Source: a virus. From it: a DNA stretch of 45,791 nt. Location: the IMG/VR virus record IMGVR_UViG_3300029857_000010; one strand, 5' to 3'. Positions 1 through 45,791 of this stretch are shown here, one piece after another. The notes under the pieces were generated by a model. That model saw only the letters and a list, made by a program, of their open reading frames with translations. It searched no databases and was not told the origin of the DNA. Made by a program: the position numbers and the translations under genes. The number at the start of each line of letters is the position of its first letter. Positions within the stretch are counted from its first letter, which is position 1.

Positions 1-1488
1 AGTCGAAGTGCTGGACAATGAGCTATCCACAGTAATATTAGTAATATCTGTTTTCTTAGCATAGGTATCAACAATGACATTACCTGCACCATCATGAAGT
101 GCTGCTGCTGCTGTTTCAGTTTTACCTAATTTACCATCTAAGGCTTCTTTGATAACCTTGTTCTGCACAGGGTTCAGACTGGAATCACTTAATTCAGCAT
201 CCACATCAATAGAAGTACCACCACCAGAACCCGGATTACCTCTTGGAATCGTAAAGTTCAAGATAGCGTTAGTAGAAGTACCACTATTGGTAACACTTGC
301 ATTAGTACCGGGTTCACCTGTATACACACTACCAATACGGATAGTAGCAGCATTACCAGCAATACCTTGTAAGCCTTGCTCACCTGTATCGCCTTTATCG
401 CCTTTTACACCTTGTATACCTTGTGCGCCAGGGTCACCTTTGTCACCTTTTGCGCCCTTAATGTTTACACTAGCAGGATTATCCAAGCCAGCCTTATTTG
501 TCCAACTCAACACACCAGAAGAAGATACACTAGGGGTGAATACATTGACATTCTCACTATATCGTTTAGCATTGTCCATGTAGGTTTTTGCATTGTCCTT
601 GTAAGTTCGTGCTTCGTTTGCACTACTTCTTGAAGCGTTTGCAAAGTTACTAGCAGTAGTAGCAGCAGACTGTGCCGCTTCCTTGCTGGCTTCTGCGTTG
701 TTTTCGCTAATTTTGGCATTGGCTTCGCTTGCCTTTGCGTTGGTTGCAGATGCCGTAGCGTCAGCCTTGGCGGTTAATGCCTCCTGCTTATAACCACTCG
801 TCAGCTCCGCATTTTCAGCAGCGCTTGCAGCAGATAAGCTCGCGTACTGTGCGCTGTTACCTGCTACGCCTGCTGATTCGAATGCACTATCTTCACTCTT
901 TGCCGCTGCAGCTGCACTTGCAGATGCAATCTGCGCTTGTGCTTGAGTCTGCGCATAAGTGCCTTGCACCAATGGCAAAACCTTTGCCGGGTCTTCCGAC
1001 AATTCAAGAGTTTTTCCGTCGTCGCTAATTCTAAAGCTCTTGCCGTTCTCCCACGGGATTACAGTATCAATATCAGAACTTTTGCTTACACCGATTTTCA
1101 AACTTCTGTCGGTAGTATCGGTAAGCTGTTGCGCAATCATCGTCAATTTGTCACCGATTGCCTCAACCTGGTTAAAAGGATATTGGTCTGGCAAATCCGT
1201 TTCCTGCGTTACCGGCACTTCCCTATAAATCGTCAGTTTCCAACCTGTCGGCAACGCCGGCGGCCGTTCACTCTCCGGCACTTCTGCGCCGACTGCGTAA
1301 CCTGGATAACGCACAACGCTTTTTTCAACGTCAACATAATAATCTTTAGTCAGCAGTTTTTCTTTGCCGTCTGCGTCTGTCAGCAAAACTTTAATGTCCG
1401 TTCGGTTTAAAATTTTAAACTGATACGCAAACTCTGTTGCATTTCCGTTGCCGCTATATGTGATTCTGTTCTCAACATGAGCAAGCAT
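1..1488 (-). CDS. tail fibre protein, N-terminal 496 codons; the gene continues across the window junction into 44991..45692
   Basis: Reverse frame is open from the ATG at complement(1486..1488), which has the SD AAAGGAGGGG 7 nt upstream, down to position 1 with no stop. It contains collagen-like Gly-X-Y triplets (GAKGDKGDPGAQGIQGVKGDKGDTGEQGLQGIAG, about nt 360-462) and Ala/Ser-rich repeats. Protein sequence is continuous with the ORF at the window end (…ITVDSSLSSTST…). Confidence 0.8.
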   Translation of the reverse strand, partial: MLAHVENRITYSGNGNATEFAYQFKILNRTDIKVLLTDADGKEKLLTKDYYVDVEKSVVRYPGYAVGAEVPESERPPALPTGWKLTIYREVPVTQETDLPDQYPFNQVEAIGDKLTMIAQQLTDTTDRSLKIGVSKSSDIDTVIPWENGKSFRISDDGKTLELSEDPAKVLPLVQGTYAQTQAQAQIASASAAAAAKSEDSAFESAGVAGNSAQYASLSAASAAENAELTSGYKQEALTAKADATASATNAKASEANAKISENNAEASKEAAQSAATTASNFANASRSSANEARTYKDNAKTYMDNAKRYSENVNVFTPSVSSSGVLSWTNKAGLDNPASVNIKGAKGDKGDPGAQGIQGVKGDKGDTGEQGLQGIAGNAATIRIGSVYTGEPGTNASVTNSGTSTNAILNFTIPRGNPGSGGGTSIDVDAELSDSSLNPVQNKVIKEALDGKLGKTETAAAALHDGAGNVIVDTYAKKTDITNITVDSSLSSTST

Positions 1489-1627
1489 AATAGTTCCCCT
1501 CCTTTTATTATTTTTGCCAAAAGAAAAGTGTAGATATATTTTTATATCTACACTTAATAAATTCACTTTAACTAATTATACATTCATTTTCAAAGGTTCG
1601 TATCTATGCTACTTTGTGAAATTTTTG

Positions 1628-4600
1628 TCAATCTTTTTTACGTTCGCTTTTTGGTCTGCGCTTGTAAATATCTTGCAGTTCAAAATCCATATCACCAGCA
1701 GCAATATCTATGCTGTTGAATATGATATTGAAGATGCCGGCAGGAACGCCAAGAAATGCACCGCCGACATATGCAGACTGCTCTATCAGTTCGCCAGTTC
1801 CTTCTTCGCCTCTGGCAACCTTGCCCAAACGGCGATAGACTGTCATGCCTTTATCAATCAGTCCTTGTGCCGCAGTCAGCCTGTAACCGTAGTTTTTCAT
1901 GCCTAGCAAGCATTGTATGCCGATATTTGCAAATTGGCCGTAAGGTCCACCCATAGACAACGGGTAGTTGATAAGTTCTTTTGACAATTTACGATAGCCG
2001 TCCTTATCTTTCTCAAAAGGAGCAGTCAAAGAAAGCTCTGCCATAGCCACGTTCAGCAAGCACACGCCGAGGAATTTGGCACCAGCAAAAGCAATCAGCC
2101 GTTCAGCCATTTCTTTTTTCTCACCGCTATTCCATAACCTTTTAACAATATGTGCTTCTCTGTCCCATTGGTTAAATTGTGTATTGAAAAATCCCTGGAA
2201 CATCGTAAACAATCTGAATAAGCCGCTATTTCGTTGCATACTTGATACATCATGAATACGACTACTGCCTAACGTGCGGCGAATAACAGTGTTCGCAAAG
2301 TCTAGTGCTTCCTGCTCTGTTTTGCCTTCGTTGATTTTCTTCATGTATGCTTCTGCAAATACCGGCTTTGCAGTCATCATATCAGTGTAGCCTAAAAGCA
2401 TTGCACCATATTTCAGCGTCCTTTTTTCAATCGGGTTAAGGTCAGAACGGTTCTGAATATCCCTTAACGTAATGTCTGGCACTCGCGAACGCTCACGCAT
2501 AAATGCGCTTTTGGCACAAATAGCGTCTACTTCTGCTCTGCCTTCACCTGTAAAACTGCGAAGTAAGGCTCTGAAAGCATCAGCATGAGTAAAGCCTTTT
2601 GTACTATTGCCGTAAAGAAATATGTTAGTAGTGTTCTGCATTATCGTTTTAAAATTAAACATAATAGCCGCATTTGTTGCAACATTACGCAAAGCGTCAG
2701 CAATCTTCGTAAACGTCGTTTCAGCCATGTATGCTGTCCTGCTACCATATGGGTTAGCGCAAGCCTGCAAAAACTCTCTCAAAAGTCTTACGTTTGTATC
2801 GCCTAAACGCTCAACCATGTTGCGGTAAATATCCTCATCGTTCAGTATCTTTCTGAAATCAAGCATTGTTTCGCGATAACAAATATCATGAATGTATTTT
2901 TTTACCGCCGTAACCTCACTGCCACGCGATAAGTCTACGGGATATTTGCCGCCGGTACGTGCTTTACTTGCGCTAGTATCCGTAGTCAAAGTCCGTTGCG
3001 GCGGTCTGCTGCCTTCTTCGGTACTGTCGATTCTGTCAAATTTTCCGGGCATACTGCCGGTGCGTGTATCACGTTCCAACGGGAAGTAACCACCTTCAAA
3101 TACCACGCTTTCACCGCTTGCAAGCTTCAGCACCAGCGGTGACGCTTCAATCTTCGGCGGCTCAAAGCCTTTTGTTCTGCGGTTGACTTCTGCCAGCATA
3201 GGCCAGAATTTACTTGCTGCATTGATACGCGCCTGGGCATAAGCAATATCTGCTTTAGTCAGATGCTTGCACAAAAACTCTATAAGGTTTTGTTTGGTTT
3301 GCAGCATTGCTTCTTCTTTGCCTATAAGCTCCGATTCTTCCACCCATATATCAGAATTCTTTACGCCTACCGGTTTTTGCGAACACAGCCTTGCGGCGTT
3401 ACTATCACTGCCAAGGTTGCACAGCATAGCAATCAAAGCATGCTTATCTGCGCTACCGCCAAGCTCTTCGTAGTAAATCCTTGTATCATGCGCAATGCCT
3501 GCTTTCTTGTCCGGCTCCCATTTCTGTAAAGCATCTATAAGCTCGTTCTGGTAACTTTCAAGCATCGTGCTTTCCATATCTGCACAATGGTTGATTTTGT
3601 TGTAAAACTCCCTAGTAAAATAACCTTCTTCCGTCCAATTATCCATCATCAAGAAAAAGTTATCAGCGTTACGCAGTGTAGCTATGATATTTTTAGGCCA
3701 GTCAATAATTCGCTTACGCAGGCTCTTTTTACTGTCGCTGCCAATCTCCGCCTCGTACTCTACCGGCAATTCTTGCAGGTGCGCTATCGTATCAGCCTTA
3801 ACCTGTTCAAAAGCTTCACCGGCGGCAATCTTATTCATCTTCGTATCTTGCTTTGCAATAGCACGAATGTTTTTCAGTGCGTCGATAACGTCCATGTAGT
3901 TTGCAAGGCTAAGCTGCGGCGCATTGGTCAAATCGTTATTCGGGTTCAAAACAAACTCCGGCATAGAAATAATTTCGTCGCCGTACTTTGCCTGCATCTC
4001 TGCAATGTACTCGCTAAGCGACTGCACCTCTCTACCGTTGGTGTTAAAGTCCTTGCGATGGTAGCCCATACGCTCCAGCAAAGCGCACATCTGGAAGAAG
4101 TGCTGCTCTGTTCCCCATACTTCTTTCTTGCTGTGCATCTGCTTTTTGACGTACTTTCTTGCGCTTTCAATCTGGTGTTTGGCCTTGACTGCTTCACGAT
4201 ACAAAGCATGGTTAATCATCTGCTGCTGCTTATACATAGCCGCTTCTTCCAAAAGGCCGGCTTTAGCAGCCTTATTTGCATTAGCCGCCGCTCTGCGTTC
4301 CGCCATAGCAAATCTTCTCGGCTTCATAACCTCGCCTGCGGGCAAAGTCTGAATATAGCGTTTAGCAAAATTATCTGCGTTCTGCTTACGCACTTTAGCA
4401 ATATTCTCACGCTCTTTTTGCTTAATATCCTTGTCGCTTATTTCATTAAGTGCTTCATCAATAAGCTGTTGTTCAAGTGCAACCACTTCGCCGCTTTCGT
4501 CATTGTAGAGTGCTTCCCTTGCCGCTTCTCTTGCCTGCTCACGCTCCTGCATGAAGTCGGGGAATCTGCGGTTTACGGCCTTGTCAATCTCTTGACGTAC

Positions 4601-7600
4601 CATAGCTCTTTCGCTAGGTGAAGTCAAAATATCCTGTGCCATAGCATCGCCGCTGTCATAGCCTAAGCTGTCGGCCACCCAGTCAAACAGTTCTCTCTGC
4701 TCGTTAGACAAGGCACGCTTTTTGCTCATCTCCACAAGGTCGACTTTATCCGGATTAGTTTCAAGCTCATGCTTCAAGGCTTTAAGCTCGTTAAGCTCCG
4801 TAAGTTGTTCACCCTCTACCAACGTTTCGGCAATCTCTTTCAAGCCTTCTTCGCTTTTGAGCTTTGCTCTGTCACCGCCGTTGCGAATGTAGTTTCTCGC
4901 CCAGTTATCCTGCACGTCGCTACCCTCATTCTCATTGACGGTATAACCTTCGACAATCTCTCTTGCCATTTCATAGCCGCTGGCATAGCCGTTTTCCTCT
5001 GCTATCTGGTCAAAGAGTTCTTTTTGCTCCTGCGATAATTGGTTGCGCTTACTTTCTTTTACCAAGTCGACACCTTCGGGGTCTGTTTCAAGTCTATGTT
5101 TCAAGGCTTGCAGTCTGTCCAGCTCATCTACAATATGCTTAAAGTCTGCCTTAATTTCAGCGTCGCCATAATCTAAACCGGTGCTACGCAAATCGTAGTA
5201 ATCCGCTATATCTTCGCCTCTTGCAATCTTTTCAGCAATTCTTCTGCGTCCTTTTTTACTGGTCAAGTCGCTTACGCTGCCGCCGTAGTCATGAACGTAT
5301 CTTGATACCCAGTTGACATTACGAATACTGTCACCTGCTTCATGGAATACAAGGCCTTCAATATCCGCTTGCTCTAAAGCTCGCTTAGTCCAATGACGTT
5401 TTCCGTCCTTGCCTATCTCACCAAAATCAACCAAGACTGCGCTTTGGTCCGGTATGCCTGCAAAGTCATTTGCATACTTGCCTTCTGTTCTGTTTGTTGC
5501 GGCGAAGTAGCCCCACTTGCCATTGATAAAAAACGCACGCTCACTCTTGACTGTATCTTGATATTCCGCAAGCTCACTTTCTATTCTGTTAGCAATCGGA
5601 TTTAAAATATCGTCAATAGCTCCGTTTGTATCTTTTAATAATTCGTTATAGTTTATACGTTCATTGCTATAAATATATTTTCTTGCAAGCCTACGCGGAT
5701 TAGCTTCTATTGTTTCCCATTCGTTGATTTTCTGCTTGAAGTTAGCATGAGCCATGCCGTGCTCATCAACAACAAATGTAGGATTGGTTACAGTTTTTTG
5801 TCGTGACTTGCTAAACATAGCAATCAGCATATCTTCGGCATTTGCAACACGCTCTTTAGAAAGTGTGCCGTATGTGTCGACTTCTGCTTGAAGATACTCA
5901 ACTATCGGATTGAGTATATCGTCAATGCTGGCGTTAGTATCGTTCAGCATATCATTATAGTTTGGCAGTACGCTTCCTAAAACGTGCCTGTACTTTCTTG
6001 CTATAATTGCAGGATTGGCAAGCTTTGTTTTGCGCCATGGAGTATCCGAATTATTAGCATGAGCCATGCCGTGCTCATCGTCTATAAAGTGCGAATCAAC
6101 AACCTTAACTTCCTTACCAAACTCATAACCTACCTGGTGTCTTGCACGATTGACAAGCTCCAATGATACTGCTTCTTCAATCTGCGGCCGTATTTCTTCG
6201 ATGAAAGCAGCCTTTTCAGCTCTGCGCTTTGCGCTGAAATCAGCCATTGCTCGTCTTGTCAGAATATCCACGGCCTTGTCTTTAGCCTTCAAGATTTTAT
6301 CCTGCAAGGCTTTTTTATTTTGGTCTGATAACTTGGATGTTATATTCTCTGGCAAGCCGCCGAACATGCCCTCCATGCGTGCCATAACTTCAATTTCTTC
6401 ACGGCACGCCAACATTCTGTCAAATACTTGCCGTACTTCCGGCGTTAATTCTGCCGCATTTTCGCTTCTTGCTATCTTGCTATAAATAGCTGATAACCAA
6501 TTAGCGAATCTCTGGAACACTCCGCGCAAGCCAACACTAGGCGCTTTGCCTTCCATGATGTAGGTTTCAAATGCTTCTGCCAGCTTTTCATGCCCGGCTC
6601 TCTTTGCTTCAACGTCACCGCTTGCCCATGTTTCAGCATCAATGCCTGCATACTCCATGAGTTTTTTTGCATCAGCATTTAGTCTTGTGTTGCTGGGGTC
6701 TGCCAATGCTTCGTTAATCATGGTTTCCACAAAGTAGTGTCCTGTTTCGTGGATAACTGTACTTGCATCTGCGCCCTTAAAAAGCGTGATAACATAAGTA
6801 CCATCATCCATTGGGGAAATCATGCCTTTATCTTTCAGTGTACCATTGACAATTTTTTGTTGCTTGTAATTATCTGCTTTTTGTGATACACTATTAGCAA
6901 AAGAGGACGTTTTGTTTGAGATACTGGGCTGAGCCTTGAATTGCTCGGAACCCGAGGGCTTGAACGCGTCCTCTATTTTTTTATACTCACTTTCGTTAAA
7001 AACATTATGATTATAATATGATAATGATTTATCATTATGTTCTCTTACTGTAACAACTACATAACGTTTTTCACCATTAACATTCAGTGCAGAATGAATA
7101 TAATAAAAATTCTCGTCTGAATGTTTTTCTTTTTGCGGCGCAGATTCTGTAACGAAATTACCATTCTCCATAATTTCACGTAAATAGCGCAATGCAAAAA
7201 GTTTTTCTTTTTTAGCGGAAGTGTGTTCCATTTTCTTTCTGCCACTTGTGCCAAATTTAATATTATTTTCTTGATACCCTTTATCTATTCTAATATCACC
7301 CAATACACCATTATGAACGCTCGTGCCTTGCAAGTTGTCCCTATACCATGCAAAAGCCTTTTTCTGCAAGCTCTTCAAATCTGAATAGTGTCCCATCTCA
7401 TTTCCGGTAATATTAGTAGTATAGAATTGCTCTTTTTTAAGCACTCCTCCCTTGCTAAACCAGCCATTCTTTTGTTTAGCTTTGCCGCCATCTTCAAAGC
7501 GCAGCTTATTCTTTTGCAGCCACGCAGCAGGATTTTCGGGGTCTGCAATAAGCGCGCGGCTCTCCAATACTAAACGCAAATTACCGGCATGAGATTTATT

Positions 7601-9064
7601 CATACCGGCTTTAGTAGCGCTGCCTACAATAGCGTCAAGTTCTGCATCAAGCTCCGTACTTGCTTGCCTGGTTAAGTTGTAGCCTTCTCGCAGTTCTTTG
7701 CGCGTCTTTGCACCACCGTCCGACAATTCGCCGTTACTGTCAAAATACATATTGTCTTTCGTAGCTTCAAACAATGCATTGTCCTTAGCCATTGCCGCCG
7801 TAAACTTGCCGCGGCTAATATCAATATCCTGCCCCAGCTCCGCCGCAGTTGCCACTTCTTCCGCTGTCACACCTAACTCGTCAAAAAGTTTATTGTTATT
7901 GCTAGTCTGCTTGTAGCCTTCCAAGTCCTGTGCAGATACTGTTACTGTATCGTCCTCAAAGTTAGGATTATTCGCTTCAATTTCAGCCGCCGCACGTTCC
8001 GGGTTAATGCCTGTTTCTTTGATTCGTTCAGCATCCGCTACTAACTTCGCCTTACGTTCTTCGTTAGCTTTTAATGCGACGTGCTCAACAACGCTGTCAA
8101 CTGCAACGCTTACGCCGCTAACACTACCGCCAAGAATAGCACCAATAAGGCCGCTATATCCTGCTTCCTTCAAGTTCTGCTGCCAGTTCTCGCCCCACTT
8201 CTCTGCAAGTTTGGCAGTGCTTGCGCCGGGGTTCTTTGCCCATAAGTCCGTAGCTTGCTCCGGGAATTCCTGCAATGCTTCGGTAACACCTTCTTCAAGG
8301 CCACGTTTGGTAACTTCCCATATCTTAGTTTTCAGTCCGCTACCGGCAGGCATCTTTTTAAGCAGTCTGCCAAGCGGCAGTTCTTCTAATACTGCCTGCG
8401 GGATTGCATTCATCAAGCCAGCCTCCGCTGCTCTGGTTGCGCTTACGCCCTCTTTGCGCAGTCGCAGGTATTGTTCGCCGCTGATGTTTGCACCATTGTA
8501 AAGCATACTGATAGCGTGTACAGTTTTTGCACCTGCACCGGCAGCACCTACACCTTTAGTCAGTGCAAGCTGTACTAAAAGCTGAATGCCGTTTTCAGCC
8601 AAATCATAACCAAGTTGCCCAGCCGCCGTATCAGCCTTAACTTCTTCGCGCTTCAAAATCTCATCGGTGACATAGCCTAAAGCCTTGCTGATGTTCTCTG
8701 ATTGGTCATACTCTTTAACAACATTCTTGTCACCCTTATGAGCTTCAATATTAGCGTCAACGGTCGCTTTAGCCGCACCGAATAAGCCACGCACCGAACC
8801 TTTAAGGCCGTTCATTACGGCAGTGCCTATGCCTGGTTTATCATCGTTGATAATGCTGCTAGTATCAATCGTCGGTGAGCTATTGCTCTGTACTGCCTGC
8901 GAAAACTTATTGTACTCATCGTCGCTCATTTTTTGCAGGTCATAATAGCCTAGAGTTTCAGCAGGTGACAAGCCGCTGTCAATATCAGCAATAAAGCCAT
9001 AATTAGCATATTCCTTTTTTGCTTTTAATCTGCGGTCGAATTCGTCTAAAGGTTCATTAGCCAT
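1628..9064 (-). CDS. giant 2478-aa virion/ejection protein (polyvalent-type) with an HExxH zincin-like metallopeptidase motif and internal tandem duplications; in the position of T7 gp16
   Basis: Single uninterrupted 7.4-kb ORF. HETGH motif at nt 6737-6751. Two pairs of internal repeats, about 5537-5773 vs 5849-6103 and 4616-4798 vs 4940-5122. Start codon abuts the stop of the upstream SLT gene. Confidence 0.75.
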   Translation of the reverse strand: MANEPLDEFDRRLKAKKEYANYGFIADIDSGLSPAETLGYYDLQKMSDDEYNKFSQAVQSNSSPTIDTSSIINDDKPGIGTAVMNGLKGSVRGLFGAAKATVDANIEAHKGDKNVVKEYDQSENISKALGYVTDEILKREEVKADTAAGQLGYDLAENGIQLLVQLALTKGVGAAGAGAKTVHAISMLYNGANISGEQYLRLRKEGVSATRAAEAGLMNAIPQAVLEELPLGRLLKKMPAGSGLKTKIWEVTKRGLEEGVTEALQEFPEQATDLWAKNPGASTAKLAEKWGENWQQNLKEAGYSGLIGAILGGSVSGVSVAVDSVVEHVALKANEERKAKLVADAERIKETGINPERAAAEIEANNPNFEDDTVTVSAQDLEGYKQTSNNNKLFDELGVTAEEVATAAELGQDIDISRGKFTAAMAKDNALFEATKDNMYFDSNGELSDGGAKTRKELREGYNLTRQASTELDAELDAIVGSATKAGMNKSHAGNLRLVLESRALIADPENPAAWLQKNKLRFEDGGKAKQKNGWFSKGGVLKKEQFYTTNITGNEMGHYSDLKSLQKKAFAWYRDNLQGTSVHNGVLGDIRIDKGYQENNIKFGTSGRKKMEHTSAKKEKLFALRYLREIMENGNFVTESAPQKEKHSDENFYYIHSALNVNGEKRYVVVTVREHNDKSLSYYNHNVFNESEYKKIEDAFKPSGSEQFKAQPSISNKTSSFANSVSQKADNYKQQKIVNGTLKDKGMISPMDDGTYVITLFKGADASTVIHETGHYFVETMINEALADPSNTRLNADAKKLMEYAGIDAETWASGDVEAKRAGHEKLAEAFETYIMEGKAPSVGLRGVFQRFANWLSAIYSKIARSENAAELTPEVRQVFDRMLACREEIEVMARMEGMFGGLPENITSKLSDQNKKALQDKILKAKDKAVDILTRRAMADFSAKRRAEKAAFIEEIRPQIEEAVSLELVNRARHQVGYEFGKEVKVVDSHFIDDEHGMAHANNSDTPWRKTKLANPAIIARKYRHVLGSVLPNYNDMLNDTNASIDDILNPIVEYLQAEVDTYGTLSKERVANAEDMLIAMFSKSRQKTVTNPTFVVDEHGMAHANFKQKINEWETIEANPRRLARKYIYSNERINYNELLKDTNGAIDDILNPIANRIESELAEYQDTVKSERAFFINGKWGYFAATNRTEGKYANDFAGIPDQSAVLVDFGEIGKDGKRHWTKRALEQADIEGLVFHEAGDSIRNVNWVSRYVHDYGGSVSDLTSKKGRRRIAEKIARGEDIADYYDLRSTGLDYGDAEIKADFKHIVDELDRLQALKHRLETDPEGVDLVKESKRNQLSQEQKELFDQIAEENGYASGYEMAREIVEGYTVNENEGSDVQDNWARNYIRNGGDRAKLKSEEGLKEIAETLVEGEQLTELNELKALKHELETNPDKVDLVEMSKKRALSNEQRELFDWVADSLGYDSGDAMAQDILTSPSERAMVRQEIDKAVNRRFPDFMQEREQAREAAREALYNDESGEVVALEQQLIDEALNEISDKDIKQKERENIAKVRKQNADNFAKRYIQTLPAGEVMKPRRFAMAERRAAANANKAAKAGLLEEAAMYKQQQMINHALYREAVKAKHQIESARKYVKKQMHSKKEVWGTEQHFFQMCALLERMGYHRKDFNTNGREVQSLSEYIAEMQAKYGDEIISMPEFVLNPNNDLTNAPQLSLANYMDVIDALKNIRAIAKQDTKMNKIAAGEAFEQVKADTIAHLQELPVEYEAEIGSDSKKSLRKRIIDWPKNIIATLRNADNFFLMMDNWTEEGYFTREFYNKINHCADMESTMLESYQNELIDALQKWEPDKKAGIAHDTRIYYEELGGSADKHALIAMLCNLGSDSNAARLCSQKPVGVKNSDIWVEESELIGKEEAMLQTKQNLIEFLCKHLTKADIAYAQARINAASKFWPMLAEVNRRTKGFEPPKIEASPLVLKLASGESVVFEGGYFPLERDTRTGSMPGKFDRIDSTEEGSRPPQRTLTTDTSASKARTGGKYPVDLSRGSEVTAVKKYIHDICYRETMLDFRKILNDEDIYRNMVERLGDTNVRLLREFLQACANPYGSRTAYMAETTFTKIADALRNVATNAAIMFNFKTIMQNTTNIFLYGNSTKGFTHADAFRALLRSFTGEGRAEVDAICAKSAFMRERSRVPDITLRDIQNRSDLNPIEKRTLKYGAMLLGYTDMMTAKPVFAEAYMKKINEGKTEQEALDFANTVIRRTLGSSRIHDVSSMQRNSGLFRLFTMFQGFFNTQFNQWDREAHIVKRLWNSGEKKEMAERLIAFAGAKFLGVCLLNVAMAELSLTAPFEKDKDGYRKLSKELINYPLSMGGPYGQFANIGIQCLLGMKNYGYRLTAAQGLIDKGMTVYRRLGKVARGEEGTGELIEQSAYVGGAFLGVPAGIFNIIFNSIDIAAGDMDFELQDIYKRRPKSERKKD

Positions 9065-11164
9065 TTAGTAATCTCCTTTCAGTAACTTTGCAAGATATGC
9101 GCCGTTTATTTTGCCCGATGTGCCATCCAGCCATTTAACATCGTACCAATCATCACCGGTTTTGTTTACGCTTGCGATACCACGTGCAATCAAATCTGCG
9201 TCACTTGCTTTTATATCTTCTGTACTGTCAAACCAGAATGAATGTTTTTCGGTAACATAGCTGCCGTAAACCTTAGTAGTTACGCAGTTTTGCAAGGCTT
9301 CCAACAACTCCGTTTCACCCGGATTCATGCCGTGATTTTTTACGCGATAAGCGCGTACCCATTGCCGCCCGTAGTTTTGGATTTTCTTCTTGTACAGTGC
9401 ATCAGCATTTTTACCTGCGACTTGTTGCACAAGGCCTTCCATATCAAAAGCAAATTCGCCTGTACCGCTATACCAATCTTTGTATATTTTTTCTAACTTC
9501 CCACGCTGCGCAGATGATGCACCTTTGTTAGCAGCGTATGCCAAGAATTGGTCAATGCTTGCAAACTTGCCTTCTTGCAGCATATCTTCCAGTACGCCTA
9601 TTGCATCATCATCAAGTTTTCCATTACTGCTTCCACCGCTACCGCCGCTTCCGCTTCTGCCTTGTGGTCCGTATATTGCCGTCACCGCATTACGATACGT
9701 TACGTACTTATCTGGGTCACTGCCTGCCTGGTTAGTAGCCCACGCCATAGCTTCACTGTAGCTTGTGCCGTTATTAAACATAGCAAATAGATTACTCTTT
9801 ATTCCTTCAAAAAGCTTGTTTTTCTTATAAGTTTCTATTCTGTCATGGTCTGCCTTGATAGTGCGGTACTGCTTCATAATGCGGTCTTGCTCATCCTGGC
9901 TCATGTTGTGGGTGCTATGCCCTGTACCCATTCTTGCCAATACGCTGTCTGCATATTCGTTAATGCTGGGTTCGTCGCCGTTGCCTTGCTTGCGATTCAT
10001 AGCTTCCGCGCTATATTTTAACGCGCCTTCGCCGCCGTACCATGCAATAGCCGCGCCACGTGCACCGTATTTATCATAGTATTGTTTTAACTTAAAACGT
10101 GCTACAATCTCTTGATTTTCCGGTGTCATTTCTGCACCTGCTGGCAAGCCTGCTTCTTGACTCCAGCTAGGCCAGTTATCCGGCATAATCTGATACTTGC
10201 CGCTTGCGCCTGTACGGCCATTCTTGGCGTTATAATTGCCGCCGCTTTCCTGCCCGCCTATTGCAGCAACAAGATTGTCAAATTCATTGCCACCCTCTGA
10301 AAATCCTTTCATGCCTTCAAGTTCTTTGCGCACTGCTTCTTCGTTGTCGCCATATTTAGCATACAAATCTTTAGCAGTATTTCTTTCAAAAGCGCTGCTT
10401 TCTTTATCGTATGCCACCTTCTCAAAAGCGGCGCGCTGATTAGCAGTCAGATAACTACCGTATTTATCCATGATGTTACGCATAGTGCCATAATCTTCGT
10501 TGGTGATACTTGCGCCGACGGCACTCGCTACCACCTGCCCGATGTTGGCTCTGCTCTTAGATTCGATAAACTCTGCGCCACGCTTGCCATATATAGCACT
10601 TGTCAGCAACTGTGTACGAATAATTTCATCTTGCAGCGCCTGCGGGTTGTTCCAGTTCTTCTGTACAAACTCGCAGGAGTTCTGAATATTATTGTCATAG
10701 CGCAAATCAGTGACTGCTTCTTTTTGCTTCTGCTCGTATTGGTCGACAGTCTGGAAGCCTTGCTGTGCGCTCTGATACATTAAATGGTCTAATGCAAGCT
10801 GGTTCTTTTGGCTGTGCAATTTGGTATTGCTTAATACATCCTGCCTTGCTTTATTTATCTGCTCTGTGTAGCTTGCGCCTGCACCGGCAGTGCCTTCTAA
10901 CTTTGTATTCATAAGGCCGCTTTCATCGTTGTACATGATGTTATAACGGCTCTTATTAAATATATCCATAGCATTAAGAATGGACTGTTTGTCCTCATCT
11001 TCCTGCTGTGCTTCTACTGCTACCGCCCATTTGTTGGCGGCGCCGGCAATAGCGGCAAGTCCTTTGCCGCCGCTGCCATAAGCGTTAAGGTCACTCGATA
11101 CCTTGACAGTCGCACCGCTGCCAGCACCTAAATTGACGCTGCCTTGATAACCTGCAATCTTCAT
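9065..11164 (-). CDS. internal virion protein with lytic transglycosylase (SLT) domain, 699 aa
   Basis: Motif GGQESGGNYNAKNGRTGASGKYQIMPDNW (E-S … GA.G..Q) is typical of the SLT catalytic region. Gly/Ser linker SGSGGSGGSS. Gene order matches T7 gp15/gp16. Confidence 0.7.
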   Translation of the reverse strand: MKIAGYQGSVNLGAGSGATVKVSSDLNAYGSGGKGLAAIAGAANKWAVAVEAQQEDEDKQSILNAMDIFNKSRYNIMYNDESGLMNTKLEGTAGAGASYTEQINKARQDVLSNTKLHSQKNQLALDHLMYQSAQQGFQTVDQYEQKQKEAVTDLRYDNNIQNSCEFVQKNWNNPQALQDEIIRTQLLTSAIYGKRGAEFIESKSRANIGQVVASAVGASITNEDYGTMRNIMDKYGSYLTANQRAAFEKVAYDKESSAFERNTAKDLYAKYGDNEEAVRKELEGMKGFSEGGNEFDNLVAAIGGQESGGNYNAKNGRTGASGKYQIMPDNWPSWSQEAGLPAGAEMTPENQEIVARFKLKQYYDKYGARGAAIAWYGGEGALKYSAEAMNRKQGNGDEPSINEYADSVLARMGTGHSTHNMSQDEQDRIMKQYRTIKADHDRIETYKKNKLFEGIKSNLFAMFNNGTSYSEAMAWATNQAGSDPDKYVTYRNAVTAIYGPQGRSGSGGSGGSSNGKLDDDAIGVLEDMLQEGKFASIDQFLAYAANKGASSAQRGKLEKIYKDWYSGTGEFAFDMEGLVQQVAGKNADALYKKKIQNYGRQWVRAYRVKNHGMNPGETELLEALQNCVTTKVYGSYVTEKHSFWFDSTEDIKASDADLIARGIASVNKTGDDWYDVKWLDGTSGKINGAYLAKLLKGDY

Positions 11165-11176
11165 ACTGTACCTCCC

Positions 11177-11839
11177 TTACCAGTTCCATTTAGTAAAGCC
11201 TGTATTATCCATGAACGGGTTATTCTTCTTTGCCTGGTTGTAAAGATTGAAGCCGTTCATATTGCTAGCAGGAAGATTGAAATCACTGTTAGCATCGTAC
11301 CAATCGTCACTGCTTACCGTAGTTGTTCCCTTGCTGCCGCCAATCATACCTTTAGAGTAAGCGTTCGCCGCCGCACCTACAAGCGTACTAAACATCTGCA
11401 TTTTGCCGTTGGCTTTAGCGTTCTTCGCCGCCGCATTATATGCGCTTGCCTGGTTGCGATAATTAACCTCGTTTACATAAGTGCTCCACGCATCATTACG
11501 CTGATTTTGCAACAGATTCATACTGTCTTTTTTGTAAGCGTCCTCGCTGCTTGAAAGAATATCAGCAACACTGCCGCTGTCGGTTAGGCCGCTGCTGCCG
11601 GCCGCCGCCAGTGCCTGCCCTCTTGCAAGCCTCATTCTATCGTTGAGTTGGCTTTGCTTCTGCGCATACGCTTCTGCCTGCTGCTCACGTTGGCGGCTCA
11701 TAATAGCCGCGTTCTGCTGTGCAGCCTGCGCCTGCGCTTTATATGCCTGCTCCTGCTGTTTGGCCTGCTGATGTTGTCCGCTTAACTGCATAACAGTTTG
11801 CAGACCCATTAAGATTCCAAGTGTACCCATTACGCTCAC
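11177..11839 (-). CDS. Q/A-rich internal virion protein (positional T7 gp14-like), 220 aa
   Basis: ORF with low-complexity Gln/Ala-rich coiled-coil-like N-terminus. Call is by position between the gp12-like and gp15/16-like genes. Confidence 0.45.
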   Translation of the reverse strand: MSVMGTLGILMGLQTVMQLSGQHQQAKQQEQAYKAQAQAAQQNAAIMSRQREQQAEAYAQKQSQLNDRMRLARGQALAAAGSSGLTDSGSVADILSSSEDAYKKDSMNLLQNQRNDAWSTYVNEVNYRNQASAYNAAAKNAKANGKMQMFSTLVGAAANAYSKGMIGGSKGTTTVSSDDWYDANSDFNLPASNMNGFNLYNQAKKNNPFMDNTGFTKWNW

Positions 11840-12333
11840 TCCCCTCTATATGGAATATAAAACTGATAAAACTTTTTGCCGTCCCAACCTGTTTTAGGCT
11901 CTACCAAAAATACCGCTCCCAAGTGTCTTAAATAGTTAATGCTAGTGCGGTTCTTCTCGTAGACGATATTATGCAGCAGTCCATGCTTGCGTACCCATTC
12001 ATTCAGCACTCTTTTCGCTTCCTTGAAAAGCAGGCTCTTTGTGTAACCATTGTAAAGTTCGTTCGTGCCTACCATCCAGATTCCGCGCCCTGGCGCGCCC
12101 CATTCCATAGTGCCCTTGCCGAATATCGCAAGCAGTTTTCCGTCCTCACCACGGTACACCCTTGTTTCTTCGTCAAGCTTGATACTGCCAATAAGCACAA
12201 ATACCGGGTCACTGCTTGCTTCCAAATCTTCCTTATCATGCGGCCGTATATCCTGCATAAGTTCTTCAATCAACGGCACAACATTTTCTTTTGACTTATT
12301 ATCAAGTATTTCAACTGTCCACTTCTTAGCCAC
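11836..12333 (-). CDS. hypothetical virion protein (positional gp13-like), 165 aa
   Basis: ORF overlapping its neighbours by 4-8 nt, indicating translational coupling. Confidence 0.4.
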   Translation of the reverse strand: MAKKWTVEILDNKSKENVVPLIEELMQDIRPHDKEDLEASSDPVFVLIGSIKLDEETRVYRGEDGKLLAIFGKGTMEWGAPGRGIWMVGTNELYNGYTKSLLFKEAKRVLNEWVRKHGLLHNIVYEKNRTSINYLRHLGAVFLVEPKTGWDGKKFYQFYIPYRGE

Positions 12334-15130
12334 CGAAAGACACCTCCCGCACTACCGCCAGCAAGTTAAAAGGATATGGCTCATCCGTAACGATAATCAC
12401 TCTGCCTTCGTTGTTAAAGCCGCCAATAGGCAAAGTCATATGCTTGTCGCCGGTAAATAATTTAATATCGCTCACTGCGTTCTGTTCGTCAAAGTTCATC
12501 AAGTCCATAGTATTTATATCCGGACCGACCATACCGCCAAGAGAATTACTTAAGCGCAGGATGCAATTACTAATCTGCTTTTTGCGTCCTTGCATAGTGC
12601 CGTCGCCCGTCCTAATTTCGACGTTTGGCAGTTCCACGATACTTCTATAGGGCAAGCCAATAAAAGCGTGTTGTACGGCTGCTGGGAGCGTCACAGTGCC
12701 GTCTTGACTTACTGTCAGTCCACTATACATTCTTCCGTCACCGATAACAGTAACTTTTTCGCCTGTCAGCTCTGCTGCATCAATCTCCGTTTCCCCACTG
12801 CTCTTTTCAGCAGTGCTATACTCAATAGCATTATCAAGCATAATATAATCATCGGGGTTATTGCTTTTTGCAGGATTCTTTGCCAGATACTCAATGTTGC
12901 GTACTGTCACGCCGTTTATCTCTCGCTTTACTACAAGATAAATAATATCTTCGTCGCCTTCCTGCACTGCCGCCACTGCTTCAATCTTGCCTTGCGTTTC
13001 TATCGTCGACCAAGCATATACTTTCTGTTCCATGATGTAGGATAAGCAAGCCATAGTCCCGTCACTTCTCACAAAATATATAGTGCTGTCGGGTTCCTGC
13101 TTATATGCACTGTCGACAATCTGTACATTCTCTATGATATGCTTTGCTAGCAATGTTAAGTCATTGCCGCCGTAGCTGTCTGTTTCATAACTATATGCCA
13201 TATCCCTTACAGTGCTTCCACGTCCTTGTACAAACACGATTCTGCCGCCAATCATCAACGGCTCAACAGTGCTGCATCCGCGTGTAGTCTGCATTTTGGG
13301 AACGGCTTTAGATGGGGTTACAGTATCGCTGCCGCTTACTGTCCATTCGTTGCCAGCGGTCAAGACAATTAAATCGGTGCTTGCTATCAAATGCAAAATC
13401 TTAAACTGCTTGCGGCTTACAAACGCAAGTGCTACTGCGCTATCATCGGTAACAGCGCCACTGGCTTTCTCTACACTGAAATTGCCGTAGTCACCGGTTC
13501 TGCTCATCCATACCATGTAAGGCTGCTTCTTCGTGCCGCCAAAACATAGTCTGTCCTGGAAAAAGCAAAGTGTTTGCGGGTAGCCGAATTCTTCACTCCA
13601 TGCGCCCCACAAGAAATTAGTAGTCATATCTGTTGAGCCTAGCTCTTTTTCAACATGAGCTTTTGCCGTGCTGTCGCTGGTGATTTCAGTAAGTTTTACA
13701 ACGCCTTCCGCATTGTAGGCCATTGCTGTTAAATCAACAGTGCAAGTACCACTACTGATAGTGCATACCGCTCTTAAAAACACCGGCTCTGTTACACTGC
13801 CGCTTTCAGACGGATTATAGTCGTCCTTAGAAGTATATTTCCTGTATTCCTTCCAACTTTCGCCATCGTCACTCTTTTCTATAGCAAAACTGCCGCTCCA
13901 GGTCCCGTGACTGATAACCTTCCAATTTTCGCCTACGCGCACTCTTTCCGTAGTACCGTTGCTGGTTGATACAGTCTTACTTGCAATCTCTTGTTTAAGT
14001 TTGATATACGCACCCGGCTTGCTGTTAGTAAAAATGTTTTTGTTGCTCGATAAGGTAATATCACCTTGAGTTCCCGAAGGTGTCAATTCTTTATTGCCGG
14101 TATATAAAATCTTTACCCAACCATTAGCGCCTGCTTTACCACTCACACCGCCCTTTCTTGTACCGCCTGCACCACCTGCCGCACCGCCACCTTCGCCGTA
14201 TGTTATGCCCTGCGTGCCAGCATTAGAATAATAACCATCCTTACCATACCTGCGACTGGCAGCACCACCTGCGCCGCCGCCTCTGCCTGTTAGTCCACAC
14301 GCCGTACTGTCTGCGCCTTTAGTGCCGCTAGTAGCTGTTGTATCTTCGTAGTTGCCTGCACTATAAGCATAAGCACCGCCGCTGCCACCGCCGCCGACTG
14401 TAATCGTGTAACTTGTTTCTTTAGATAGCGTTATAGTTTTTATAATGCGTTCACCACTGCCGCCGTCGCCACCTTTGGCGGCATAATTATAAACTTGGTG
14501 TTCTCCGTGCCTTTTCCATGTAACGGCACCACCACCGCCGCCGCCTGCACCGGCTATATCAATCTGATATTCGCCGGTAACAGTCGGCTGAAATTGATAA
14601 GTGCCAGGCACTGTATAACTTATGCCGCTATAATTTTCAAGTGAGGTTGATTCGTCGAAATACATATCCGTAATTTCAAAATCAGCAAAGCGCCAGTCAG
14701 TGTCTGAATATCTTGCAAGCTGTTTCACGGGATATTTGCCGCTTGCAATAAACATAGTGTCTGCGCTTTGTACAAATCTCAAATCTTGCAGCATATCTGC
14801 CGTGTATGGTGTCATAACTTCTATGTTTATATAAAGTCCGTTCTTATGCACTCTTATATATTTTTCGCCAATCTCCAAAAGATAGTCGGTATTGTCTGCG
14901 CCGTTGAACGGTACCAGGATGCACGCTTTGTCACTATACTTTGTTCGTGCCATATACTTCATGCCCGGTCTGCGATAAATAGGGCCGTGCGGCTTGATAA
15001 GGCAGTTATAGGCCTGCAGGACCGCAAACTGATACTTATCTAAATCGACGCGGTTTGCAACTTCGGCGCTGATTTCGCCGCCGGTAAACGCAGGCTGCAA
15101 TAAATAATAAGGTGTTAACCCACTAGCCAT
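12326..15130 (-). CDS. tail tubular protein B (T7 gp12-like) with a Gly-rich insertion, 934 aa
   Basis: The segment LCFFQDRLCFGG…MSRTGDYGNFS…DDSAVALAF…DLIVLTAGNEWTVSG aligns with the T7 gp12 segment FFFRNRLGFLSG…LSRTAKYFNFY…DDPIDVAVS…ELLIWSDEAQFVLTASG. A Gly-rich block (GAGGGGGGAV…GGGGSGG…GGGAGGAAS…GGGAAGGAGG) lies at about nt 14096-14548. Confidence 0.7.
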   Translation of the reverse strand: MASGLTPYYLLQPAFTGGEISAEVANRVDLDKYQFAVLQAYNCLIKPHGPIYRRPGMKYMARTKYSDKACILVPFNGADNTDYLLEIGEKYIRVHKNGLYINIEVMTPYTADMLQDLRFVQSADTMFIASGKYPVKQLARYSDTDWRFADFEITDMYFDESTSLENYSGISYTVPGTYQFQPTVTGEYQIDIAGAGGGGGGAVTWKRHGEHQVYNYAAKGGDGGSGERIIKTITLSKETSYTITVGGGGSGGAYAYSAGNYEDTTATSGTKGADSTACGLTGRGGGAGGAASRRYGKDGYYSNAGTQGITYGEGGGAAGGAGGTRKGGVSGKAGANGWVKILYTGNKELTPSGTQGDITLSSNKNIFTNSKPGAYIKLKQEIASKTVSTSNGTTERVRVGENWKVISHGTWSGSFAIEKSDDGESWKEYRKYTSKDDYNPSESGSVTEPVFLRAVCTISSGTCTVDLTAMAYNAEGVVKLTEITSDSTAKAHVEKELGSTDMTTNFLWGAWSEEFGYPQTLCFFQDRLCFGGTKKQPYMVWMSRTGDYGNFSVEKASGAVTDDSAVALAFVSRKQFKILHLIASTDLIVLTAGNEWTVSGSDTVTPSKAVPKMQTTRGCSTVEPLMIGGRIVFVQGRGSTVRDMAYSYETDSYGGNDLTLLAKHIIENVQIVDSAYKQEPDSTIYFVRSDGTMACLSYIMEQKVYAWSTIETQGKIEAVAAVQEGDEDIIYLVVKREINGVTVRNIEYLAKNPAKSNNPDDYIMLDNAIEYSTAEKSSGETEIDAAELTGEKVTVIGDGRMYSGLTVSQDGTVTLPAAVQHAFIGLPYRSIVELPNVEIRTGDGTMQGRKKQISNCILRLSNSLGGMVGPDINTMDLMNFDEQNAVSDIKLFTGDKHMTLPIGGFNNEGRVIIVTDEPYPFNLLAVVREVSFGG

Positions 15131-15132
15131 AA

Positions 15133-15738
15133 TTACGCCCTCCCGTCAAAGTATTTGCTCGGGTAGTCTGGCAACTCTTTCTTTTCGCTTGCCGTGGTAT
15201 ACTTCGCTTTCTGTAATGCCGCCATTGCAAGCTGATACTGTGTCTGCTGCAAGCCGCTGTTGCCGGACAGTTGTACGCAGATATTAAACGCCAGCATATG
15301 AGTAAACGCGCTCAAAAAATCACTTGAAAACATTTCCACATCGTCAACGTCATAGGTATATTCAAGCCACGCAGCAGGGATATTGCAGCCTATACCAAGC
15401 ACGTTGTCACTTGCCATATATAAGTCCCACTCTTCCTGCTGCTGTTCGCCTGCCCTTATCATTGCGCCGGTGTCAGCGTCAAATATCTTGCGCACAGCAA
15501 GGCACTTTTCGGGGTAGGCGTAAACGTGGGACCAGTACGGAGATTCGATACTAAGTTCTGTAAGCTTGCTCACGCGCTTTGCAAATCCCCAAGTGTAGCT
15601 CCTTAATAACTCTTTGCGGGTAGGCTCATAAAACAGTTTGCACTGTCTAGCCAACTCCGACTGCTCATCTATATTGCTTATACGGCCTTTGGCGATATGA
15701 GCCAGCGCCATATTACATACATCGGTAATGTTAAGCAT
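15133..15738 (-). CDS. tail tubular protein A (T7 gp11-like), 201 aa
   Basis: Size and N-terminal pattern (…MALAHIAKGRISNIDEQSELARQCKL…RSYTWGF) resemble T7 gp11. It sits immediately upstream of the gp12-like gene. Confidence 0.55.
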   Translation of the reverse strand: MLNITDVCNMALAHIAKGRISNIDEQSELARQCKLFYEPTRKELLRSYTWGFAKRVSKLTELSIESPYWSHVYAYPEKCLAVRKIFDADTGAMIRAGEQQQEEWDLYMASDNVLGIGCNIPAAWLEYTYDVDDVEMFSSDFLSAFTHMLAFNICVQLSGNSGLQQTQYQLAMAALQKAKYTTASEKKELPDYPSKYFDGRA

Positions 15739-15803
15739 TTTAACTATTCCTCCTTGATTATTAAAAAAGGGAAGAGCTTTCGCCCTCCCCTTAAAGTACT
15801 AAA

Positions 15804-16154
15804 TCAGCCCGGCCAGTTCGGAACAGTTTCAGTCAAGCCAGCAGTCAGTTTGCCGCCGCTTGCGCCGGTAACAGTCAGTCTGGAAAAAGCCTTCATGCCA
15901 TACGGCAGTTTTGCTGCAACCAAAATACCCTTTTTGCTGGCAGCAAGAGTATAAGTCGCCACAACAGTTTTAGTGCCGAAGCTTTCGCTGTCAGAAGTTT
16001 CCAGCGCCGCAGTGATAGTGCCGCTAGTAGCTAAGGCGGTCGGCGCAGTGATAACAAGAAATAACGGGTCGGCCGCATCACCGCCGCCAACGTTCGCAAT
16101 TACATTGCTGGTCAAGGAATTGTCCATGTACATATTTTGCTGGTCAAAAATCAT
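15804..16154 (-). CDS. small Thr/Ala/Gly-rich capsid-associated protein, a possible decoration protein, 116 aa
   Basis: ORF directly downstream of the major capsid gene. Beta-rich, low-complexity composition. Confidence 0.4.
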   Translation of the reverse strand: MIFDQQNMYMDNSLTSNVIANVGGGDAADPLFLVITAPTALATSGTITAALETSDSESFGTKTVVATYTLAASKKGILVAAKLPYGMKAFSRLTVTGASGGKLTAGLTETVPNWPG

Positions 16155-16173
16155 TGTTATTCACTCCTTCCGG

Positions 16174-17175
16174 TTACACGACTGCCGCTTCGGTTTCGCT
16201 CTGGCAGTCAAGTTTCTTAATCTGAATACCTGCAAGGTACAGTTTAGGCGGTGCGCCCATAAAATCTTGACGGGTAACATGAACATTGTTTTTGTTGTTC
16301 AGATAGCACTCCAGCCAAGAGTATACGCCGTCAGATACATACGCAACCGGCGCTTTCGGGTCTTGCAGACGGTTCTTTGCGAAGATGAATTTATTCATCA
16401 GTTCACGTTGCGCACTGTCAGTCAAAGAGTTAAGCTTTTGGACATCAATGTTGCACACGCGCACAATAGAACGAACATTTTGTACCGCCAAGCCACACTT
16501 CCAAGAGTACAAGGTCTGCAATGCACGGAACGGCTTGTTATTCTCATCGTATACGTCGCTTTCGCCCAAGTCCTCAGTCTTCAAGCCTGCCTGGGTGCCT
16601 TTAGGATATACACCCATTACGCGGCGGTCGCCCCAGTCTACGAAGTAGATAGAAGCATTAGTGTTAGTGCCAGGAGTACCCGCGGAAATCACCTGGTGGC
16701 CCGGAGTGCCTTTGCCGCCGTCGGTCAAAGTATTGTAGCGAACCGCAATACCATTGAAAGTGTCCGGGTCTTCATCCAAGTTGCCGTACAAGAATTGACG
16801 TGCGACGTATTGGCCCATGCCTTCTACGTGTGCATCGTCCTCTGCCATACGGAAAGCCTGCGGATTCGGTTTGCCGGAAAGCAATTCAACGTCCACGCAG
16901 GAACGGTCCTCCAAGTGCATACATACATCAATGCGCTGCTTTACAGTGCCTTTAGTCGGAGAAGTACCGCGGTTAATACGACGGATAGACGGAGAAGGCA
17001 GGCTGGCACGAATAGTAGTTTTAGTACCAATCGGCAAATCGCCTTCCATCCACCGAATATCTTCCATAATAGGATTGGATTCGTTAAGCACTTCCATAAC
17101 GCGGTCAATAGCGCCTTGCGGAGTTAAATACTTTCGTAAGTCACTCATAGTTTGGGAGTAACCAATAGTAGCCAT
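16174..17175 (-). CDS. major capsid protein (HK97-fold type), 333 aa
   Basis: Position after the scaffold gene and size are typical for an MCP. Preferred start is ATG (MATIGYSQ…) with GGAAGGA upstream. The ORF track's longer start at 17202 uses TTG. Confidence 0.65.
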   Translation of the reverse strand: MATIGYSQTMSDLRKYLTPQGAIDRVMEVLNESNPIMEDIRWMEGDLPIGTKTTIRASLPSPSIRRINRGTSPTKGTVKQRIDVCMHLEDRSCVDVELLSGKPNPQAFRMAEDDAHVEGMGQYVARQFLYGNLDEDPDTFNGIAVRYNTLTDGGKGTPGHQVISAGTPGTNTNASIYFVDWGDRRVMGVYPKGTQAGLKTEDLGESDVYDENNKPFRALQTLYSWKCGLAVQNVRSIVRVCNIDVQKLNSLTDSAQRELMNKFIFAKNRLQDPKAPVAYVSDGVYSWLECYLNNKNNVHVTRQDFMGAPPKLYLAGIQIKKLDCQSETEAAVV

Positions 17176-17217
17176 AGTTTCATCATCCTTCCTGTTTTTC
17201 AATTAAAAGTTAATAAA

Positions 17218-17895
17218 TTATTTGTACCTGCTCCAGTCGGTTTTCGGGTACATGTTTGCTGCAATGCCTTGCGCAGCGTTTAAGCCTTGTGCGCCGTTTT
17301 GTGCAGCCAAGCCGGGGTCCTCGCCAAGCAGTTCACCAAGTTTTGCAAATGCTCTCACGATAGCTATTTGATTGCCTGCGCCAGTAACCTCTAACGCTTC
17401 ACGCACGTTCAAGCCCGGATACATCGCCTCCAATTTACGGCAGGCAGTATCACAAAGGCCCTGTACTTTGCCCAAGTCTGCGCCCAACGCCGTCTTAGCC
17501 TCATCGCCCCATTTAGCGATTTCCTGCGCACGGAGCTGTTCCACGCCTTGCACTACACGGCTTGCATACTCTGTGCCGTACTTCGCAAGTGCTCTTGCCT
17601 GGTCGTTGCTAAGGTTCATGCCCTTAATGACATCTACAAAGCGTCCTTGCTCATCAGCACTAAGCTCATAGCCTTCTGGCATCTCTACTCCTGCAAAGTC
17701 ATAATTCACTGTGCCGGGCTGCTGTGTGCCTTGCCCATTACTTCTATTCCCTGCAATAGTGCCGGAAGCACTTGTATTATTAGTTGCATTAGTAGTAGTC
17801 GGTTCTGTCTGCTGCTGTTGTGCCGCGGTATTGGGTTCAGCCTGTTGCTGTGCGCCTTCGCCGTTTACAACTGCATTTTCGCCGTTCTCGCCCAT
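17218..17895 (-). CDS. scaffolding protein, 225 aa
   Basis: Acidic, Q/A/T-rich low-complexity N-terminus and helical C-terminus. Lies between the portal and capsid genes. Confidence 0.55.
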   Translation of the reverse strand: MGENGENAVVNGEGAQQQAEPNTAAQQQQTEPTTTNATNNTSASGTIAGNRSNGQGTQQPGTVNYDFAGVEMPEGYELSADEQGRFVDVIKGMNLSNDQARALAKYGTEYASRVVQGVEQLRAQEIAKWGDEAKTALGADLGKVQGLCDTACRKLEAMYPGLNVREALEVTGAGNQIAIVRAFAKLGELLGEDPGLAAQNGAQGLNAAQGIAANMYPKTDWSRYK

Positions 17896-18284
17896 TAGTT
17901 ATTCCCCTTGTTGTTATCCACATATTCCACTGCCAGCTCTTGCAGCTTTAGTTGGAATTCTGCATACTCCATTTCAGCCTGCTGCTTTAGCTCTATGCCT
18001 TGCAGTCCAAGTGCTAAAATGCTTTTAATAATGCCTAAGCCTACGTCGCGGCGGCCTTCGTTATAGAAAGTCTTGCTGTTGCCGGTAAAGCACATAGAGT
18101 TTACTTTGGTCACATCAAGCATACGCATCAAGAACCAGCGTCCGCTTTCACTCCCCAGCAGGTCAAGTAGGGCCTCTTTGTCCCTTCTTGCCTGCTCTCT
18201 TACCATGTACTCTGTCAGCAGTGCTTGCCTTCTATCCTCGCCGGTATTGGATTTATATTTAAACTGCTCGCTCATTATTCCCAA
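17895..18284 (-). CDS. hypothetical protein, 129 aa
   Basis: ORF between the portal and scaffold genes, overlapping the portal stop. Confidence 0.4.
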   Translation of the reverse strand: MGIMSEQFKYKSNTGEDRRQALLTEYMVREQARRDKEALLDLLGSESGRWFLMRMLDVTKVNSMCFTGNSKTFYNEGRRDVGLGIIKSILALGLQGIELKQQAEMEYAEFQLKLQELAVEYVDNNKGNN

Positions 18285-20047
18285 CCTCCCGGCACGCCTA
18301 GCCAGCTTGTAATAGCTGGGTTGGAATCATTCGCCGCCGCAGTAAGATTTTTGGCCGCCTCTGCCGCAGGAGCCGCAGCCTGCGCCATTGCCAAGCCTTC
18401 CTGCATTTCCTGCTGCCGTTGCATTTCCTGCTGCTCTTGTTTGAGCATTTCTTGTACTTCTTCATCACTACGCAATGCCACTGCAGGCACGCCAAGCATT
18501 TCAAAGTATTTTGTAATAGCACCCAACGGGTTAATCTTCTTTGTAACTTCTGGCCATACTTGCGCCATTTGTCCGGTCTGTGCTATCGCCTGTTCGATAT
18601 TCACAAGTCCGCTCATCTTCTGCGCCTGCGCCAGCGGTGAAATATAGTCCACTTCCACATCTTCCTCGCTCAAAAGGTCTTGCAGTTCTTCCGGTACCGG
18701 AGGGAAACCGCCACTTCTGTCGATGATGTTATATACACGTTGAAGAATCAGTGTTAAGAATTCATCCTGCAATCGCTCAACCACGGGGCCTAGCTGTTGC
18801 AGTTTTTCCTGCGTTCTCTCCATAACCTCCCTAGCAGTCATGCGGCTATTATCAAGGTTATCTAACATCAAGAACAAATCAGCACTGTATGCTCTCTTTA
18901 TAGCATCCTCAACGCGAATAATTTCTTCCTGCGCGTCCTTCAAGTCAAGGTCAACCGCGAACAAAGGCTTAACCATATCTTGCGTCTGGTCATCTACGGC
19001 TGTTAGACCGCCAGGCATCAAGTTAATACCGCCGTTATTCATAAGGCTTGGGCTGCCTTGCATCGGCGGCTTTATCTTTAACTCTATTGCTGTGAGATAA
19101 TCTTTTTTCAGCAGTTGCAGCATTTTACTGTCGCCTTCTGCAAACCACGCAGGACCTCTTGCGTATGCTTCATTGCCGCTGACAAGATAACGCGCTACCG
19201 GTACTGCTTCTTCTTCAAAGCCGCCAACATACAAGTATTCGTCGCTCTCTGATTTTTCCAACCAGTACACGCTTCTATACGGCATGTTCAGTCTGTCCAT
19301 GTAGCCAGGCAGTTTATCGCTGTTAGGCTCTACCATCCAGCAGACTTTATACTTCTTAGTAAGATTGGTCTGATTGTCTAACAGTCCTTTCAGATTGTCG
19401 GGCAAAGCGTCTACGCCGAAGCAGTCTGCTAGCTGCTGCAAAGTCATATCGTACTTTCTTGCAAAAGTAGTTACCTTGCCGAAGCCGTCTGCTTCAAGTG
19501 CATAAGTACCGATTGTCATTGTCTGGAACCGCACGCCGTTTTCTGCGTCGTAGAATATAGCCATCGGGCACTGCCCAAAAGGCAACTCCAGATATACAGT
19601 ATGGATGCTATTATAGAAGTTGCTCTTTGCAAGCACACTTGATACAATCTCTTGTCTTGTGTCAAGCACCTTCATAGCCTCAACATTCGTGTTCAGCTCC
19701 GGTCTTCTATATGCAAATCTGAACCACTGACGGCTCGGCGGTGTAAGTCCGCTCATAACGCCAGCGGCAAATACCTGCGCCGCTCTCCACGCTACGCCAT
19801 GCACAATCTTCAAGTCACGTCTGCGCGCGGGATTGGTCTTGTCTGCCGTGTTGTCAAACTCTCCGACAAACGGAAGCTGATAATCTCTTATCTCTTTCCA
19901 TCTGTCCTCCCAATCTCGCCTGTCCTCGTACATGCTTTTGAGCTTACGCACCAAACGCTGGCGGTCCGGCAAGTTCTTTTTCAGCGGCACCCCGTCACTA
20001 GGAAGTGTTCCCTGTGGCTTGCTCGCCGCTATCGTTTGAAAGTTCAT
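18275..20047 (-). CDS. portal / head-to-tail connector protein (T7 gp8-like), 590 aa
   Basis: The segment RMTAREVMERTQEKLQQLGPVVERLQDEFLTLILQRVYNI resembles T7 gp8 RVTAEEIRYVASELEDTLGGVYSILSQELQLPLVRVLLKQL. The Q/A-rich C-terminal tail is also gp8-like. Lies immediately downstream of the terminase gene. Confidence 0.7.
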   Translation of the reverse strand: MNFQTIAASKPQGTLPSDGVPLKKNLPDRQRLVRKLKSMYEDRRDWEDRWKEIRDYQLPFVGEFDNTADKTNPARRRDLKIVHGVAWRAAQVFAAGVMSGLTPPSRQWFRFAYRRPELNTNVEAMKVLDTRQEIVSSVLAKSNFYNSIHTVYLELPFGQCPMAIFYDAENGVRFQTMTIGTYALEADGFGKVTTFARKYDMTLQQLADCFGVDALPDNLKGLLDNQTNLTKKYKVCWMVEPNSDKLPGYMDRLNMPYRSVYWLEKSESDEYLYVGGFEEEAVPVARYLVSGNEAYARGPAWFAEGDSKMLQLLKKDYLTAIELKIKPPMQGSPSLMNNGGINLMPGGLTAVDDQTQDMVKPLFAVDLDLKDAQEEIIRVEDAIKRAYSADLFLMLDNLDNSRMTAREVMERTQEKLQQLGPVVERLQDEFLTLILQRVYNIIDRSGGFPPVPEELQDLLSEEDVEVDYISPLAQAQKMSGLVNIEQAIAQTGQMAQVWPEVTKKINPLGAITKYFEMLGVPAVALRSDEEVQEMLKQEQQEMQRQQEMQEGLAMAQAAAPAAEAAKNLTAAANDSNPAITSWLGVPGGWE

Positions 20048-20060
20048 AAGCTGTTACCTC

Positions 20061-20261
20061 TTAGCCTAAAGTATTACGGCCGCCTTCGCCGCCACTAGCA
20101 ATAGTGCTTGTCTGCGTAGATGCAAAGCCTTTACGTTTCTTCTTGTTACTATCGCTGCCGGTCGCAACTTCGCTGCTTGTCGCAACGGTAGTCGGTGCCG
20201 GGTCCACCTTTTCAATAGTCGGTGTGTTACCGCCGCCGAATAATTTTGCAATACCACCCAT
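20061..20261 (-). CDS. small hypothetical protein, 66 aa
   Basis: ORF with SD GGAGGCGG, lying between TerL and the portal gene. Confidence 0.45.
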   Translation of the reverse strand: MGGIAKLFGGGNTPTIEKVDPAPTTVATSSEVATGSDSNKKKRKGFASTQTSTIASGGEGGRNTLG

Positions 20262-20262
20262 T

Positions 20263-21618
20263 TTATACCGCCTCCATAATCGAATACTCCGTGTTGCACA
20301 TTAGCTTTTTAGGCTTTCTATCATCAAGCCCTAACTGTCTTAACGGAACGTTCCTTGCAAATGTTAATACTAGGCCGTCTGCAAGGTCTGGTGAACGTCC
20401 TAGCTTTTCTTTTATCTCTTCTTTAGGCGTTAACATTAAACGCCCATTCTTAGAATACTTATAGTGAATGACTGCAAGTTCTTCTCTTAATCCCGGTTCC
20501 TCCGGCAAAGCACCGCCAGCCTCTATCCACTCTTTTAGCTTGAAGTACATCTCCGCTCTGATATTCTCGTATCGCTTATTCTCAATCGCTGCGCCTTGAA
20601 ACGGTATCTCTCTTAGCGCCGTGTACCCCATCTGCCTCAATCTGTCGACTACGCCAGCACCCATGTTGCCAACGTCTATAAAGGTCATATCTGCCTTATT
20701 TTCATCCATTGCCAAAGCAATATAATCTGCCGTCTGCATCGTATTCAACTTCTTATATACTCTCGGCCGTGAATATACCATTAGCCCCTTACGCTGCCAT
20801 ATACATGTTCTGTCATCGCCGAAGCGTGCTATATCTGCACCCTGGATAAGCGGCATATCATAGGGAATGTCCTTTTCCGTCAACTCTCTATTGAAAGCCC
20901 TGTCTAATTCTTCCAGACTGAAAAGCTCGTTGATTGCCGATACGCTAAAGTCACACAAATACTCTTGTCTGAATTCTACCTCCGGCATATCCTCTTTCAG
21001 TTCTTCTATGCTCTTTGCGTCTATAATGCCGCTATCGTACACGTTCGACAAATACGCAAAGTAACGCTTATTCGTCTTGGCCTTCTTGTACATCTCATAG
21101 AAGTTGTTCTGCCCCTTAGGTGTACCGATGAAATAGCAATAACCTTTTCTGTCGCCATTCTCTATCGCAGGTCTGATAATCTGCGTCCACATCTCCGGCT
21201 TCATATCCGAATACTCGTCAAGGATTACGCCGTCCCAATATGTACCGCGCAATGCGTCGGGATTATTCGCACCAACGATATATATTCTCGCTCCCTGCGC
21301 TCCAGGTACTTTACTGGGGAATTCAACATACTTTTTAGTTTCATTCACCTTGATGCCCTCTATGACGCTTGTGTAATACTTCAATGGGCCCCACGCGATA
21401 ATTTCCATCTGTGCGCTGAACGGACCTACTAAAGCATACTGCGGACTGATTAAGTCGCTCTGCAAAGCATCCCTTATAAGGTGATTCACCATTCCGATGG
21501 TCTTACCAAAGCGGCGGTGTGCTACGATTACTGCAAAGCGGTGTCTGCTTAATTCCTTATGCAGTACCTTCGCCCATGCAGGTCGTGGAGTATATGGTAT
21601 TTGTATTATGTTTTCCAT
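20263..21618 (-). CDS. terL: terminase large subunit, 451 aa
   Basis: ATPase motifs (…AHRRFGKT…, …GVILDEYSDM…) and a C-terminal nuclease-like region (FIDVGNMGAGVVDRL). True start is ATG at complement(21616..21618) with SD AGGGGG. The 64-aa N-terminal extension in the ORF track reads through noncoding sequence. Confidence 0.75.
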   Translation of the reverse strand: MENIIQIPYTPRPAWAKVLHKELSRHRFAVIVAHRRFGKTIGMVNHLIRDALQSDLISPQYALVGPFSAQMEIIAWGPLKYYTSVIEGIKVNETKKYVEFPSKVPGAQGARIYIVGANNPDALRGTYWDGVILDEYSDMKPEMWTQIIRPAIENGDRKGYCYFIGTPKGQNNFYEMYKKAKTNKRYFAYLSNVYDSGIIDAKSIEELKEDMPEVEFRQEYLCDFSVSAINELFSLEELDRAFNRELTEKDIPYDMPLIQGADIARFGDDRTCIWQRKGLMVYSRPRVYKKLNTMQTADYIALAMDENKADMTFIDVGNMGAGVVDRLRQMGYTALREIPFQGAAIENKRYENIRAEMYFKLKEWIEAGGALPEEPGLREELAVIHYKYSKNGRLMLTPKEEIKEKLGRSPDLADGLVLTFARNVPLRQLGLDDRKPKKLMCNTEYSIMEAV

Positions 21619-21996
21619 GTTTACCCCCTTGAAAAAATCGTTTTGGTAATTTTTGGTATTTACCTCCCCCGGCGGCTGCGAAATTTTTGGGCCCCACCCC
21701 CACTCAATGTCAGCGGGAAAGGCAAGAACCAAAATCAATTTTTGCGAAAACCCAGGGAAATCACCAACACCAGCGCTGCCAAACAACCAATCAGAACCCA
21801 CGCCAAACAAAAATAAAAACGTGGTAGGCCTGCCGCATGAGCCACGCAGGAACGGCCGCCAACATCTGCCAGGCGAACGCCTGCCGCTAACATCATCAGC
21901 CAGGCCGTCAACATCTGGAACCGCCAGCTAATCAGCAGCAGCAGGATAATATTTTACGTCCGATAATAAGGATTATGTTAAAAGTTCTATCTATGT

Positions 21997-22350
21997 TTAT
22001 GTTTTGGTAGCATCTTCTGAACAATCGTTTACAACTATCGCATCATCTGCCGCGCCCCAATGATACACGGCCGGCCCCTTGTTGGCGTGCGTCTGCTTGT
22101 CAAACGCGCCTATACTGTCAGCATACATCTTAGACGCTGCTAATCTATCCTTGTTGCTGGCCTTGTTATCAGTCATTATCTTGAGCCAGTAGGCTTGCAG
22201 GTCCTGCACAGCCAGGACGGCTACAGCCGCGCCCTGCTGTTTGAGCAGCGCCGCACAATCCTCTAACGTCTGCGGCGTTGTTGCTATTGCCGGTGGTCTG
22301 CCTCTTGTCGGTGTATTTGTATTAGCTAATAAACTTTTAATCTTAAACAT
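21997..22350 (-). CDS. putative terminase small subunit, 117 aa
   Basis: Small ORF immediately upstream of TerL on the same strand. The N-terminal TRGRPP motif suggests DNA binding. The weak SD makes the start uncertain (the track's longer start is at 22437). Confidence 0.4.
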   Translation of the reverse strand: MFKIKSLLANTNTPTRGRPPAIATTPQTLEDCAALLKQQGAAVAVLAVQDLQAYWLKIMTDNKASNKDRLAASKMYADSIGAFDKQTHANKGPAVYHWGAADDAIVVNDCSEDATKT

Positions 22351-22637
22351 TTCCGTCACATTCTCGTTACAATCTCTGTAACTGTATATACAATTAATAT
22401 TATTAATAATGACAATCAGTAAACAATACATTAACAATACATATTGAAAAGATAATCATTATTTACCAGAAAAAGACAATAAAAAAATGATTAACAGAAT
22501 CCATCTGTCAATCATCAATTAAATTATATTTATTATCTTGCTATAAATTATATACCCTAAAAAATGCTATTAAGTCAATGACACATTATTATTTTTTTGT
22601 GAACTGTCTTAACATATTATAAATGTTGCTGAATAAA

Positions 22638-22680
22638 GAAGAACGGCCGCCGCTGAACATCTGCCAGCGTGCGGCCGTTG
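22638..22680 (-). terminator. stem-loop downstream of the HTH gene, a putative terminator
   Basis: Inverted repeat AACGGCCGC…GCGGCCGTT followed by T-rich sequence on the minus strand. Confidence 0.4.
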
Positions 22681-22699
22681 CTACTCTTATAATGTTGTT

Positions 22700-22960
22700 T
22701 TAACCCTCTGCATCATCTGCGGGGCTGCCGTCATCTGCTGGCGGCGCGGGGAACGTCAGAACGGCGCGCCCGGCATCATCTACAAACGCCAGGCGAACGC
22801 CGCAGGCCTGCGCTATCCTGGTTAAATCCTGCGCGGTAAAGCTGCCGCGGTTATATTTGTTGCTCAATGCCTGCGGCGTGCTAAGGCCTAGCGCCTGCGC
22901 CAAATCCGCGCGGCTCAATCCTGCGAGCTGCACGGCCGCCTTGATAATTGGTGTAATCAT
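22700..22960 (-). CDS. XRE-family HTH DNA-binding protein, 86 aa, a candidate regulator of the divergent promoter region
   Basis: HTH signature GLSRADLAQALGLSTPQALSNKYNRG. Strong SD AAAGGAGG upstream. Confidence 0.65.
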   Translation of the reverse strand: MITPIIKAAVQLAGLSRADLAQALGLSTPQALSNKYNRGSFTAQDLTRIAQACGVRLAFVDDAGRAVLTFPAPPADDGSPADDAEG

Positions 22961-22989
22961 GTTTTTAGCCTCCTTTTTTGCTTATCTAC

Positions 22990-23018
22990 ATTATATAACC
23001 ATAGCCGCAAAAAATCAA
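22990..23018 (-). promoter_or_regulatory. sigma-A-type promoter for the HTH gene (TTGATT-17-TATAAT on the minus strand)
   Basis: -10 at complement(22990..22995), -35 at complement(23013..23018), 17-nt spacer. Confidence 0.5.
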
Positions 23019-23051
23019 ATCAAAAAAGTTAAAAAATAATCAAAAAAGGTA

Positions 23052-23080
23052 TTGACAAGCTAATCAAAGGCGTTTATAAT
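23052..23080 (+). promoter_or_regulatory. perfect-consensus sigma-A promoter (TTGACA-17-TATAAT) driving the plus-strand accessory operon
   Basis: TTGACA at 23052-23057, TATAAT at 23075-23080, exact 17-nt spacer. Repeated (T)AATCAAA elements at about 23013, 23037, 23061 and 23103. Confidence 0.7.
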
Positions 23081-23142
23081 ATACTCAACAAAGCAAATAA
23101 ACTAATCAAAACCGAAATTGCTACATTTAGGAGGAACTAAAA

Positions 23143-23364
23143 ATGGCTACACAAAAAGAACAAACACAAGACGCTAAAATGATTCAGTTGGCGCTTTACC
23201 GTGAATACGGCTTCCAGCCGTGCTTGAAGGACATCGAAATTCTGGAAAGCGTCGAAAACCCGGACTTCCCCTGGCATCTTGAAAGGGCCTACGTTGAAAT
23301 CAAAGGCCACTTTTACACCATCTATCAAAACGAATTTGGCGGGTTGACCGTACAAAAATATTAA
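23143..23364 (+). CDS. hypothetical protein, 73 aa
   Basis: First ORF of the operon, SD TAGGAGGA. Confidence 0.55.
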   Translation: MATQKEQTQDAKMIQLALYREYGFQPCLKDIEILESVENPDFPWHLERAYVEIKGHFYTIYQNEFGGLTVQKY

Positions 23365-23452
23365 AGCTGACGGCGGCCCCGTTGGGGGCCGTAAAGCTGC
23401 CAGGCAGAAGGTCCGAAGCCCTAGCCAACAGCCGAAAGGAGAGAATAAGAAA

Positions 23453-24397
23453 ATGACTTTTGAAAAGTATAATGCGAACCCCGAAAATAAGAATATCGGT
23501 GATTGCTCAATTAGAGCTATCTGCACGGCAACCCCGTTAACCTACCAGCAGGCTAAAAAGCTGCTGGAAACAAAGGTATTTGAAAGCGGCGCTGCATGGA
23601 ACACCGTGAAGAACATCACCGCCGCCCTGGCTGACCTGGGAATTGAAGTTAAAGCCGCCAGCCGCGAAACAGTCAACAGCTTTACAAAGCATTGCGATAC
23701 CGGCGCCAGCTACGTTGTTTTTGTAGCAAAGCACGCCGTAGCCGTTGTTAATGGCGTTATCTATGATACATGGGACAGCAGCCGCCGTTTTGTAAAGCTG
23801 GTTGCCAAAGTCAGCCGTGAAAAATTTGACGAATTGAAAGCCAAATACAACCCGGAACCTAAAAAGGAGGAAAAGAAAATGGACTGGAAAAAGATTTTTG
23901 CCGCTTGCGAAACAATCGAGGAACTGAAAAAGGCGTTTAAAAAAGCCTGCATGACTTGCCACCCCGACAAGGGAGGCACGGCCGCCGAATTTAAGGCAAT
24001 GAGCGCAGCGCACGACAAGCGCGCCGCCGAACTTGCCGAAAGTGAAAGCCGCCAGGAGTGGCAGCGCAACAAGAAAGCGGACGGCACTTATAAAACAGCC
24101 GCCGAAATCCTGGCCGAACAGGCGGAATTTGCCGAAATCCTGGCCGTGCTGATGGGCTTGAAGGGCCTTGAAATTGAAATCTGCGGCAGCTGGTTATGGA
24201 TAGGCGGCGAAACGAAAGAGAACAAAGACGCCTTGAAAGGCGCCGGCTGCCGTTGGGCCAGCAAGAAAAAATTATGGTATTGGCATGCTGGCGAATGGGT
24301 GAAGAAGGTCCGCCGCGCGTTGACCATGGACGAAATCCGCGACCTGCACGGCAGCGAGTTGTTGAAATACCGCCCGGAAACGCCCTTGTTACAATAG
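23453..24397 (+). CDS. J-domain (DnaJ-like, HPD motif) protein with an N-terminal putative Cys/His peptidase-like domain, 314 aa
   Basis: J-domain signature IEELKKAFKKACMTCHPDKGGTAAEFKAMSAAHDKRA, with the HPD codons at 23960-23968. N-terminus has …NIGDCSIRAI… and …KHAVAVVNGVIYDTWD…. An in-frame internal SD AAAGGAGG plus ATG lies at 23862-23881. Confidence 0.65.
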   Translation: MTFEKYNANPENKNIGDCSIRAICTATPLTYQQAKKLLETKVFESGAAWNTVKNITAALADLGIEVKAASRETVNSFTKHCDTGASYVVFVAKHAVAVVNGVIYDTWDSSRRFVKLVAKVSREKFDELKAKYNPEPKKEEKKMDWKKIFAACETIEELKKAFKKACMTCHPDKGGTAAEFKAMSAAHDKRAAELAESESRQEWQRNKKADGTYKTAAEILAEQAEFAEILAVLMGLKGLEIEICGSWLWIGGETKENKDALKGAGCRWASKKKLWYWHAGEWVKKVRRALTMDEIRDLHGSELLKYRPETPLLQ

Positions 24398-24478
24398 CCG
24401 AAACGCCGCCCCGTGCGGCGTATACCGGGGACCGGCCGCCCCGGTACTGATGAGGCAGGCCAAAGGAAGGAGATAAGA

Positions 24479-24709
24479 ATGAAAATAGCTATTATAAGCA
24501 AATTGACACCCGAGCATCCGGCGTGGAAGCACGGGAAGCGCTTAGACGTAAAAATCTTTACGCAGCTTTACCCCGGCGGCCCGCAATATTATTGCGGAAA
24601 CGGCAAATATTGTGAAGATATGGAAGCGGTAAAAGCTTTTATCGCAGAAGAAGCGCCGGACAAAATCAGCGACGAAAGGACAATAGGAGGCTTGAAAAAT
24701 GAAGCGTGA
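24479..24709 (+). CDS. hypothetical protein, 76 aa
   Basis: ORF with SD AAGGAAGGAG. The track's longer start at 24413 has no SD. Confidence 0.5.
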   Translation: MKIAIISKLTPEHPAWKHGKRLDVKIFTQLYPGGPQYYCGNGKYCEDMEAVKAFIAEEAPDKISDERTIGGLKNEA

Positions 24710-24878
24710 AGAAGCGTTAAAATTGTTGCTGAAGATTGAAGAATTCCGGCAGCAACCGGCAATGCATAAGGCGGAACATGATTTTACGTGTCGCATTATC
24801 GCCGCTATGGTTGCGGAAGCAGGCGGCTTTAAAAGCCGGAACGAATGGACCGCAGAAATCAAGGAGGCTTTAAAGTGA
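24699..24878 (+). CDS. small hypothetical protein, 59 aa
   Basis: ATG with SD AGGAGG 8 nt upstream. Overlaps the upstream gene by 11 nt. Below the ORF-track size cutoff. Confidence 0.4.
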   Translation: MKREEALKLLLKIEEFRQQPAMHKAEHDFTCRIIAAMVAEAGGFKSRNEWTAEIKEALK

Positions 24879-25030
24879 AGCGAAAAGAGCGCAAACATCA
24901 ATATTTAAAGCTTGCCAAATCTTTACGCAGTTTGTCACACGCTAAAGGCGGCGTTAAAAAATTAACATACGCCCAGCAGTGCGCGTATTGGGACAGCGTG
25001 AGCTTGCTATATTTGTTCAATCTTTTGTAA
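24875..25030 (+). CDS. small basic hypothetical protein, 51 aa, GTG start
   Basis: GTG preceded by AAGGAGG (24861-24867). Overlaps the previous stop. Confidence 0.3.
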   Translation: MKRKERKHQYLKLAKSLRSLSHAKGGVKKLTYAQQCAYWDSVSLLYLFNLL

Positions 25031-25110
25031 AGGACCCACTACACCGGCAGGAATGCCGCTGCCGGTGTAGAATATTAAAGGCAGAAGCGATTTTTTAGGA
25101 GGAATTAACC

Positions 25111-25620
25111 ATGTTGAAAGAAGTTAAAAACAACGTTTATAACGCCCTTTTTGTAGCCGCCGATGAAGAAGGCCAGCGCTACGCCGCTTTTGAATCCGAC
25201 TGGAACGGCGAATATTGGGAAGCGACCGCCTGCACGGAAAGCGGCGAGCTTATCAAAGGCGAAACCACTAAGCTTTACCCCGTTCACGTTTACCACGCTG
25301 GAACCGACGAATACGAAGAAGTGGGCTACGATGAAGAAGCGCCCCGCGTTCTGCTGCCTGGCTGGCGCGACTACCAGAAGTGCGGCTATAACGAAAGCTA
25401 TTCCCTGGCCCCCGTCGCTTACAGTGAAGCGAGTGACCGCGTTTACATGATGCTGCCGGAAGGCGCTAGCGTTTACGCTGATGACGCAGGCTGCCCGGTG
25501 ATTGATTTTGACGGCTTTAAACAAGCCGACGTAATTAACCAATATGACGGCAGCAGCTGCCGCCCGTATATCATCGGCAATGACCGCCGCCGCGCATATC
25601 TGGAAGTTGTCGAACTATAA
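25111..25620 (+). CDS. acidic hypothetical protein, 169 aa
   Basis: SD TAGGAGGA. Strongly acidic composition. CRPYI motif shared with the 26068 gene. Confidence 0.55.
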   Translation: MLKEVKNNVYNALFVAADEEGQRYAAFESDWNGEYWEATACTESGELIKGETTKLYPVHVYHAGTDEYEEVGYDEEAPRVLLPGWRDYQKCGYNESYSLAPVAYSEASDRVYMMLPEGASVYADDAGCPVIDFDGFKQADVINQYDGSSCRPYIIGNDRRRAYLEVVEL

Positions 25621-25674
25621 CCCCGAATCACCCGCCCGGCGCAAGCCGGGCTATTATCGAAAGGAAGCGAAAAC

Positions 25675-26055
25675 ATGAAAAATTTTGTCGGCTTGAAAGC
25701 CGAAATCAAAAAGCAGAAAGCTATCCGCGCCCGGCTTGACAATGAGCGCGGCCGCCAAACTGTTAATTGGAAAGCCGCAACTTTTCGCCTGGCGTTGCTG
25801 AACCATTGGAAGCGTCAAGGCGTAGGGCTGCCGGACAACTACAGACAGCTTTGGAACCCGCCCACTAATTGGACCGCGCGCACGTTGAAAGAACGCACGC
25901 CGCTGCACGTTTGGGAAGTTGACGCATTGCGCGCGGGATTGGTTGCAGAAGCGTGCAAAAAATTTAAAAACGCAACGTCCCCGCTTATTCGTTGGATGAT
26001 AAGAGATGAGCTGGCGGCAAAAGTTACCGAATTGTACCGCCGCCCGGTATTTTAA
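25675..26055 (+). CDS. basic Trp-rich hypothetical protein, 126 aa
   Basis: ORF with SD AAAGGAAG. Confidence 0.5.
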   Translation: MKNFVGLKAEIKKQKAIRARLDNERGRQTVNWKAATFRLALLNHWKRQGVGLPDNYRQLWNPPTNWTARTLKERTPLHVWEVDALRAGLVAEACKKFKNATSPLIRWMIRDELAAKVTELYRRPVF

Positions 26056-26067
26056 GGAGGAAGAATA

Positions 26068-26436
26068 ATGGAAACTAAAACCTTTTACGCACTGAAAAGA
26101 AATGCTATCTGGCTGCCGCGCCGCAACCACGGCAAGGACTACAAAACCTACACCCCGTTAATCAGCCTGGAAGCGCAGGATGATTGTGAGCCCGTCGAGC
26201 TACAGCGCAGCGAAAGCCTGGAAGAACTCAAAACTGTTTTGAACAGCGACGCTTGCCGCCCCTACATCGACAACAAGAGCGGCAGCGATACTCTCTATGT
26301 AGAATACTACGTAGAGGAAGCGGAATACACCCGTGACGATGAAAGCGAGGACTGGGAGTTTTCCGCCGGTTCGATGTACTATGAGCGTGAAGCGGATAAC
26401 ACGCCGATGAGCGACAGGAAGAAGGCTAGTTTATGA
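26068..26436 (+). CDS. acidic hypothetical protein, 122 aa
   Basis: SD TAAGGAGGAAG. Acidic composition. CRPYI motif. Confidence 0.55.
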   Translation: METKTFYALKRNAIWLPRRNHGKDYKTYTPLISLEAQDDCEPVELQRSESLEELKTVLNSDACRPYIDNKSGSDTLYVEYYVEEAEYTRDDESEDWEFSAGSMYYEREADNTPMSDRKKASL

Positions 26437-26654
26437 AAGAGAAAAAAATGTGTAAATTAAAAATCGTGGGACTGGCGGAAAGAGAACGCCGCTTGTTTAA
26501 AATGTACCTTTATGAAATCGGGTACACGCTAGAAGATGTTGGGACTATTGAGGCCGTGCGGGAAGTGGAAGTTAAAAAGCTCAAAAAGTTTGTTGAACTT
26601 CTGAACGGCAACATCGAAATTTTAGACACATGGGAAGTTGCCAACTATTTCTAA
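26433..26654 (+). CDS. hypothetical protein, 73 aa
   Basis: ATGA start/stop overlap with the upstream gene. Last gene before the terminator. Confidence 0.5.
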   Translation: MKEKKMCKLKIVGLAERERRLFKMYLYEIGYTLEDVGTIEAVREVEVKKLKKFVELLNGNIEILDTWEVANYF

Positions 26655-26660
26655 AACACA

Positions 26661-26691
26661 AGCCCCAGGGCAAACGCCCTGGGGCTTTTCT
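26661..26691 (+). terminator. rho-independent terminator of the plus-strand operon
   Basis: Perfect 10-bp stem AGCCCCAGGG/CCCTGGGGCT, 6-nt loop, then a TTTTCT run. Confidence 0.75.
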
Positions 26692-26722
26692 ATATCCTGC
26701 AAACGTGAGCAGGCTATATATT

Positions 26723-26751
26723 TTTGAAGTCGAAATGTTTTACAGGTATAA
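26723..26751 (+). promoter_or_regulatory. orphan sigma-A-type promoter (TTGAAG-17-TATAAT)
   Basis: -35 at 26723-26728, -10 at 26746-26751, 17-nt spacer. No ORF with an SD downstream before the terminator. Confidence 0.5.
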
Positions 26752-26757
26752 TCACTA

Positions 26758-26850
26758 GGGCTGCCATGATTGGAATGCGTGGCGGCCCTTTTCCGTGCGT
26801 GCAGCGCATACTTTAGGGAAGCAAAAAGCCCGGCAGCGCCGGGCTTTTCT
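26758..26850 (+). ncRNA. candidate small noncoding RNA of about 90 nt (promoter to intrinsic terminator, no ORF)
   Basis: Bounded by the promoter at 26723-26751 and the terminator hairpin at 26826-26846. Only a 16-codon ORF lacking an SD. Confidence 0.35.
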
Positions 26851-26962
26851 TTTGGTGCGATTTTGTAAAGAAAATCAACAATATTTCAATCCGTGCCAGC
26901 TTTACGCCTTTAGAGCTGAACCGACAAGCACAATACTCAAAAGGCGCTTGCGCTTATCGACA
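26822..26962 (-). ncRNA. candidate small noncoding RNA of about 140 nt on the minus strand
   Basis: Minus-strand promoter TTGCTA-17-TATAAT (complement 26968..26996) reads into the bidirectional terminator. No ATG-initiated ORF. Confidence 0.3.
26826..26850. terminator. bidirectional rho-independent terminator
   Basis: 9-bp stem AAGCCCGGC/GCCGGGCTT with a 3-nt loop, flanked by an A-run upstream and a T-run downstream. Confidence 0.7.
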
Positions 26963-26967
26963 AGGCT

Positions 26968-26996
26968 ATTATACCACGGTACCAAACCAATAGCAA
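26968..26996 (-). promoter_or_regulatory. orphan sigma-A-type promoter on the minus strand
   Basis: -10 TATAAT at complement(26968..26973), -35 TTGCTA at complement(26991..26996). Confidence 0.4.
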
Positions 26997-27040
26997 GCGT
27001 TTTCTTAACGCGTGGAAGCGACAGCACCGCGCGCCTGCCT

Positions 27041-27541
27041 TTACTTTTCTTGCTTCTGTTCTGCCCTGGCCTTTTGGAAGCTGTTGGCGTTTATGTCAAT
27101 CCGTAATAGTCCTTCTTGAATCGCCAGCATGAGTAGGCCGTCAATGAATGAGCGGCGTCGAAGCGCGTACACCTGCGGGCTAATCTCATCCATAACGGAG
27201 ATTTTGCAGACCGTCCAATGGTATACATACCGGTGCTGAATCGCCTTATAAGACTTGTCACCAAACCGCTGCCGAAACAGAAGAAGCGAACGCTCCATAA
27301 CATCCAGCCATTTTTCCGGCTGGTAAACCAAAAACGCCTGCCCAAGATAAATACACCGGACCGCAGCAAGCGGCGTAACAGCTTGAATCGCAAGGCGTGC
27401 CGTAGAATCGCCGCCGGTCCTCATATCAAATTCCAAGCGTTCCGCCCTCTGCTGCATCCTGGCGGAAACAACCGCTTTACCAATCGCATTTTTGGCAAAG
27501 AACAAACTCTCTGCGTGGTCTGCTGCTTCTGCGTAATCCAT
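27041..27541 (-). CDS. hypothetical protein, 166 aa
   Basis: ORF 5 nt downstream of the SSB stop. Last gene of the early minus-strand block. Confidence 0.45.
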   Translation of the reverse strand: MDYAEAADHAESLFFAKNAIGKAVVSARMQQRAERLEFDMRTGGDSTARLAIQAVTPLAAVRCIYLGQAFLVYQPEKWLDVMERSLLLFRQRFGDKSYKAIQHRYVYHWTVCKISVMDEISPQVYALRRRSFIDGLLMLAIQEGLLRIDINANSFQKARAEQKQEK

Positions 27542-27546
27542 TTTCT

Positions 27547-27933
27547 TTACCAGTCCACATCATCGAGCGGGTCTTTCCGTTCCTCTTTCGGAGGATACGG
27601 CGCTGTGTTTTCCGCAATCCGGACACATTCCAAATGCTCCATCAGCAAGTAGCTTGCTTTAGAATTTTTGCCGTTCCTATCCACGTATAAATCAGTCTGA
27701 AAGCGGCCGCCCACAATAACTTGCGAGCCTTTTGTAACAAAATTGCTGATATATTTAATCAGTCCAGGCACAAAGCAGCGGCAAGAAATGTAATCGTAAA
27801 CGCGCTTATTATCTTTATCCCGATATTGGCGCGCACACTGTATTTCCAAAGTGCACACCTCTTTGCCGTTCTTCATAACTTTTGCATCCGGTTCAAATTT
27901 CACCCAGCCAAGTATCAAACAATTATTCAACAT
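27547..27933 (-). CDS. ssb: single-stranded DNA-binding protein
   Basis: OB-fold SSB N-terminal pattern (…LILGWVKFEPD…) and an acidic C-terminal tail DPLDDVDW. Confidence 0.7.
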   Translation of the reverse strand: MLNNCLILGWVKFEPDAKVMKNGKEVCTLEIQCARQYRDKDNKRVYDYISCRCFVPGLIKYISNFVTKGSQVIVGGRFQTDLYVDRNGKNSKASYLLMEHLECVRIAENTAPYPPKEERKDPLDDVDW

Positions 27934-28348
27934 TATAAATTTTCACCTCAACTTTTGGCGTATCACTATATTTTTTAGAAACTGTAAGTTTAACAATCTG
28001 TTTATCATCCTTATAGACAATGCCAGATATAGAATCAAGAATAATTTTTGCGACGTTGTCAACATCGGGTTTTTTAATCGGCAGCTGCAAGCCGTTTAAA
28101 GCCTGCTCCTTGAATTTTTTCGACTTGCTGGCAGGAATACCCACGTCAGCTATTATCTCTACTCGCAACGGCAATTCCGTGAGCGTCAGCCCTATATTTT
28201 GCATCGCTTCACTAGCTAACAGTTTGACGTAGGCTTTATAGTTACGGCTTTTCTCCGGGTCGTATGCTTTTGCAAATCCGCCATGAGTAGAAAAGCGAGG
28301 CCGTCCCTGCGCCGTCGGTTCGCCTGGAATCGTAAATGTTAATTTCAT
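27923..28348 (-). CDS. rusA: RusA-family Holliday junction resolvase
   Basis: Motifs GEPTAQGRPRF and KKPDVDNVAKIILDSISGIVYKDDKQIV are characteristic of RusA. Confidence 0.7.
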   Translation of the reverse strand: MKLTFTIPGEPTAQGRPRFSTHGGFAKAYDPEKSRNYKAYVKLLASEAMQNIGLTLTELPLRVEIIADVGIPASKSKKFKEQALNGLQLPIKKPDVDNVAKIILDSISGIVYKDDKQIVKLTVSKKYSDTPKVEVKIYNVE

Positions 28349-28740
28349 TTTTCTACCTCCTTCACAGCTTTACTTGCTTTTAAAATTTTCTCAATTAGCT
28401 TATCCACGGCCTTGTCCGCAAGTTCGCCGGTAGCTTCAATGTTTGCTGGTGTTATACGCCCTGCCACATACATCGCAATCATTTCATCTTTAGTTGGAAC
28501 AGCCATTGCAAGCACATCAACAATTAAGGCCACGCAGGTTAGTTTCTTCGTGAAATTTAAAAATGCTTTACCAAAGCCATTGTAGTCACTGCCGCAATCA
28601 GCGCGGCTTGAAACAATCCCTGTTATGCTTATGCCAGCACCCATGGTTAGTAAAACCCCTGCTACAATGCAGAAGTGATGTATCATGTCCATTCTTCCTG
28701 CCCAGTAAATCAACCACGGCGAAACAATCGGTTCGTTCAT
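28345..28740 (-). CDS. hypothetical membrane protein, 131 aa
   Basis: ORF with predicted TM segments. Confidence 0.45.
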   Translation of the reverse strand: MNEPIVSPWLIYWAGRMDMIHHFCIVAGVLLTMGAGISITGIVSSRADCGSDYNGFGKAFLNFTKKLTCVALIVDVLAMAVPTKDEMIAMYVAGRITPANIEATGELADKAVDKLIEKILKASKAVKEVEK

Positions 28741-29088
28741 TTACTTACACCCCTCAATCTTTCTGCCGCACCAACAGCAGTGTGACTGTCCAAAATTCTC
28801 GAACGTACCGCCGCACTTTTTGCAGCGATAAATCGGTAACACCCCTTCATAGCGTCCTGTATACGTCGCTACCGTTGTACGGTCAAGCTCATGCTTTAAA
28901 GCTGTTAACGTAACCTTTTGTTTTTTCATACCAGCGATAATAAGTTTTATAGCCTTAGGCTTAAAGCAGCCAAGTTGAAGACTGTACTTAGCCATTGAGA
29001 TTTCTCTTTTGACATCTAAAATTTGTTCGCGCAACATCTTTTCACGTTGCGGCAGGCTATCCCACCATTGTTTACGTTCTGGAGTCAT
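28741..29088 (-). CDS. hypothetical protein with a C-terminal zinc ribbon (CxxC…CxxC), 115 aa
   Basis: ORF ending CKKCGG…CCWCG. Confidence 0.45.
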   Translation of the reverse strand: MTPERKQWWDSLPQREKMLREQILDVKREISMAKYSLQLGCFKPKAIKLIIAGMKKQKVTLTALKHELDRTTVATYTGRYEGVLPIYRCKKCGGTFENFGQSHCCWCGRKIEGCK

Positions 29089-29219
29089 TACTCTTCCTCC
29101 TTTTCAATTTCTGCACGAATAACAGCCATAGCCTTATGCAGATAATTAACATCGCCGCTAAGCCGCCATTCTTCCAGCTCTGCATTAACAGCCTTAATCA
29201 GTTTTTCTTGATGTTCCAT
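29088..29219 (-). CDS. small hypothetical protein, 43 aa
   Basis: ATG with excellent SD AAAGGAGG. TAATG stop/start overlap with the downstream gene. Confidence 0.45.
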   Translation of the reverse strand: MEHQEKLIKAVNAELEEWRLSGDVNYLHKAMAVIRAEIEKEEE

Positions 29220-29234
29220 GTTCTTCAACCTCCT

Positions 29235-29690
29235 TTAGTTCTTCTTTCTCTCCCTCGCTCCGCACTTCTGCGGCGTATTCTCACACCGCTTGCAAGGTCT
29301 GTCGCACTCACAACAGCAGATGTGCAGCAGAGTGCTTATCGTGCAGTCCGGTGTAACAGCCCTGCAATAGTATTTAGGCTTTAAGCGTGCTTCTAGTGCG
29401 CTAGCAGTTTCATCCTGCTGCGTAATGGTTTCCGGCGGTTTCGGTGCACCCGTCAGCCCCTTTACCTTTGCTTTACATCTCAGCAGGCCACAAGATTTTT
29501 CCTTGCCTTTCTTAAACTCCCAGATGGTCACTTTTTTTGTTTTGCCACAATCGCAACGCACCAAGAAGTAAGCTGAACCCCTATCCTGGTAGCCTAAATA
29601 CTTCTCAACAGTCAGCGTGCCAAATTTCACGCCAACCCATGCCGTCCAATTATTCACGCCAGCACCTCCAAAGTAAGCGTATCGCCACAT
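29235..29690 (-). CDS. cysteine-rich hypothetical protein, 151 aa
   Basis: ORF with multiple CxxC-type clusters. Confidence 0.45.
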   Translation of the reverse strand: MWRYAYFGGAGVNNWTAWVGVKFGTLTVEKYLGYQDRGSAYFLVRCDCGKTKKVTIWEFKKGKEKSCGLLRCKAKVKGLTGAPKPPETITQQDETASALEARLKPKYYCRAVTPDCTISTLLHICCCECDRPCKRCENTPQKCGARERKKN

Positions 29691-30274
29691 TTCAGCAGCT
29701 TACTTTTACAAGGCTCATTATGCTTGCGGCTGTACGTAAAGTCGTTCATGTAGCATTGCAGGATACGGAATTGATTGTCAATAGCGTTATCATTCAAGCC
29801 AATCTGCCGGCCGTACTCAAACACTGCTTTATCCTGCGGCATATACGGCATAATGAGCCGGTGTTCCGTCAACTTTGCCGCCGTCCATTTCAGCAGCATA
29901 CTGTTCAGCCTATCAGCAAGCGGCTTGCCGTCGCTCAGCTTCTCCATGTTGCAGCGGTTTATATTCTCCTGCACATGAGCTTCTTCTGCCTGCTTCAAAG
30001 CAGCCTGCATCAGCGCCGGGCTGATTATATTCACGTTAAGGCCGTTCGCACCGGTCAAGGTAAGCGCTATCTGCTCTGCCTTCTCCCACCGGTCAAGGCC
30101 TATATTTTGCTGATTAAAAATTCCTGCCCAAAGGTTTACCGTTTCGGACAAGATTCTTTTCGCTTCTTCCAGGCGGTCAAAGCCGGGCCGTATATCCTGC
30201 GGCATCCGCTTGCCTGCCTGTTGCAGTTTAACAATCGTTTGGGCTATTCTCTGCTGTTGCAGCATCGCCCTCAC
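29654..30274 (-). CDS. hypothetical protein downstream of the replisome organizer, a possible replication accessory or loader-like protein, 206 aa
   Basis: ORF placed immediately after the replisome organizer. No Walker motif seen. Confidence 0.4.
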   Translation of the reverse strand: MRAMLQQQRIAQTIVKLQQAGKRMPQDIRPGFDRLEEAKRILSETVNLWAGIFNQQNIGLDRWEKAEQIALTLTGANGLNVNIISPALMQAALKQAEEAHVQENINRCNMEKLSDGKPLADRLNSMLLKWTAAKLTEHRLIMPYMPQDKAVFEYGRQIGLNDNAIDNQFRILQCYMNDFTYSRKHNEPCKSKLLKCGDTLTLEVLA

Positions 30275-31067
30275 CTCCTACATCTCCGTAAAGTTCGTTT
30301 ACCAGGTCCATGCCAGAATATCCGGCACCTGCATTCTGCTTCTTGCTGTTGCCGCTGGCATAGTTTCTTGCTACGGTCTGCACATACGCAAAGTTTCTTG
30401 CGCCGTGCTCAACCGCCGCTAATATTCCCTGTTCAACGGCAGCCTCACCAACCTCACCTAACAAGGCCTGCAGTTTTTCTCCGACGATTGGAGTAAGCGG
30501 CATCATGTTTTTCTCCCATAAGGCAAAAATTTCAGTATGCGTTTTTTCATCGTCATTTCTTTTAGGATGATGATAATCATCCTTTTCTTTATCTCTATAC
30601 TCTATACTCTTATCTCTAATCTCTGTCGGACATTTTGTCCCTTTTTCTGGGGACATTTTGTCCCCAGTTTTCGGGACATTTTGTCCCTTTTTATTTTGAC
30701 GTTGCGTCTTTTTCTTCGTCGCTGATTCTGACGCACTACCGCTGCCGGTCATATTAGCAACCTCCGGCAAGTAGTTTTCGCCTTTATCGTTCTTCTCAAT
30801 AAGGCCAATTTGTTCAAACAAAGCAAGCGCACTTTCGACAACTTCAATATCAAATTGCGTCTGTTTAGCGATTGATTCAGCCGTATGCTGAATGGTCATT
30901 TTGCCGACCTGCCGAACAAGCGCGCCGTCAGTTTTCAGCGACTTTAAGCACAGTTTAAGGTATAAGAGTACGTATTTTTCGCCGTTTTCCTGGTCCTCTA
31001 ACCACTCAACAACATCACTTTCAAAGAAGTTTTCGTTGAGTTTTAACCAATAATACCTGCCAGCCAT
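30228..31067 (-). CDS. phage replisome organizer with a DnaD-like C-terminal domain, 279 aa
   Basis: N-terminus MAGRYYWLKLNENFF…LLYLKL is the replisome-organizer signature. C-terminus IFALWEKNMMPLTP…FAYVQTVARNY is the DnaD-domain signature. Iterons are embedded in the linker. Confidence 0.7.
   Translation of the reverse strand: MAGRYYWLKLNENFFESDVVEWLEDQENGEKYVLLYLKLCLKSLKTDGALVRQVGKMTIQHTAESIAKQTQFDIEVVESALALFEQIGLIEKNDKGENYLPEVANMTGSGSASESATKKKTQRQNKKGQNVPKTGDKMSPEKGTKCPTEIRDKSIEYRDKEKDDYHHPKRNDDEKTHTEIFALWEKNMMPLTPIVGEKLQALLGEVGEAAVEQGILAAVEHGARNFAYVQTVARNYASGNSKKQNAGAGYSGMDLVNELYGDVGGEGDAATAENSPNDC
30628..30687. repeat. three iterons GGGACATTTTGTCCC (half-sites GGGACA/TGTCCC) at 22-23 bp spacing inside the replisome-organizer gene, followed by AT-rich tract 30688-30725; a candidate origin of replication
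   Basis: Copies at 30628-30641, 30649-30665 and 30673-30687. Adjacent T-rich stretch ctttttattttgacgttgcgtctttttcttc. Confidence 0.6.
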
Positions 31068-31070
31068 GTT

Positions 31071-31379
31071 TTACTCCTCGAAGTATGTCGGCACTTCGTA
31101 CACCATTTTATTGTTCTTGCGGTATACCTTGATTCTTCCGTCCTTCTTGCAGAACTTCAAAAATCTGTACCAACGTTTCGGGTTACTTCTTCTATAAGAG
31201 TAAATAGAAATAAGATGAAGCCCAGCCGCTCTCTTGATAAGCTCAAAGAATAAGTCGAAAGCATCTGGCTTTGCTTCTTCTAAATCGTCCGCAAATTTGT
31301 TGCTGAAGCCAAAGTGTCCCTCACCGACAAGAACTATTGCTTTACTTTTTTCGCACGGTGTCGCTTTTACATTCAACAT
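31071..31379 (-). CDS. hypothetical protein, 102 aa
   Basis: ORF whose start codon overlaps a partial iteron. Basic C-terminus. Confidence 0.45.
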   Translation of the reverse strand: MLNVKATPCEKSKAIVLVGEGHFGFSNKFADDLEEAKPDAFDLFFELIKRAAGLHLISIYSYRRSNPKRWYRFLKFCKKDGRIKVYRKNNKMVYEVPTYFEE

Positions 31380-31468
31380 TTTGTCCCGCTCCTTTCAAAT
31401 TTTTCGGGGACATTTTGTCCCAAAGTTAGGGGACATTTTGTCCCCGCTTTTCGGGACATTTTGTCCCC
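31375..31468. repeat. second cluster of the same GGGACATTTTGTCCC motif: three full copies at 23-bp spacing plus one partial, in the intergenic/promoter region
   Basis: Copies at 31406-31421, 31429-31445 and 31453-31468; partial copy at 31375-31387. Confidence 0.6.
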
Positions 31469-31479
31469 AATGTTTTTTG

Positions 31480-32322
31480 TTATTTCATACTTGCTTCAAT
31501 TTCTTCTGCCGTGAAGATTTCGCCGGTTACAGTATCAACCTTGCCACCCTCTGTAAGCTCCTGCGCTTGCTCTGTAGCGTTCTCTGCGTCAACGTCGATG
31601 TATTCAGCCTCACCGGTTTCTTCGTTGAGCACAGCGGCTTTTCCGTCGCTCTCTAATGCTTCTTGCATCTCGATTGACATAGGCGCATAAGTTTTCATGA
31701 TAGACAGCAACACAGTTTTGCAGGCCATAGCGTCAAAATCAGACTGCCACGGGCCACTGTTGAAAGCCTTGCTAAAGCGTTTAGCGTGGCTGATAACTTC
31801 TTCTTTAGTCCAGTATGCGGTCTTGCTAAAGCCGTTAATGGTTTCAAATCTTGCGAAGTAGCCTACGATGTTTTCGGAAGTTTTTTCGCCCGGCGTGTAT
31901 GCCTCGGTGAATCTGTTCCAATCTCTGATTTCGCCTTCGTACACCGGCGTCATAATGATATGTTTCATCTTGCCCGTGCGCATTGCAAGCTCAATCACGC
32001 CCTTGTAACCAATCTGGAATTGAGCGCTGCCTTTATACGGAACAATCCATGCTTTACCCAAAGACGGGTTAATAGGCAGGTCCAGGCTTGCAGCAGTCGC
32101 AGCCGCCGCCAGAATAGTTTTCGGGTTCGCCGTGGCCAGCAATTTATTATTGTTAGTCAGTGTCAGCAAAGAGGAAAGAAAGCCTGCGCTTTTCTTGCCT
32201 AACATCTTCTCAAAACGTTGTTGTACGCTTTGAGAACCAATCATCACACCTAATGCAGAAGGTGCTTTGCTAGCGGCCGCAGGTGCTGCCGCTCTTTTTG
32301 TAATACCTTTTACTGTTGCCAT
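31480..32322 (-). CDS. recT: RecT-family single-strand annealing protein
   Basis: Segment GPWQSDFDAMACKTVLLSIMKTYAPMSIEMQEALESD matches the conserved RecT region GPW…MAKKTAIRRLFKYLP.SIE.Q. Confidence 0.75.
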   Translation of the reverse strand: MATVKGITKRAAAPAAASKAPSALGVMIGSQSVQQRFEKMLGKKSAGFLSSLLTLTNNNKLLATANPKTILAAAATAASLDLPINPSLGKAWIVPYKGSAQFQIGYKGVIELAMRTGKMKHIIMTPVYEGEIRDWNRFTEAYTPGEKTSENIVGYFARFETINGFSKTAYWTKEEVISHAKRFSKAFNSGPWQSDFDAMACKTVLLSIMKTYAPMSIEMQEALESDGKAAVLNEETGEAEYIDVDAENATEQAQELTEGGKVDTVTGEIFTAEEIEASMK

Positions 32323-32810
32323 TATTCTTTATCTCCTTTAAACGCTTTTTCAATTCTTTGAAACTTATCTTCTAATGCCCGTACTCTTTCTTGCAGAGAG
32401 TTTATATACTCCATTACATCGGGAGCACTGCCAGAAGAATAATATGCTCTATTTTGCCCGCTGTCCGTCACCACCAGCAAATCCGGGAGCGGCTGCAAAT
32501 CAAATTTTTTCTTTGAGTTCGTAAACTTTTCCAAGTAACTCTGCTGGAGTGCTGTTGTGTCAGGGTTATAAGAAAGTAATCTTTTATCAATGCCTAACGC
32601 TTCAGCAACCGCGTTGCGATTAACCTTTCTGATTGATTTTATGACGCCGCTTTCCCAAAAGCCTATCGTTGCTGCCGCTACACCAACTGCCTTAGCGAGG
32701 TCTGATTGTGTCATGTCTGTGCATTTGCGGGCACGCTTAATGATTTCTCTTACAAGCGCCCACTTTTCCTCTTCCTTCATTCTTCTTTTAATCTCCTTAA
32801 TTTCAAACAA
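32322..32810 (-). CDS. XRE-family HTH protein, 162 aa
   Basis: HTH MTQSDLAKAVGVAAATIGFWESG. Confidence 0.55.
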   Translation of the reverse strand: MFEIKEIKRRMKEEEKWALVREIIKRARKCTDMTQSDLAKAVGVAAATIGFWESGVIKSIRKVNRNAVAEALGIDKRLLSYNPDTTALQQSYLEKFTNSKKKFDLQPLPDLLVVTDSGQNRAYYSSGSAPDVMEYINSLQERVRALEDKFQRIEKAFKGDKE

Positions 32811-33034
32811 TCCTTTTCGCTGTCATACAGAATTTCTTCCAGCGACAAGTCTAATGCTTGTGCCAATTTTACACGTGTACGCAATGCAATATTTTTAACT
32901 ACGCCGCATTCGTATGCGCTAATGGTCGGCTTTTCCACGCCAACCATTAGCGCAACTTCACCTTGCAGCAGGCTTAATTCCTTCCGCTTATGGAACAAGG
33001 TTACGCCTAATCTCTCCTGCTCTGTAAGGCTCAT
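32777..33034 (-). CDS. XRE-family HTH protein, 85 aa
   Basis: HTH LSLLQGEVALMVGVEKPTISAYECG. Confidence 0.55.
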   Translation of the reverse strand: MSLTEQERLGVTLFHKRKELSLLQGEVALMVGVEKPTISAYECGVVKNIALRTRVKLAQALDLSLEEILYDSEKDCLKLRRLKEE

Positions 33035-33975
33035 TTTAACGTGAACCTCATACTAGGCTTGCCAACCTTGGCATACTTTTCGTACACGTCCGGCAGGTCT
33101 TTTTTCAGTGCCTTTTTGTCCAGCGTTACTCTTCCGGCAATCTGTATATAGGTAATTTTTCTATCCATAAACACGCCGCTTTCGCTGCCGTTCAGCATGA
33201 GCTTCAAGGCGTTTTGTGCCTGCGCTAACTGTTCTTCCAGTACCTTTTTCGTTGCCGTCAGTCCGTCAATACACTTAATGTATTGCTCTGCTGCGCTAGG
33301 CAGCGCGATACTGTCAACCGCTAACTTATCCTTATTCATTTTGTCAATGGTTGCGGCAGTGCTTTCGCTGCCGTCAACCTCCGGCGGGATATTGCTCTGG
33401 AGGTTATTCCAGAATATAATCGCTTGCGCTCTCATATCCGAAATAAACTCATCGTTGCGCGGAATTTCTTTCCATACAAAATGATTGCCGCCGATTAAGC
33501 AGGCAATATACCACTTCTCGCAACCGGTAATCATCATGTACCATTGACACTGGCAATAGTAGCTGTCTGGCAGCTCGTCACCGTCCCAATCTTTCGACTT
33601 AAAGCCGTTCGCGGTCTTACATTCAAGGCCTGCGCTTTCACCCACCACTAATCTGTCGACGTTCGCAAGCATGAAATCATAGCTTTCATCTTGCAACGTG
33701 CCGCACTTGCGTACCTTTTTACCGGTCAGCTCACAGAATCTGTCAGCTACAACCTGCTCAAGCACCGTACCCCAATATACAAATTCGTTGTTAGAGAGGT
33801 CTTCCGGTTCAACATCGCCATGCTTTTCAGCGTAGAGTGCGTAAGCGCTCTTCCAGGGATTTAGTCCCATGATGCAGGCAATATCACTGCCGCCGATACC
33901 ACTATTGCGGACGCGTTCCCACGCCACGCGGTCAGCGGCTTGCTCAACTGTCATAATCAGTTTACCCTTCATCAA
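33031..33975 (-). CDS. YqaJ-type (lambda Exo-like) recombination exonuclease
   Basis: N-terminal motif GIGGSDIACIMGLNPWKSAYALY is typical of the YqaJ domain. Lies upstream of recT. Confidence 0.7.
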   Translation of the reverse strand: MMKGKLIMTVEQAADRVAWERVRNSGIGGSDIACIMGLNPWKSAYALYAEKHGDVEPEDLSNNEFVYWGTVLEQVVADRFCELTGKKVRKCGTLQDESYDFMLANVDRLVVGESAGLECKTANGFKSKDWDGDELPDSYYCQCQWYMMITGCEKWYIACLIGGNHFVWKEIPRNDEFISDMRAQAIIFWNNLQSNIPPEVDGSESTAATIDKMNKDKLAVDSIALPSAAEQYIKCIDGLTATKKVLEEQLAQAQNALKLMLNGSESGVFMDRKITYIQIAGRVTLDKKALKKDLPDVYEKYAKVGKPSMRFTLK

Positions 33976-34352
33976 GCCTCATCCTCCATTTCTTCTAACA
34001 TGTGCTTTGTAGAGAGTGCTGCATAACGAGCAGCGTCTTTATCGCATAATGTCATTGCGACGCGATAAATCACATCTTTACTGAGTTGCGGCGCATCGTA
34101 TTTTTTCTCAGCAATTTCCGCAAGCGCCAGCAAATGGCTCATAGTAGCAGCTACGAGAATTTCAAAATCTTCGGGGTTCTTTTTGATGATAGTCACACTC
34201 ATACCGACGAGCACTTTTATAAACTTCTCGCTGATTTTCTCAAAAGTGCCTCTGACACCTACAATGCTTTTGCTATCGTCAGCGGCAAGCACTACGCCAC
34301 CCTTGCAGAGAAAATTTTCAACCGCCCATTGGAAAATTTCTTTGTTGTTCAT
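33972..34352 (-). CDS. hypothetical protein, 126 aa
   Basis: ORF overlapping the exo start. Confidence 0.45.
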   Translation of the reverse strand: MNNKEIFQWAVENFLCKGGVVLAADDSKSIVGVRGTFEKISEKFIKVLVGMSVTIIKKNPEDFEILVAATMSHLLALAEIAEKKYDAPQLSKDVIYRVAMTLCDKDAARYAALSTKHMLEEMEDEA

Positions 34353-34381
34353 AAAATCAATCTCCTTTCAAAAAAATAAAA

Positions 34382-34711
34382 TTAAATTTCTTTATATAAC
34401 GGAATAACAATTTGTTGTCCCGCTTGTAACTCTTTACCTATGAGATTGTTATGCTTGCGAATATCAAACATCAGCTCGCGACAATCTCTGTACTTGTCCT
34501 GCTCTTTCATGTGAGCATTTGCAATATCCCACACTGTCTCCCCTTCGCTTACATAGTAAGCAACCAGGGTTCTGCTATAACTAGGGAACAAAAAACCATG
34601 TGCTCTAACGGCCAGCTTTGCGGCGCTGCCACCAGTCAGAAAGACAAGACCGGCAAGAAGCATAGCAGTGATGACAAACGCTTTCACTAAGCCTTTAGTA
34701 GTCTTACTCAT
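34382..34711 (-). CDS. membrane-anchored LysM-domain protein, about 109 aa from the SD-supported start
   Basis: LysM signature YYVSEGETVWDIANAHM…LIGKELQAGQQIVIPL follows an N-terminal TM segment. SD AAAGGATGG precedes the MSK start. Confidence 0.55.
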   Translation of the reverse strand: MSKTTKGLVKAFVITAMLLAGLVFLTGGSAAKLAVRAHGFLFPSYSRTLVAYYVSEGETVWDIANAHMKEQDKYRDCRELMFDIRKHNNLIGKELQAGQQIVIPLYKEI

Positions 34712-34863
34712 TTGCCCCATCCTTTCATAACAATCTTGCGCCAGCACTCGCCGCCGCTGCACACGGTAACAAGCAGGCCGCTTTCCTTATCTACTACTTT
34801 AGAGAAGTTCATGTGCGACAAGTCTTTACCGCACACAGCGCATTTTCTCTTTTTCCTAGTCAT
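34708..34863 (-). CDS. small zinc-ribbon protein, 51 aa
   Basis: SD GGAGGT 5 nt upstream. CxxC…CxxxxC pattern. ATGA overlaps on both sides, indicating translational coupling. Confidence 0.45.
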   Translation of the reverse strand: MTRKKRKCAVCGKDLSHMNFSKVVDKESGLLVTVCSGGECWRKIVMKGWGK

Positions 34864-35078
34864 TCGTACCTCCAAACTTCTGCCTCTAAGTCAAGAGGCG
34901 TAATCCCCATGTACTCAGCAAACTTTGCGGGGCTGATATGATAAGCCCAACTCTTTTTACTGCTGGCGTGAATTGCCACGCCGAACGGTAACGCGCCACT
35001 ACGCAGGCCCATACGCACAAACATTTCGCTTTTCTGCATAAGCCGCGCGGCTGTTTTAATAGGAACGTTTCCAAGCAT
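34860..35078 (-). CDS. excisionase-family / Xis-like HTH DNA-binding protein, 72 aa
   Basis: Pattern IKTAARLMQKSEMFVRMGLRSGALPFGV matches the Xis/AlpA-type HTH. SD AAAGGAGG. Confidence 0.5.
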   Translation of the reverse strand: MLGNVPIKTAARLMQKSEMFVRMGLRSGALPFGVAIHASSKKSWAYHISPAKFAEYMGITPLDLEAEVWRYE

Positions 35079-35079
35079 C

Positions 35080-35205
35080 TTACTGCCTCCTTTGCTTTAG
35101 AAAACGCATTGCCGTTTCGTAGCGTTTTTCAGCTCTTTCAATAGCTTCTGCGCGTTCTTTCTTTTTAGCTTTTTCTTCCAGCGTGTCACACCGGATTGCG
35201 CCCAT
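35080..35205 (-). CDS. small hypothetical protein, 41 aa
   Basis: Short ORF coupled to the downstream gene. Confidence 0.3.
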   Translation of the reverse strand: MGAIRCDTLEEKAKKKERAEAIERAEKRYETAMRFLKQRRQ

Positions 35206-35296
35206 GATTCTTTTCAAATCTTTGTCGGTACTACTATTCAAAGCACACCTCCTGCCCGCGCCGACGCTAGGCGCGGGGCTTGTTTCTATTTCAGCC

Positions 35297-35461
35297 CTAC
35301 TGGCCGACTACCTGTTGCTGCTGTTCACACAGTCTTACGGCAGCTTGCAAGCCCTGCATATATGCGGCCGCAACCATAAGGCCGTCCGCTTTAAGTTTGG
35401 ACATGTCAACCGCCGTGCGCTTTACGCGCTTTTCAGTGAATACTTCTTGCTTTACTTCCAT
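35297..35461 (-). CDS. small hypothetical protein, 54 aa
   Basis: ORF with SD-like GAAAGGGG. Confidence 0.3.
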   Translation of the reverse strand: MEVKQEVFTEKRVKRTAVDMSKLKADGLMVAAAYMQGLQAAVRLCEQQQQVVGQ

Positions 35462-35523
35462 TATTCTCGCCCCTTTCCATCTCTCCCGTGCTATAATAGG
35501 TATTACAGAACGGAGGTGATATT

Positions 35524-35700
35524 ATGTTTATTGAAATGCCTAAAAAATGTCCAATTACCGGAGGTATGGCTACCGGTATTAAAATTGATTGTCCAGGCTG
35601 CGCTTTTTATATTGACCAGGAAAAGCAGTGCCGGATAATCTCTACAGATAACAACATCAAGCTTCTGCTTGCTCTTCTTCAAAAACAACAGCAACGTTAG
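35524..35700 (+). CDS. small Cys-rich (zinc-ribbon-like) protein on the opposite strand, 58 aa
   Basis: Strong SD GGAGGTG 7 nt upstream. Extended -10 TGCTATAAT at 35489-35497. 3' end is convergent with and overlaps the 35657..35851 gene. Confidence 0.4.
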   Translation: MFIEMPKKCPITGGMATGIKIDCPGCAFYIDQEKQCRIISTDNNIKLLLALLQKQQQR

Positions 35701-35851
35701 AATTACATTCGATTACGTAGCTACAGAAGTCAAGCATCTGCTTTGCTGCTACCTGATTCTGACCGTTGAGCAAACCAAGAATTTGTTTAGCAGTCTTTTT
35801 TTCTTCTGCTGTCAGCTTTTGGCTTTCGCTCAGCTCATTAAAGCTATACAT
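35657..35851 (-). CDS. first early-operon protein, 64 aa, hypothetical
   Basis: SD GGAGGG. First gene downstream of the early promoter. Confidence 0.5.
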   Translation of the reverse strand: MYSFNELSESQKLTAEEKKTAKQILGLLNGQNQVAAKQMLDFCSYVIECNSNVAVVFEEEQAEA

Positions 35852-35918
35852 CCTCTTTCCCTCCTTCCGATGTTTTTGAAAATCGTTTTTTTCTTTTTAA
35901 AAAACATCCTGTGTTATT

Positions 35919-35947
35919 ATTCTACATCCTAGCGCTGTGTTTGTCAA
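35919..35947 (-). promoter_or_regulatory. early (lytic) promoter TTGACA-17-TAGAAT on the minus strand
   Basis: -35 at complement(35942..35947), -10 at complement(35919..35924). Inverted repeat 35869-35909 in the leader. Confidence 0.5.
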
Positions 35948-35980
35948 TCTATTTTTTGTTTTTTAAAAACATTATTTTTC

Positions 35981-36009
35981 TTGATTTTCCTACCTATATG
36001 TAGTAAAAT
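35981..36009 (+). promoter_or_regulatory. repressor-gene promoter TTGATT-17-TAAAAT
   Basis: -35 at 35981-35986, -10 at 36004-36009. The palindrome TGTTTTTTAAAAACA (35957-35971) lies between the divergent promoters. Confidence 0.45.
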
Positions 36010-36054
36010 AATCGTGCAATGTTTGGTGGAAACACTAGAAAGGAGTGAGCAACA

Positions 36055-36420
36055 ATGAAAGAGCGTTTAAAGCTATTGCGCAAAGCTTTAAAACTAAATC
36101 AACAGGAGTTTGCGGATAAAATTCAGGTCAATCGTTCTACCGTTGCTGGTTATGAACGCGGCTCAACGAATTTATCAGAGCGAACAATCACAGACATCTG
36201 CCGTGTATTTTACGTTAATGAAGATTGGCTACGTACTGGCGAAGGTGAAATGTTCCGTGCCAGGAATACAACCAACGAAGAATTAGCACTGCAAGTTGGC
36301 AAACTGCTAAAGACAGATGATGAGTTTACCAAGAATCTATTTTTGGAATATCTCAAACTGCCGCCCGAAATGAAAACTTTATTTGAAGATTTCGTTCACA
36401 ATCTGGCGAAAAGCAAATAA
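36055..36420 (+). CDS. CI-like XRE-family repressor, 121 aa
   Basis: HTH NQQEFADKIQVNRSTVAGYERG. Transcribed divergently from the early operon and adjacent to the integrase. Confidence 0.65.
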   Translation: MKERLKLLRKALKLNQQEFADKIQVNRSTVAGYERGSTNLSERTITDICRVFYVNEDWLRTGEGEMFRARNTTNEELALQVGKLLKTDDEFTKNLFLEYLKLPPEMKTLFEDFVHNLAKSK

Positions 36421-36430
36421 CCGGCAAATA

Positions 36431-36470
36431 AAAAAATCCCCCGTACCATCCGCGGTACGGGGGATTTTGC
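36431..36470. terminator. bidirectional rho-independent terminator
   Basis: 12-bp stem ATCCCCCGTACC/GGTACGGGGGAT flanked by an A-run and a T-run. Confidence 0.7.
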
Positions 36471-36783
36471 TATACCTTTTAAATTAGTGCAGCAAATAAA
36501 AAATCAATCTTCGTCTACAAGTCCAAGGATAAAGCTGTATATGACAGCCAGCGTTTCTTCATCTTTCACTTCCTGCAATATACCGATTATCCTACTCAAT
36601 AAAACCTGCATTATGCCCTCCATTCAAATTAAAGCAGGCCTACAACACTAAGAACCTATTTATATTCTACCACTAAACTCGCTCATTATAAAGAGTTTTA
36701 GGAAAAGTAATTATTTGAATTGCAGTTTACATTTAAATGTGCTATTATTAAATCAAATAAAGACAGAAAGTGAGGTGGTTAAC

Positions 36784-36879
36784 ATGGTTGACAGTGACAC
36801 TATAAGCCTACAGATTAAGAACCTCTATCAAACAATTTTCGCTGTGCCATTGGCGCAAGGCGTGACATGGGCAGTCTAA
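36784..36879 (+). CDS. 31-aa small peptide ORF with its own SD
   Basis: SD GTGAGGTGG 5 nt before the ATG. Followed directly by a terminator. Confidence 0.3.
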   Translation: MVDSDTISLQIKNLYQTIFAVPLAQGVTWAV

Positions 36880-36900
36880 AAAGCTGCCCATTATTTTTTT
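36869..36900 (+). terminator. rho-independent terminator
   Basis: Stem GGGCAG…CTGCCC followed by attattttttttatt. Confidence 0.6.
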
Positions 36901-36924
36901 TATTACAAAGGAGAGTGCTTGTAA

Positions 36925-37511
36925 TGAGATTTAATCCAATAGAGTTTTTCTATGAGTTGCTTAACGGAAATCCTTATCTTATTGGTGTGCTAATCTTTAC
37001 CGTGTGTATATCTCTTATTCCTAATTCGTTATGCGAAACTATATTAGAACTGCCCCAAAAAATAAAAAAGATGTTTGCAAAGAAGCCTGTTGATGCACCA
37101 ATTCAACAGGTCAACCAAAATTACGACTTCGTTCCGTCTGACGATAATTATTTTACTTTCAAAGGCAGAATAGGAAGAAAAGTTTTTATTAAAAGAACCG
37201 CTTTTGCATATTTAGGAATTATTCTGGTAGCGTTATTCTTTGCATGGTTGACAGATTCAACAAGTAAAATAGAAAAAAATCCTCTATATATCGCATTAAT
37301 ACTTGCCTTTATGGTTCCGTTTACCCTCTTCTTATACGCCAATATGAACAGACGCTTTCATGATATTGGCAAAAGCTCAAACTGGACATTGGCAATGTTC
37401 CTTGCAAGTAATACTGTTGCGCCGATTTATTTTCTTGCACTGCTTTATTTATTTTGCAAAAAAGGTAATCCCGACGCAAACGAATATGGCCCAAATCCAT
37501 TGCAGCAATAA
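36925..37511 (+). CDS. DUF805-family inner-membrane protein (moron between repressor and integrase), 195 aa
   Basis: DUF805 signatures GRIGRKVFIKRTAF…, NRRFHDIGKSSNWTL and GNPDANEYGPNP. SD AAAGGAGAG. The track's longer start at 36867 lacks an SD. Confidence 0.65.
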
Positions 37512-37532
37512 GCAACGATATTTTCAAACAAA

Positions 37533-37582
37533 AACAACAATAGCCCACGCCGTACACGTGAGCTATTGTTGCTGTTGTTTTT
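37533..37582 (+). terminator. rho-independent terminator after the DUF805 gene
   Basis: About 12-bp stem AACAACAATAGC/GCTATTGTTGCT followed by GTTTTTG. Confidence 0.6.
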
Positions 37583-37933
37583 GCCGAACCGTAAACACAA
37601 TTTTGAAAGGAGGTTGTTTAGCATAAAGAATCTGAACACATGAAAACCTAGAAAAAAGGAGAGCTAAGGAAAATCAAGATTGCATCTTCATTTCAACACC
37701 CCGAAAAAATGAAGGTACTATAGTGCTTGTATCAGTGTTCGCGGAAACTGCGCCGTCTACTGCGCCTACACCGGACCGCACAGCCGCCCCGAACACCTAC
37801 TTATATTATATCATGATAATATGTTTAATTTGTGAATAATAACTTCATATAAACGCTTGAAAGAATTAATACACAGTTTATCCACAACTGTTGCAAAAAA
37901 TGCAACAACTGAAAAAGGAAGGAGCAACTAAAC

Positions 37934-38953
37934 ATGAAATTACCTAACGGCTATGGCTCTGTTACGAAGCTGACCGGGAACCGGCGGCGGCCGTATATGG
38001 TCCGCATTACAACGGGCTTTACCGATGAAGGTCGCCAGCTTATGAAAATACTAGGCTACTATGCAAAGCGCACGGAAGCCCTTAATGCCCTGGCTGAATA
38101 CAATCAATCACCCTATGATGTTGAAAGCGTAGGCTTGACGTTTGCCCAGGTACACGAGAGATGGGAAGCCGCAACCTACGTTGACGGCAAAGAGCAATCT
38201 AACCAATATAAGGCAGCATATAAGCGCTGCGCGCCACTATGGGATATACCGTTCAAAGATATTAAGACTGCGCAATTTCAGCAAGTCATAAATGACTGCG
38301 ACAAAGGCTACGCTACCAAGAAGGCAATCCGAATCGTATGTAATCTGATGGCCAAATATGCGCTTGCTAATGATATTATAGTAAAAAATTATGTTGAGCT
38401 TACTAGCCTACCGCCCCAGGTTGAAAGCAGAATACACAATCCGCTTACTAAAAAGGAGCTTGCTATATTATGGGAAAACAGCAAGGATATAAAAGTGCAA
38501 GCCGTGCTTATCCTCTGTTATACCGGCATGCGCCCCACCGAGCTAGTGAAGGTTGAGAAGGCGAACGTCGACTTTGAAAATAAATTCTTCGTTGGCGGCA
38601 TGAAAACTGCGGCAGGCCGCGGCAGAAGAATTCCTATTGCTGATAAAATATTCGACTTCTTCAAGGATGCTTGTGAACGCAGCACCGGCGAATATATCTT
38701 TTCTGATGAACGGGGCAAGAATATATCCTATGACGCATACCGCAGCAGATATTGGGAACCGGTAATGAATATGTTTAAGATGGACCACTTGCCCGGTGAC
38801 GGCCGCCACACTTGCGCAAGCCTGCTTGATGATAAAGACGTAAATGTAAAAATCAAGAAGCTAATTCTGGGGCACGCCAGCTCCGATGTAACGGAAAGGG
38901 TTTACACTCATAAGACGTTGGAACAACTATTAGAGGCTATAAATTTAATATAG
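37934..38953 (+). CDS. int: tyrosine recombinase / integrase with AP2-like arm-binding N-terminus
   Basis: N-terminus MKLPNGYGSVTKLTGNRRRPYMVRIT is the AP2-like arm-binding domain signature. Catalytic region has TGMRPTEL and LGHASSDVTERVYTH (H-x-x-R…Y). Confidence 0.8.
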   Translation: MKLPNGYGSVTKLTGNRRRPYMVRITTGFTDEGRQLMKILGYYAKRTEALNALAEYNQSPYDVESVGLTFAQVHERWEAATYVDGKEQSNQYKAAYKRCAPLWDIPFKDIKTAQFQQVINDCDKGYATKKAIRIVCNLMAKYALANDIIVKNYVELTSLPPQVESRIHNPLTKKELAILWENSKDIKVQAVLILCYTGMRPTELVKVEKANVDFENKFFVGGMKTAAGRGRRIPIADKIFDFFKDACERSTGEYIFSDERGKNISYDAYRSRYWEPVMNMFKMDHLPGDGRHTCASLLDDKDVNVKIKKLILGHASSDVTERVYTHKTLEQLLEAINLI

Positions 38954-39200
38954 TTTGTTACATACGTGTTACATATGTGTTACATACCTGTTACATACGT
39001 AGCTTATTTTCTATGAGCTGTGGACACTTTTTGAAAATAACGGAAGCAAAGAAAAAGCCAGCAACCTGCATGGTTACGGGCTTTTCTTGCGATTTGTGAT
39101 TGATTGAGATAGCCTTCTCTATTAACGTTTGGTAAATTGAGCACCCTTATTTTAAGCCATTCTTTACGCTATTTGTTACATACCTGTCACATACGATATG
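38954..39200. other. putative attP region with 11-bp arm-type direct repeats (TGTTACATAC-like)
   Basis: Four tandem 11-bp copies at 38954-38997 and two more at 39174-39195, flanking about 175 bp of noncoding sequence. They lie immediately 3' of int. Confidence 0.55.
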
Positions 39201-39237
39201 TACTTTATATGTGCTCATATCGCTTTAAGGTTTACAG

Positions 39238-39687
39238 TTAGGCTTCCATCTGCGCCAGCCAAGCGTCAAGAACTTTTCCTTCTGATGCGTCCGGGTCGTT
39301 TATATACGCTTTTGCCATACGCACGTAGTTGTTAGTGTCGCTTCCAAGAATTTCAGCAAAATCACTATGCAGCATATTCATAACATAGTACCAATCAGCT
39401 TTACAACGTATTCCCTGTTGGTCTGCAAATTGGCTAGTCTGTTCAAACGTCCAATGTTCGCCACACGTACCGTCAATGTTCTTCATTTTGGAAACTGCCT
39501 TTTTTGCAAGCTCTTCGTCAAAATGCGGGCCGTATGCTACACAATGCAGTTTATATGCAGTATCCCAAAATAACCGAGGGCAACGGCCGCGCACTTCTTC
39601 TAACGCTTCACAAACTATTTCTTCCATCTCTTCTATCTTTACTGGGTCAGCGCTTACCTTCTCCCAATATTTCTTTAGTTTATGCAT
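39238..39687 (-). CDS. hypothetical protein, 149 aa, last gene before attP
   Basis: ORF at the terminal moron position. Confidence 0.45.
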   Translation of the reverse strand: MHKLKKYWEKVSADPVKIEEMEEIVCEALEEVRGRCPRLFWDTAYKLHCVAYGPHFDEELAKKAVSKMKNIDGTCGEHWTFEQTSQFADQQGIRCKADWYYVMNMLHSDFAEILGSDTNNYVRMAKAYINDPDASEGKVLDAWLAQMEA

Positions 39688-39699
39688 AACGTCGCCCCC

Positions 39700-40122
39700 T
39701 TACGCCATTTTTACAACGCTCAAAGATACATTGCTGATAGTGCCTGCTGCCGTAGCCTGCACCTGCAACGCTGCATTATTATCAATCACACAGCAACTAG
39801 GCAATACTCTAAGCAGTGTAGCAAAGGAGATATTATAAGTATCACCTGTAGCACCGGTTACTGTTGCTTCTGCTCCCGGTACTGCTACACCATTACGAAG
39901 AAGATTTAAACCTATATCGCCTGCCGCAGTCGGGGTAATATCAGCGTTCAAAGTCACAAGGTAAAGTCCCTGGATAAGGTTAACGCTTGTACTTCCTGCC
40001 GTATGCTTAATAGATACACCAGTCAAAAGATTGTTAGTAGGGAAACCGACAAAGCCGTTCGCTGTTACAGTCTGCGCCGCCGTTGCTACCGTTGTTAATG
40101 CGGATTTCTGATTGCAAATCAT
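39700..40122 (-). CDS. BclA C-terminal-domain / ExsF-BxpB-like (C1q/TNF-fold) protein, 140 aa
   Basis: Segment GLYLVTLNADITPTAAGDIGLNLLRNGVAVPGAEAT…SLSVVKMA resembles BclA-C GFYKITVIANTATASVLGGLTIQVNGVPVPGTGSS…SIIIEKVA. Confidence 0.5.
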   Translation of the reverse strand: MICNQKSALTTVATAAQTVTANGFVGFPTNNLLTGVSIKHTAGSTSVNLIQGLYLVTLNADITPTAAGDIGLNLLRNGVAVPGAEATVTGATGDTYNISFATLLRVLPSCCVIDNNAALQVQATAAGTISNVSLSVVKMA

Positions 40123-40203
40123 TTGTTTTCACCTCTTTATTAAAGCAATAGGGACGGCTTGCACCGTCCCTTGCAGTGCAGTTAATGCACATAACTTATT
40201 ATT

Positions 40204-40917
40204 TTAGCCTGCGTTATAAGCACAGCCACAAGCACCGGCTACGTTAGCAGCAATGCTTTGATACGGGCTATTCGTAATATAAGCCGGTTGCGGATAAGGT
40301 CTTAATGTACCGATAAGATTTGCACTCTGCGCCTGTTGAGATAATTGGAAGTTTGCAGTCTGCAAGTCGCGGTCACGGTCTGCCAGCTTGTCGCGCAAGT
40401 CTTGGATTTGGTTGGCAATCAGAACTGCTCTGGTCTTTTCACCGTCCTCTTTTACTGCGGTGACAATATCGCAGGTATTACGCGCGTTCTCATAGCGCAC
40501 TGCGTCAATATTTCTGTTAGTTTCGCAGCAGCATTGCTGTTGAGCAAAACGATTTTCGGAAAGCTGACTGCCTAACTGATAGCCGGTCTGCATAATGTCA
40601 CGTTGTACACCATTAAAACCATTCAGCATAGTGCTGTTCTGAGCGTAGAAGCCGTCACACAAACCATTTTGAACGCCACGAATACCTTCTTTAATATCCT
40701 GCATAGAAAATTGGTCTGCGATTTGGTCACGTGTCATACTGCCATTAGCAAAGATTTCTGCGCCCATATTGCCGCGGTTATTCCAATTACCGCCCCAGCC
40801 GCCCATAAGAGCGAAAAGAACGATAATCCACATAAACCACATACCGCCGCCCCAGCAGTCGCCGTAGTTGTTGTTTCTGTTCATGTCCATTACCGGAACA
40901 ATGTTTGCACCTTCCAT
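40204..40917 (-). CDS. membrane/coiled-coil protein with a YjcZ-like N-terminal motif, 237 aa
   Basis: N-terminus GDCWGGGMWFMWIIVLFALMGGWGG resembles the YjcZ-family sporulation protein motif GGGFALIVVLFILLIIVG. Remainder is helical/coiled-coil. Confidence 0.4.
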   Translation of the reverse strand: MEGANIVPVMDMNRNNNYGDCWGGGMWFMWIIVLFALMGGWGGNWNNRGNMGAEIFANGSMTRDQIADQFSMQDIKEGIRGVQNGLCDGFYAQNSTMLNGFNGVQRDIMQTGYQLGSQLSENRFAQQQCCCETNRNIDAVRYENARNTCDIVTAVKEDGEKTRAVLIANQIQDLRDKLADRDRDLQTANFQLSQQAQSANLIGTLRPYPQPAYITNSPYQSIAANVAGACGCAYNAG

Positions 40918-40964
40918 GATAAAATTTCACCTCCAGGAATTATATGTAAAGCTCATTGCGCGCA

Positions 40965-41189
40965 TTAGAGCTTTAAACCGAATTGACTTAAAAACTGAGT
41001 AAACTGTTCGTCACTCATGCCGCGTTGCCTTGCAAGGTTACGTACAGTTTCTTTTAACTGCACTTCGTTCTTGCCTTGCCCCATTTGCATCGCGCGGCTC
41101 ATCATAGGATTCTGCTGTGCTAATTGTGTAAGCATCATCATAGGATTACCGCTGTTCTGTAACATTGCCATTATCTGCATCGGGTTCAT
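40965..41189 (-). CDS. Met/Gln-rich small protein, 74 aa
   Basis: SD GGAGGG within the 3' end of the upstream gene. Low-complexity M/Q/P-rich N-terminus. Confidence 0.4.
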   Translation of the reverse strand: MNPMQIMAMLQNSGNPMMMLTQLAQQNPMMSRAMQMGQGKNEVQLKETVRNLARQRGMSDEQFTQFLSQFGLKL

Positions 41190-41577
41190 GGTTCATCCCT
41201 CCAATCTGCTTTTCCAATCTGTCCACACGTTCTACTAATCTATCTACAATGTTTTGTTCAGCATACGCAGGCTGCTTCTGCGAATTGTTGATTTGGTATA
41301 CTCTGAAAATCGGCAAGCCGTCCAAGCCTATAAGCTTTTCATAAATCTTGCCTTCGGCAGGGCAAGGGAAGAAAGTGCTCGTTCCGTCCAAGTCAATTTG
41401 AGCTGCCTTTGCTTCATCCATGCTGGTAACAATTCTGCCTTTCAATGCCATAGGCATAGGCTGCTGCATAGTTGGCTGGTACATCTGCTGCTGTTGTTGC
41501 TGCAAATAATTCAGCCGTTGCTGCATCTGCGGTGTTGCGCCCATATAAGGGTTATATTGTCCGTACATACTTATCAC
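41146..41577 (-). CDS. Gln-rich protein, 143 aa
   Basis: ORF with a poly-Q stretch (LQQQQQQMYQP). Confidence 0.4.
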   Translation of the reverse strand: MISMYGQYNPYMGATPQMQQRLNYLQQQQQQMYQPTMQQPMPMALKGRIVTSMDEAKAAQIDLDGTSTFFPCPAEGKIYEKLIGLDGLPIFRVYQINNSQKQPAYAEQNIVDRLVERVDRLEKQIGGMNHEPDADNGNVTEQR

Positions 41578-41666
41578 CTCACTTATAGTTTAGCTGTTTT
41601 TTAGCAAACCAATCCCTACAAATTCCCCATAAAAAAAGAACCGCCATAAAAGGCGGCTCGTTGCAT

Positions 41667-41906
41667 TTAAAGGAATGATAATACATTTGTTATTTGTTTA
41701 TACGCAGTATTCAATTCCTTATCCACTGTTTTGACAGATACATTCAATTGCATAGCTATCTGATAGTTAGTCAAGCCTTTTACAAATTTCAGCTCGCAAA
41801 TTTCTACCTGCCGTGGTGTTATCTTTGCTTCTTCCAATACCGCGCTGAAAGAACGCCGCGTTGATGTTTGTAGCCAGTCACGCGTGTTCTTCAGCAGTGT
41901 GTCCAT
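41667..41906 (-). CDS. sigma-70 region-4-like HTH protein, 79 aa, a candidate late-gene or moron regulator
   Basis: ITPRQVEICELKFVKGLTNYQIAMQLNVSVKTVDKELNTAYKQI matches the sigma region-4 / LuxR-type HTH pattern. Confidence 0.5.
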   Translation of the reverse strand: MDTLLKNTRDWLQTSTRRSFSAVLEEAKITPRQVEICELKFVKGLTNYQIAMQLNVSVKTVDKELNTAYKQITNVLSFL

Positions 41907-41913
41907 TTTATTG

Positions 41914-42102
41914 TCACCTACCTAAATAAATAAAAGCTATAGCTGTTGCCGCCCATCCAAACAAAGCGGCACAGATTATCTTTCTTTGGAAAGCAATAGT
42001 TTCTACATAACCTTTTAATAACATTGTAATAATGCCTGCTGGTATTTGTTCCTTTTCATCCATCGTAACACCATCCAATAATTTTATTTTGCAGCTGCGC
42101 AA
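41914..42102 (-). CDS. small membrane protein, 62 aa or shorter
   Basis: C-terminal TM segment ICAALFGWAATAIAFIYLG. Confidence 0.35.
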   Translation of the reverse strand: MRSCKIKLLDGVTMDEKEQIPAGIITMLLKGYVETIAFQRKIICAALFGWAATAIAFIYLGR

Positions 42103-42551
42103 AGCAAGAAGAATAACGCAGTACCTGCATAAATATTCCGCTGATACTTAATTCTGTTCGTTCTCTTCCGGTCGTATTCCATTTGCTCTATCAACGTCTC
42201 GTATAATTCCTCGCTGCGCTTCAACGATTCCTTTGCATTCACTAATGAGCGCTTGGAGTTCGTCAGCGCTTCTTGCGTTAGAGTGAGCTGCTTCTTCGCT
42301 TCGCTTAATTGCGTCAACAGAACTGCTGACGTGTTCTTCTGCTGTTTCAATTTCTCGTCTGCCAGATTCAATTTCGCTTCCAGCAGATTCGTTTGATTTT
42401 TGAATTGATTCCATTGTTCGATTGACATTGTTATCTGCTTGGGTGCCGCTTCCGCCGTGCCAACGCCAGTACACGTCATTACAGATAAGCAGAAGGCCAG
42501 CAACAATAAGACTAATCTTAACGGCTCTATCAATCTTGCGTCTTGTTTCAT
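42084..42551 (-). CDS. coiled-coil protein with N-terminal signal/TM and C-terminal TM, 155 aa, a possible lysis accessory
   Basis: SD GAGGT. Chosen over the overlapping alternative frame 42148..42615. Confidence 0.4.
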   Translation of the reverse strand: MKQDARLIEPLRLVLLLLAFCLSVMTCTGVGTAEAAPKQITMSIEQWNQFKNQTNLLEAKLNLADEKLKQQKNTSAVLLTQLSEAKKQLTLTQEALTNSKRSLVNAKESLKRSEELYETLIEQMEYDRKRTNRIKYQRNIYAGTALFFLLCAAAK

Positions 42552-42849
42552 CTTTCATTATTACCTCATGTAAATATCTATATTTGTAAAATATAATAAA
42601 TCGTGTCAGAAGCACAAACTTCGCCTACAAGCGGCTTTAGCTCGCCGCAGGATAAATCATAAGCGGTGCTAATTTCAAAGCACTCATAGGCGAAGTATTT
42701 TTGTGCAATTTGCGCCTTCTTGTAGTTAGATATTCAGATTAGAGAGCAAAGTAATGATGCAACGCACCGAGAGTAAAGCCTAAAACAAGGCCTACTAAAA
42801 ATTTCTTGTCAGCAACAAAAGCTTTTAATTCTTCCATGATTTCACCTCC

Positions 42850-43470
42850 TTATCTTCCATTACCAGCAAAGCCATACGCAGGTACGCCATACGGTGTTGT
42901 TAAGTCAATGCCAGCAACATACTGATACGTAGCTTCCGCTCTATTGGCGTAACCTGCTCTATACATCTCACCAACATCGGCAGCAATCCAATAGTAATTC
43001 TTAAACAGCTTGTAAAGTGCCTCCAGACTACGCAGGTTGACGCGCTCAAAACGATTCTCCAGGAAACGCTTTACAACATAAGTGCTAGTCGGACACCACA
43101 TGCCAGCATAAATAAGGCAGCGTGTATCATCCAACGTCGGCACCTGTTGAAGCACCTCGACATATTGCAGGCAGTCACGTGACAACTGTTCTAACTGCGC
43201 CTGCTGTCCTGCGTCGCTTCTTAACAACTCTTTAAGCATCGGCAGTTCGCCGCTTGCCTTAATATCAATATAGGTTCTGCCAATAAATTCTTCACCGCCG
43301 GGAATAGCTCTCAAAAGCTCATCGGCTCTGTTGCCCTCCCATTGCGACACACCGATTGAAGGATAATTATAAGCCGTAGACTTTGCTACGCTGTCATAAC
43401 CGCCTTCAATGCCTGTTGCGATAATGCCTTTTGCGATTTCTCTCGCAAGGTTTTTGTTCCAATCACTCAT
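42850..43470 (-). CDS. putative endolysin / peptidoglycan hydrolase (GH108-like lysozyme motif EGGY…), 206 aa
   Basis: Immediately downstream of the holin-like gene. N-terminal IEGGYDSVAKS…IGVSQW resembles the GH108 EGG…GIT motif. Start ATG (MSDW) has SD GAGGAG; the track start at 43485 is GTG. Confidence 0.4.
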   Translation of the reverse strand: MSDWNKNLAREIAKGIIATGIEGGYDSVAKSTAYNYPSIGVSQWEGNRADELLRAIPGGEEFIGRTYIDIKASGELPMLKELLRSDAGQQAQLEQLSRDCLQYVEVLQQVPTLDDTRCLIYAGMWCPTSTYVVKRFLENRFERVNLRSLEALYKLFKNYYWIAADVGEMYRAGYANRAEATYQYVAGIDLTTPYGVPAYGFAGNGR

Positions 43471-43738
43471 CGTTCCGCTCCTCACTTTTCACTTTAAACA
43501 TTCTTGTTTCAATAGCCTTGTTGCCTAACTGTACAAGCAGCAGCGTAACCATACCAAGTGTACAACTCTCGTAGCCGCTCCAGGTTTTGGCAAAAAAAGC
43601 AAGCCATAATGTAACTAATACCCAAACGGCAAAGCCTATAACAGCGCAGATTCTGCCTACGCTGTAAGCGTTATCGTTCTTTTTCAACATGTTAATCAAT
43701 TTACGCATGACACTTACACTCCTTGCATTTTTCATCAT
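43463..43738 (-). CDS. holin-like protein with two hydrophobic segments, 91 aa
   Basis: Hydrophobic stretches ICAVIGFAVWVLVTLWLAFFA and TLGMVTLLLVQLG, charged C-terminus. Position upstream of the lysin candidate. Confidence 0.5.
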   Translation of the reverse strand: MMKNARSVSVMRKLINMLKKNDNAYSVGRICAVIGFAVWVLVTLWLAFFAKTWSGYESCTLGMVTLLLVQLGNKAIETRMFKVKSEERNDE

Positions 43739-44057
43739 GTCCTTTTAAATCATAGTTAGGCAGTTCATTTAATTGCTCCATTAAACTATCAATGACGCCA
43801 TTATCTCCAAGCGCCTCGTAACTCCGGTAGCAGGCGTCGATGCTTTCTTTTGCGTAGATTGGTATCCAGCCTTTATCCTGGACATAGTGATTATAAGCCT
43901 GGATGATTCTATCGCGGAGCAACGCTTGCAAGCCTGCCTTTAGTGCGTCATTTTCTTTTTTCTTTGTATGATATAACGCAAAGATATAAGAGATAACAGC
44001 ACCAGCAATAATATTTATTACAGTTTGTACAGTTGATTCAATCATAAAACACCTCAT
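43701..44057 (-). CDS. membrane protein with a single N-terminal TM (holin-like or lysis regulator), 118 aa
   Basis: TM segment VINIIAGAVISYIFALY, cysteine-rich C-terminus (CKECKCHA). Confidence 0.4.
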   Translation of the reverse strand: MRCFMIESTVQTVINIIAGAVISYIFALYHTKKKENDALKAGLQALLRDRIIQAYNHYVQDKGWIPIYAKESIDACYRSYEALGDNGVIDSLMEQLNELPNYDLKGHDEKCKECKCHA

Positions 44058-44081
44058 TCCTATTTATTTTGTTGCTGATAT

Positions 44082-44582
44082 TTAAACTTCTAATACAACA
44101 TTTTCAACTTCTGCTTTAGTTATAGCAGTTTCTACTTTCTCCTTAGCTTTTCTATAAGCTGTGTGGAGCTTGTCGCTTCTCAACGCCACCTGTGCAATAA
44201 TGCCACGCAGGTCAGATGCAGTTACTTTTACATCTTTATTATCTGCGGTAGTCCATATGAGGGTGACGGAAGCACCTAAGACTTCAAGGGCAACAATAGC
44301 TGCACTAATTCTATCCCTAGCTTTGTCATCATAATCAAAAGAGTAACCTTGGTATATGATAGGCTCAACCTCAGCTTTATCACGCTGATATTTAAGCTCC
44401 GTAATCTTGCGTTGCTTAATCACTTCCAAAGGTTCTTCCTCATGCGTAACAGTAACATCTAATTCTGCCAAGGCTTCCTCAGAGATAGAGAGAGGTATAA
44501 AGATACCTTCCTGCCCTAAGGCTTCTGACAAAGGGTAGATGTGAGTATATGTTTTGTCTTTGTACGTATATTTTGTTTGCAT
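44082..44582 (-). CDS. DUF4376-like tail-fibre-associated protein, 166 aa from the SD-supported start
   Basis: SD AAAGGAGG precedes the ATG (MQTKYTYK…). Lies downstream of the tail-fibre gene. Confidence 0.4.
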   Translation of the reverse strand: MQTKYTYKDKTYTHIYPLSEALGQEGIFIPLSISEEALAELDVTVTHEEEPLEVIKQRKITELKYQRDKAEVEPIIYQGYSFDYDDKARDRISAAIVALEVLGASVTLIWTTADNKDVKVTASDLRGIIAQVALRSDKLHTAYRKAKEKVETAITKAEVENVVLEV

Positions 44583-44598
44583 TTTGTTCCTCCTTTGC

Positions 44599-44991
44599 TT
44601 AATAATCTTCAACTGTGGGTGTCATCGCATTTATTGCTTTACCCCACGAGAAAGTAACGCCAGATGTATACAGACAGTTAAAATGCAATGTATAGGTTTT
44701 ATTTGGTGTTACACCTACAATGGAATCAATATTTTCATGGTCTACGTTGACACCACCATCATCAGCATCTGAGTAGCCTTCACCCCATTTATTATTGCTT
44801 GTTGTATTTTTAATAACAGCATAATAGGTAGCTGATGGCTCATTCTCAGCAAAATCAACCTCTGCAAACACTTTGATTCTTTTAATACCTAGCGGAACAG
44901 TAAAAGTTATTGTTTTATCATTTACTTCATCATAATTCCAATGCTTGTTACCATCCTTAATATTTACTTCACCAAAGAACAACCTTCTCAT
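44599..44991 (-). CDS. hypothetical tail-associated protein, 130 aa
   Basis: ORF directly after the tail-fibre stop, beta-rich. Confidence 0.4.
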   Translation of the reverse strand: MRRLFFGEVNIKDGNKHWNYDEVNDKTITFTVPLGIKRIKVFAEVDFAENEPSATYYAVIKNTTSNNKWGEGYSDADDGGVNVDHENIDSIVGVTPNKTYTLHFNCLYTSGVTFSWGKAINAMTPTVEDY

Positions 44992-45791
44992 TATGCACCA
45001 CTTCCTAACTTATGAGCCTGTACAATGCTTACAATACCATTAGGGTTCTTTATCATCCAGACAGTCAGAAGCGTACCAGAGCCGGAAATAGCAATATCGC
45101 TTGCGCTACCTATATATGTCATAGTACCTGCACCACTGATAGTCAGAGCATGGTCAGCATCAGCAGTAAAGTATGCAGAGAATACAATGGATTCATACGT
45201 ACCAAGCAACATAGCAAAATTAGAGAGATTAAGAGTAAAATCACCATTTGTTGTATACCACATTGTATCAGTTACCGGTGTATCAGTAGTGCCTTCTACA
45301 TAATAGCCGGTATGGCAGGCACGGAAGGTCTTTGTGTTATAAAACTCCTGCACTGCCGTCCATGTATTTTCAGAGGATGTACTTACACCACCAGTAGCCG
45401 TAATAGTTACATTGCCACTCGCATCGGGTGCTGTGCCATTGACAGATTTAACCACACCACTAATATCAGTTTTCTTAGCGTAAGTGGATGTGATTACATT
45501 GCCATCACCATCATGGGTTGCTGCCCTAGCCGTGCCACTATAATTCACAGCGTTGATTGAACCAACAAATTGTGTACCTTCACGCCACCTTATATTAGTA
45601 GCTCCACCCGATAAAGCAAAACCAGAGAGAACATCTGCGATATTCATTTTGTCAGCTAAGGCACTGTATATAACCTTGTTCTGTACAGGGTTAGTCGAAG
45701 TGCTGGACAATGAGCTATCCACAGTAATATTAGTAATATCTGTTTTCTTAGCATAGGTATCAACAATGACATTACCTGCACCATCATGAAG
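44991..45791 (-). CDS. tail fibre protein, C-terminal portion; continuous with 1..1488 across the circular junction (45693-45791 duplicates 1-99)
   Basis: Reverse frame is open from 45791 down to the stop at 44991. Protein reads …VDSSLSSTSTNPVQNKV…, identical to the end of the 1..1488 segment. Confidence 0.8.
   Translation of the reverse strand, partial: LHDGAGNVIVDTYAKKTDITNITVDSSLSSTSTNPVQNKVIYSALADKMNIADVLSGFALSGGATNIRWREGTQFVGSINAVNYSGTARAATHDGDGNVITSTYAKKTDISGVVKSVNGTAPDASGNVTITATGGVSTSSENTWTAVQEFYNTKTFRACHTGYYVEGTTDTPVTDTMWYTTNGDFTLNLSNFAMLLGTYESIVFSAYFTADADHALTISGAGTMTYIGSASDIAISGSGTLLTVWMIKNPNGIVSIVQAHKLGSGA
45693..45791. repeat. exact 99-bp duplicate of positions 1-99: circular-closure overlap
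   Basis: Identical sequence at both window ends. Lies inside the tail-fibre ORF. Confidence 0.9.

Follow-up and report, generated by a model that had tools for sequence, protein, structure and literature searches.

In a 45,791-nt stretch of viral DNA (IMG/VR record IMGVR_UViG_3300029857_000010; hereafter the window), a giant gene encodes a 2478-aa protein in which, judging from protein and DNA comparisons, aa ~530-752 is a cassette slot whose content is exchanged between near-identical phages. This population-level slot is new in this analysis and constitutes its most useful result. It is enclosed by a conserved chassis, the overall architecture comprising an N-terminal module (aa 1-529), a domain with an HExGH motif (aa 748-900), and a C-terminal module (aa ~1481-2478), and the linker between the HExGH domain and the C-terminal module has been enlarged by two apparently old tandem duplications. 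The protein is probably the largest internal-virion (ejection) protein of a temperate BPP-1-like gut podophage, provided with cargo and corresponding to Bbp10, AF gp16, and PhiXacm4-11 gp35. Little is understood about the ejection proteins of short-tailed phages, and the Bbp10-type family is very large and barely studied.

The giant gene and its genomic context

The 7.4-kb reading frame named in the original prediction was borne out, with 2478 codons on the minus strand at 1628-9064 and a stop codon at 1628-1630. Its ATG (9062-9064) immediately adjoins the TAA (9065-9067) of the upstream gene, which encodes an SLT transglycosylase domain, and an AGGAG ribosome-binding site (9073-9077, minus strand) lies 8 nt 5' of the ATG. 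The gene and its parts are as follows:

1628..9064, minus strand: giant gene (2478 aa), Bbp10-type giant protein in the T7 gp16 (IVP-D) position, assigned by synteny and by homology to Bbp10 and AF gp16
7478..9064, minus strand: conserved N-terminal module of the family chassis (aa 1-529), with profile matches to Bbp10 and AF gp16; 43 distant representatives match
6809..7477, minus strand: variable slot for putative cargo cassettes (aa ~530-752), here LPD3; flanks alike and slot dissimilar in DNA
7031-7381, minus strand: Pfam match to LPD3 (aa 562-678; PF18798)
6365..6823, minus strand: conserved HExGH domain, putative metallopeptidase (aa 748-900), by motif and profile
6737-6751, minus strand: HETGH (aa 772-776), motif in the HExGH domain
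6551-6592, minus strand: second motif within the HExGH domain, H825-E826...E833.Y835..E838-GKAP
5849..6115, minus strand: repeat A, copy 1 (aa 984-1072), by self-comparison
5537..5803, minus strand: repeat A, copy 2 (aa 1088-1176), by self-comparison
4952..5335, minus strand: repeat B, copy 1 (aa 1244-1371), an extra copy missing from the family core, by self-comparison and family profile
4625..4924, minus strand: repeat B, copy 2 (aa 1381-1480), equivalent to family-core profile positions ~243-300 and continuing into the core
1631..4624, minus strand: conserved C-terminal module (aa 1481-2478), PHROG 9880, by PHROGs and family profile

Hydropathy analysis places a Gly-rich hydrophobic segment in the N-terminal module (aa 304-326; window 8087-8155) and two hydrophobic segments of helix length in the C-terminal module (aa 2322-2350 at 2015-2101 and aa 2431-2455 at 1700-1774).

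The T7 gp16 position that had been claimed for the gene agrees with its surroundings, as PHROGs and Pfam place the upstream genes in T7 order, and the giant gene follows the gp14-like and SLT genes and precedes the tail fibre. The neighbouring features, of which the first eight carry PHROGs or Pfam labels, are:

20263-21810: terminase
18275-20047: portal
Between portal and major capsid protein in the listed order: protease/scaffold
16174-17202: major capsid protein
After the capsid and before the gp13-like gene in the listed order: tail tubular A and B
11836-12333: gp13-like gene, a weak match
11177..11839, minus strand: T7 gp14-family internal virion protein of 220 aa (PF24072, E 1.5e-15)
9065..11164, minus strand: 699-aa protein with an SLT transglycosylase domain (aa 297-384), in the gp15 position
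1526..1555, minus strand: terminator-like hairpin followed by a T run, between the giant and tail-fibre genes, from a consensus scan only

Downstream of the hairpin, the tail-fibre-like gene contains collagen-type Gly-X-Y repeats and extends past the start of the window. The phage is temperate, encoding an integrase, RecE, and RecT. Its relatives reside on contigs of 45-47 kb from gut-type metagenomes and carry the Phage_Bbp19 domain. The sole genome-bin assignment is to a Bacilli MAG; if this assignment is correct, a T7-style outer-membrane model would be an awkward fit.

Relationship to Bbp10 and comparison with the core proteins of T7

A megablast comparison with the deposited phage collection returned no match and no close relative. 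At 23-26% identity, aa ~750-2450 align with the giant gene of phage genomes of ~39-48 kb, whose hosts include Pseudomonas (AF), Xanthomonas (the CP2 group), Caulobacter, Vibrio, and cyanobacteria, and identity to bbp10 of BPP-1 reaches 36% over the HExGH region. A profile of the HExGH domain and C-terminus, built from 70 diverse members (1259 states), matches Bbp10 at aa 781-2043 (1378 bits) and AF gp16 at aa 989-2213 (1025 bits), while the profile of the N-terminal module matches aa 144-601 of Bbp10 (E 9e-93) and aa 385-662 of AF gp16 (E 3e-25). Since both profiles match Bbp10 and AF gp16, the giant protein is identified as a full-length homologue of each. In Bordetella phage BPP-1 and Pseudomonas phage AF, the gene also holds the same place as here, after the tail tubular, gp14-like, and SLT genes and before the tail fibre. 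The tblastn match to Xanthomonas phage CP2 covers only part of the protein, and the counterpart status of PhiXacm4-11 gp35 is taken from a 2026 preprint, in which this CP2-type protein of 2300 aa is regarded as a gp16 analogue by synteny and likewise showed no similarity to PDB entries. Bbp10 is listed as an IVP-D homologue in Table 2 of Hardies et al. 2016 (PMC4819975). No experimental evidence placing any member of the Bbp10-type family in virions, or showing its ejection, was found in the literature consulted.

The giant protein is ~23-36% identical to its Bbp10-type relatives and differs from them in slot content, with AF gp16 carrying an LPD23-like domain and a second HExxH domain in the slot. 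It also contains ~470 additional residues, contributed by two copies of repeat A, an inserted stretch, and the duplicate of repeat B. The positional equivalent in T7 is gp16 (internal virion protein D), which is likewise the product of the largest of the core-protein genes, although the giant protein is nearly twice as long and the transglycosylase domain, which in T7 belongs to gp16, is here carried by the preceding 699-aa protein. In comparisons with T7 gp16 and gp15, hhalign gave probabilities below 1% and hmmsearch gave no significant match, a weak test in which a family profile was set against a single T7 sequence.

A cassette slot exchanged between near-identical phages

A metagenome protein search returned more than 120 relatives of the giant protein. 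Mapped onto the query, the close ones are 90-96% identical over aa 1-538 and 733-2478, and the segment between these regions is replaced. The same pattern holds at the nucleotide level, where three variant loci show flanks 91.5-95.4% identical to the window around a slot devoid of nucleotide similarity, setting the boundaries at aa ~526-529 and ~743-753. In the window, the slot contains LPD3 (PF18798) at aa 562-678, with a score that exceeds the curated Pfam cut-off (E 9.5e-17). Across 121 relatives, at least six slot states were distinguished, namely LPD3, an empty slot, and four or more further inserts:

LPD3: 53 of 121 proteins
None (empty slot): 37 of 121 proteins
Unknown domain of ~170 aa ('type 2'): 19-20 of 121 proteins
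Another unknown domain ('type 3'): 8 of 121 proteins
Internally deleted LPD3: 1 of 121 proteins
Insert of ~390 aa with a sub-threshold ART-PolyVal match (E 0.22): 1 of 121 proteins
LPD23 and a second HExxH domain: 1 of 121 proteins

Every cassette starts directly after a 'GW.Q/S' motif and ends at an aromatic-[KQL]-Q motif; ~10 residues separate the latter from the HExGH domain, and 'KG..x[PQ]..DG.Y' follows shortly after it. An empty slot consists of both junction motifs in tandem ('RGWTQKVWGRAKGWQQN'). The motifs may mark recombination joints, cleavage sites, or both. The cassette is predicted to be alpha/beta, with low confidence, in the second AF2 model (aa 540-905), and a comparison of the LPD3 segment with the PDB yielded only arginine-kinase matches, which arose by chance. 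As near-identical gut phages differ mainly in slot content, they would serve as a natural experiment in the swapping of injected effector domains.

The giant protein also appears to be built as a polyvalent protein, so that the label given to it in the original prediction was broadly right: besides LPD3, domains of the HExGH type co-occur with ART-PolyVal, LPD22/23, MuF_C, Zeta toxin, and RelA_SpoT. Among the 14 longest of the best 150 HExGH proteins, ART-PolyVal is present in nine, LPD22 in seven, and LPD23 and LPD3 in three each; DUF3293, DUF3990, ddrB-ParB, Zeta_toxin, MuF_C, RelA_SpoT, and GNAT also occur in this set. The features shared with polyvalent proteins (Iyer et al. 2017; PMC5512222) include giant size, multiple domains, a virion-gene context, LPD3, an HExxH hub domain, and mosaic orthologues. 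In contrast to polyvalent proteins, the HExGH domain here has no match to the MPTase-PolyVal Pfam model, and the candidate cargo is not part of a free string of domains but is embedded within the conserved chassis of an ejection protein.

The HExGH domain and the question of peptidase activity

The HETGH motif is located exactly where it had been claimed, at nt 6737-6751 (aa 772-776); in a protein of such composition, the chance expectation for one HExxH is 0.06. H772, E773, H776, E826, E833, and Y861 are invariant in all 143 diverse representatives, and H825 is present in 141 of them. At the level of sequence, conservation of this kind is characteristic of a catalytic metal centre. Searched as a profile, aa 748-900 match 10,143 representatives of clusters defined at 50% identity when E <= 1e-3 is required, and 7,993 at the stricter cut-off of E <= 1e-10. 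The best 150 proteins with this domain are nearly all 1500-4800 aa long, and the domain begins at offsets of ~100 to 3000.

The first predicted model of the HExGH domain is all-helical, without beta strands; HExxH lies on a helix at residues 20-41, and E826 and E833, the downstream Glu candidates for a third metal ligand, lie on another at residues 71-91. In the longer AF2 model (aa 540-905, pLDDT 56), a two-strand beta-hairpin is predicted just before the HExxH helix, at low confidence, with pLDDT mostly <50 in this stretch and ~53 at the second strand. The zincin assignment of the original prediction was sustained in one part, since HExxH is conserved and situated on a predicted helix, and found no support in the other, since neither a zincin fold nor a peptidase family was matched. 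A fold search with the HExGH model recovered no solved zincin and no peptidase fold, and searches of the domain against Pfam and NCBIfam, together with a profile search of the PDB, found no peptidase family or solved peptidase. For aa 700-960, Pfam reported no family at E <= 1, MPTase-PolyVal included, the motif alone being present. A profile of 20 diverse HExGH domains retrieved only designed helical proteins and penicillin acylase from the PDB sequences (E > 0.01), BFVD returned family members only, and neither a phmmer search of the whole giant protein against PDB sequences nor an NCBIfam scan of it gave a match. Two outcomes had been named beforehand as grounds for rejecting the assignment, namely an HExxH outside a zincin fold or a plain all-alpha protein of tape-measure type, and the answer is mixed: these searches lent no support to a zincin fold, but a plain all-alpha protein does not fit the cassette, given its low-confidence alpha/beta prediction.

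A comparable arrangement is found in gp50, the virion RNA polymerase (vRNAP) of coliphage N4. The HExGH family and the N4 gp50 C1 family are colinear over 124 columns (hhalign E 0.0018, probability 15%), a borderline likeness that is suggestive only. The overall logic appears to be shared, with a membrane-type region at the N-terminus, cargo in a central position, an HExxH domain (C1, ~250 aa), and a helical C2 of ~1100 aa; unlike N4 gp50, the giant protein has no RNA polymerase. Pfam gave no hit to a T7-like RNA polymerase module, and the best blastp match to gp50 (E 0.01) falls on the C-terminal domain rather than the polymerase. No signal was detected by hhalign or hmmsearch between the C-terminal module and the C2/C-terminal region of N4 gp50, a search with which yielded 9 relatives; C2 has been described as lacking known homologues (PMC13434306; PMC4819975).

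Peptidase activity of the HExGH domain, suggested by its motif, has roughly an even chance of being real. It has been proposed that a zincin-like peptidase (MPTase) serves as a processing hub that cuts the polyvalent polyprotein after delivery (PMC5512222). The main alternative, which we consider possible but the less probable course, is that the domain is not a protease and instead provides a metal site for structure or regulation, or a module for encapsidation or allosteric control, with the protein acting uncleaved as beads on a string. The all-helical model without a solved zincin match and the failure to find a peptidase family are both consistent with it. Further points in its favour come from N4, whose vRNAP is packaged uncleaved and depends on its HExxH region for encapsidation (PMC5512222), and whose C-terminal domain regulates the polymerase allosterically, HExxH also being found in non-peptidase enzymes (PMC13434306). 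Because the N4 vRNAP is the best-studied analogue, its uncleaved packaging counts against taking processing as established. The slot variants supply precise constructs with which release of cargo by the HExGH domain can be tested.

Proposed mode of action

Internal virion proteins, according to Hardies et al., host lysozyme domains as well as domains destined for the cytoplasm, of which the N4 vRNAP represents the extreme case (PMC4819975). On the favoured reading of the giant protein as an ejection protein with cargo, it would reside in the capsid core and leave the particle before the DNA, accompanied by the gp14-like protein and the protein with the SLT domain; its N- and C-terminal modules may help to build or cross a channel through the envelope. 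The cargo domain would thereby reach the cytoplasm, the HExGH domain may release it there by cleavage, and the cargo could act on a target in the host or in a rival element, in an anti-defence or host-takeover role. Exchange of the slot by recombination between near-identical phages would be expected for an arms-race effector. We infer these roles, from packaging and ejection to channel formation, cargo delivery, HExGH-mediated release, and anti-defence, from the architecture and its parallels. If this mechanism holds true, the chassis could be adapted to carry proteins of choice into bacteria along with phage DNA.

A bolder version of the ejection-protein reading, which we regard as rather unlikely, would treat the slot as a plug-in effector bay with built-in release, in which the adjacent putative HExGH peptidase cleaves at the slot junctions. 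The family, with its more than 10,000 clusters, would in that case represent a general self-processing chassis through which podophages inject interchangeable anti-defence effectors via the ejectosome.

The enlarged linker and alternative roles of the protein

Both pairs of internal repeats reported earlier are real. Repeat A (aa 984-1072 versus 1088-1176) has 40 of 86 residues identical (z = 28 against shuffles), and the core of repeat B (aa 1314-1371 versus 1423-1480) has 33 of 58 (z = 21.5 against shuffles). The length of ~60 aa previously given for the second pair was too short: with one gap allowed, repeat B extends over aa 1244-1371 and 1381-1480, corresponding to a unit of ~100-128 aa. 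Because DNA identity between the copies reaches only 57% for A and 61% for B, the repeats are interpreted as old tandem duplications, contrary to the recent origin that had been suggested. Two inserts are recognized relative to the family core, at aa ~983-1329 (both copies of repeat A and a further stretch) and aa 1332-1448; the latter is the extra copy of repeat B, the other copy lying in the core at profile positions 243-300. Among 120 relatives, 78 have two copies of repeat A and 42 have one, and some close relatives (93% identical), P0042 and P0046 among them, lack exactly one unit. This variation in copy number, extending to close relatives without one unit, implies that the stretch linking the HExGH domain to the C-terminal module tolerates changes in length.

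Such tolerance of length would also suit a purely structural helical protein resembling a tape measure or scaffold, in which HExxH is an accident of the lineage and the repeats serve as length padding. The helical model of the HExGH domain and the description of IVP-C/D proteins as extensively helical (PMC4819975) point in the same direction. However, this explanation is very unlikely in view of the invariance of HExxH in 143 of 143 representatives of a family that exceeds 10,000 clusters, the effector-type domains found in the slot (LPD3, LPD23, and the sub-threshold ART-PolyVal match at E 0.22), and the predicted alpha/beta character of the cassette; a tape-measure protein as such was dropped, as the gene is part of a module typical of podoviruses and its conserved residues appear to be catalytic. 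Least probable of all is a lysin or tail-associated enzyme, a reading that draws on the phage-record names of the relatives ('lysin', 'lysis protein', and 'crystallin beta/gamma motif-containing protein', other family members being annotated as 'hypothetical') and was also dropped, because Pfam, PHROGs, and NCBIfam reveal no muralytic domain in the giant protein, the SLT domain belongs to the separate neighbouring gene upstream, and the label goes back to a motif-level annotation of Bbp10.

The repeats had further been described as visible in DNA, which applies to a small part of them. The 22-mer quoted earlier is found exactly at 5746 and again at 6058, as part of an identical stretch of 26 nt, and one additional stretch of 61 nt is 77% identical; elsewhere, the repeats are invisible at the nucleotide level and are recognized from the protein.

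Slot junctions and the type 3 cassette

Recurrent motifs border every cassette in the exchangeable slot of the 2478-aa giant protein, in the window (6809-7477) and at the junctions in the metagenomic relatives P0049, P0051, P0053, P0102 and P0116: GW.Q/S at the start and aromatic-[KQL]-Q at the end; in an empty slot the two motifs adjoin (RGWTQKVWGRAKGWQQN). These junction motifs may act as cleavage sites, as recombination joints, or as both. The type 3 cassette, found in the slot of relatives P0053, P0054 and P0058, spans about 150 aa and has no match in Pfam; its motifs YHTG, ITVYSS and FINADEG appear to resemble the H-Y-D pattern of polyvalent-protein ART domains.

A stand-alone chromosomal relative

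A 184-aa stand-alone ORF (P0122), located at 10001-10555 of locus L011 and at 10001-10555 of locus L012, matches aa 660-843 of the giant protein with 58% identity, a span comprising the end of LPD3 and the first half of the HExGH domain. Its setting is a chromosome of about 2 Mb with 38.7% GC, where it is neighboured by ISL3, IS3 and IS605 transposases and a RelB gene, with priA-def-fmt-rsmB-rlmN nearby. This ORF appears to be what is left of a related phage's gene within a Firmicute-like genome.

Genes flanking the giant ORF

The giant ORF is flanked by two genes:

9065-11164, minus strand: gp15-position gene encoding a 699-aa protein with an SLT transglycosylase domain at aa 297-384
1 to about 1500, minus strand: tail-fibre-like gene 3' of the giant ORF, incomplete at the window start

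In T7 the transglycosylase resides on gp16, whereas in the window phage SLT is carried by the gp15-position gene and the gp16-position protein lacks it; the same arrangement is seen in BPP-1, where bbp11 carries SLT, and in Pseudomonas phage AF, where gp15 does. The gene on the 3' side, with an N-terminal region containing ITYSGNGNATEFAYQF, an Ala/Ser-rich stretch and Gly-X-Y repeats of collagen type (GAKGDKGDPGAQGIQGVKGDKGDTGEQGLQGIAGN), looks like a tail fibre.

Lifestyle, host and abundance

The window phage is temperate, as indicated by the presence of the following genes:

37934-38953, plus strand: integrase
33031-33975, minus strand: RecE-like exonuclease
31480-32322, minus strand: RecT-like annealing protein
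30228-31067, minus strand: replisome organiser

The sole match among GTDB species genomes (L010, contig CAAGQJ010000059.1, 47.7 kb, 95% identity) is a phage-sized contig placed by binning in 'Bacilli bacterium HGM10836', which makes a Bacilli host no more than possible. A host of Gram-positive type would be an odd setting for a gp14-family outer-membrane-type protein. The lineage is frequent in public metagenomes, given that a single 96%-identical protein cluster (P0002) represents 1833 member sequences; the sample names XIAO16 and WILS21, judged as names alone, suggest studies of gut metagenomes.

A search of the window for tRNA genes gave none. At about 22000-28000, in contrast to the rest of the window, the skews of GC and of AT both switch sign and GC content climbs to 52%, a block that may reflect opposite-strand transcription or a different origin.

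Follow-up and report, generated by a model that had tools for sequence, protein, structure and literature searches.

The window, meaning the whole stretch of DNA that was analysed (45,791 nt), is a circular assembly with 99-bp identical ends, bases 45693-45791 duplicating bases 1-99, and a unit length of 45,692 bp. A tail fibre ORF runs unbroken over the circular junction. On the minus strand, reading from 20047 through 11177 to 1628, the particle genes follow in the order portal, Bbp19-like protein, phrog_458 protein, major capsid protein, Bbp16-like protein, adaptor, nozzle, gp13-like protein, gp14-like protein, SLT protein and giant protein (Table 1). The initial annotation had read this stretch as a T7-type virion module in a temperate phage, and the order from portal to tail fibre, as well as the strand and place of every gene, is as it described. 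Portal, adaptor and nozzle are of the gp8, gp11 and gp12 types, respectively, and the capsid protein is of the epsilon15 gp7 type. Of the four internal proteins, one is gp13-like, one belongs to the gp14 family, one of 699 aa bears the SLT domain and one of 2478 aa is of gp16 type; the fibre has a gp17-like N-terminus.

Table 1. Particle genes and lysogeny features of the window, with coordinates and principal matches.
Feature	Coordinates	Strand	Evidence
Terminase large subunit	20263..21810	-	PF03237 Terminase_6N; phrog_2 E 4e-52; 28% identity to epsilon15 TerL
Portal (head-tail connector), T7 gp8 family, 590 aa	18275..20047	-	PF12236 Head-tail_con E 5e-146; phrog_332
Bbp19-like small protein, 129 aa	17895..18284	-	PF25181 Phage_Bbp19 31 bits (cut-off 25); phrog_528 E 1.6e-22
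225-aa protein, scaffold/protease position	17218..17895	-	phrog_458 'protease' E 2.7e-45
Major capsid protein, epsilon15 gp7 type (HK97 fold), 342 aa	16174..17202	-	PF20911 GP7 E 2e-101
Probable capsid cement/decoration protein, Bbp16-like, 116 aa	15804..16154	-	phrog_427 E 1e-19
Tail adaptor (tail tubular protein A, gp11 type), 201 aa	15133..15738	-	PDB 8ck1_E E 2e-22
Tail nozzle (tail tubular protein B, gp12 type), 934 aa	12326..15130	-	phrog_376 E 2e-209; PDB 8ck1_A E 4e-95
Internal virion protein A (gp13-like), 165 aa	11836..12333	-	phrog_308 E 2.9e-29
Internal virion protein B (gp14 family), 220 aa	11177..11839	-	PF24072 T7_gp14 E 1.5e-15, 58 bits (cut-off 27); phrog_418, phrog_805
Internal virion protein with lytic transglycosylase domain, 699 aa, gp15 position	9065..11164	-	PF01464 SLT
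Giant internal virion protein (gp16/IVP-D type), 2478 aa	1628..9064	-	phrog_9880 E 3e-152
Tail fibre gene, 5' part	1..1488	-	Continues over circular junction; whole fibre 729 aa
Tail fibre gene, 3' part	44991..45692	-	Same ORF, over circular junction
Tail-fibre-associated protein (DUF4376), 176 aa	44082..44612	-	PF14301 E 6e-16; phrog_1141, phrog_2837 (tail fibre)
HTH (Xre/CI-type) repressor candidate	36055..36420	+	PF01381 E 3.5e-14; divergent to early operon
Tyrosine integrase	37934..38953	+	PF00589 E 5e-14; directly adjoins host rpsI in six metagenome contigs
attP	38954..39193	.	Core TTAACGTTTGG at 39122-39132; arm repeats TGTTACATA on both sides

The portal falls well within the Head-tail_con family (487 bits against a cut-off of 27 for PF12236) and matches the solved portal of phage Carin-1 (8ck0_A) at E 1e-96. 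It is 34% identical to epsilon15 gp4, and direct BLASTP aligned it to T7 gp8 at 25% identity over 578 colinear residues. Downstream, the 129-aa gene lies where BPP-1 has Bbp19 and epsilon15 has gp5, while the 116-aa gene occupies the position of BPP-1 Bbp16 and epsilon15 gp8; the product of the latter, which scored 20 bits to PF21190 (Bbp16), under the 27.1 cut-off, is probably a capsid cement or decoration protein. What had been called a scaffold gene is present at its expected place, but its 225-aa product belongs to a family labelled 'protease' and occupies the position of the epsilon15 gp6 'putative endoprotease' and BPP-1 Bbp18. This protein had no Pfam match and no similarity to epsilon15 gp6 by tblastn, and its position suggests a scaffold or protease role. 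The capsid protein is a member of the NCBIfam equivalog NF045672 (MCP_gp7_epsi_15; 240 bits, cut-off 75) with 36% identity to epsilon15 gp7, and comparison with T7 proteins revealed no similarity to T7 gp10 or gp10A.

The adaptor and nozzle genes are adjacent and downstream of the capsid gene, as in the epsilon15/BPP-1 group. The adaptor matches the 'Connector Protein' of Carin-1 and is 28.5% identical to epsilon15 gp11 (E 9e-22). Its relationship to T7 gp11 was undetectable by sequence alone (hhalign E 0.45) but emerged from its AF2 model (pLDDT 87), for which Foldseek returned Carin-1 (TM 0.80), then T7 gp11 (7box_M, E 7.6e-7, TM 0.55-0.61) and the KP32 tail tubular protein A. The nozzle aligns with the Carin-1 'Tail Nozzle' in three stretches, is 35% identical to epsilon15 gp12 (E 2.5e-55), and reaches T7 gp12 both by BLASTP (E 4.9e-4, three colinear segments) and by hhalign (E 8.4e-4, 394 columns). 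The best nine Foldseek matches of its model, which is of low confidence in the conserved core (pLDDT 65), were all podovirus nozzles, including T7 gp12 (6r21_a, E 9e-10). A glycine-rich domain is inserted at approximately residues 160-470 (PF21722 Gly_rich_2 at residues 175-355), and nozzle relatives of 743-750 aa lack it. The proposed relationships to T7 gp8, gp11 and gp12 thus hold on profile, solved-structure and predicted-fold evidence, direct sequence similarity to T7 being marginal for gp8, gp12 and gp14.

Following the nozzle, internal proteins A, B and D and the lytic transglycosylase are syntenic with those of the epsilon15/BPP-1 group. The gp13-like protein is similar to T7 gp13 (E 8e-6 by BLASTP and phmmer) and scored 21 bits to PF11090, under the cut-off of 25. 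The SLT domain lies at residues 297-384 of the 699-aa protein (27.5 bits, cut-off 21.3), whose gene takes the position of the epsilon15 gp15 'putative lytic transglycosylase' and is conserved in a relative, L020. Approximately residues 740-2450 of the giant protein match large internal proteins of Carin-1, BPP-1, Caulobacter phage Jess A, and Vibrio and Nostoc phages, with homologues ranging in size from 2052 aa (BPP-1 Bbp10) to ~4012 aa (Nostoc phage); its N-terminal extension of ~740 aa yielded an LPD3 domain (PF18798, residues 562-678) as the only match. The N-terminal domain of the fibre hits phrog_13893 and phrog_1640 (E 3e-15), resembles the T7 gp17 N-terminus (BLASTP E 3e-4), and is 39% identical to the N-terminus of the epsilon15 tailspike, and the full-length protein carries a collagen-like repeat and tail-fibre PHROGs.

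Every ORF longer than 500 aa was scanned and assigned another role, and none encodes a tape measure, a tail tube, a sheath or, as already reported in the initial annotation, a phage RNA polymerase. A short non-contractile tail would fit this lack of tape-measure, tube and sheath genes, the particle being known here from its genes. We also found no diversity-generating retroelement, as the scanned ORFs gave no reverse transcriptase (RVT) match and there was no TR/VR-type repeat.

The claim that the phage is temperate was borne out: integrase, CI-like HTH repressor and attP arm repeats are all present, and integrated copies exist. The arm repeats number four at 38954-38997 and two at 39172-39193. 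In the integrated form, seen with precise junctions in several contigs, TTAACGTTTGG is common to attL and attR, and on either side phage and host sequence part precisely at this 11-bp core, which spans the last codons and stop codon of rpsI. The tyrosine integrase mediates integration at a core that overlaps the 3' end of host rpsI. The same genome carries the predicted RecT, YqaJ, RusA and DnaD-like early genes, and a direct-repeat search recovered iterons, the att arms and a fibre-internal repeat as its only long repeats. Matches to the replisome organiser come almost only from Firmicute phages; because this protein is of Firmicute-phage type, the genome is a mosaic.

Six integrated copies identify the host. 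All are inserted at the rpsI 3' end in Phascolarctobacterium succinatutens, and because the S9, L13 and TruA proteins encoded in their flanks are identical to those of that species, we assign the phage to it. The portal is RefSeq WP_337807672.1, from P. succinatutens, and is 99% identical in P. succinatutens CAG:287. This species belongs to the class Negativicutes and lives in the human gut. The initial annotation had instead proposed a spore-forming Firmicute, a single-membrane cell in which a Gram-negative-type ejectosome would be out of the ordinary. The resemblance of the early genes (DnaD-like replisome organiser, RecT, YqaJ) to those of Firmicute phages is in keeping with such a host, as are a weak BclA C-terminal-like match, a 47.7-kb contig of the phage binned in a 'Bacilli bacterium' MAG and an adaptor relative labelled 'Culicoidibacterales bacterium'. 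However, the 'Bacilli' contig has the size of a phage, which leaves its binning with little weight, and the Culicoidibacterales contigs measure only 2.7-3.5 kb and have no host flank, whereas related prophages occur in complete P. faecium genomes, Veillonella and Anaeroselena. The integration junctions refute a monoderm host for this phage, and we consider the idea barely credible. The host is P. succinatutens, and because a Negativicute has two membranes, a Gram-negative-type ejectosome is to be expected rather than anomalous.

Nor is it unusual for a phage with an integrase to have a T7-type tail and ejectosome. Temperate podoviruses whose tail tube A/B and internal virion proteins are of T7 type make up an established set, the epsilon15 structural homology group, whose members include epsilon15, BPP-1, BcepC6B, VP5 and Liberibacter SC1 (Hardies et al., 2016; PMC4819975). 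We count Carin-1 in this group as well. Gene order in the window is identical to that of epsilon15 and BPP-1. In epsilon15, a Salmonella phage, it likewise runs TerS, TerL, portal, small protein, protease-like protein, capsid, cement, adaptor, nozzle, gp13, gp14, SLT protein, large internal proteins, fibre or spike, lysis, attP and integrase, with a RecT/exonuclease pair and a repressor on the other side. The two differ in host (a Negativicute versus an enterobacterium), in the single giant protein that replaces epsilon15 gp16 and gp17, in the glycine-rich nozzle insert, in a collagen-like fibre where epsilon15 has an O-antigen tailspike, in a Firmicute-type replisome organiser where epsilon15 has a DnaT-like protein, and in the window's lack of serotype-conversion genes. 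Bordetella phage BPP-1 shares the temperate lifestyle, the Bbp19-like and Bbp16-like proteins, the portal-to-giant-protein order and a nozzle (Bbp13) 30% identical to ours, but its portal is only 32% identical and the window lacks its diversity-generating retroelement. The closest relative with a solved structure is Carin-1 of Cobetia (cryo-EM 8CK0, 8CK1), which has a homologous large internal protein but infects a marine gammaproteobacterium and has an 830-aa nozzle without the glycine-rich insert; its tail spike is the depolymerase Dpo31 (PMC13317679). Megablast of 11177-20047 against 50,697 phage records gave no nucleotide match, and with protein identities to epsilon15 of 28-39% the phage lies outside the genera Uetakevirus (epsilon15) and Rauchvirus (BPP-1).

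With Escherichia phage T7 the window shares the tail and ejectosome design, the gp8-to-gp17 order, the adaptor and nozzle folds, members of the gp13 and gp14 families and the fibre N-terminus, and these relationships, with the common portal family PF12236, are what a member of Autographiviridae that had secondarily acquired an integrase would display. We give that origin next to no credence. The window has neither the single-subunit RNA polymerase of that family (among ORFs longer than 500 aa) nor a T7-type DNA polymerase, its terminase is of the Terminase_6N type, its SLT domain is on the gp15-position protein rather than on gp16, and its portal is 19% identical to T7 gp8 versus 30-36% to epsilon15-group phages. 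An epsilon15-type capsid, an integrase and integrated copies likewise separate it from a gp10-type capsid and a strictly lytic lifestyle. The particle genes are of the epsilon15/BPP-1 type and distantly T7-like, the capsid protein and genome architecture matching epsilon15, not T7. We put at roughly 90% the probability that the window represents a complete genome of 45.7 kb, assembled as a circle, from a temperate phage with a short tail that infects P. succinatutens and belongs to the epsilon15/BPP-1 structural group.

Many copies of this phage are known solely as integrated prophages, as would be the case for a cryptic remnant that no longer makes particles. That is very improbable given a full-length closed circular assembly in which all structural ORFs are intact, 117 collection blocks that contain the exact portal sequence, and its presence at 97-100% identity in no fewer than 57 IMG/VR contigs, many of them 44-47 kb long. 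What indicates an active phage is the circular assembly and the intact genes. The virion module might also have been imported recently from a proteobacterial phage, rather than being long resident in Negativicutes. Cultured relatives all infect Proteobacteria or cyanobacteria, and the Anaeroselena portal shows about the same identity to portals of proteobacterial phages (~40%) and to that of the window (39%). Yet no cultured phage exceeds 36% portal identity, nucleotide matches are lacking, and the Phascolarctobacterium and Veillonella portals form a clade without any of the nine reference phages in 99 of 100 NJ bootstraps. Moreover, L020, at 57% portal and 40% adaptor identity, keeps the entire module in identical gene order, with the giant protein and the nozzle and its insert. 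Recent import is thus unlikely. Prophage relatives within Negativicutes come from P. faecium isolates, Veillonella sp. 3627, Anaeroselena agilis and a Selenomonadales bacterium.

Our picture of the particle's morphology, its capsid geometry and the action of its ejectosome comes from homologues. Judging from T7 and the epsilon15 group, the virion probably has a T=7 capsid, twelve subunits each in portal and adaptor, a nozzle of six subunits and six trimeric fibres, with the internal proteins packed as a core on the portal. Upon adsorption, the internal proteins would be ejected through the nozzle; the gp14-type protein would open the outer membrane, the SLT domain would cut peptidoglycan and the large proteins would form a transient channel to the cytoplasm. 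Such ejection could work even though the host is one of the Firmicutes, since the Negativicute envelope combines an outer membrane with a thin wall. The genome would be transcribed by host RNA polymerase, and in replication the Firmicute-phage-type organiser may act on the palindromic iterons.

In their survey of Negativicute prophages, Rands, Brussow and Zdobnov (2019) described mostly lambdoid, long-tailed elements and found portal relatives at 40% identity in Firmicutes only, with no podovirus mentioned (bioRxiv 10.1101/606087). The phage described here shares with those prophages the host class and a lysis cassette between tail genes and lysogeny module, and its kinship to Veillonella prophages echoes the authors' link between Veillonellales and Acidaminococcales; in contrast, the cultured phages related to its virion module all infect Proteobacteria or cyanobacteria. 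The phage, which is present in catalogues but has apparently not been described, qualifies the published claim that Negativicute phages resemble only Firmicute phages, and it extends a known kind of phage to a new group of hosts rather than being a new kind.

Searching PDB sequences with phmmer, we found that the portal, adaptor and nozzle reached the cryo-EM structures of the Cobetia phage Carin-1 (8CK0, 8CK1) and no T7 chain: the portal matched its counterpart at E 1e-96, the adaptor the ‘Connector Protein’ at E 2e-22 and the nozzle the ‘Tail Nozzle’ at E 4e-95. The initial annotation had taken these three proteins of 590, 201 and 934 aa for homologues of T7 gp8, gp11 and gp12. Compared directly, the portal is 25% identical to T7 gp8 over 578 colinear residues, and the nozzle aligns with T7 gp12 in three colinear segments (BLASTP E 4.9e-4) and over 394 columns by hhalign (E 8.4e-4), with FFxxRLxF and SRTxxYxNF motifs common to both. 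The aligned nozzle segment is the central domain, gp12 residues 354-556, conserved between T7 and epsilon15 (Hardies et al., PMC4819975). The 165-aa protein also matched T7 gp13 (E 8e-6), and the fibre N-terminus matched T7 gp17 (E 3e-4).

Similarity of the adaptor to T7 gp11 was undetectable by sequence, hhalign of the adaptor profile giving E 0.45. Its AlphaFold model, built with 44 homologues as input (pLDDT 87), was matched by Foldseek to the Carin-1 adaptor (TM 0.80), then to the adaptors of LME-1, PhiM1 and cyanophages, and to T7 gp11 (7box_M, E 7.6e-7, TM 0.55-0.61) and KP32 tail tubular protein A; the link to gp11 is thus one of predicted fold and not of sequence. The nozzle model was weak (pLDDT 65, with a poor conserved core) because the retrievable homologues are shallow, and its best nine Foldseek matches were all podovirus nozzles, including T7 gp12 (6r21_a, E 9e-10). 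The Carin-1 matches, the folds and the T7 comparisons therefore confirm the proposed gp8, gp11 and gp12 relationships, as a distant kinship carried mainly by profiles and folds.

Nozzle residues ~160-470 form a ~300-aa insert with many GGxGG motifs (PF21722, Gly_rich_2), which the structure prediction shows, at good confidence, as an all-beta domain. Some relatives, with nozzles of 743-750 aa, are without it, so the insert is a modular decoration, one that possibly serves cell-surface binding.

To place the phage, we ran tblastn with three queries against 50,697 phage genomes: the portal returned 211 records, the nozzle 222 and the giant protein 50, every one below 40% identity. These included epsilon15 and its relatives, BPP-1, BcepC6B, Ab31, Caulobacter phage Jess A and Carin-1, as well as Vibrio and Pelagibacter podophages, Liberibacter SC1/SC2 and a Nostoc phage; a nucleotide search of the virion module against reference phages gave no match. 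The annotated epsilon15 genome has the same architecture as the window from end to end: ten colinear tblastn matches come from eight window proteins, and the two genomes have in common a lysis cassette after the tailspike or fibre genes, followed by attP and integrase, a RecT/exonuclease pair and a repressor. BPP-1 has the same gene order. The capsid protein and terminase, in turn, are not T7-like. The phage is a member of the epsilon15 structural homology group, which was already known to carry T7-type tail tube proteins A and B and internal virion proteins A, B and D (Hardies et al., PMC4819975). The first annotation of a temperate phage with a T7-type tail and ejectosome is accordingly upheld, while the view that this combination is uncommon is not: it is the known kind represented by this group.

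Features of the window (coordinates in window positions)
Feature	Coordinates	Strand	Length (aa)	Basis or content
Identical ends	1-99 = 45693-45791			99 bases
Fibre DNA repeat	130-174 and 45648-45692			78% identical
Giant protein	1628-9064	minus	2478	homologous to large proteins of epsilon15-group phages
SLT-domain protein	9065-11164	minus	699	PF01464 above cut-off
gp14 family	11177-11839	minus	220	PF24072, E 1.5e-15
gp13-like	11836-12333	minus	165	phrog_308, E 3e-29
Nozzle	12326-15130	minus	934	Carin-1 structure match, T7 gp12 comparisons
Adaptor	15133-15738	minus	201	Carin-1 structure match and predicted fold
Bbp16-like	15804-16154	minus	116	phrog_427, E 1e-19
Major capsid protein	16174-17202	minus	342	PF20911 GP7, E 2e-101; NCBIfam equivalog MCP_gp7_epsi_15, 240 bits vs cut-off 75
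phrog_458 member, annotated ‘protease’	17218-17895	minus	225	E 2.7e-45
Bbp19-like	17895-18284	minus	129	PF25181 above cut-off
Portal	18275-20047	minus	590	PF12236, E 5e-146
Gene island	23453-27106	plus		between early and late operons
Iterons GGGACATTTTGTCCC	30615-30687 and 31372-31467			palindromic 15-mer, 23-bp spacing
DUF805 membrane protein	36867-37511	plus		between repressor and integrase
Tyrosine integrase	37934-38953			PF00589
Arm-type repeats TGTTACATA, integrase side	38954-38997			four copies, 11-bp spacing
attP core TTAACGTTTGG	39122-39132			crossover
Arm-type repeats TGTTACATA, other side	39172-39193			two copies
Gene group	39238-41906	minus		between lysis region and attP
Probable lysis cassette	42084-44057	minus		after fibre genes

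Nearly all genes lie on the minus strand, terminase genes are located upstream of the portal-to-giant-protein run, and no tRNA genes were found in the window. Given the homologues in BPP-1 (Bbp10, 2052 aa) and the Nostoc phage (~4000 aa), the giant protein is of normal size for the epsilon15 group. The addition to it is confined to the first ~740 residues (window 6845-9064), which have no counterpart in the Carin-1, BPP-1 and Caulobacter phage homologues; they carry an LPD3 ‘polyvalent protein’ domain at residues 562-678 and possibly constitute an injected effector. PDB sequence searches with the giant protein, the SLT protein and a 211-aa putative endolysin returned nothing. In the fibre, residues ~440-580 hold two copies of a ~60-aa segment (…NPVQNKVI…DGAGNVI…TYAKKTDI…), which follow a collagen-like G-x-y run. 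A diversity-generating retroelement like that of BPP-1 was rejected, as neither a reverse transcriptase among the scanned ORFs nor TR/VR repeats were found.

The window ends are identical, which could be taken for biological terminal repeats, and the 729-aa tail-fibre ORF is uninterrupted across their junction. These two observations together indicate that the assembly is circular, with a unit of 45,692 bp, and that the window is no linear fragment. We rejected terminal repeats because the duplication falls inside the coding sequence of the fibre; the best explanation is that the assembler closed a circular path with an overlap, and 99 bases look like a k-mer length. The attP core was located by alignment of the window to the two prophage ends; it spans the last codons and stop codon of the host rpsI gene, so that the gene end is rebuilt upon integration. 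Arm-type repeats flank the core on both sides, and an HTH repressor is also present. Exact copies of the integrase sequence are present in 223 collection blocks, and in six long contigs the integrase is directly followed by rpsI, rplM, truA and ecf transporter genes. Circular and integrated forms are therefore both documented.

The prophage junctions also bear on the host, which the initial annotation gave as a probable spore-forming Firmicute. Phascolarctobacterium succinatutens entries match the flanking S9, L13 and TruA proteins exactly, RefSeq lists the portal under this species as WP_337807672.1, and P. succinatutens CAG:287 carries a 99% identical portal on a contig of 84.6 kb. This species is a Negativicute, a class with two membranes, and Phascolarctobacterium is not known to form spores; the proposed host was therefore wrong. 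A competing label comes from CAAGQJ010000059.1, a 47.7-kb contig with a 99% identical portal deposited in a MAG labelled ‘Bacilli bacterium’, but the contig is about the length of the phage, so the label is an apparent binning error and not evidence of another host. A phage of the two-membrane P. succinatutens would be expected to have a gp14-type outer-membrane protein, an SLT domain and large channel-forming proteins.

The replication module has other affinities. The replisome organiser (PF09681, with a DnaB_2 trace) had 111 phage matches, almost all to phages of Streptococcus, Staphylococcus, Lactococcus, Faecalibacterium and Clostridium. Three copies of the GGGACATTTTGTCCC iteron lie within its gene and three or four others ~750 bp off, upstream of a 102-aa gene; by analogy with Firmicute phages whose organiser binds within its own gene, these are probably the replication origin. 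The genome is thus a mosaic in which a virion module of diderm type is combined with a replication module of Firmicute type.

Several accessory regions were also delineated. The plus-strand island, of G+C 0.52 vs 0.44-0.49 and with reversed skews, encodes a 314-aa protein (phrog_15863, E 1.9e-155, with a weak DnaJ match); its other genes had no family. PADLOC defence models matched no gene of the island, nor the DUF805 protein, the SLT protein or the giant protein. The probable lysis cassette comprises two small membrane proteins (118 and 91 aa), the 211-aa possible endolysin, which had no family match, and a 155-aa protein whose signal-like N-terminal segment, long coiled coil and hydrophobic C-terminal end resemble the layout of a spanin, which would suit a two-membrane host. 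The group next to attP encodes a 79-aa sigma-70 region 4/LuxR-type HTH protein, a Q-rich 143-aa protein, a 237-aa Gly/Cys-rich membrane protein, a DUF7841 protein and a 140-aa protein with a weak BclA C-terminal (C1q-like) match, and may represent a late regulator with cargo. In otherwise near-identical prophages (contigs L011, L013 and L014; 9250-9613) the repressor-integrase slot holds shorter unrelated genes, and some relatives carry a DNA cytosine methylase in the early region; both are variable ‘moron’ positions.

The phage is well represented in catalogues; most of its metagenomic relatives have no host label. In IMG/VR, 129 contigs encode portal relatives, at least 57 at 97-100% identity, and the portal family comprises 8,419 representative clusters. 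Near-full-length, very strong matches to small PHROGs (phrog_15863, and phrog_21643 and phrog_21528 as two portal halves) suggest that close relatives are already within that resource. Identity among adaptor homologues lies between 38% and 99%; those that bear a name come from Phascolarctobacterium sp., P. faecium isolates (2.46-Mb genomes) and a Selenomonadales bacterium. In one relative on a 155-kb contig (L020; portal 57% and adaptor 40% identical) the gene order is preserved throughout, with an insert-bearing nozzle and a giant protein of 2293 aa. A 38% identical adaptor labelled ‘Culicoidibacterales bacterium’ (cluster P0147/P0316) would place it in Culicoidibacteria of Bacillota, not a Negativicute class; the retrievable contigs (L030 and L031, 2.7-3.5 kb) hold capsid, Bbp16-like and Bbp19-like genes and no host flank, and the relative would be notable if truly integrated in that host.

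The nearest labelled portals are from Veillonella sp. 3627 (48%) and Anaeroselena agilis (40%). In a neighbour-joining tree, Phascolarctobacterium and Veillonella portals formed a clade without any of the nine reference phages in 99/100 bootstraps. The portal of Anaeroselena (Selenomonadales) is equally close to proteobacterial phages and to the window phage, and joined the clade in an unreliable 33/100, so the tree did not support a single clade for every portal with a Negativicute label.

Rands, Brussow and Zdobnov surveyed 485 Negativicute prophages, found them mostly lambdoid and Firmicute-phage-like, and concluded that acquisition from Proteobacteria was unlikely (bioRxiv 10.1101/606087); their text mentions no podovirus. 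Against those prophages our phage is exceptional in its virion module, yet its lysis genes are in the Firmicute-style position, and it tempers the conclusion that Negativicute phages are unrelated to proteobacterial phages. We found no specific description of Phascolarctobacterium or Veillonella podoviruses, and none of this phage; phages of this type with any Firmicutes host were absent from the 50,697-record collection and undescribed in the literature searched. Novelty lies in the host class and in the mosaic genome; temperate phages with a T7-type tail and ejectosome are a known kind, and our understanding of how such phages work is unchanged. Phascolarctobacterium, a common succinate-consuming gut genus, gains a well-defined and apparently active podovirus, whose envelope-crossing and envelope-breaking parts come from the gene pool of phages infecting Gram-negatives and whose replisome organiser comes from the Firmicute phage pool. 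It also offers a test system for T7-type ejectosome action at a Firmicute outer membrane.

A broader reading, which we consider unlikely at perhaps one chance in five, is that envelope-crossing virion modules track the host cell envelope and replication modules the cytoplasmic machinery, and that Negativicutes have their own long-resident epsilon15-type podovirus lineage, in Acidaminococcales, Veillonellales and possibly Selenomonadales, with an ejectosome adapted to the Firmicute outer membrane. If true, it would clearly depart from the published view, in which Negativicute phages resemble Firmicute phages only, and if the lineage co-diverged with its hosts, it would argue independently for an old, as opposed to a recently acquired, outer membrane in Negativicutes.

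Follow-up and report, generated by a model that had tools for sequence, protein, structure and literature searches.

The plus-strand nine-gene unit at positions 23143 to 26654 of the window (the whole 45,791-nt stretch of DNA that was analysed) is a genuine accessory operon, carried by a temperate, podovirus-like phage of the gut bacterium Phascolarctobacterium. The best overall explanation, and one that we regard as fairly probable, is an autonomous accessory operon whose single transcript starts at a consensus promoter and is punctuated by ribozymes and hairpins, with products that act on the host. A preliminary description of this DNA had recognised no described system in the block; its hairpins 1 and 2, however, belong to the known self-cleaving classes Twister-P5 and Hammerhead_II, and this identity as twister and hammerhead is the main point absent from its reading of them.

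The outline of an oppositely oriented nine-gene operon was upheld by the open reading frames, promoter, terminator, gene overlaps and strand skew. A sign change of AT and GC skew is confined to 23-27 kb and fits plus-strand coding there. Flanking gene content confirmed the placement between packaging and replication modules: genes for the small and large terminase, portal and capsid lie to the left and genes for SSB, RusA, a DnaD-like protein, RecT and RecE to the right, all on the minus strand. The leftward early/replication operon ends on one side of the block, and the leftward packaging/late operon lies on the other. It is, as had been claimed, the only long plus-strand block in the lytic half, with the qualification that the lysogeny region holds a second (36055-38953, a repressor-like gene and the integrase). 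The sigma-70 consensus promoter noticed earlier (TTGACA-17 nt-TATAAT, 23052-23080, plus strand) matches at 12 of 12 positions, with TTGACA at 23052-23057 and TATAAT at 23075-23080, and is the sole perfect match within 22000-27600. The strong terminator at the operon end is likewise present as an intrinsic terminator with a bidirectional stem (26660-26691, plus strand; called from fold and U-run); its 12-bp stem (26660-26687, 9 GC pairs, followed by the U-run; −26.5 kcal/mol, z = −7.2) is retained at this place in most relatives. All nine open reading frames are preceded by a Shine-Dalgarno motif, and the translational coupling described for the small genes agrees with three overlapping pairs (genes 3 and 4 by 11 nt, genes 4 and 5 by 4 nt, genes 8 and 9 by 4 nt).

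Structured RNA is present at every junction longer than 50 nt (4/4), and the four GC-rich hairpins reported within the operon were all found at or near the positions given for them. The first is stem P1 of a type-P5 twister self-cleaving ribozyme (23365-23423, plus strand; Rfam RF02684) that begins directly behind the gene 1 stop codon. The twister matches its model over the full length (47.9 bits versus a gathering threshold of 37.6; E = 5e-7 for the whole window), and alignment to the family consensus predicts cleavage between U23392 and A23393. Across 8 distinct variants 92.6% of cells pair, with compensatory changes at 9 of 17 pairs and a covariation score reached by none of 500 shuffles; pseudoknot T1 also covaries (CG to UA, GC to AU). 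The second hairpin corresponds to stems III and I of a self-cleaving type II hammerhead ribozyme (24396-24464, plus strand; Rfam RF02276), which overlaps the stop codon of gene 2 and is again a full-length match (51.8 bits versus a gathering threshold of 37; E = 6.8e-8). Its cores CUGAUGA and GAAA are intact, the cleavage triplet is GUA, and cleavage is predicted between A24422 and U24423. GGCC in loop I (24434-24437) can pair with GGCC in the tail (24458-24461) and so form the kind of pseudoknot published for type II hammerheads (PMC3088659). These two elements, both on the coding strand and exactly intergenic, are the only matches at Rfam gathering level in the window; the catalytic-core positions of both are all intact, and dozens of variants score 10-15 bits above gathering. 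Their MFE z-scores are unremarkable (−1.6 and −0.7), as expected for pseudoknotted ribozymes, but add no independent support.

The same twister/hammerhead pair brackets gene 2, which encodes a J-domain fusion, in relatives, and a pattern search located the hammerhead downstream of the J gene in 52 of 59 of them. Twister-P5 also lies upstream of J genes that are only 56-63% identical (phages L060 and L061); in L060 the gene upstream of the twister is a homologue of gene 1 (57% identity), and the gene next to the J gene in L061 is followed by a hammerhead-like sequence whose stems fully covary. Six relatives have a full-length J gene without the twister, in which J is either first or stands 14 nt behind another small gene, so expression of J does not depend on the upstream cut. 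The twister of L020 is chimeric, with one T1 mismatch.

The two remaining hairpins are of a plainer kind: neither bears a ribozyme signature or matches a family in Rfam 15 (searched to E ≤ 10 for element 3). Element 3 (25039-25096, plus strand) consists of a 12-bp stem (25039-25050 with 25059-25070; MFE −25.8 kcal/mol, z = −3.7, 0/200 shuffles) and the conserved 3' flank AAUAUUAAAGGCAGAAGCGAUUUUUU. It is about 95% conserved even where both neighbouring genes have been exchanged; 98.9% of cells pair, its 3 compensatory pairs all come from one lineage, and its loop varies from 9 to 12 nt. Element 4 (GCCCGGC-GCAA-GCCGGGC, 25634-25651, plus strand) has a 7-bp stem (25634-25640 with 25645-25651; z = −2.1) in which 98.2% of cells pair, with one compensatory pair and four one-sided G.U changes, and its loop in relatives is either GCAA or the reverse complement UUGC.

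Taken from the sequence, the sigma-70 promoter would give rise to a single transcript of about 3.6 kb that stops at the intrinsic terminator, and self-cleavage at 23392/23393 and 24422/24423 would divide it into three pieces. The first would be the gene 1 mRNA, its 3' end formed by the P1 hairpin of the twister and carrying a 2',3'-cyclic phosphate; the second a 1030-nt monocistronic J-domain mRNA with a 5'-OH and the hammerhead stem III hairpin at its 3' terminus; and the third the RNA of genes 3-9, starting at a 5'-OH and the hairpin of stem I, just 5' of the gene 3 ribosome-binding site. At the remaining junctions, elements 3 and 4 would most likely govern processing by host RNases or RNA stability, and the net effect would be to uncouple stability and translation among modules under one strong promoter, an end that T7 early mRNAs attain through host RNase III. 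Where bacteria possess RNase J, RNA lying downstream of a cut can be made less stable by its 5'-OH; glmS is an example. The early (class I) mRNAs of phage T7 are cut by host RNase III at intergenic hairpins, and the comparison with them drawn in the preliminary description appears to fit better than its author realised: in both cases a strong-promoter polycistron, of host-takeover genes in T7 and putatively here, would be divided at intergenic stem-loops, each mRNA retaining a hairpin at its 3' end. In T7, however, a host enzyme acts at every junction, whereas self-cleavage is predicted at two junctions of this operon, leaving 5'-OH and 2',3'-cyclic phosphate ends. According to a review, glmS mRNA is degraded by cellular RNases after cleavage.

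Gene 2 (23453-24397, plus strand; 314 aa) holds the only recognisable protein domain in the operon, a J domain, the remaining products being lineage-restricted ORFans. It comprises a papain-like N-terminal domain (about 1-130), a J domain (about 145-200, HPD at 170-172) and a conserved, beta-rich C-terminal domain (about 236-305) with invariant C244, G245, W249, G252, T254 and K272; the AF2 model has a pLDDT of 85. By itself gene 2 matches PF00226 (DnaJ) at 24 bits, under the curated cut-off of 27.8, but its family profile matches DnaJ J domains in PDB at 1e-9, and H170, P171 and D172 are invariant across 38 homologues. It matches phrog_15863 over its full length and phrog_3754 with its N-terminal part, and it belongs to a family of phage proteins of about 175 aa made up of a J and a C-terminal domain. 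The N-terminal domain matches uncharacterised phage proteins of 120-150 aa strongly, and C39 peptidase, Josephin, staphopain and OspI weakly yet consistently. With its HPD intact, this conserved core product would be expected to recruit host DnaK. Rki of the T4-like phage RB43 is a functional J-domain protein that works on DnaK (Perrody et al. 2012, PMC3486835), and gene 2 is similarly a phage ORFan with a J domain and HPD and an expected DnaK/Hsp70 route; unlike Rki, to which it is unrelated in sequence outside the J domain, it adds the papain-like N-terminal and the conserved C-terminal domain.

The other genes, all on the plus strand, would be interchangeable, fast-evolving small ORFans. 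Gene 1 (23143-23364; 73 aa, pI 5.0, Shine-Dalgarno AGGAGG) and gene 3 (24479-24709; 76 aa, Shine-Dalgarno GGAAGGAG) had no match in Pfam or PHROG. Gene 4 (24699-24878; 59 aa) overlaps gene 3, and gene 5 (24875-25030; 51 aa, basic, pI 10.2) has its GTG start within the gene 4 stop (GTGA). Gene 6 (25111-25620; 169 aa, acidic, pI 4.3) is a lineage-restricted ORFan with a poor AF2 model (pLDDT 55); none of its homologues (63-98% identity) has a Pfam domain, and the sole organism name among them is Phascolarctobacterium succinatutens, the others being metagenomic. Gene 7 (25675-26055; 126 aa, basic, pI 10.8) is followed by gene 8 (26068-26436; 122 aa, acidic, pI 4.5) and gene 9 (26433-26654; 73 aa), which overlaps gene 8 at ATGA and gave a sub-threshold match to Sigma70_r4 alone (E = 0.02). 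The products listed earlier, namely a J-domain fusion, two acidic proteins (genes 6 and 8) and basic small proteins (genes 5 and 7), are thus all accounted for, and homology searches, which returned the J domain and ORFans, agree with the stated lack of phage housekeeping genes.

The products would be host-interaction factors instead of housekeeping proteins. An anti-defence or host-takeover role is plausible, being in keeping with the strong promoter and its cognate small HTH protein, with the acidic small ORFans and with the J domain; none of the products matches known anti-defence or host-takeover proteins except via the J domain, and none was detected as homologous to a known Acr, Ard, Ocr or Ant protein. 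A prophage-expressed "moron" or defence island, transcribed in the lysogen to block other phages by superinfection exclusion or abortive infection and with the ribozymes serving just to tune its expression, would agree with the operon's own promoter and terminator, with its running opposite to all lytic genes, with a GC content slightly above that of the flanks (0.52 versus about 0.46) and with its being present, missing or differently filled in close relatives. We nevertheless consider this unlikely: PADLOC returned no meaningful match for the nine products (best E about 1e-3, to partial stretches of the J protein), most products are under 130 aa and lack the enzymatic domains typical of defence effectors, a cognate HTH repressor on a consensus promoter suggests an operon that is normally off and not constitutive, and the equivalents in distant phages hold genes of counter-defence type (a Dam-like methyltransferase with DUF4942, DarA_C).

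That repressor is probably an 86-aa, divergently transcribed Cro/CI-type HTH protein (22700-22960, minus strand; PF01381 HTH_3 at 24.7 bits, cut-off 23; PF07022 Phage_CI_repr at 21.2 bits), which also matches PHROG "transcriptional repressor" families and would clamp the operon promoter. A repeat search for candidate operators (23037-23110, unstranded) found TAATCAAA at 23037-23044, at 23061-23068 inside the promoter spacer and at 23103-23110, so that 3 of the 4 copies in the window fall within 74 bp at the operon promoter. Relatives carry at least 4 alleles of the HTH gene (100/89/55/40% identity), and across four of these the promoter-region repeats differ with the allele: ACTCAA/TTGAGT or TATAGYC-type repeats stand in for TAATCAAA, and TTGACA-17-TATAAT itself is retained, apart from an occasional single-base variant, among relatives from each of the four well-sampled allele groups. 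From this covariation we infer that the HTH protein binds TAATCAAA. The distant phage L061 has a homologous small HTH gene in the same divergent position. In the immI region of phage P22, Mnt represses the very strong promoter (P_ant) of the antirepressor operon. Like P22 immI and Aca-controlled anti-defence operons, the operon combines a very strong promoter and a small cognate HTH repressor with small, acidic, rapidly exchanged ORFans at a module boundary; unlike in those systems, the regulator is divergent and not the last operon gene. An actual secondary immunity region, with the HTH protein in the role of Mnt and an antirepressor among the nine genes that inactivates the main prophage repressor (36055-36417), would agree with the divergent small repressor gene opposite the consensus promoter, with the joint exchange of repressor and operator-like sequences, as for immunity specificities, and with the podovirus-type head, connector and tail genes of the phage. 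It seems quite improbable, given that no product matched Ant, KilA, Bro or any other antirepressor in Pfam or PHROGs, and that the genes following the promoter vary greatly, which leaves no single conserved antirepressor candidate; the J gene itself is absent in L087 and L118.

Comparison of about 60 relatives shows an operon that is mosaic gene by gene and largely deletable, which supports the accessory status assigned to it: genes are swapped singly and most are absent in some relatives, every slot has alternative cassettes, and 316 of 358 homology-block endpoints lie within 30 nt of a gene boundary (23% expected). Relatives L087 and L118 also lack gene 1 and the twister, a scan of L087 found neither ribozyme, and in L076 the J gene is reduced to a remnant. 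That the structured elements are decayed ribozyme relics and palindromes, kept simply as conserved DNA linkers at sites of cassette recombination, is highly improbable. In its favour, breakpoints cluster at them (23361, 24464, 25034, 25113, 25611 and about 25665-25681), the loop of element 4 is found either way round, a DNA-level inversion, and the L020 twister is chimeric with its T1 mismatch. Against it, breakpoints are equally frequent at element-free gene boundaries (about 24690, 24880, 26055 and 26430), catalytic cores stay intact at scores well above gathering, compensation between paired bases in the twister extends to its tertiary pseudoknot, and the G.U changes in elements 3 and 4 keep pairing solely in plus-strand, coding RNA.

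Ribozymes flanking variable prophage genes, as in the punctuated accessory operon favoured here, were already described between 2011 and 2015. The twister ribozyme and its type P5 permutation were reportedly presented by Roth et al. in 2014. The twister here is like the published Twister-P5 in its full-length match and in the covariation support for P1, P2, P4 and T1, and like published twisters in lying within about 1 kb of a hammerhead amid phage genes; the RNA itself shows no difference. In summaries of the work (PMC6765202, PMC4604425), ribozyme-associated phage gene neighbourhoods led Weinberg et al. 2015 to twister-sister, pistol and hatchet. Prophage ribozymes flank single genes or short gene blocks in the examples of Perreault et al. 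2011 (Clostridium scindens, Azorhizobium caulinodans and around Agrobacterium tumefaciens ardA), and clustered prophage hammerheads cleaved in vitro and in E. coli, with a proposed role in mRNA processing (PMC3088659). The operon resembles those clusters in placing a coding-strand type II hammerhead between genes of a prophage polycistron, in bracketing a single gene whose neighbours vary between elements, and in the suggested role, which is to divide a long transcript of the phage into mRNAs the length of one gene or one operon. It differs from them in that it mixes classes, with a twister upstream and a hammerhead downstream, that the bracketed gene is a J-domain fusion, that the remaining junctions bear plain hairpins, and that a cognate HTH-promoter module is attached.

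At the level of sequence, the nine-gene operon (g1 to g9, 23143–26654, plus strand) is a self-contained unit in which two bona fide ribozyme sequences bracket the J gene (gene 2, 23453–24397), combined with two conserved plus-strand hairpins, a dispensable mosaic gene content and an HTH/promoter module whose parts covary. The 45.8-kb window that carries it is a temperate tailed phage. PHROG scans of the window placed the genes for tail, major head, portal and large terminase proteins on the minus strand at ∼1.6 to 21.8 kb, and those for SSB, RusA, an HNH endonuclease, a DnaD-like replisome organizer, RecT and RecE on the minus strand at 27.5 to 34 kb; on the plus strand, the stretch from 36.1 to 39.0 kb encodes a repressor-like HTH protein and a tyrosine integrase. 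Megablast against GenBank phages gave no DNA-level match to the query, and the top tblastn matches were J-domain genes of Enterococcus and Fusobacterium phages at 27 to 31% identity. Since a copy of the J gene (95% identical) is present in Phascolarctobacterium succinatutens CAG:287, and the only species name among gene 6 homologues is again Phascolarctobacterium succinatutens, the host is a human-gut Negativicute. The architecture set out in the preliminary description was confirmed throughout. The promoter is a full consensus (TTGACA at 23052–23057, a 17-nt spacer and TATAAT at 23075–23080; the only 12/12 match in the region), a Shine-Dalgarno motif precedes every one of the nine ORFs, three gene pairs are coupled by overlaps of 11, 4 and 4 nt, and the strong terminator (26660–26691) consists of a GC-rich 12-bp stem followed by a U-run (z = −7.2). 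The sign of both AT and GC skew flips only across 23 to 27 kb, as expected if plus-strand coding is confined to the operon block. Two products are acidic (g6, pI 4.3; g8, pI 4.5) and two basic (g5 and g7), and folding of the junctions recovered all four of the GC-rich intergenic structures.

It had been stated that nothing in the operon matches a described system, and this did not survive comparison with Rfam, in which two of the four hairpins are a twister and a hammerhead ribozyme. A scan of the whole window returned exactly two matches above gathering, both in the operon, both on the coding strand and both filling intergenic gaps. The first is a type-P5 twister (RF02684, 23365–23423, plus strand; 47.9 bits against a gathering threshold of 37.6, model positions 1 to 58 of 58), which starts directly after the TAA stop of gene 1 and contains the conserved nucleotides UAA, GC and GGUCC.AAGCCC. 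The second is a type II hammerhead (RF02276, 24396–24464, plus strand; 51.8 bits against 37, E = 6.8 × 10−8 for the window, model positions 1 to 66 of 66), which overlaps the TAG stop of gene 2. Both match their models over the full length with the catalytic nucleotides in place. The hammerhead core comprises CUGAUGA (24447–24453), GAAA (24400–24403) and the cleavage triplet GUA, the last nucleotide of which is 24422; stems I and III are hairpins, and stem II is open (GCC at 24397–24399 with GGC at 24454–24456). Loop I (GGCC, 24434–24437) could pair with the 3′ tail (GGCC, 24458–24461), and in relatives with the loop GACUGGCCGC this potential pseudoknot lengthens to 5 bp (UGGCC/GGCCA). Pairing of loop I with the tail as a pseudoknot is the hallmark of published type II hammerheads (PMC3088659), whose pairing potential the window's hammerhead shares. 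Cleavage is predicted at 23392/23393 for the twister (GCCGU^AAAG, the U-A step 5′ of P2) and at 24422/24423 for the hammerhead (GCGGCGUA^UACC).

Loci of relatives were gathered with the J-domain protein as the probe (57 IMG/VR loci plus 2 genome loci). By pattern search, the twister was found in 48 of the 59 loci and the hammerhead in 52, and in every close relative scanned with Rfam the two ribozymes flank the J gene, the twisters of relatives scoring 43.5 to 54.2 bits. A twister-P5 also stands 5′ of stand-alone J genes that are just 56 to 63% identical (distant loci L060 and L061/62). Over eight distinct twister variants, 92.6% of cells in the structure were paired and both-sided changes occurred in 9 of 17 pairs, including T1 pairs 8:55 (CG/UA) and 13:53 (GC/AU); the covariation score was reached by 0 of 500 shuffles, and slid controls collapsed. 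Stems P1 and P4 and pseudoknot T1 are thus backed by covariation, while P2 is uninformative because it is invariant. In one relative (L020, 7920–7975) the twister is a chimera, one variant supplying P1 and the 5′ strand of T1, and a second one P4 and the T1 3′ strand; it carries one C:A mismatch in T1, yet scores 45.9 bits. The hammerheads of three relatives (L041 to L043) have U7 changed to C, at the known variable position of the core. Distant locus L061 has a hammerhead-like sequence (4363–4446; GAAAC ... GUC ... CUGAUGA plus A ... GGC, with a GGCC pseudoknot) after the next small gene downstream of its J gene, and its stems I and III show full covariation with the window's hammerhead. It went unreported by Rfam even at E = 0.5, for which the extra A after CUGAUGA is a possible cause; as it is unscored by Rfam and alignment is its sole basis, we class it as a probable hammerhead only.

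The two remaining structures, elements 3 (25039–25070, plus strand; a 12-bp hairpin followed by a conserved A/U-rich flank) and 4 (25634–25651, plus strand; a 7-bp stem, GCCCGGC-GCAA-GCCGGGC), were assigned to no family in a permissive Rfam search of 22900–27100 (E ≤ 10), which gave no match to pistol, hatchet, twister-sister, Drum or HDV-like ribozymes. Both are ∼95% conserved even where the genes on both sides have been replaced. Pairing is held in 98 to 99% of cells, and the changes are either compensatory or G.U wobbles that keep the pairs only in plus-strand RNA; covariation evidence for the two is thin, all three compensatory pairs of element 3 coming from one lineage. The loops vary (9 to 12 nt in element 3; GCAA or its reverse complement UUGC in element 4), which counts against a catalytic fold, and we take both elements for plain RNA stem-loops that most likely govern processing or stability. 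The 3′ flank of element 3, GGCAGAAGCGA, was rejected as a repeated motif, having one exact copy in the window and no clustering. Plain hairpins recur farther afield: Rfam scans of four distant J-gene loci (L063, L064, L066 and L067) returned no ribozymes, and strong plain hairpins lie at their junctions; distant phages with an equivalent operon and no recognizable ribozymes have a strong hairpin at every junction. Downstream of the equivalent operon in L061 (5946–6532) are about seven copies of AUAG(A)GGCAAA, five of them exactly ATAGAGGCAAA, alternating with terminator-like hairpins, and another copy follows the last intergenic hairpin.

ORF clustering over all loci revealed a constant order of slots occupied by alternative, unrelated cassettes. 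Slot 1 (gene 1, alone or accompanied by a 43-aa gene) precedes the twister; slot 2 (the J gene) precedes the hammerhead; slot 3 (either g3/g4/g5 or a 211-aa or 168-aa protein plus a 67-aa protein) precedes element 3; slot 4 (g6 or a 191-aa protein) precedes element 4; and slot 5 (g7, a 71-aa protein, or g8 alone or accompanied by g9) precedes the terminator. Endpoints of homology blocks fell ≤30 nt from a gene boundary in 316 of 358 cases, compared with 23% expected. Boundaries that lack structured RNA had breakpoints just as often, and the ribozymes therefore do not mark special sites of recombination. For twister and hammerhead alike, the ribozyme moves together with the gene upstream of it, and the six loci that have a full-length J gene and no twister lack it because gene 1 is absent or replaced. 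An integron cassette array can be dismissed, the sole integrase being a phage-type tyrosine enzyme encoded 11 kb away (37934–38950) and the operon junctions holding two ribozymes and two short perfect hairpins.

Deletion relatives were recovered with the flanking 166-aa early gene as a second probe. One (L087, 3757–5520) is without gene 1, the twister, the J gene and the hammerhead, neither ribozyme being detected by Rfam scan, and retains the HTH gene, element 3, a 191-aa gene and a g8 homologue; a second (L118) still has the HTH gene and is missing gene 1, the twister and the J gene; in a third (L076, 7498–8681) the J gene is reduced to a remnant, and 1.2 kb separates the flanking genes. Operon length varies, the distance from the 166-aa early gene to the small terminase gene ranging from 1.2 to 5.4 kb among relatives. 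These natural deletion variants, together with the gene mosaic, show the operon to be dispensable and accessory. Its own promoter and terminator, its dispensability and its variability among close relatives are shared with phage moron or accessory cassettes.

Divergent from the operon lies a gene for an 86-aa Cro/CI-type HTH protein (22700–22960), and three of the window's four copies of the octamer TAATCAAA are found within 74 bp around the promoter, one of them inside the spacer. Relatives carry at least four HTH alleles (∼100, 89, 55 and 40% identity), while the flanks remain 90 to 99% identical. In the equivalents of 22700–23142 (loci L001 to L062) the repeats differ by allele (TAATCAAA; ACTCAA/TTGAGT; TAATCAA plus extra palindromes; TATAGYC), and TTGACA-17-TATAAT is retained under all four save for occasional one-base variants. 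The covariation of allele and candidate operator repeats argues well, if indirectly, for the HTH protein as the probable cognate repressor of the operon promoter, and the exchange of allele with repeats looks like an immunity-type specificity swap. In Aca-controlled anti-defense operons an HTH repressor acts on repeats over a strong promoter, an arrangement for which the window's operon has a candidate counterpart.

The product of gene 2 scores 24.0 bits against PF00226, compared with a cutoff of 27.8, and most of its homologues have a precomputed PF00226 match. The HPD motif (H170, P171 and D172) is invariant across 38 homologues; in the AF2 model (pLDDT 85) helices 155–168 and 177–200 lie on either side of it, and a family profile searched against the PDB matched the J domains of DnaJ, Sis1 and T-antigen (10−9 to 10−7). 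A conserved C-terminal domain follows (C244, G245, W249, G252, T254 and K272 invariant). Ahead of the J domain the protein has an N-terminal domain (phrog_3754), an extra part confined to this clade. This domain (residues 1–130, 23453–23850) matches many uncharacterized phage proteins of 120 to 150 aa, which form a very widespread family (BFVD TM-scores ≤0.81), and, more weakly, the papain-fold enzymes C39 peptidase domains, Josephin, staphopain and OspI; with Cys18, His100 and Asp112/115 as conserved residues, a papain fold is suggestive, not proven. The ∼175-aa core of J plus C-terminal domain is widespread among phages. It occupies the same counter-oriented slot adjoining the terminase genes in 4 of the 4 distantly related phage groups examined, and the other flank of that slot is minus-strand in 3 of the 4 (L060, L061 and L063/L064). 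The only characterized phage J protein, Rki of RB43, engages host DnaK (PMC3486835), and by analogy the J protein of this phage should do likewise.

Pfam, PHROGs and PADLOC searches of the nine products and of ten alternative cassettes of relatives returned only the J domain and unnamed PHROGs. PADLOC 2.0 defense systems gave nothing better than E = 10−3, and there only partial stretches of the J protein. Pfam and PHROGs placed none of the nine products in an antirepressor family (Ant, KilAC or Bro type, as in a P22 immI-type operon) and linked none to an anti-defense protein; gene 6 is a fast-diverging ORFan whose AF2 model (pLDDT 55) was too poor for a fold search. Equivalent operons in distant phages encode a Dam-like methyltransferase with DUF4942 and a DarA_C protein. 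The preliminary description had called the position and orientation of the operon typical of anti-defense or host-takeover cassettes or of prophage-expressed defense islands; every element it listed is present, and its interpretation is partly supported. A strong promoter, a candidate cognate repressor and small, acidic, rapidly exchanged ORFans match a counter-defense or takeover profile. The role of the operon is most likely host manipulation. One product of the early operon of L060 (6689–6892) contains the Acb2/Tad1 hairpin domain (PF24729), which marks a known family of anti-CBASS/anti-Thoeris sponges, and counter-defense genes therefore exist in this phage group outside the plus-strand operon. 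In L066, where the operon has the Dam-like methyltransferase and DUF4942, a Schlafen/AlbA_2 ATPase gene lies nearby and a run of GTCAGTAGTT-type tandem repeats (2288–2400) stands upstream of the J-gene operon.

We propose that the operon transcript would cut itself at two sites. The products would be a gene 1 mRNA with the P1 hairpin at its 3′ end, a 1030-nt J mRNA with a 5′-OH and the stem III hairpin at its 3′ end, and an RNA for genes 3 to 9 that opens with the stem I hairpin directly before the ribosome-binding site of gene 3. Cutting could give modules under a single, very strong promoter separate stabilities and outputs, and the 5′-OH may either raise or lower the stability of the RNA that bears it. 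In Bacillus, the 5′-OH product of the glmS ribozyme is degraded by RNase J. A review mentions degradation of cleaved glmS mRNA by cellular RNases (PMC6765202). A bolder reading, which we consider improbable, is that every exchangeable cassette of the operon carries a private 3′-end-forming RNA, the pairs being twister and gene 1, hammerhead and J gene, element 3 and the w5/F1 cassettes, and element 4 and the w6/F7 cassettes. If it were true, self-cleaving ribozymes of phages would be cassette-linked “self-terminating” tags that shield expression from neighbors acquired by recombination, and the long-puzzling common gene neighborhoods of twister and hammerhead would be accounted for. Element 3 (element 4 less likely) could then be an undescribed equivalent, i.e., a new self-cleaving or RNase-directing motif, and the 1030-nt J mRNA, with its 5′-OH and 2′,3′-cyclic phosphate ends, would be a natural substrate for ligation or circularization by RtcB.

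The general pattern is already known and will be recognizable to the specialist, this locus being a well-resolved further case. In prophages, multiple hammerheads flank single genes or short gene blocks of varying identity (Perreault et al. 2011, PMC3088659); the authors demonstrated cleavage of such clusters both in vitro and in E. coli and suggested that they process long phage transcripts (PMC3088659). As recounted in two papers (PMC6765202, PMC4604425), twister was recognized as a ribozyme through gene neighborhoods common with hammerheads, and the twister/hammerhead neighborhood was later mined to yield twister-sister, pistol and hatchet. A 2019 review regarded the roles of bacterial twisters and hammerheads as largely elusive and the cause of their gene associations as undetermined (PMC6765202); a limited literature search found no later paper explaining these associations. 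To this pattern the locus adds a J-domain gene bracketed by ribozymes of two classes (twister and hammerhead), other junctions of that transcript formed by plain hairpins, the tie between each ribozyme and the cassette upstream of it, and the four-allele regulator. With one strong promoter, two ribozyme classes and one recognizable gene, the locus is a compact natural test bed for bacterial ribozyme function, in which the plain-hairpin junctions offer an internal comparison for the ribozyme junctions of the same transcript. There are also ∼60 natural variants, some without the twister or the whole J module, and locus and variants together make the function of phage ribozymes directly testable. 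The locus further documents a widespread phage J-domain protein family and a four-allele HTH/operator module with candidate operators, in a phage of an anaerobe that is abundant in the human gut and has little-studied phages.

Several minor features of the window lie outside the operon. At the distal end of the structural module lies a single ORF of 2478 aa (1628–9064, minus strand), after which comes a 699-aa protein matching endolysin families. Upstream of the small terminase gene is an AT-rich 260-bp spacer (22438–22699) with several weak promoter-like sites, a 13-bp hairpin (22486–22516) and a GC-rich hairpin (22642–22679) that is probably the terminator of the HTH gene; the spacer is likely a late-promoter or packaging-site region. 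A candidate small RNA (26724–26858, plus strand), for which Rfam gives no family, lies in the stretch that separates the operon terminator from the leftward early operon's end. A promoter-like TTGAAG-17-TATAAT (26724–26752) would yield a transcript of ∼100 nt with its own intrinsic terminator (26824–26848), and its folding energy (MFE −51.1 kcal/mol, z = −3.5) was reached by 0 of 200 shuffles. The promoter-like stretch and the body of this candidate are found again in L060, where the terminator stem is different.

What the first reader, a model, noticed from the sequence alone, without database searches (positions are those of the whole stretch)
26655..27040. Two convergent ORF-less promoter/terminator units: candidate small RNAs at the boundary between the accessory operon and the early block
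Between terminator 26661-26691 and the early-block end lie two units. On the plus strand, TTGAAG-17-TATAAT (26723-26751) is followed about 70 nt later by the perfect bidirectional terminator 26826-26850. On the minus strand, TTGCTA-17-TATAAT (complement 26968-26996) reads about 140 nt into the same terminator. Neither transcript contains an SD-preceded ORF. The only long ORF in the track here (26795..27106) runs straight through the terminator and is R-rich nonsense.
Basis: seen in the sequence. Interest (0 to 1): 0.55.

Follow-up and report, generated by a model that had tools for sequence, protein, structure and literature searches.

The report
Phage RNA genes, one CRISPR-repeat-like
A gap between two convergent gene blocks of a gut-bacterium prophage holds two small non-coding RNA genes, and one of them is a folded RNA carrying the signature tail of a CRISPR repeat, so it may be a decoy against the host's CRISPR immunity.

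Summary
Window 26655-27040 holds terminator T1, a + promoter, the bidirectional terminator T2 and a - promoter, with no conserved ORF.

The phage is a temperate prophage of Phascolarctobacterium succinatutens. The gap is modular across 52 close relatives. The + unit (R1) is intact in 44-46. The - unit (R2) has 0, 1 or 2 copies in 18, 23 and 11 relatives.

R2 is a real structured RNA gene.
- It has two hairpins (P1, P2) and an 8-bp loop-loop helix. 99% of cells pair, against 28-44% in slid controls.
- 12 of 18 nested pairs show compensatory changes across three subfamilies, one from an unrelated 37%-GC gut phage.
- G-U pairs fix the - strand as the functional strand.
- It has no Rfam match.

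Directly 3' of P2 lies a near-invariant CACGGAUUGAA. This matches the 5'-handle end of type I-C-like CRISPR repeats. It is followed by about 35 nt of swappable AU-rich sequence and then the terminator.

My best reading (confidence about 0.45) is a viral CRISPR-repeat mimic of the Racr/Cracr kind, with an added 5' clamp hairpin. A repeat model scores the site at chance level (E=0.21), and the host cas locus could not be reached.

R1 is a plausible sRNA, but covariation neither supports nor refutes it.

The parts
26660..26692 (+). T1: intrinsic terminator ending the + strand accessory operon. Hairpin 26660-26687 followed by a U-run.
   Evidence: 12 bp, 9 G-C pairs. Present at 88-100% identity in nearly all relatives whatever gene lies upstream.
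26696..26713 (.). Inverted repeat CCTGC-N8-GCAGG just upstream of the R1 -35 hexamer. Possibly an operator; not an RNA helix.
   Evidence: The arms are broken in some relatives (CCTATA.., CCTACA..), so pairing is not maintained.
26724..26752 (+). R1 promoter TTGAAG-17-TATAAT.
   Evidence: 10/12 matches. Hexamers are kept in most relatives. The -10 is deleted in L009 and is TATAAC in L023.
26758..26853 (+). R1: predicted RNA of about 95 nt. It has 5' hairpin H1 (26758-26766 paired with 26780-26788; 13-nt loop containing GAUUGGAAU), a U4 run, a weak second hairpin, then T2.
   Evidence: Interior changes in H1 are one-sided and wobble-compatible on the + strand only. There are no compensatory changes.
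26824..26848 (.). T2: bidirectional intrinsic terminator shared by R1, R2 and the early operon.
   Evidence: It is swapped for a different bidirectional hairpin (AAAAAGGCCGAGGCGAAAGCCCCGGCTTTTTT) in many relatives.
26968..26996 (-). R2 promoter TTGCTA-17-(TG)TATAAT.
   Evidence: TATAAT is kept in all 34 distinct R2/R2' units. GCGCTTGCTATTG...TGTGGTAAAAT is also found in the unrelated phage L271.
26820..26961 (-). R2: predicted structured RNA of about 140 nt, starting GUC at about 26961 and ending in the T2 U-run.
   Evidence: The covariance model built from the family scores this site at 102 bits.
26922..26959 (-). R2 hairpin P1: 12 bp (26959-26948 paired with 26933-26922) with a 14-nt loop.
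   Evidence: 8 of 12 pairs change on both sides, with up to four pair types per position. G-U pairs fix the - strand.
26940..26947 (-). 5' half of the loop-loop (kissing) helix: GCGCCUUU in the P1 loop.
   Evidence: 8 bp, 100% of cells paired. G-U changes to A-U in R2', and C-G changes to U-A in L024b/L046b.
26904..26911 (-). 3' half of the loop-loop helix: AAAGGCGU in the P2 loop.
26896..26919 (-). R2 hairpin P2: 6 bp (26919-26914 paired with 26901-26896) with a 12-nt loop, preceded by GGU.
   Evidence: 4 of 6 pairs change on both sides.
26883..26895 (-). Unpaired CACGGAUUGAAAU directly 3' of P2. It is identical to, or one base from, the 11-nt 5'-handle end of type I-C/I-G-like CRISPR repeats (...GCGCGGAUUGAAAC).
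   Evidence: CGGATTGAA is invariant in 34 of 35 distinct units and is kept in L271/L380/L382. Real arrays with this ending. A repeat CM gives only 12.5 bits, E=0.21.
26849..26882 (-). Variable AU-rich segment of about 34 nt ('pseudo-spacer') containing hairpin P3 (26859-26876).
   Evidence: Three to four alternative cassettes are recombined at the handle. The handle-proximal 13-19 nt are invariant within a cassette type, and the distal part varies.
26997..27011 (-). Weak 5-bp hairpin after the stop codon of the last early gene (27041-27541). There is no strong terminator here, so early-operon transcripts probably read into R2 and stop at T2.
   Evidence: In relatives that lack R2, T2 directly follows this tail.

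Best explanation
The 386-bp convergent gap of this Phascolarctobacterium succinatutens prophage carries two independent, ORF-less, promoter-to-terminator RNA genes.

Shown for R2 (minus strand, about 26961 to 26820):
- R2 is a folded accessory RNA. It has a 5' hairpin P1, a second hairpin P2, and an 8-bp helix between their loops.
- After P2 come a near-invariant single-stranded CGGAUUGAA, about 35 nt of exchangeable AU-rich sequence, and a G+C-rich terminator hairpin.

Inferred mechanism for R2:
- P2 plus CGGAUUGAA imitates a type I-C-like CRISPR repeat (GU-stem-loop-stem followed by the 11-nt handle).
- The AU-rich stretch and terminator hairpin imitate a spacer and the next repeat's hairpin.
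- Abundant R2 would be bound by the host's Cas5/Cas7/Cas8 proteins. It would then either titrate them into useless complexes (Racr-like) or load them with a phage-chosen pseudo-guide that represses cas or guardian genes (Cracr-like).
- The P1 clamp on the P2 loop is an addition not seen in described mimics.

R1 (plus strand, about 26758 to 26853) is a separate RNA of about 95 nt. Its role is unknown. Its apical loop carries a related GAUUGGAAU motif.
For: R2 is a real RNA gene.
- 99.3% of 546 pair cells are standard pairs, against 33-44% when partners are slid, and 11 of 26 pairs change on both sides.
- With a third subfamily added, 12 of 18 nested pairs change on both sides and 99.0% of cells pair.
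- The loop-loop helix covaries: C-G to U-A, and G-U to A-U.
- Promoter hexamers are kept while spacers diverge.
- A homologue with entirely different stem sequences exists in an unrelated 37%-GC phage. It keeps the same GUC start, GGU linker, CACGGAUUGAA, AU-rich stretch, P3 hairpin and terminator.

The link to CRISPR.
- Real CRISPR arrays end in ...GGGGCGCGGATTGAAAC, which shares 14 nt with R2'. Repeats ending ...GUGGAUUGAAAU (the U variant of this handle) are typed I-C in the Racr paper's tables.
- The segment between the handle and the terminator stem is about 33-35 nt, which is spacer-sized. Its handle-proximal 13-19 nt are invariant while the distal part varies, and cassettes are reshuffled at the handle.
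- Other gut-phage contigs carry units of promoter, non-canonical hairpin, GUGGAUUGAAAU, short AT-rich pseudo-spacer and terminator.
- The described viral CracrVA1 has the design of one pseudo-repeat, a pseudo-spacer and a rho-independent terminator, and I-C Cracr arrays exist.
- Phage L271 carries an R2 homologue and, 2.2 kb away, a canonical I-C repeat-spacer-repeat mini-array.
- R2 shows copy number 0/1/2 and at least three independent deletions, as expected of a dispensable counter-defence module.
- The handle is conserved across phages of different GC content that share no detectable sequence, which fits a near-universal I-C handle better than a host-specific mRNA target. This last point is inference.
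Against: - A covariance model of 16 real repeats scores the R2 site at only 12.5 bits, E=0.21, and aligns only the handle. An equally good chance hit lies inside a gene at 28585-28614.
- Rfam's CRISPR-DR9 reaches only 16 bits against a gathering score of 45.
- GGATTGAA alone is expected 1.6 times per window by chance.
- I recognised the resemblance after the fact.
- P2 has a 12-nt loop that is engaged with P1, and 2 extra nt lie between the stem and the handle.
- In L271 the true repeat's handle (UGGAUUGAAAU) differs from its R2-like element (CGGAUUGAAAA). The motif therefore looks inherited rather than tuned to each host.
- The P3 hairpin inside the 'pseudo-spacer' is odd for a guide.
- It is unknown whether P. 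succinatutens has a type I-C/I-G system, and its repeat, spacers and cas promoter could not be read.
- None of about 3,600 spacers collected hits the phage.
- No acr homologue was recognised nearby.
- L271 was found inside a set pre-selected for I-C arrays. Its relatives L380 and L382 show no array in the stored stretch.
Confidence: 0.45

Rival explanations
1. R2, and possibly R1, are ordinary trans-acting base-pairing riboregulators unrelated to CRISPR. P1, P2 and the kissing helix form a stable 5' scaffold. The single-stranded CGGAUUGAA plus the AU-rich stretch is the seed that pairs with a phage or host mRNA. The likeness to a CRISPR handle is coincidence.
For: - Each unit has its own promoter, an intrinsic terminator and no ORF.
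- The conserved single-stranded stretch flanked by hairpins is the classic sRNA layout.
- The CRISPR-repeat likeness is at chance level by CM.
- R1's loop and R2's tail share GAUUGRAAY, which could mean a shared target (5 sites in the window against 1.85 expected).
Against: - No convincing target was found in the window. The best seed matches are 10-11 nt without context, and the duplex scan was uninformative.
- A seed conserved between phages of different GC content with no detectable sequence similarity, while the adjacent 'seed extension' is swapped as cassettes, is unusual for an mRNA-targeting sRNA.
- It does not explain the spacer-sized distance to the terminator or the GU-hairpin-handle geometry.
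Confidence: 0.3
2. R1 is not a functional RNA. The + promoter match and hairpin are a by-product of the conserved junction (T1, a recombination anchor, the shared terminator), or they serve only to drive antisense transcription or transcriptional interference against the early operon's end.
For: - R1 copies are 96% identical, with zero changes on both sides of any pair and statistics equal to the shuffles.
- The proposed second hairpin is broken in 9 cells.
- Four relatives carry deletions that remove the promoter or half of the RNA (L004, L009, L016, L052).
- R1 is found only in this phage lineage.
Against: - R1 is intact in 44-46 of 52 relatives, although the gene upstream of T1 differs among them. 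Only 7 share the 73-aa gene.
- The -35 and -10 hexamers are mostly intact.
- Interior substitutions in H1 (U-G to C-G, and G-C to G-U twice) keep pairing on the + strand only.
- The transcript folds better than shuffles, z = -2.8.
Confidence: 0.3
3. R2 is a cis-acting transcription element. One version: two promoter-proximal stem-loops make RNA polymerase terminator-resistant, like the put RNAs of phage HK022, so that transcription reads through T2 and T1 towards the late genes or antisense across the accessory operon. Another version: it is simply a structured 3'-UTR of the early operon.
For: - Two stem-loops start at +3 of the transcript and are followed by terminators.
- R2 points towards the late genes on the same strand.
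- There is no strong terminator between the last early gene and R2.
Against: - The next same-strand gene is 4.4 kb away, across an opposite-strand operon.
- R2 is absent from 18 of 52 relatives and duplicated in tandem, each copy with its own promoter and terminator, in 11.
- In L271 it faces a convergent gene.
- It does not explain the invariant handle or the exchangeable 3' cassettes.
Confidence: 0.08
4. The pair is a type I toxin-antitoxin locus of the Enterococcus par (fst/RNA II) or Bacillus txpA/RatA kind. In those loci convergent RNAs share a bidirectional terminator, and one of them encodes a small hydrophobic toxin.
For: Convergent promoters about 240 bp apart share one bidirectional terminator. 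This is the same gross layout as par. That comparison rests on my own knowledge of the family.
Against: - No conserved small ORF exists. The 16-codon ORF loses its start codon in relatives, and the 12- and 41-codon ORFs are not preserved in R2' or in R2-less relatives.
- The overlap is limited to the terminator.
- The two units occur independently of each other.
Confidence: 0.02

Closest known systems
Viral crRNA-like anti-CRISPR RNAs ('Cracr'; Liu et al., bioRxiv 10.1101/2024.10.29.618823), e.g. CracrVA1 and the type I-C Cracr arrays
   Same: - Phage-borne, with its own promoter.
- One repeat-like element followed by a spacer-like stretch and a rho-independent terminator.
- Can be stacked in tandem, with different pseudo-spacers.
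- The pseudo-spacer's repeat-proximal part is the conserved part.
   Different: - R2's repeat-like part resembles a real repeat only in the GU start, a hairpin and the 11-13-nt handle.
- It has a 12-nt loop locked to an extra 5' hairpin by an 8-bp kissing helix.
- Each tandem copy has its own promoter and terminator instead of forming one array transcript.
- No match of the pseudo-spacer to a cas promoter, and no host CreA/CreR counterpart, could be tested.
RNA anti-CRISPRs (Racr), i.e. solitary repeat units (Camara-Wilpert et al. 2023, PMC10651486), e.g. RacrIC1
   Same: - A solitary repeat-like unit in a prophage, just downstream of a strong promoter and not next to cas genes.
- The proposed action is competition for Cas proteins.
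   Different: - Racrs were defined by high identity to host repeats. RacrIC1 matches 29 of 34 positions.
- R2 would not pass such a filter.
- No acr gene was recognised beside it.
- It has an extra structured 5' domain.
Phage-encoded CRISPR mini-arrays (repeat-spacer-repeat), as in IMG/VR contig L271 and others
   Same: The GGAUUGAAA handle, spacer-sized spacing, and location in accessory regions of gut phages.
   Different: R2 has one degenerate repeat-like hairpin, no second repeat (a terminator hairpin takes its place), and conserved tertiary structure.
HK022 put RNAs and other promoter-proximal two-hairpin elements
   Same: Two stem-loops at the very 5' end of a phage transcript, upstream of terminators.
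   Different: R2 has no downstream cargo genes, is dispensable and can be duplicated, and carries a conserved single-stranded tail with exchangeable 3' cassettes.

Membership tests
Racr / solitary repeat unit (PMC10651486) | Sequence and secondary structure closely similar to a CRISPR repeat, ideally that of the host. | tested here: inconclusive
   - The handle and pre-handle match real repeats in 13-14 nt.
- A CM of 16 repeats gives 12.5 bits, E=0.21, with an equal chance hit elsewhere in the window.
- Rfam CRISPR-DR9 gives 16 bits against a gathering score of 45.
- The host repeat is unknown.
Racr / solitary repeat unit (PMC10651486) | Promoter within about 250 bp upstream, and no adjacent cas genes. 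| tested here: met
   - TTGCTA-17-TGnTATAAT sits about 65 nt upstream of the repeat-like hairpin and is conserved in all units.
- No cas genes were found among the window ORFs checked.
Racr / solitary repeat unit (PMC10651486) | Binds Cas proteins and inhibits interference. | not testable with these tools
   This needs pull-down and plaque assays in a type I-C host.
Racr / solitary repeat unit (PMC10651486) | Frequent co-location with acr genes. | tested here: inconclusive
   Neighbouring small acidic proteins have no Pfam, PHROG, NCBIfam or PDB sequence match. Absence of a match does not exclude a novel Acr.
Cracr / viral crRNA-like RNA (bioRxiv 10.1101/2024.10.29.618823) | Architecture of pseudo-repeat, then pseudo-spacer, then terminator or a further pseudo-repeat. 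| tested here: met
   P2 plus handle, an AU-rich stretch of about 34 nt, and the T2 hairpin. The layout is the same in R2', in L271-type copies and in tandem copies.
Cracr / viral crRNA-like RNA (bioRxiv 10.1101/2024.10.29.618823) | At least 9 PAM-proximal nucleotides of the pseudo-spacer match a host cas or toxin promoter next to a PAM, with similarity to a host CreA/CreR. | not testable with these tools
   - The host was identified as P. succinatutens, but its cas locus could not be fetched.
- The Cas1 search returned only unnamed close relatives of the query.
Type I toxin-antitoxin with convergent RNAs (par/fst, txpA/RatA type) | One RNA encodes a conserved small hydrophobic toxin. | tested here: not met
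   No conserved ORF. Start codons are lost, and the ORFs are absent from the paralogue.
put-like processive antitermination RNA | Acts in cis on downstream same-strand genes that need read-through. | tested here: not met
   - The nearest same-strand gene is 4.4 kb away, across an antisense operon.
- The element is absent in 18 of 52 relatives and duplicated in 11.
Any Rfam 15 family | Score at or above the family's gathering threshold. | tested here: not met
   No hit in 26400-27300 reaches a gathering threshold. The best are terminator-driven (MicC 24.6 bits against 90, Spot_42 22.4 bits against 80).

The most novel reading that the evidence does not exclude
R2 defines an undescribed class of structured anti-CRISPR RNA that has spread between unrelated gut phages.

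It would be a type I-C repeat mimic whose hairpin loop is clamped to a 5' hairpin by a kissing helix. That would make it a stable, possibly uncleavable, trap for Cas5c/Cascade.

It carries an exchangeable pseudo-guide cassette that lets the phage re-aim or disable host immunity.

The neighbouring R1, with a related GAUUGGAAU loop, could be a second decoy or a regulator of the first.
Probability: 0.3. Interest if true: 0.8.

Novelty: new variant of a known kind. Interest (0 to 1): 0.6.

Why it matters
RNA-based anti-CRISPRs were recognised only recently. So far they have been found by plain sequence similarity to repeats or to host crRNA-like regulators.

If R2 is one, then strongly diverged, tertiary-structured mimics escape those screens. 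They would be found only by structure-aware comparison.

It would also give a first handle on phage-CRISPR conflict in Phascolarctobacterium, a common but little-studied human gut genus.

If R2 is not CRISPR-related, it is still a well-supported new phage RNA family. It has a pseudoknot, a mobile promoter-to-terminator cassette and an exchangeable 3' module. It is found in two unrelated phage lineages and is directly testable.

Tried and rejected
- **Known RNA families and tRNAs.** Rfam at gathering and at E<=10 found nothing for the region, and ARAGORN found no tRNA.
- **Known phages.** blastn against INPHARED gave no match.
- **Small-protein or toxin reading.** Rejected, because the ORFs are not conserved.
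- **Target search.** An RNAduplex scan of the whole window gave implausible long duplexes with z of about -4 and no interpretable target. Seed and pseudo-spacer BLAST against everything held found only family members and deletion remnants.
- **Host CRISPR.**
  - Literature searches gave nothing on Phascolarctobacterium CRISPR types.
  - The metagenome and viral scans for arrays with CGGATTGAAA or TGGATTGAAA handles gave about 3,600 spacers, none matching the phage.
  - The Cas1c protein search returned only 120 unnamed close relatives of the query, so the P. succinatutens cas locus was not reached.
  - The Racr supplementary tables do not list this phage or host. The Cracr supplements are not held.
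- **Alternative helix.** Rfam's alignment suggested a helix between the P1 3' strand and the pre-handle (GUGC/GCAC). I rejected it because R2 variants with C at that position keep A68, whereas P1 pairing explains them.
- **R1 second hairpin.** Two registers were considered and neither is consistently kept.
- **Other pattern hits.** L379 and L381 from the promoter-plus-handle pattern are chance hits in coding DNA.
Full report
**1. What is there**

The window is a temperate siphovirus-like prophage.
- An integrase lies at 37934-38953 (+) and a repressor-like HTH gene at 36055-36420 (+).
- A minus-strand early block runs from about 34762 down to 27041. It holds RecE-like, RecT, replisome organizer, HNH, RusA (27923-28348), SSB (27547-27933) and a 166-aa unknown (27041-27541).
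- A plus-strand accessory operon spans 23453-26654.
- Minus-strand packaging and structural genes start at about 22437.

The finding is the 386-bp gap where the accessory operon and the early block converge.
- T1 hairpin: 26660-26687.
- + promoter: TTGAAG-17-TATAAT at 26724-26752.
- Bidirectional T2 hairpin: 26824-26848.
- - promoter: TTGCTA-17-TATAAT at 26996-26968, with an extended -10 TG.

These are the two best promoter matches in 3 kb. That stretch has 8 promoter-like sites against 3.2 expected, and 14 terminator-like sites against 4.3 expected. No tRNA, no Rfam family and no known-phage match covers the gap.

**2. Host**

The integrase is found on many metagenome contigs. On them the prophage abuts rpsI-rplM-truA-ecfT-ecfA. 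The S9 and TruA proteins there are identical to Phascolarctobacterium succinatutens proteins. A P. succinatutens CAG:287 contig also carries the phage.

**3. The gap is modular**

Fifty-two IMG/VR relatives share the 166-aa gene at 91-99% identity. Mapping the gap onto them shows two independent cassettes.
- **R1** (T1, + promoter, RNA) is intact in 44 relatives by a strict pattern, and probably in 46. It is intact even though only 7 share the upstream 73-aa gene. Four relatives carry microhomology deletions of it.
- **R2** (- promoter, RNA) has 0 copies in 18 relatives, 1 copy in 23 and 2 tandem copies in 11.
  - It was lost by at least three different deletions.
  - The second copy, R2', is a diverged paralogue with its own promoter and terminator.
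- T2 is exchanged for another bidirectional hairpin in many relatives.
- In relatives without R2, T2 sits directly after the early operon. R2 is therefore an insertion between the last early gene and its terminator.

**4. R2 is a structured RNA gene**

The transcript is predicted to start GUC at about 26961. Its parts, 5' to 3', are:
- P1: 12 bp, 26959-26948 paired with 26933-26922.
- A GGU linker.
- P2: 6 bp, 26919-26914 paired with 26901-26896.
- An 8-bp helix between the two loops: GCGCCUUU (26947-26940) with AAAGGCGU (26911-26904).

Pair counts on 21 distinct R2/R2' cores:
- 99.3% of 546 cells pair, against 33-44% when the 3' partners are slid.
- 11 of 26 pairs change on both sides.
- The loop-loop helix is 100% paired. 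It shows G-U to A-U, and C-G to U-A in L024b/L046b.
- Frequent G-U pairs would be A-C mismatches on the other strand, so the minus strand is the functional one.

A covariance model of this core found a third subfamily in IMG/VR contig L271. The same element is in L380 and L382.
- It keeps the promoter motif (GCGCTTGCTATTG...TGTGGTAAAAT), the GUC start, the GGU linker and CACGGAUUGAA.
- It keeps an AU-rich stretch, a P3 hairpin and a terminator.
- Its P1 and P2 sequences are completely different.
- The phage is 37% G+C and has no blastn or tblastx similarity to the window.

With it included, 12 of 18 nested pairs change on both sides, with up to four pair types per position, and 99.0% of cells pair. 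That alignment is fitted to the model, so it leans towards the structure.

Two natural variants look defective.
- L051 is an R2/R2' chimera with mismatched P1 halves.
- L028 has substitutions in the handle and in the kissing loop.

**5. What R2 most likely does**

Directly 3' of P2 is an unpaired CACGGAUUGAAAU (26895-26883). CGGATTGAA is invariant in 34 of 35 distinct units.

Real CRISPR arrays from IMG/VR and metagenomes have repeats such as GTCGCCCCTTCACAGGGGCGCGGATTGAAAC and GTCGCTCCCTTCGCGGGAGCGCGGATTGAAAC. These share GU, a stem-loop and the 11-nt handle. R2' shares 14 consecutive bases with their 3' end. Repeats ending in the U variant of this handle (...GUGGAUUGAAAU) are typed I-C in the Racr paper's tables.

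Between the handle and the terminator stem lie about 33-35 nt, which is spacer length. This stretch comes in three or four alternative cassettes.
- The cassettes are recombined at the handle.
- Their handle-proximal 13-19 nt are invariant, while the distal part varies.

Other gut-phage contigs carry units of promoter, non-canonical hairpin, GUGGAUUGAAAU, short AT-rich pseudo-spacer and terminator (L333, L344, L328/L349).

The literature describes viral Racr and Cracr RNAs with this logic. It includes a single pseudo-repeat plus pseudo-spacer plus terminator design, and tandem type I-C Cracr arrays.

L271 carries, 2.2 kb from its R2 homologue, a canonical I-C repeat-spacer-repeat.

I therefore commit to this reading: R2 is a CRISPR-repeat mimic that engages the host's type I-C-like Cas proteins, either as a sink or as a pseudo-guide. 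P1 is a new clamp on the repeat-like hairpin. The structure, modularity and motif are shown. Cas binding and its effect are inferred.

**6. Why confidence is only about 0.45**

- A CM built from 16 real repeats scores the site at 12.5 bits, E=0.21. It uses only the handle, and it finds an equally good chance site inside a gene at 28585-28614.
- Rfam CRISPR-DR9 reaches 16 bits against a threshold of 45.
- GGATTGAA alone is expected 1.6 times per window.
- The resemblance was noticed after the fact.
- P2 has a long, occupied loop, and there is a 2-nt spacer before the handle.
- L271's true repeat handle differs from its R2-like handle.
- L271 came from a set pre-selected for arrays, and L380 and L382 show none in the stored stretch.
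- I could not read the P. succinatutens cas locus, repeat or spacers.
- No acr homologue is recognisable nearby.

**7. R1**

The predicted RNA of about 95 nt (26758 to about 26853) has these parts:
- A 9-bp G+C-rich 5' hairpin with a 13-nt loop containing GAUUGGAAU.
- A U4 run.
- A poorly supported second hairpin.
- T2.

Evidence that it is non-coding and structured is thin.
- Its 16-codon ORF loses its ATG in several relatives.
- Copies are 96% identical, and no pair changes on both sides.
- Interior H1 changes are wobble-compatible on the + strand only.
- It occurs only in this lineage.
- It folds better than shuffles, z = -2.8.

It remains a reasonable but unproven sRNA. Its loop motif, one base from R2's GAUUGAAAU, is suggestive. 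The window has 5 sites against 1.85 expected.

**8. Rivals**

- An ordinary base-pairing sRNA (confidence 0.3).
- R1 is non-functional (0.3; this is orthogonal to the others).
- A put-like or 3'-UTR cis element (0.08).
- A type I toxin-antitoxin (0.02). This is rejected for lack of a conserved ORF.

**9. Verdict**

- The 'two small RNAs' reading is strongly supported for the minus-strand unit and left open for the plus-strand unit.
- R2 is a new structured RNA family, absent from Rfam 15. It is best filed as a new variant of phage CRISPR-repeat-like RNAs, pending the host-side test.

Noticed in passing
window 23365-23423 (+) and 24396-24464 (+): A Twister-P5 ribozyme (47.9 bits, gathering score 37.6) and a type II hammerhead ribozyme (51.8 bits, gathering score 37) bracket the 314-aa ORF 23453-24397 (phrog_15863, weak DnaJ-like stretch). 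The twister ends 30 nt before the start codon. The hammerhead starts 1 nt before the ORF's end coordinate. This would excise a monocistronic mRNA from the accessory operon.
   Followed up: partly
window 28585-28614 (+): GUCACUG-N7-CAGCGCGGCUUGAAAC is the best hit of the CRISPR-repeat model in the window (13.5 bits, E=0.1). It lies antisense inside the membrane-protein gene 28345-28740. I treated it as a chance match and used it as the yardstick for the R2 resemblance.
   Followed up: partly
L271 13684-13781 (-), IMGVR_UViG_3300045988_071606: An unrelated 37%-GC gut phage carries a canonical type I-C mini-array: GTCGCTCCTCTCGTGGGAGCGTGGATTGAAAT twice, with a 34-nt spacer. It sits 2.2 kb from its own R2-family RNA gene (11391-11457). 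The spacer has no match in anything held.
   Followed up: partly
L333 about 3100-3350; L344 (-) about 5900-6070; L328/L349; L108 (nine copies, irregular 35-66 nt spacing): Several IMG/VR phage contigs carry promoter-driven strings of degenerate repeat-like hairpins that end in (G/C)GGAUUGAAA. These are followed by short AT-rich pseudo-spacers and a terminator. They are probably viral type I-C crRNA-like arrays.
   Followed up: partly
L371-L378, about 11020-11600: The prophage integrates immediately beside rpsI (ribosomal protein S9) of Phascolarctobacterium succinatutens in all eight places read (drawn from 24 contigs). The att site itself was not mapped.
   Followed up: partly
window 26433-26654 (+): The last accessory gene (73 aa) has a weak sigma-70 region-4-like helix-turn-helix (E 0.01-1 against WhiG, RpoD and ECF models). 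A small DNA-binding protein at the 3' end of an operon of small acidic proteins recalls acr-aca operons. Only 7 of 52 relatives carry it.
   Followed up: partly
L004, L009/L014, L016, L052, L006-type loci (window equivalents 26700-27020): Recurrent deletions in the gap use 4-9-nt microhomologies (GCAG, GGAAGCGA, ATTGGAA, TTAC). One of them joins the R1 loop to a similar AATTGGAA inside the 126-aa gene. The junction is a recombination hotspot.
   Followed up: partly
L051 (hybrid) and L028/L059: L051 carries an R2/R2' chimera whose P1 halves no longer pair. This is either a recombinant or an assembly chimera. L028 carries an R2 with substitutions in the handle (GGAACGGATTAAAAT) and in the kissing loop, which looks like decay.
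   Followed up: no

Follow-up and report, generated by a model that had tools for sequence, protein, structure and literature searches.

A candidate theta origin inside the replisome-organizer gene of an uncultivated gut phage, with a second cluster of the same iterons upstream

Introduction

Placing a replication origin within the gene that encodes its initiator is a design already known from lambda, SPP1, Tuc2009 and TP901-1. In lambda the iterons and AT-rich tract of ori-lambda occupy the middle of gene O (PMC7466680). SPP1 carries oriL, composed of iterons and a DNA-unwinding element (DUE), embedded in gene 38; G38P also binds oriR, and a published proposal has the recombination toolkit of this phage come into play once forks stall at that second site (PMC6316719, PMC5737612). 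TP901-1 ORF13 and Tuc2009 Rep2009 bind repeats in their own genes, and these repeats serve as ori (PMC8965321). The Tuc2009 sequence record likewise annotates Rep as origin-containing.

Two further precedents are relevant. It is a classical result in lambdoid phages that an exchange of the initiator N-domain goes along with an exchange of iteron specificity. In iteron plasmids with Rep3-family initiators, identical clusters of iterons spaced by ∼22–23 bp lie on either side of the initiator gene or of part of it (incC/incA in P1, incB/incC in mini-F), and only one cluster adjoins the unwinding element.

Here we analyze a locus in a 45,791-nucleotide viral sequence (IMG/VR record IMGVR_UViG_3300029857_000010; hereafter the window, meaning this whole stretch). 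The host of the phage is probably Phascolarctobacterium. A nucleotide search of annotated phages returned only a 145-bp match in RecT, and no close cultured relative was found.

Results

The organizer gene and its neighbors

30228..31067, minus strand: replisome-organizer gene (279 aa), with a winged-helix N-domain, a disordered linker and a DnaD-like C-domain
29654..30274, minus strand: ORF206, overlapping the 3′ end of the organizer gene and co-inherited with the organizer C-domain

The organizer belongs to a curated family: its N-domain (aa ∼7–127) matches PF09681 at 65.2 bits (cut-off 23.3) and TIGR01714 at 74 bits (cut-off 49.8), and the protein matches phrog_5968 ‘replisome organizer’. 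The C-domain (aa ∼180–237) matches TIGR01446 DnaD_dom at 27.9 bits (cut-off 24.95) and, at 21.4 bits, falls slightly below the cut-off of 22 for Pfam DnaB_2. Between these two confidently modeled domains lies a linker (aa ∼128–176) with an AlphaFold pLDDT below 50. It is here, at codons ∼127–146, that the iteron cores of the candidate origin are found, as the preliminary description of this DNA had placed them.

The top Foldseek match to the organizer is DnaD, followed by winged-helix regulators of the CRP, GntR and MarR types. The N-domain is modeled as a winged helix, with DnaD and dimeric palindrome-binding regulators as its structural neighbors. A search of PDB sequences gave no match, and there is no detectable sequence homology to the experimentally characterized organizers SPP1 G38P, TP901-1 ORF13 and Tuc2009 Rep2009 (these have other domain combinations; ORF13 carries HTH_36 and DnaB_2 domains, and its BLASTP comparison with the organizer is not significant). 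The best annotated phage matches are at most 35% identical.

ORF206 has no family or structural match (Pfam, PHROG, NCBIfam, PDB). It is 88–99% identical wherever the organizer C-domain is 88–97% identical, and in relative L007, which has a different C-domain, a DnaC-like AAA+ protein stands in its place. By inference it is a candidate helicase-loading partner. The neighborhood further includes a set of recombination genes (YqaJ exonuclease, RecT, SSB and RusA) and, closely upstream, two HTH_3 genes (32322–33034). No helicase or primase gene is encoded by the phage.

Anatomy of the repeats

30627..30687, minus strand: iteron cluster A, with (G)GGACAAAATGTCC(C), as read in gene sense, present three times; candidate dimer sites for the organizer N-domain

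Exact copies of a 13-nt core, GGACATTTTGTCC, lie at 30628–30640, 30651–30663 and 30674–30686. The preliminary description had reported three dyad-symmetric repeats spaced by 22–23 bp. The three repeats stand, as exact cores, but the spacing is 23 bp in both intervals and the symmetry is imperfect: arms of 5–6 nt (GGACA/TGTCC) flank an asymmetric TTT. Only copies 2 and 3 match the full 15-mer, GGGACATTTTGTCCC, exactly; copy 1 reads CGGACATTTTGTCCC. All iteron copies share one orientation.

Allowing up to two mismatches, the core is found nine times in the window against 0.96 expected, and none of 100 shuffles reached nine. Two 23-nt arrays, cluster A and a second cluster (B) described below, outscore all other tandem repeats in the window, in which the tandem-repeat scan found no further iteron-like array. 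Neither an Rfam match (29.5–32.5 kb) nor a DnaA box (30–32 kb; no enrichment) was found, and a literature search found the 13-mer printed in no paper.

Of particular relevance is the reading frame: the three copies of cluster A are translated in three different frames, yielding GQNVP, DKMSP and GTKCP. Since the same DNA gives rise to different peptides, the constraint is at the DNA level. Across relatives the cores are 95–100% conserved against 38–79% for the spacers, the core figures being inflated by ascertainment because loci L001–L055 were fetched by requiring two exact cores. The copy number of the linker repeats ranges from 3 to 5 among relatives.

A conserved unstable tract on the other side of the iterons

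30584..30626, minus strand: AT-rich tract, purine-rich in gene sense, with ∼7-nt repeats GACAGAGATTAGAGATAAGAGTATAGAGTATAGAGATAAAGAA and three occurrences of AGAGAT
30564..30583, no strand assigned: 20-bp hairpin palindrome AGGATGAT-GATA-ATCATCCT with an 8-bp stem, encoding KDDYHHP
30688..30725, minus strand: AT-rich tract proposed earlier, encoding the Lys/Arg-rich linker segment ATKKKTQRQNKK

An unwinding element had previously been suggested at 30688–30725. This stretch is weakly AT-rich (36.8% GC against 45.2% for the window; 55% T, 8% A), but its duplex stability lies only at the ∼27th–29th percentile of the window. It is T-rich on the plus strand because it codes for the Lys/Arg-rich linker segment, and in N-domain variants the basic peptide is retained while the DNA differs. 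We regard it as unremarkable coding sequence and not as the unwinding element; the conserved unstable tract is at 30584–30626.

The low-GC, least stable stretch (∼30561–30627) is found on the opposite side of the iterons. Within it, positions 30584–30626 (GC ∼31%) form a period-7 repeat of TAGAGAT-like heptamers; the region is the least stable 60-nt stretch between 30000 and 32000 and among the top ∼1% of the window, although intergenic regions at ∼22.4, 1.5 and 37.8 kb are less stable still. In 32 relatives the tract is 99.4–100% conserved, the highest value in the region, and this TAGAG tract is kept beside different iterons. Conversely, an AGAGAT-type tract is also found beside the same iteron in unrelated contexts, including a non-coding one (L040). 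The tract is a candidate DNA-unwinding element or, alternatively, a second recognition element. Just past it lies the hairpin, present in every variant with the same C-domain module. A palindrome occupies the same relative position in lambda ori.

A second cluster and ORF102

31408..31466, minus strand: iteron cluster B, exact cores at 31408, 31431 and 31454, with the same 23-bp spacing and orientation
31374..31386, minus strand: a fourth, degenerate copy that reads GGACAAAATGTTG in gene sense and lies at a distance of 34 bp from cluster B
31071..31379, minus strand: ORF102, a small protein of 102 aa that always co-occurs with cluster B and the window-type N-domain

The preliminary description presented a single-site element. 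Cluster A is as reported, but an identical cluster 780 bp upstream, in the 100-bp gap separating RecT from ORF102, had been overlooked: the element is two-part. Cluster B is present, in one to three copies, in every relative in which the region is covered. Neither an AGAGAT tract nor an unusually unstable flank was found at cluster B (its flanks fall at the 11th–14th percentile for instability), and a promoter scan revealed no sigma-70-like minus-strand promoter nearby. Both cluster B and ORF102 are missing in lineages with other N-domains; these have in-gene repeats only. Cluster B is a proposed auxiliary organizer-binding site.

The ATG of the degenerate copy is the start codon of ORF102. 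Its 34-bp spacing from cluster B recurs in 16 distinct cluster sequences; the copy itself is variable. ORF102 has no match in Pfam, PHROG, NCBIfam or PDB and defines a narrow family (54 clusters, all at least 58% identical) with invariant termini and a basic C-terminus; its AlphaFold model is unusable (pLDDT 49). ORF102 is missing from L003, L007 and L055, though the iteron is kept there.

The iteron tracks the organizer N-domain

Natural recombinants connect the repeats to the N-domain. Homologs with a C-domain 90–96% identical to that of the window but an N-domain only 28–45% identical carry different linker repeats: GTGACAAGTCAC/GTCACGTGAC, TGTAACGTTACA, GGACATTTGTCC, GGACAATGTCC and GGACAAAACGTCC. 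The GGACA half-site is kept by N-domains at least 36% identical and lost in those that are 28–31% identical. The reciprocal arrangement is found in L007: the N-domain is 47% and the C-domain 18% identical, no other gene is in common, and GGACAAAATGTCC is kept. In total, one C-domain is found joined to six types of N-domain, and every type has repeats of its own. A co-occurrence matrix shows iteron type to co-vary with the organizer N-domain and with no other neighboring protein. We propose that it is the N-domain that recognizes the iterons. This series of natural swaps could be used to read binding specificity in winged-helix proteins of this family, in the manner of a code.

The same iteron in other replicons

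The same 13-mer also accompanies initiators with N-domains not detectably related to that of the window, which leaves room for another recognizing factor. A Rep3-family initiator from Photobacterium, for example, is accompanied by nine copies. Comparison of window-type with Hafnia-type N-domains by BLASTP and profile–profile alignment gave a probability of 21%, confined to the winged-helix core. In 7 of 12 independent Rep contexts the 80 nt downstream of the iterons contain AGAGAT, 14 times in all; upstream of the iterons it is never seen.

One tentative and rather doubtful interpretation is that GGACAAAATGTCC at 22–23-bp spacing, together with 3′ AGAGAT-type repeats, may constitute a mobile origin cassette used by at least five classes of winged-helix initiator. 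These classes, not detectably related to one another in sequence, comprise the PF09681 organizers, proteins of the Hafnia-phage/Thermotalea/Ectobacillus type, HTH_36 proteins, a Clostridium protein without a Pfam match and the Photobacterium Rep3 plasmid initiator; they are found in Firmicutes, Proteobacteria and Planctomycetota, on phages as well as on plasmids. If the sharing reflects common origin and not convergence, then either a tiny recognition element has been conserved across initiators diverged beyond recognition, or part of the cassette (e.g., the AGAGAT repeats) is read by a factor other than the N-domain. If confirmed, it would bear on origin–initiator co-evolution and on movement between replicons. 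Within the window's own lineage, by contrast, iteron specificity changes fast.

Discussion

A model for the candidate origin

We consider it likely, with a probability of about 70%, that cluster A and the TAGAG tract, possibly with the hairpin, form a theta origin inside the initiator gene, with cluster B as an auxiliary site. Dimers of the winged-helix N-domain would bind the three iterons, each GGACA-AAA-TGTCC and 23 bp apart, and the resulting nucleoprotein complex would destabilize the adjoining low-stability tract (30584–30626). The DnaD-like C-domain, probably with the co-inherited ORF206, would then recruit the helicase-loading machinery of the host, since the phage itself supplies neither helicase nor primase. 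As for cluster B, it may titrate the organizer or loop with cluster A, it may let the ORF102–organizer genes regulate themselves, or it may block forks in the way of SPP1 oriR and so aid the switch to recombination-dependent concatemer synthesis; the last would use the neighboring YqaJ exonuclease, RecT, SSB and RusA. GC skew and cumulative skew show no inflection at 30.6 kb: both are monotonic and dominated by a coding-strand (transcription) bias.

For this temperate phage, which is uncultivated and infects a gut anaerobe, the model defines a precise candidate origin: ∼165 bp (30564–30725) or, in a shorter version running from the hairpin to the last iteron, ∼125 bp (30564–30687), plus the second site. 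Practical use is likely to be modest: shuttle or ‘phage-encoded resistance’ constructs, and the annotation of origins in metagenomic phages from linker repeats.

Alternative readings

The roles of the two clusters could be reversed, such that replication starts at cluster B, or at a bipartite A plus B, with the organizer binding both and cluster A being mainly regulatory or titrating. Cluster B is intergenic, like the same cassette in L040, L071, L073 and L068/69; a short stretch of 26.5% GC (31467–31500) flanks it on one side; and SPP1 has two G38P-bound regions that are both called origins (PMC6316719). We nonetheless think this unlikely: cluster B is without the AGAGAT/TAGAG tract that trails the iterons elsewhere, its flanks are of unexceptional stability (the 11th–14th percentile noted above), lineages with other N-domains have in-gene repeats and no upstream cluster, and relatives of the L007 type that carry the same iteron have it in the gene only. 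An origin at some other place, with organizer binding at the iterons confined to an autoregulatory or partition-like role, is a slim prospect. The very AT-rich intergenic DNA at ∼22.4 kb would be one such place, and 22385–22600 is indeed less stable than 30584–30626, but the window holds no iteron-like array elsewhere, and in the experimentally characterized organizers the origin is at the in-gene repeats (PMC8965321, PMC5737612).

A different protein might recognize the repeats. ORF102 might bind at least cluster B and could, for instance, be a small protein that regulates the replication operon: the two are always present together or absent together, the ORF102 start codon falls inside a degenerate iteron, and its C-terminus is invariant and basic. 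This too seems very unlikely, given that L003/L007/L055, L018, L040 and other loci have the same iterons and no ORF102 homolog, that the family is tiny and that the model, at pLDDT 49, is too poor to show a DNA-binding fold. A further candidate is a Cro/CI-type HTH repressor. The tripartite operator sets OL and OR of lambda loop, and their layout resembles that of the two clusters here, each with three 15-bp dyads 23 bp apart; with two HTH_3 genes adjoining upstream at 32322–33034, the dyads could be looping operators that control early transcription and not replication. The co-occurrence matrix contradicts an assignment to either protein (HTH85 or HTH162): L056 and L057 encode an HTH85 100% identical to that of the window yet have no such sites, L001, L030 and L043 are without HTH162 yet have 6–7 sites, and L003, L007 and L055 share neither HTH protein and retain the sites. 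This pattern largely refutes the operator reading, whose remaining probability is very small. Cluster A lies mid-gene, and the coding strand at cluster B bears no promoter-like site. Smallest of all is the chance that the repeats have no function as DNA and arose by slippage as a low-complexity repeat in the protein, or act as terminator or RNA-structure hairpins. The linker is of low complexity, its repeats vary from 3 to 5 copies and a terminator scan flagged the palindromes on the plus strand. The frame analysis refutes this reading, identical DNA specifying three different peptides, and the same repeat DNA occurs at non-coding positions (cluster B, L040). The terminator-like matches are antisense, with stems of 5–7 bp, and arise because palindromes are combined with T runs; the region has no Rfam match.

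Comparison with known systems

Tuc2009, with its experimentally defined ori, offers a close parallel to the candidate origin at cluster A. Rep2009 (orf16) has a winged-helix-type N-region and linker iterons ∼22 bp apart inside the rep gene, followed, as in the window, by short purine-rich repeats (AGGATAGGATAGG..., GATAGTATAGG; GATAG/TATAG), and the neighborhood likewise includes an SSAP, SSB and RusA. The iteron/tract junction ‘...AAATGTCCGCACAGGATAGG’ resembles ‘...AAATGTCCGACAGAGATTAG’ of the window; a multiple alignment of such junctions across contexts was too noisy to establish homology, and we speak of resemblance only. Tuc2009 differs in its iteron (CAACCAARTGWCAACCA), in its C-domain (Rep_Org_C, PF06926), in an N-domain without a PF09681 match and in that no second upstream cluster has been noted.

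SPP1 shares with the window an origin in the organizer gene and a second repeat region elsewhere that is bound by the organizer (putatively so in the window), as well as an exonuclease, a RecT-like annealase, SSB and a resolvase. The differences are several: G38P carries Phg_2220_C only, against PF09681 plus DnaD; genes for a loader and a helicase (G39P, G40P) are found in SPP1 and missing from the window; the SPP1 repeats are direct AB boxes; and oriR, at a distance of ∼13 kb, includes a DUE, which cluster B, at 780 bp, does not.

The origin had been called ‘lambda-like’. This holds for the architecture: iterons in mid-initiator gene with a flanking AT-rich tract, an iteron that is a dyad around an A-rich center (TCCCTC-AAAAC-GAGGGA in lambda) and extra iterons that add residues to the protein. 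The placement of a candidate origin in the organizer linker is further supported by the joint exchange of N-domain and iteron among relatives of the window, as in lambdoid phages. The label does not hold for family membership. The organizer has no Pfam O-family match and matches only phrog_345 ‘replication initiation O-like’ (E = 8.4e-5), far more weakly than the organizer families; it is not a homolog of lambda O. The window has three iterons of 13–15 bp where lambda has four of 19 bp, a DnaD-like C-domain where lambda O has its P-binding domain, and a second iteron cluster upstream.

With the iteron plasmids the window shares two clusters of identical iterons, spaced by roughly 22–23 bp, of which only one adjoins the candidate unwinding element. 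It differs in that the initiator is not of the Rep3 family, one cluster lies within coding sequence and the replicon is a phage. Cluster B matches the pattern of an auxiliary locus, having the iterons of the origin, outside the origin, and no unwinding element of its own. Because SPP1 oriR has a DUE, P1 incA is the closer analogue of cluster B.

Two iteron clusters in the replication region

The 13-nt core GGACATTTTGTCC occurs in three exact copies, starting at 30628, 30651 and 30674, within the replisome organizer gene (cluster A, 30627-30687). The match extends to GGGACATTTTGTCCC in copies 2 and 3, and copy 1 begins CGGACA; in each unit inverted arms of 5-6 nt (GGACA/TGTCC) flank an asymmetric TTT, and every copy has the same orientation. 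The triplet noted in the preliminary description is thus real, but its spacing is exactly 23 bp rather than 22-23 bp, and a second triplet at 31408-31466 (cluster B), with exact cores at 31408, 31431 and 31454 in the same spacing and orientation, was overlooked. With up to two mismatches allowed the window holds nine copies against 0.96 expected, a number reached in none of 100 shuffles, and the two arrays are the top tandem repeats across the whole window. The features of the region, in order of transcription, are:

33031-33975, minus strand, YqaJ exonuclease (first in transcription order)
32322-33034, minus strand, two HTH_3 proteins (HTH85 and HTH162)
31480-32322, minus strand, RecT, followed by cluster B
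31374-31386, degenerate iteron copy with the ORF102 start codon inside
31071-31379, minus strand, ORF102 (102 aa)
30228-31067, minus strand, replisome organizer, carrying cluster A
30564-30583, 20-bp hairpin palindrome, AGGATGAT-GATA-ATCATCCT, just past an AT-rich tract
29654-30274, minus strand, ORF206 (206 aa)
after ORF206, minus strand, HNH-like protein, RusA and SSB

The window represents a temperate phage: it encodes an integrase, a repressor, a terminase, a portal and a major head protein, and neither a helicase nor a primase of its own. No close relative turned up in the annotated phage collection, and a near-identical organizer at NCBI is assigned to Phascolarctobacterium succinatutens. 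The organizer passes the curated cut-off of TIGR01714 (74 bits, cut-off 49.8) and that of the DnaD domain (27.9 bits, cut-off 24.95). In the AlphaFold model the N-domain is confident (aa 10-105, pLDDT 84-92), the linker is disordered (aa 128-176, pLDDT <50) and the C-domain (aa 177-238) has a pLDDT of ∼77; a structure search returned DnaD as nearest, followed by dimeric winged-helix regulators. The iterons occupy codons ∼127-146, in the disordered region of the model, and so lie between the two domains as originally proposed.

Selection at the iterons acts on DNA, not on protein. Because of the 23-bp period successive copies fall in three different frames, and those of cluster A read GQNVP, DKMSP and GTKCP; identical iteron DNA is also present in the non-coding gap that holds cluster B. 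Related viral contigs yielded 52 distinct cluster sequences, in which conservation is 95-100% for the core, a figure inflated by the choice of loci with two exact cores, against 38-79% for the spacers; cluster A has 3 to 5 copies and cluster B 3 to 4.

Iterons follow the organizer N-domain

Homologs with 55-68% overall identity to the organizer retain a C-domain that is 90-96% identical, together with ORF206 and either the TAGAG tract or a purine-rich counterpart; each carries its own N-domain and its own linker repeats.

N-domain identity to the window's organizer, and linker repeats, in organizer homologs
P0085: 28%, GTGACAAGTCAC and GTCACGTGAC
P0110: 31%, TGTAACGTTACA-type
P0072: 36%, GGACATTTGTCC
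P0068: 40%, GGACAATGTCC
P0067: 45%, GGACAAAACGTCC (inverted) plus TGTCC half-sites

Locus L007 is the reverse swap: its N-domain is 47% and its C-domain 18% identical, its organizer gene is followed by one for a DnaC-like AAA+ protein, and GGACAAAATGTCC is retained. The dyads might also be read as Cro/CI-type tripartite operators, a reading rejected since, in a co-occurrence matrix of comparison loci, HTH85 and HTH162 do not track the iterons: L056 and L057 carry no such iterons although their HTH85 and YqaJ match those of the window at 100% identity, and L001, L030 and L043 lack HTH162 and have 6-7 iterons. Only the organizer N-domain is shared with the window by L003, L007 and L055, which have iterons, so the in-gene cluster does not depend on ORF102. 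By these sequence comparisons the iteron tracks the organizer N-domain only.

The GGACA/TGTCC half-site is retained where the PF09681 N-domain shares 36% identity or more with that of the window (L061, 1380-1450; L060, 472-584; L062, 499-557); in these variants the half-site spacer is 1 to 3 nt and orientation can flip. Such a graded specificity series of N-domains could serve studies of recognition.

ORF206, which has a 47-nt overlap with the organizer 3′ end, is co-inherited with the C-domain through all N-domain swaps; in L007 the DnaC-like protein takes its place. ORF206, which belongs to no recognisable family, may be a helicase-loader partner.

The unstable tract and the palindrome

An unwinding element had been placed at 30688-30725. 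This stretch (36.8% GC, 55% T, 8% A) lies only at the 27th-29th percentile of duplex stability and encodes a basic peptide, ATKKKTQRQNKK, which variants retain with different DNA; the proposal does not hold, and the unstable tract is on the opposite flank. There, 30584-30626 reads GACAGAGATTAGAGATAAGAGTATAGAGTATAGAGATAAAGAA in the sense of the gene, a period-7 repeat of about 31% GC that is the least stable DNA within 30-32 kb (top ∼1% of the window) and, at 99.4-100% in 32 relatives, the best conserved of the region. In gene sense the order is iterons, AT-rich tract, palindrome, and ori-lambda has the same order. The palindrome is kept together with the organizer C-domain module.

Cluster B

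Cluster B lies 780 bp upstream of cluster A, in a gap of 100 bp that separates the stop codon of RecT from the ribosome-binding site of ORF102. Neither an AGAGAT tract nor an unusually unstable flank is present there, and a promoter scan of the coding strand found nothing promoter-like. One to three copies occur in every relative with the region covered. In lineages with other N-domains cluster B and ORF102 are both absent and RecT abuts the organizer directly; cluster B, ORF102, the N-domain and cluster A thus form one exchangeable module. The ORF102 family is very narrow (54 clusters), with invariant N- and C-termini (basic NPKRWYRFLKFCKKDGRIKVYRKNNKMVYEVPTYFEE) and a variable middle; structure prediction gave no fold. 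Identity of the iterons suggests that the organizer would bind cluster B. We read cluster B as a putative auxiliary site; its closest analogues are SPP1 oriR and, among control loci made of iterons that lie apart from the origin, P1 incA or mini-F incC.

Other repeats and unstable DNA in the window

Starting 3 bp past the integrase gene (37934-38953), the 11-nt unit TGTTACATACG is repeated 4.1 times in tandem (38956-39000); the array may represent integrase arm-type or attP-related sites. The least stable intergenic stretch in the window, very AT-rich (22300-22650, with a small 11-nt repeat at 22422-22442), separates the late (terminase) operon from an island of plus-strand genes at about 23-27 kb and could serve as a promoter or in packaging.

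The 13-mer in other genomes

At 22-23-bp spacing the 13-mer accompanies other initiators: those of Hafnia phage yong2 (L063, MZ516527, 2853-2958) and its relatives in Thermotalea and Ectobacillus, HTH_36 proteins (a 103-kb viral contig; a Planctomycetota MAG), a protein of Clostridium without a Pfam match, and a Photobacterium Rep3 plasmid initiator (nine copies). In these loci (L063, L018, L081, L082, L070, L071, L075, L040), from Proteobacteria, Firmicutes and Planctomycetota, the 13-mers lie in or beside genes for initiators with other winged-helix N-domains. AGAGAT occurs within the 80 nt downstream of the iterons in 7 of 12 independent contexts (14 occurrences) and in no upstream stretch of 80 nt, with 0.018 expected per stretch. 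A profile comparison of N-domains of the window type and the Hafnia type gave 21% probability, covering the winged-helix core only.

A pair of the same 13-mers at 23-bp spacing is also present in some 14 chromosomes of alphaproteobacteria, mainly of Bradyrhizobium, also of Pararhizobium and others (L064-L067, L072, L076-L080, L083-L086); in one it lies between convergent genes (L067, 4026-4061). These pairs sit in GC-rich DNA with no AT-rich tract and probably serve another function; the motif alone is therefore no mark of an origin.

Comparison with known origins

An origin composed of iterons plus an AT-rich tract, within the gene for the initiator, is established in lambda and the Stx phages (PMC7466680), in SPP1 (oriL, gene 38; PMC5737612, PMC6316719) and for TP901-1 ORF13 and Tuc2009 Rep2009 (PMC8965321). 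Domain searches of the three experimentally studied organizers gave:

SPP1 G38P (L087, gene 38): Phg_2220_C
TP901-1 ORF13 (L088, rep): HTH_36 and DnaB_2
Tuc2009 Rep2009 (L089, rep): Rep_Org_C

None of the three matches PF09681 or has detectable homology to the organizer of the window, which belongs to the curated PF09681/TIGR01714 family and not to that of lambda O. The description of the proposed origin as lambda-like stands for its architecture, an origin within the initiator gene, but not for the protein family. Judged from these sequences, the proteins called replisome organizers are mosaics in which an origin-bearing linker joins differing N- and C-domains.

At SPP1 oriR bound G38P has been proposed to stall forks and trigger a theta-to-sigma switch with exonuclease, annealase, SSB and resolvase (PMC6316719), and the window encodes the same gene set. 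In the Tuc2009 record Rep is annotated as containing the origin; there, GATAG/TATAG repeats closely resembling the tract of the window come after iterons spaced 22 bp apart. The inferred function of cluster A with its flanking tract is almost certainly that of the replication origin of the phage, which would work in the mode of lambda, SPP1 and Tuc2009.
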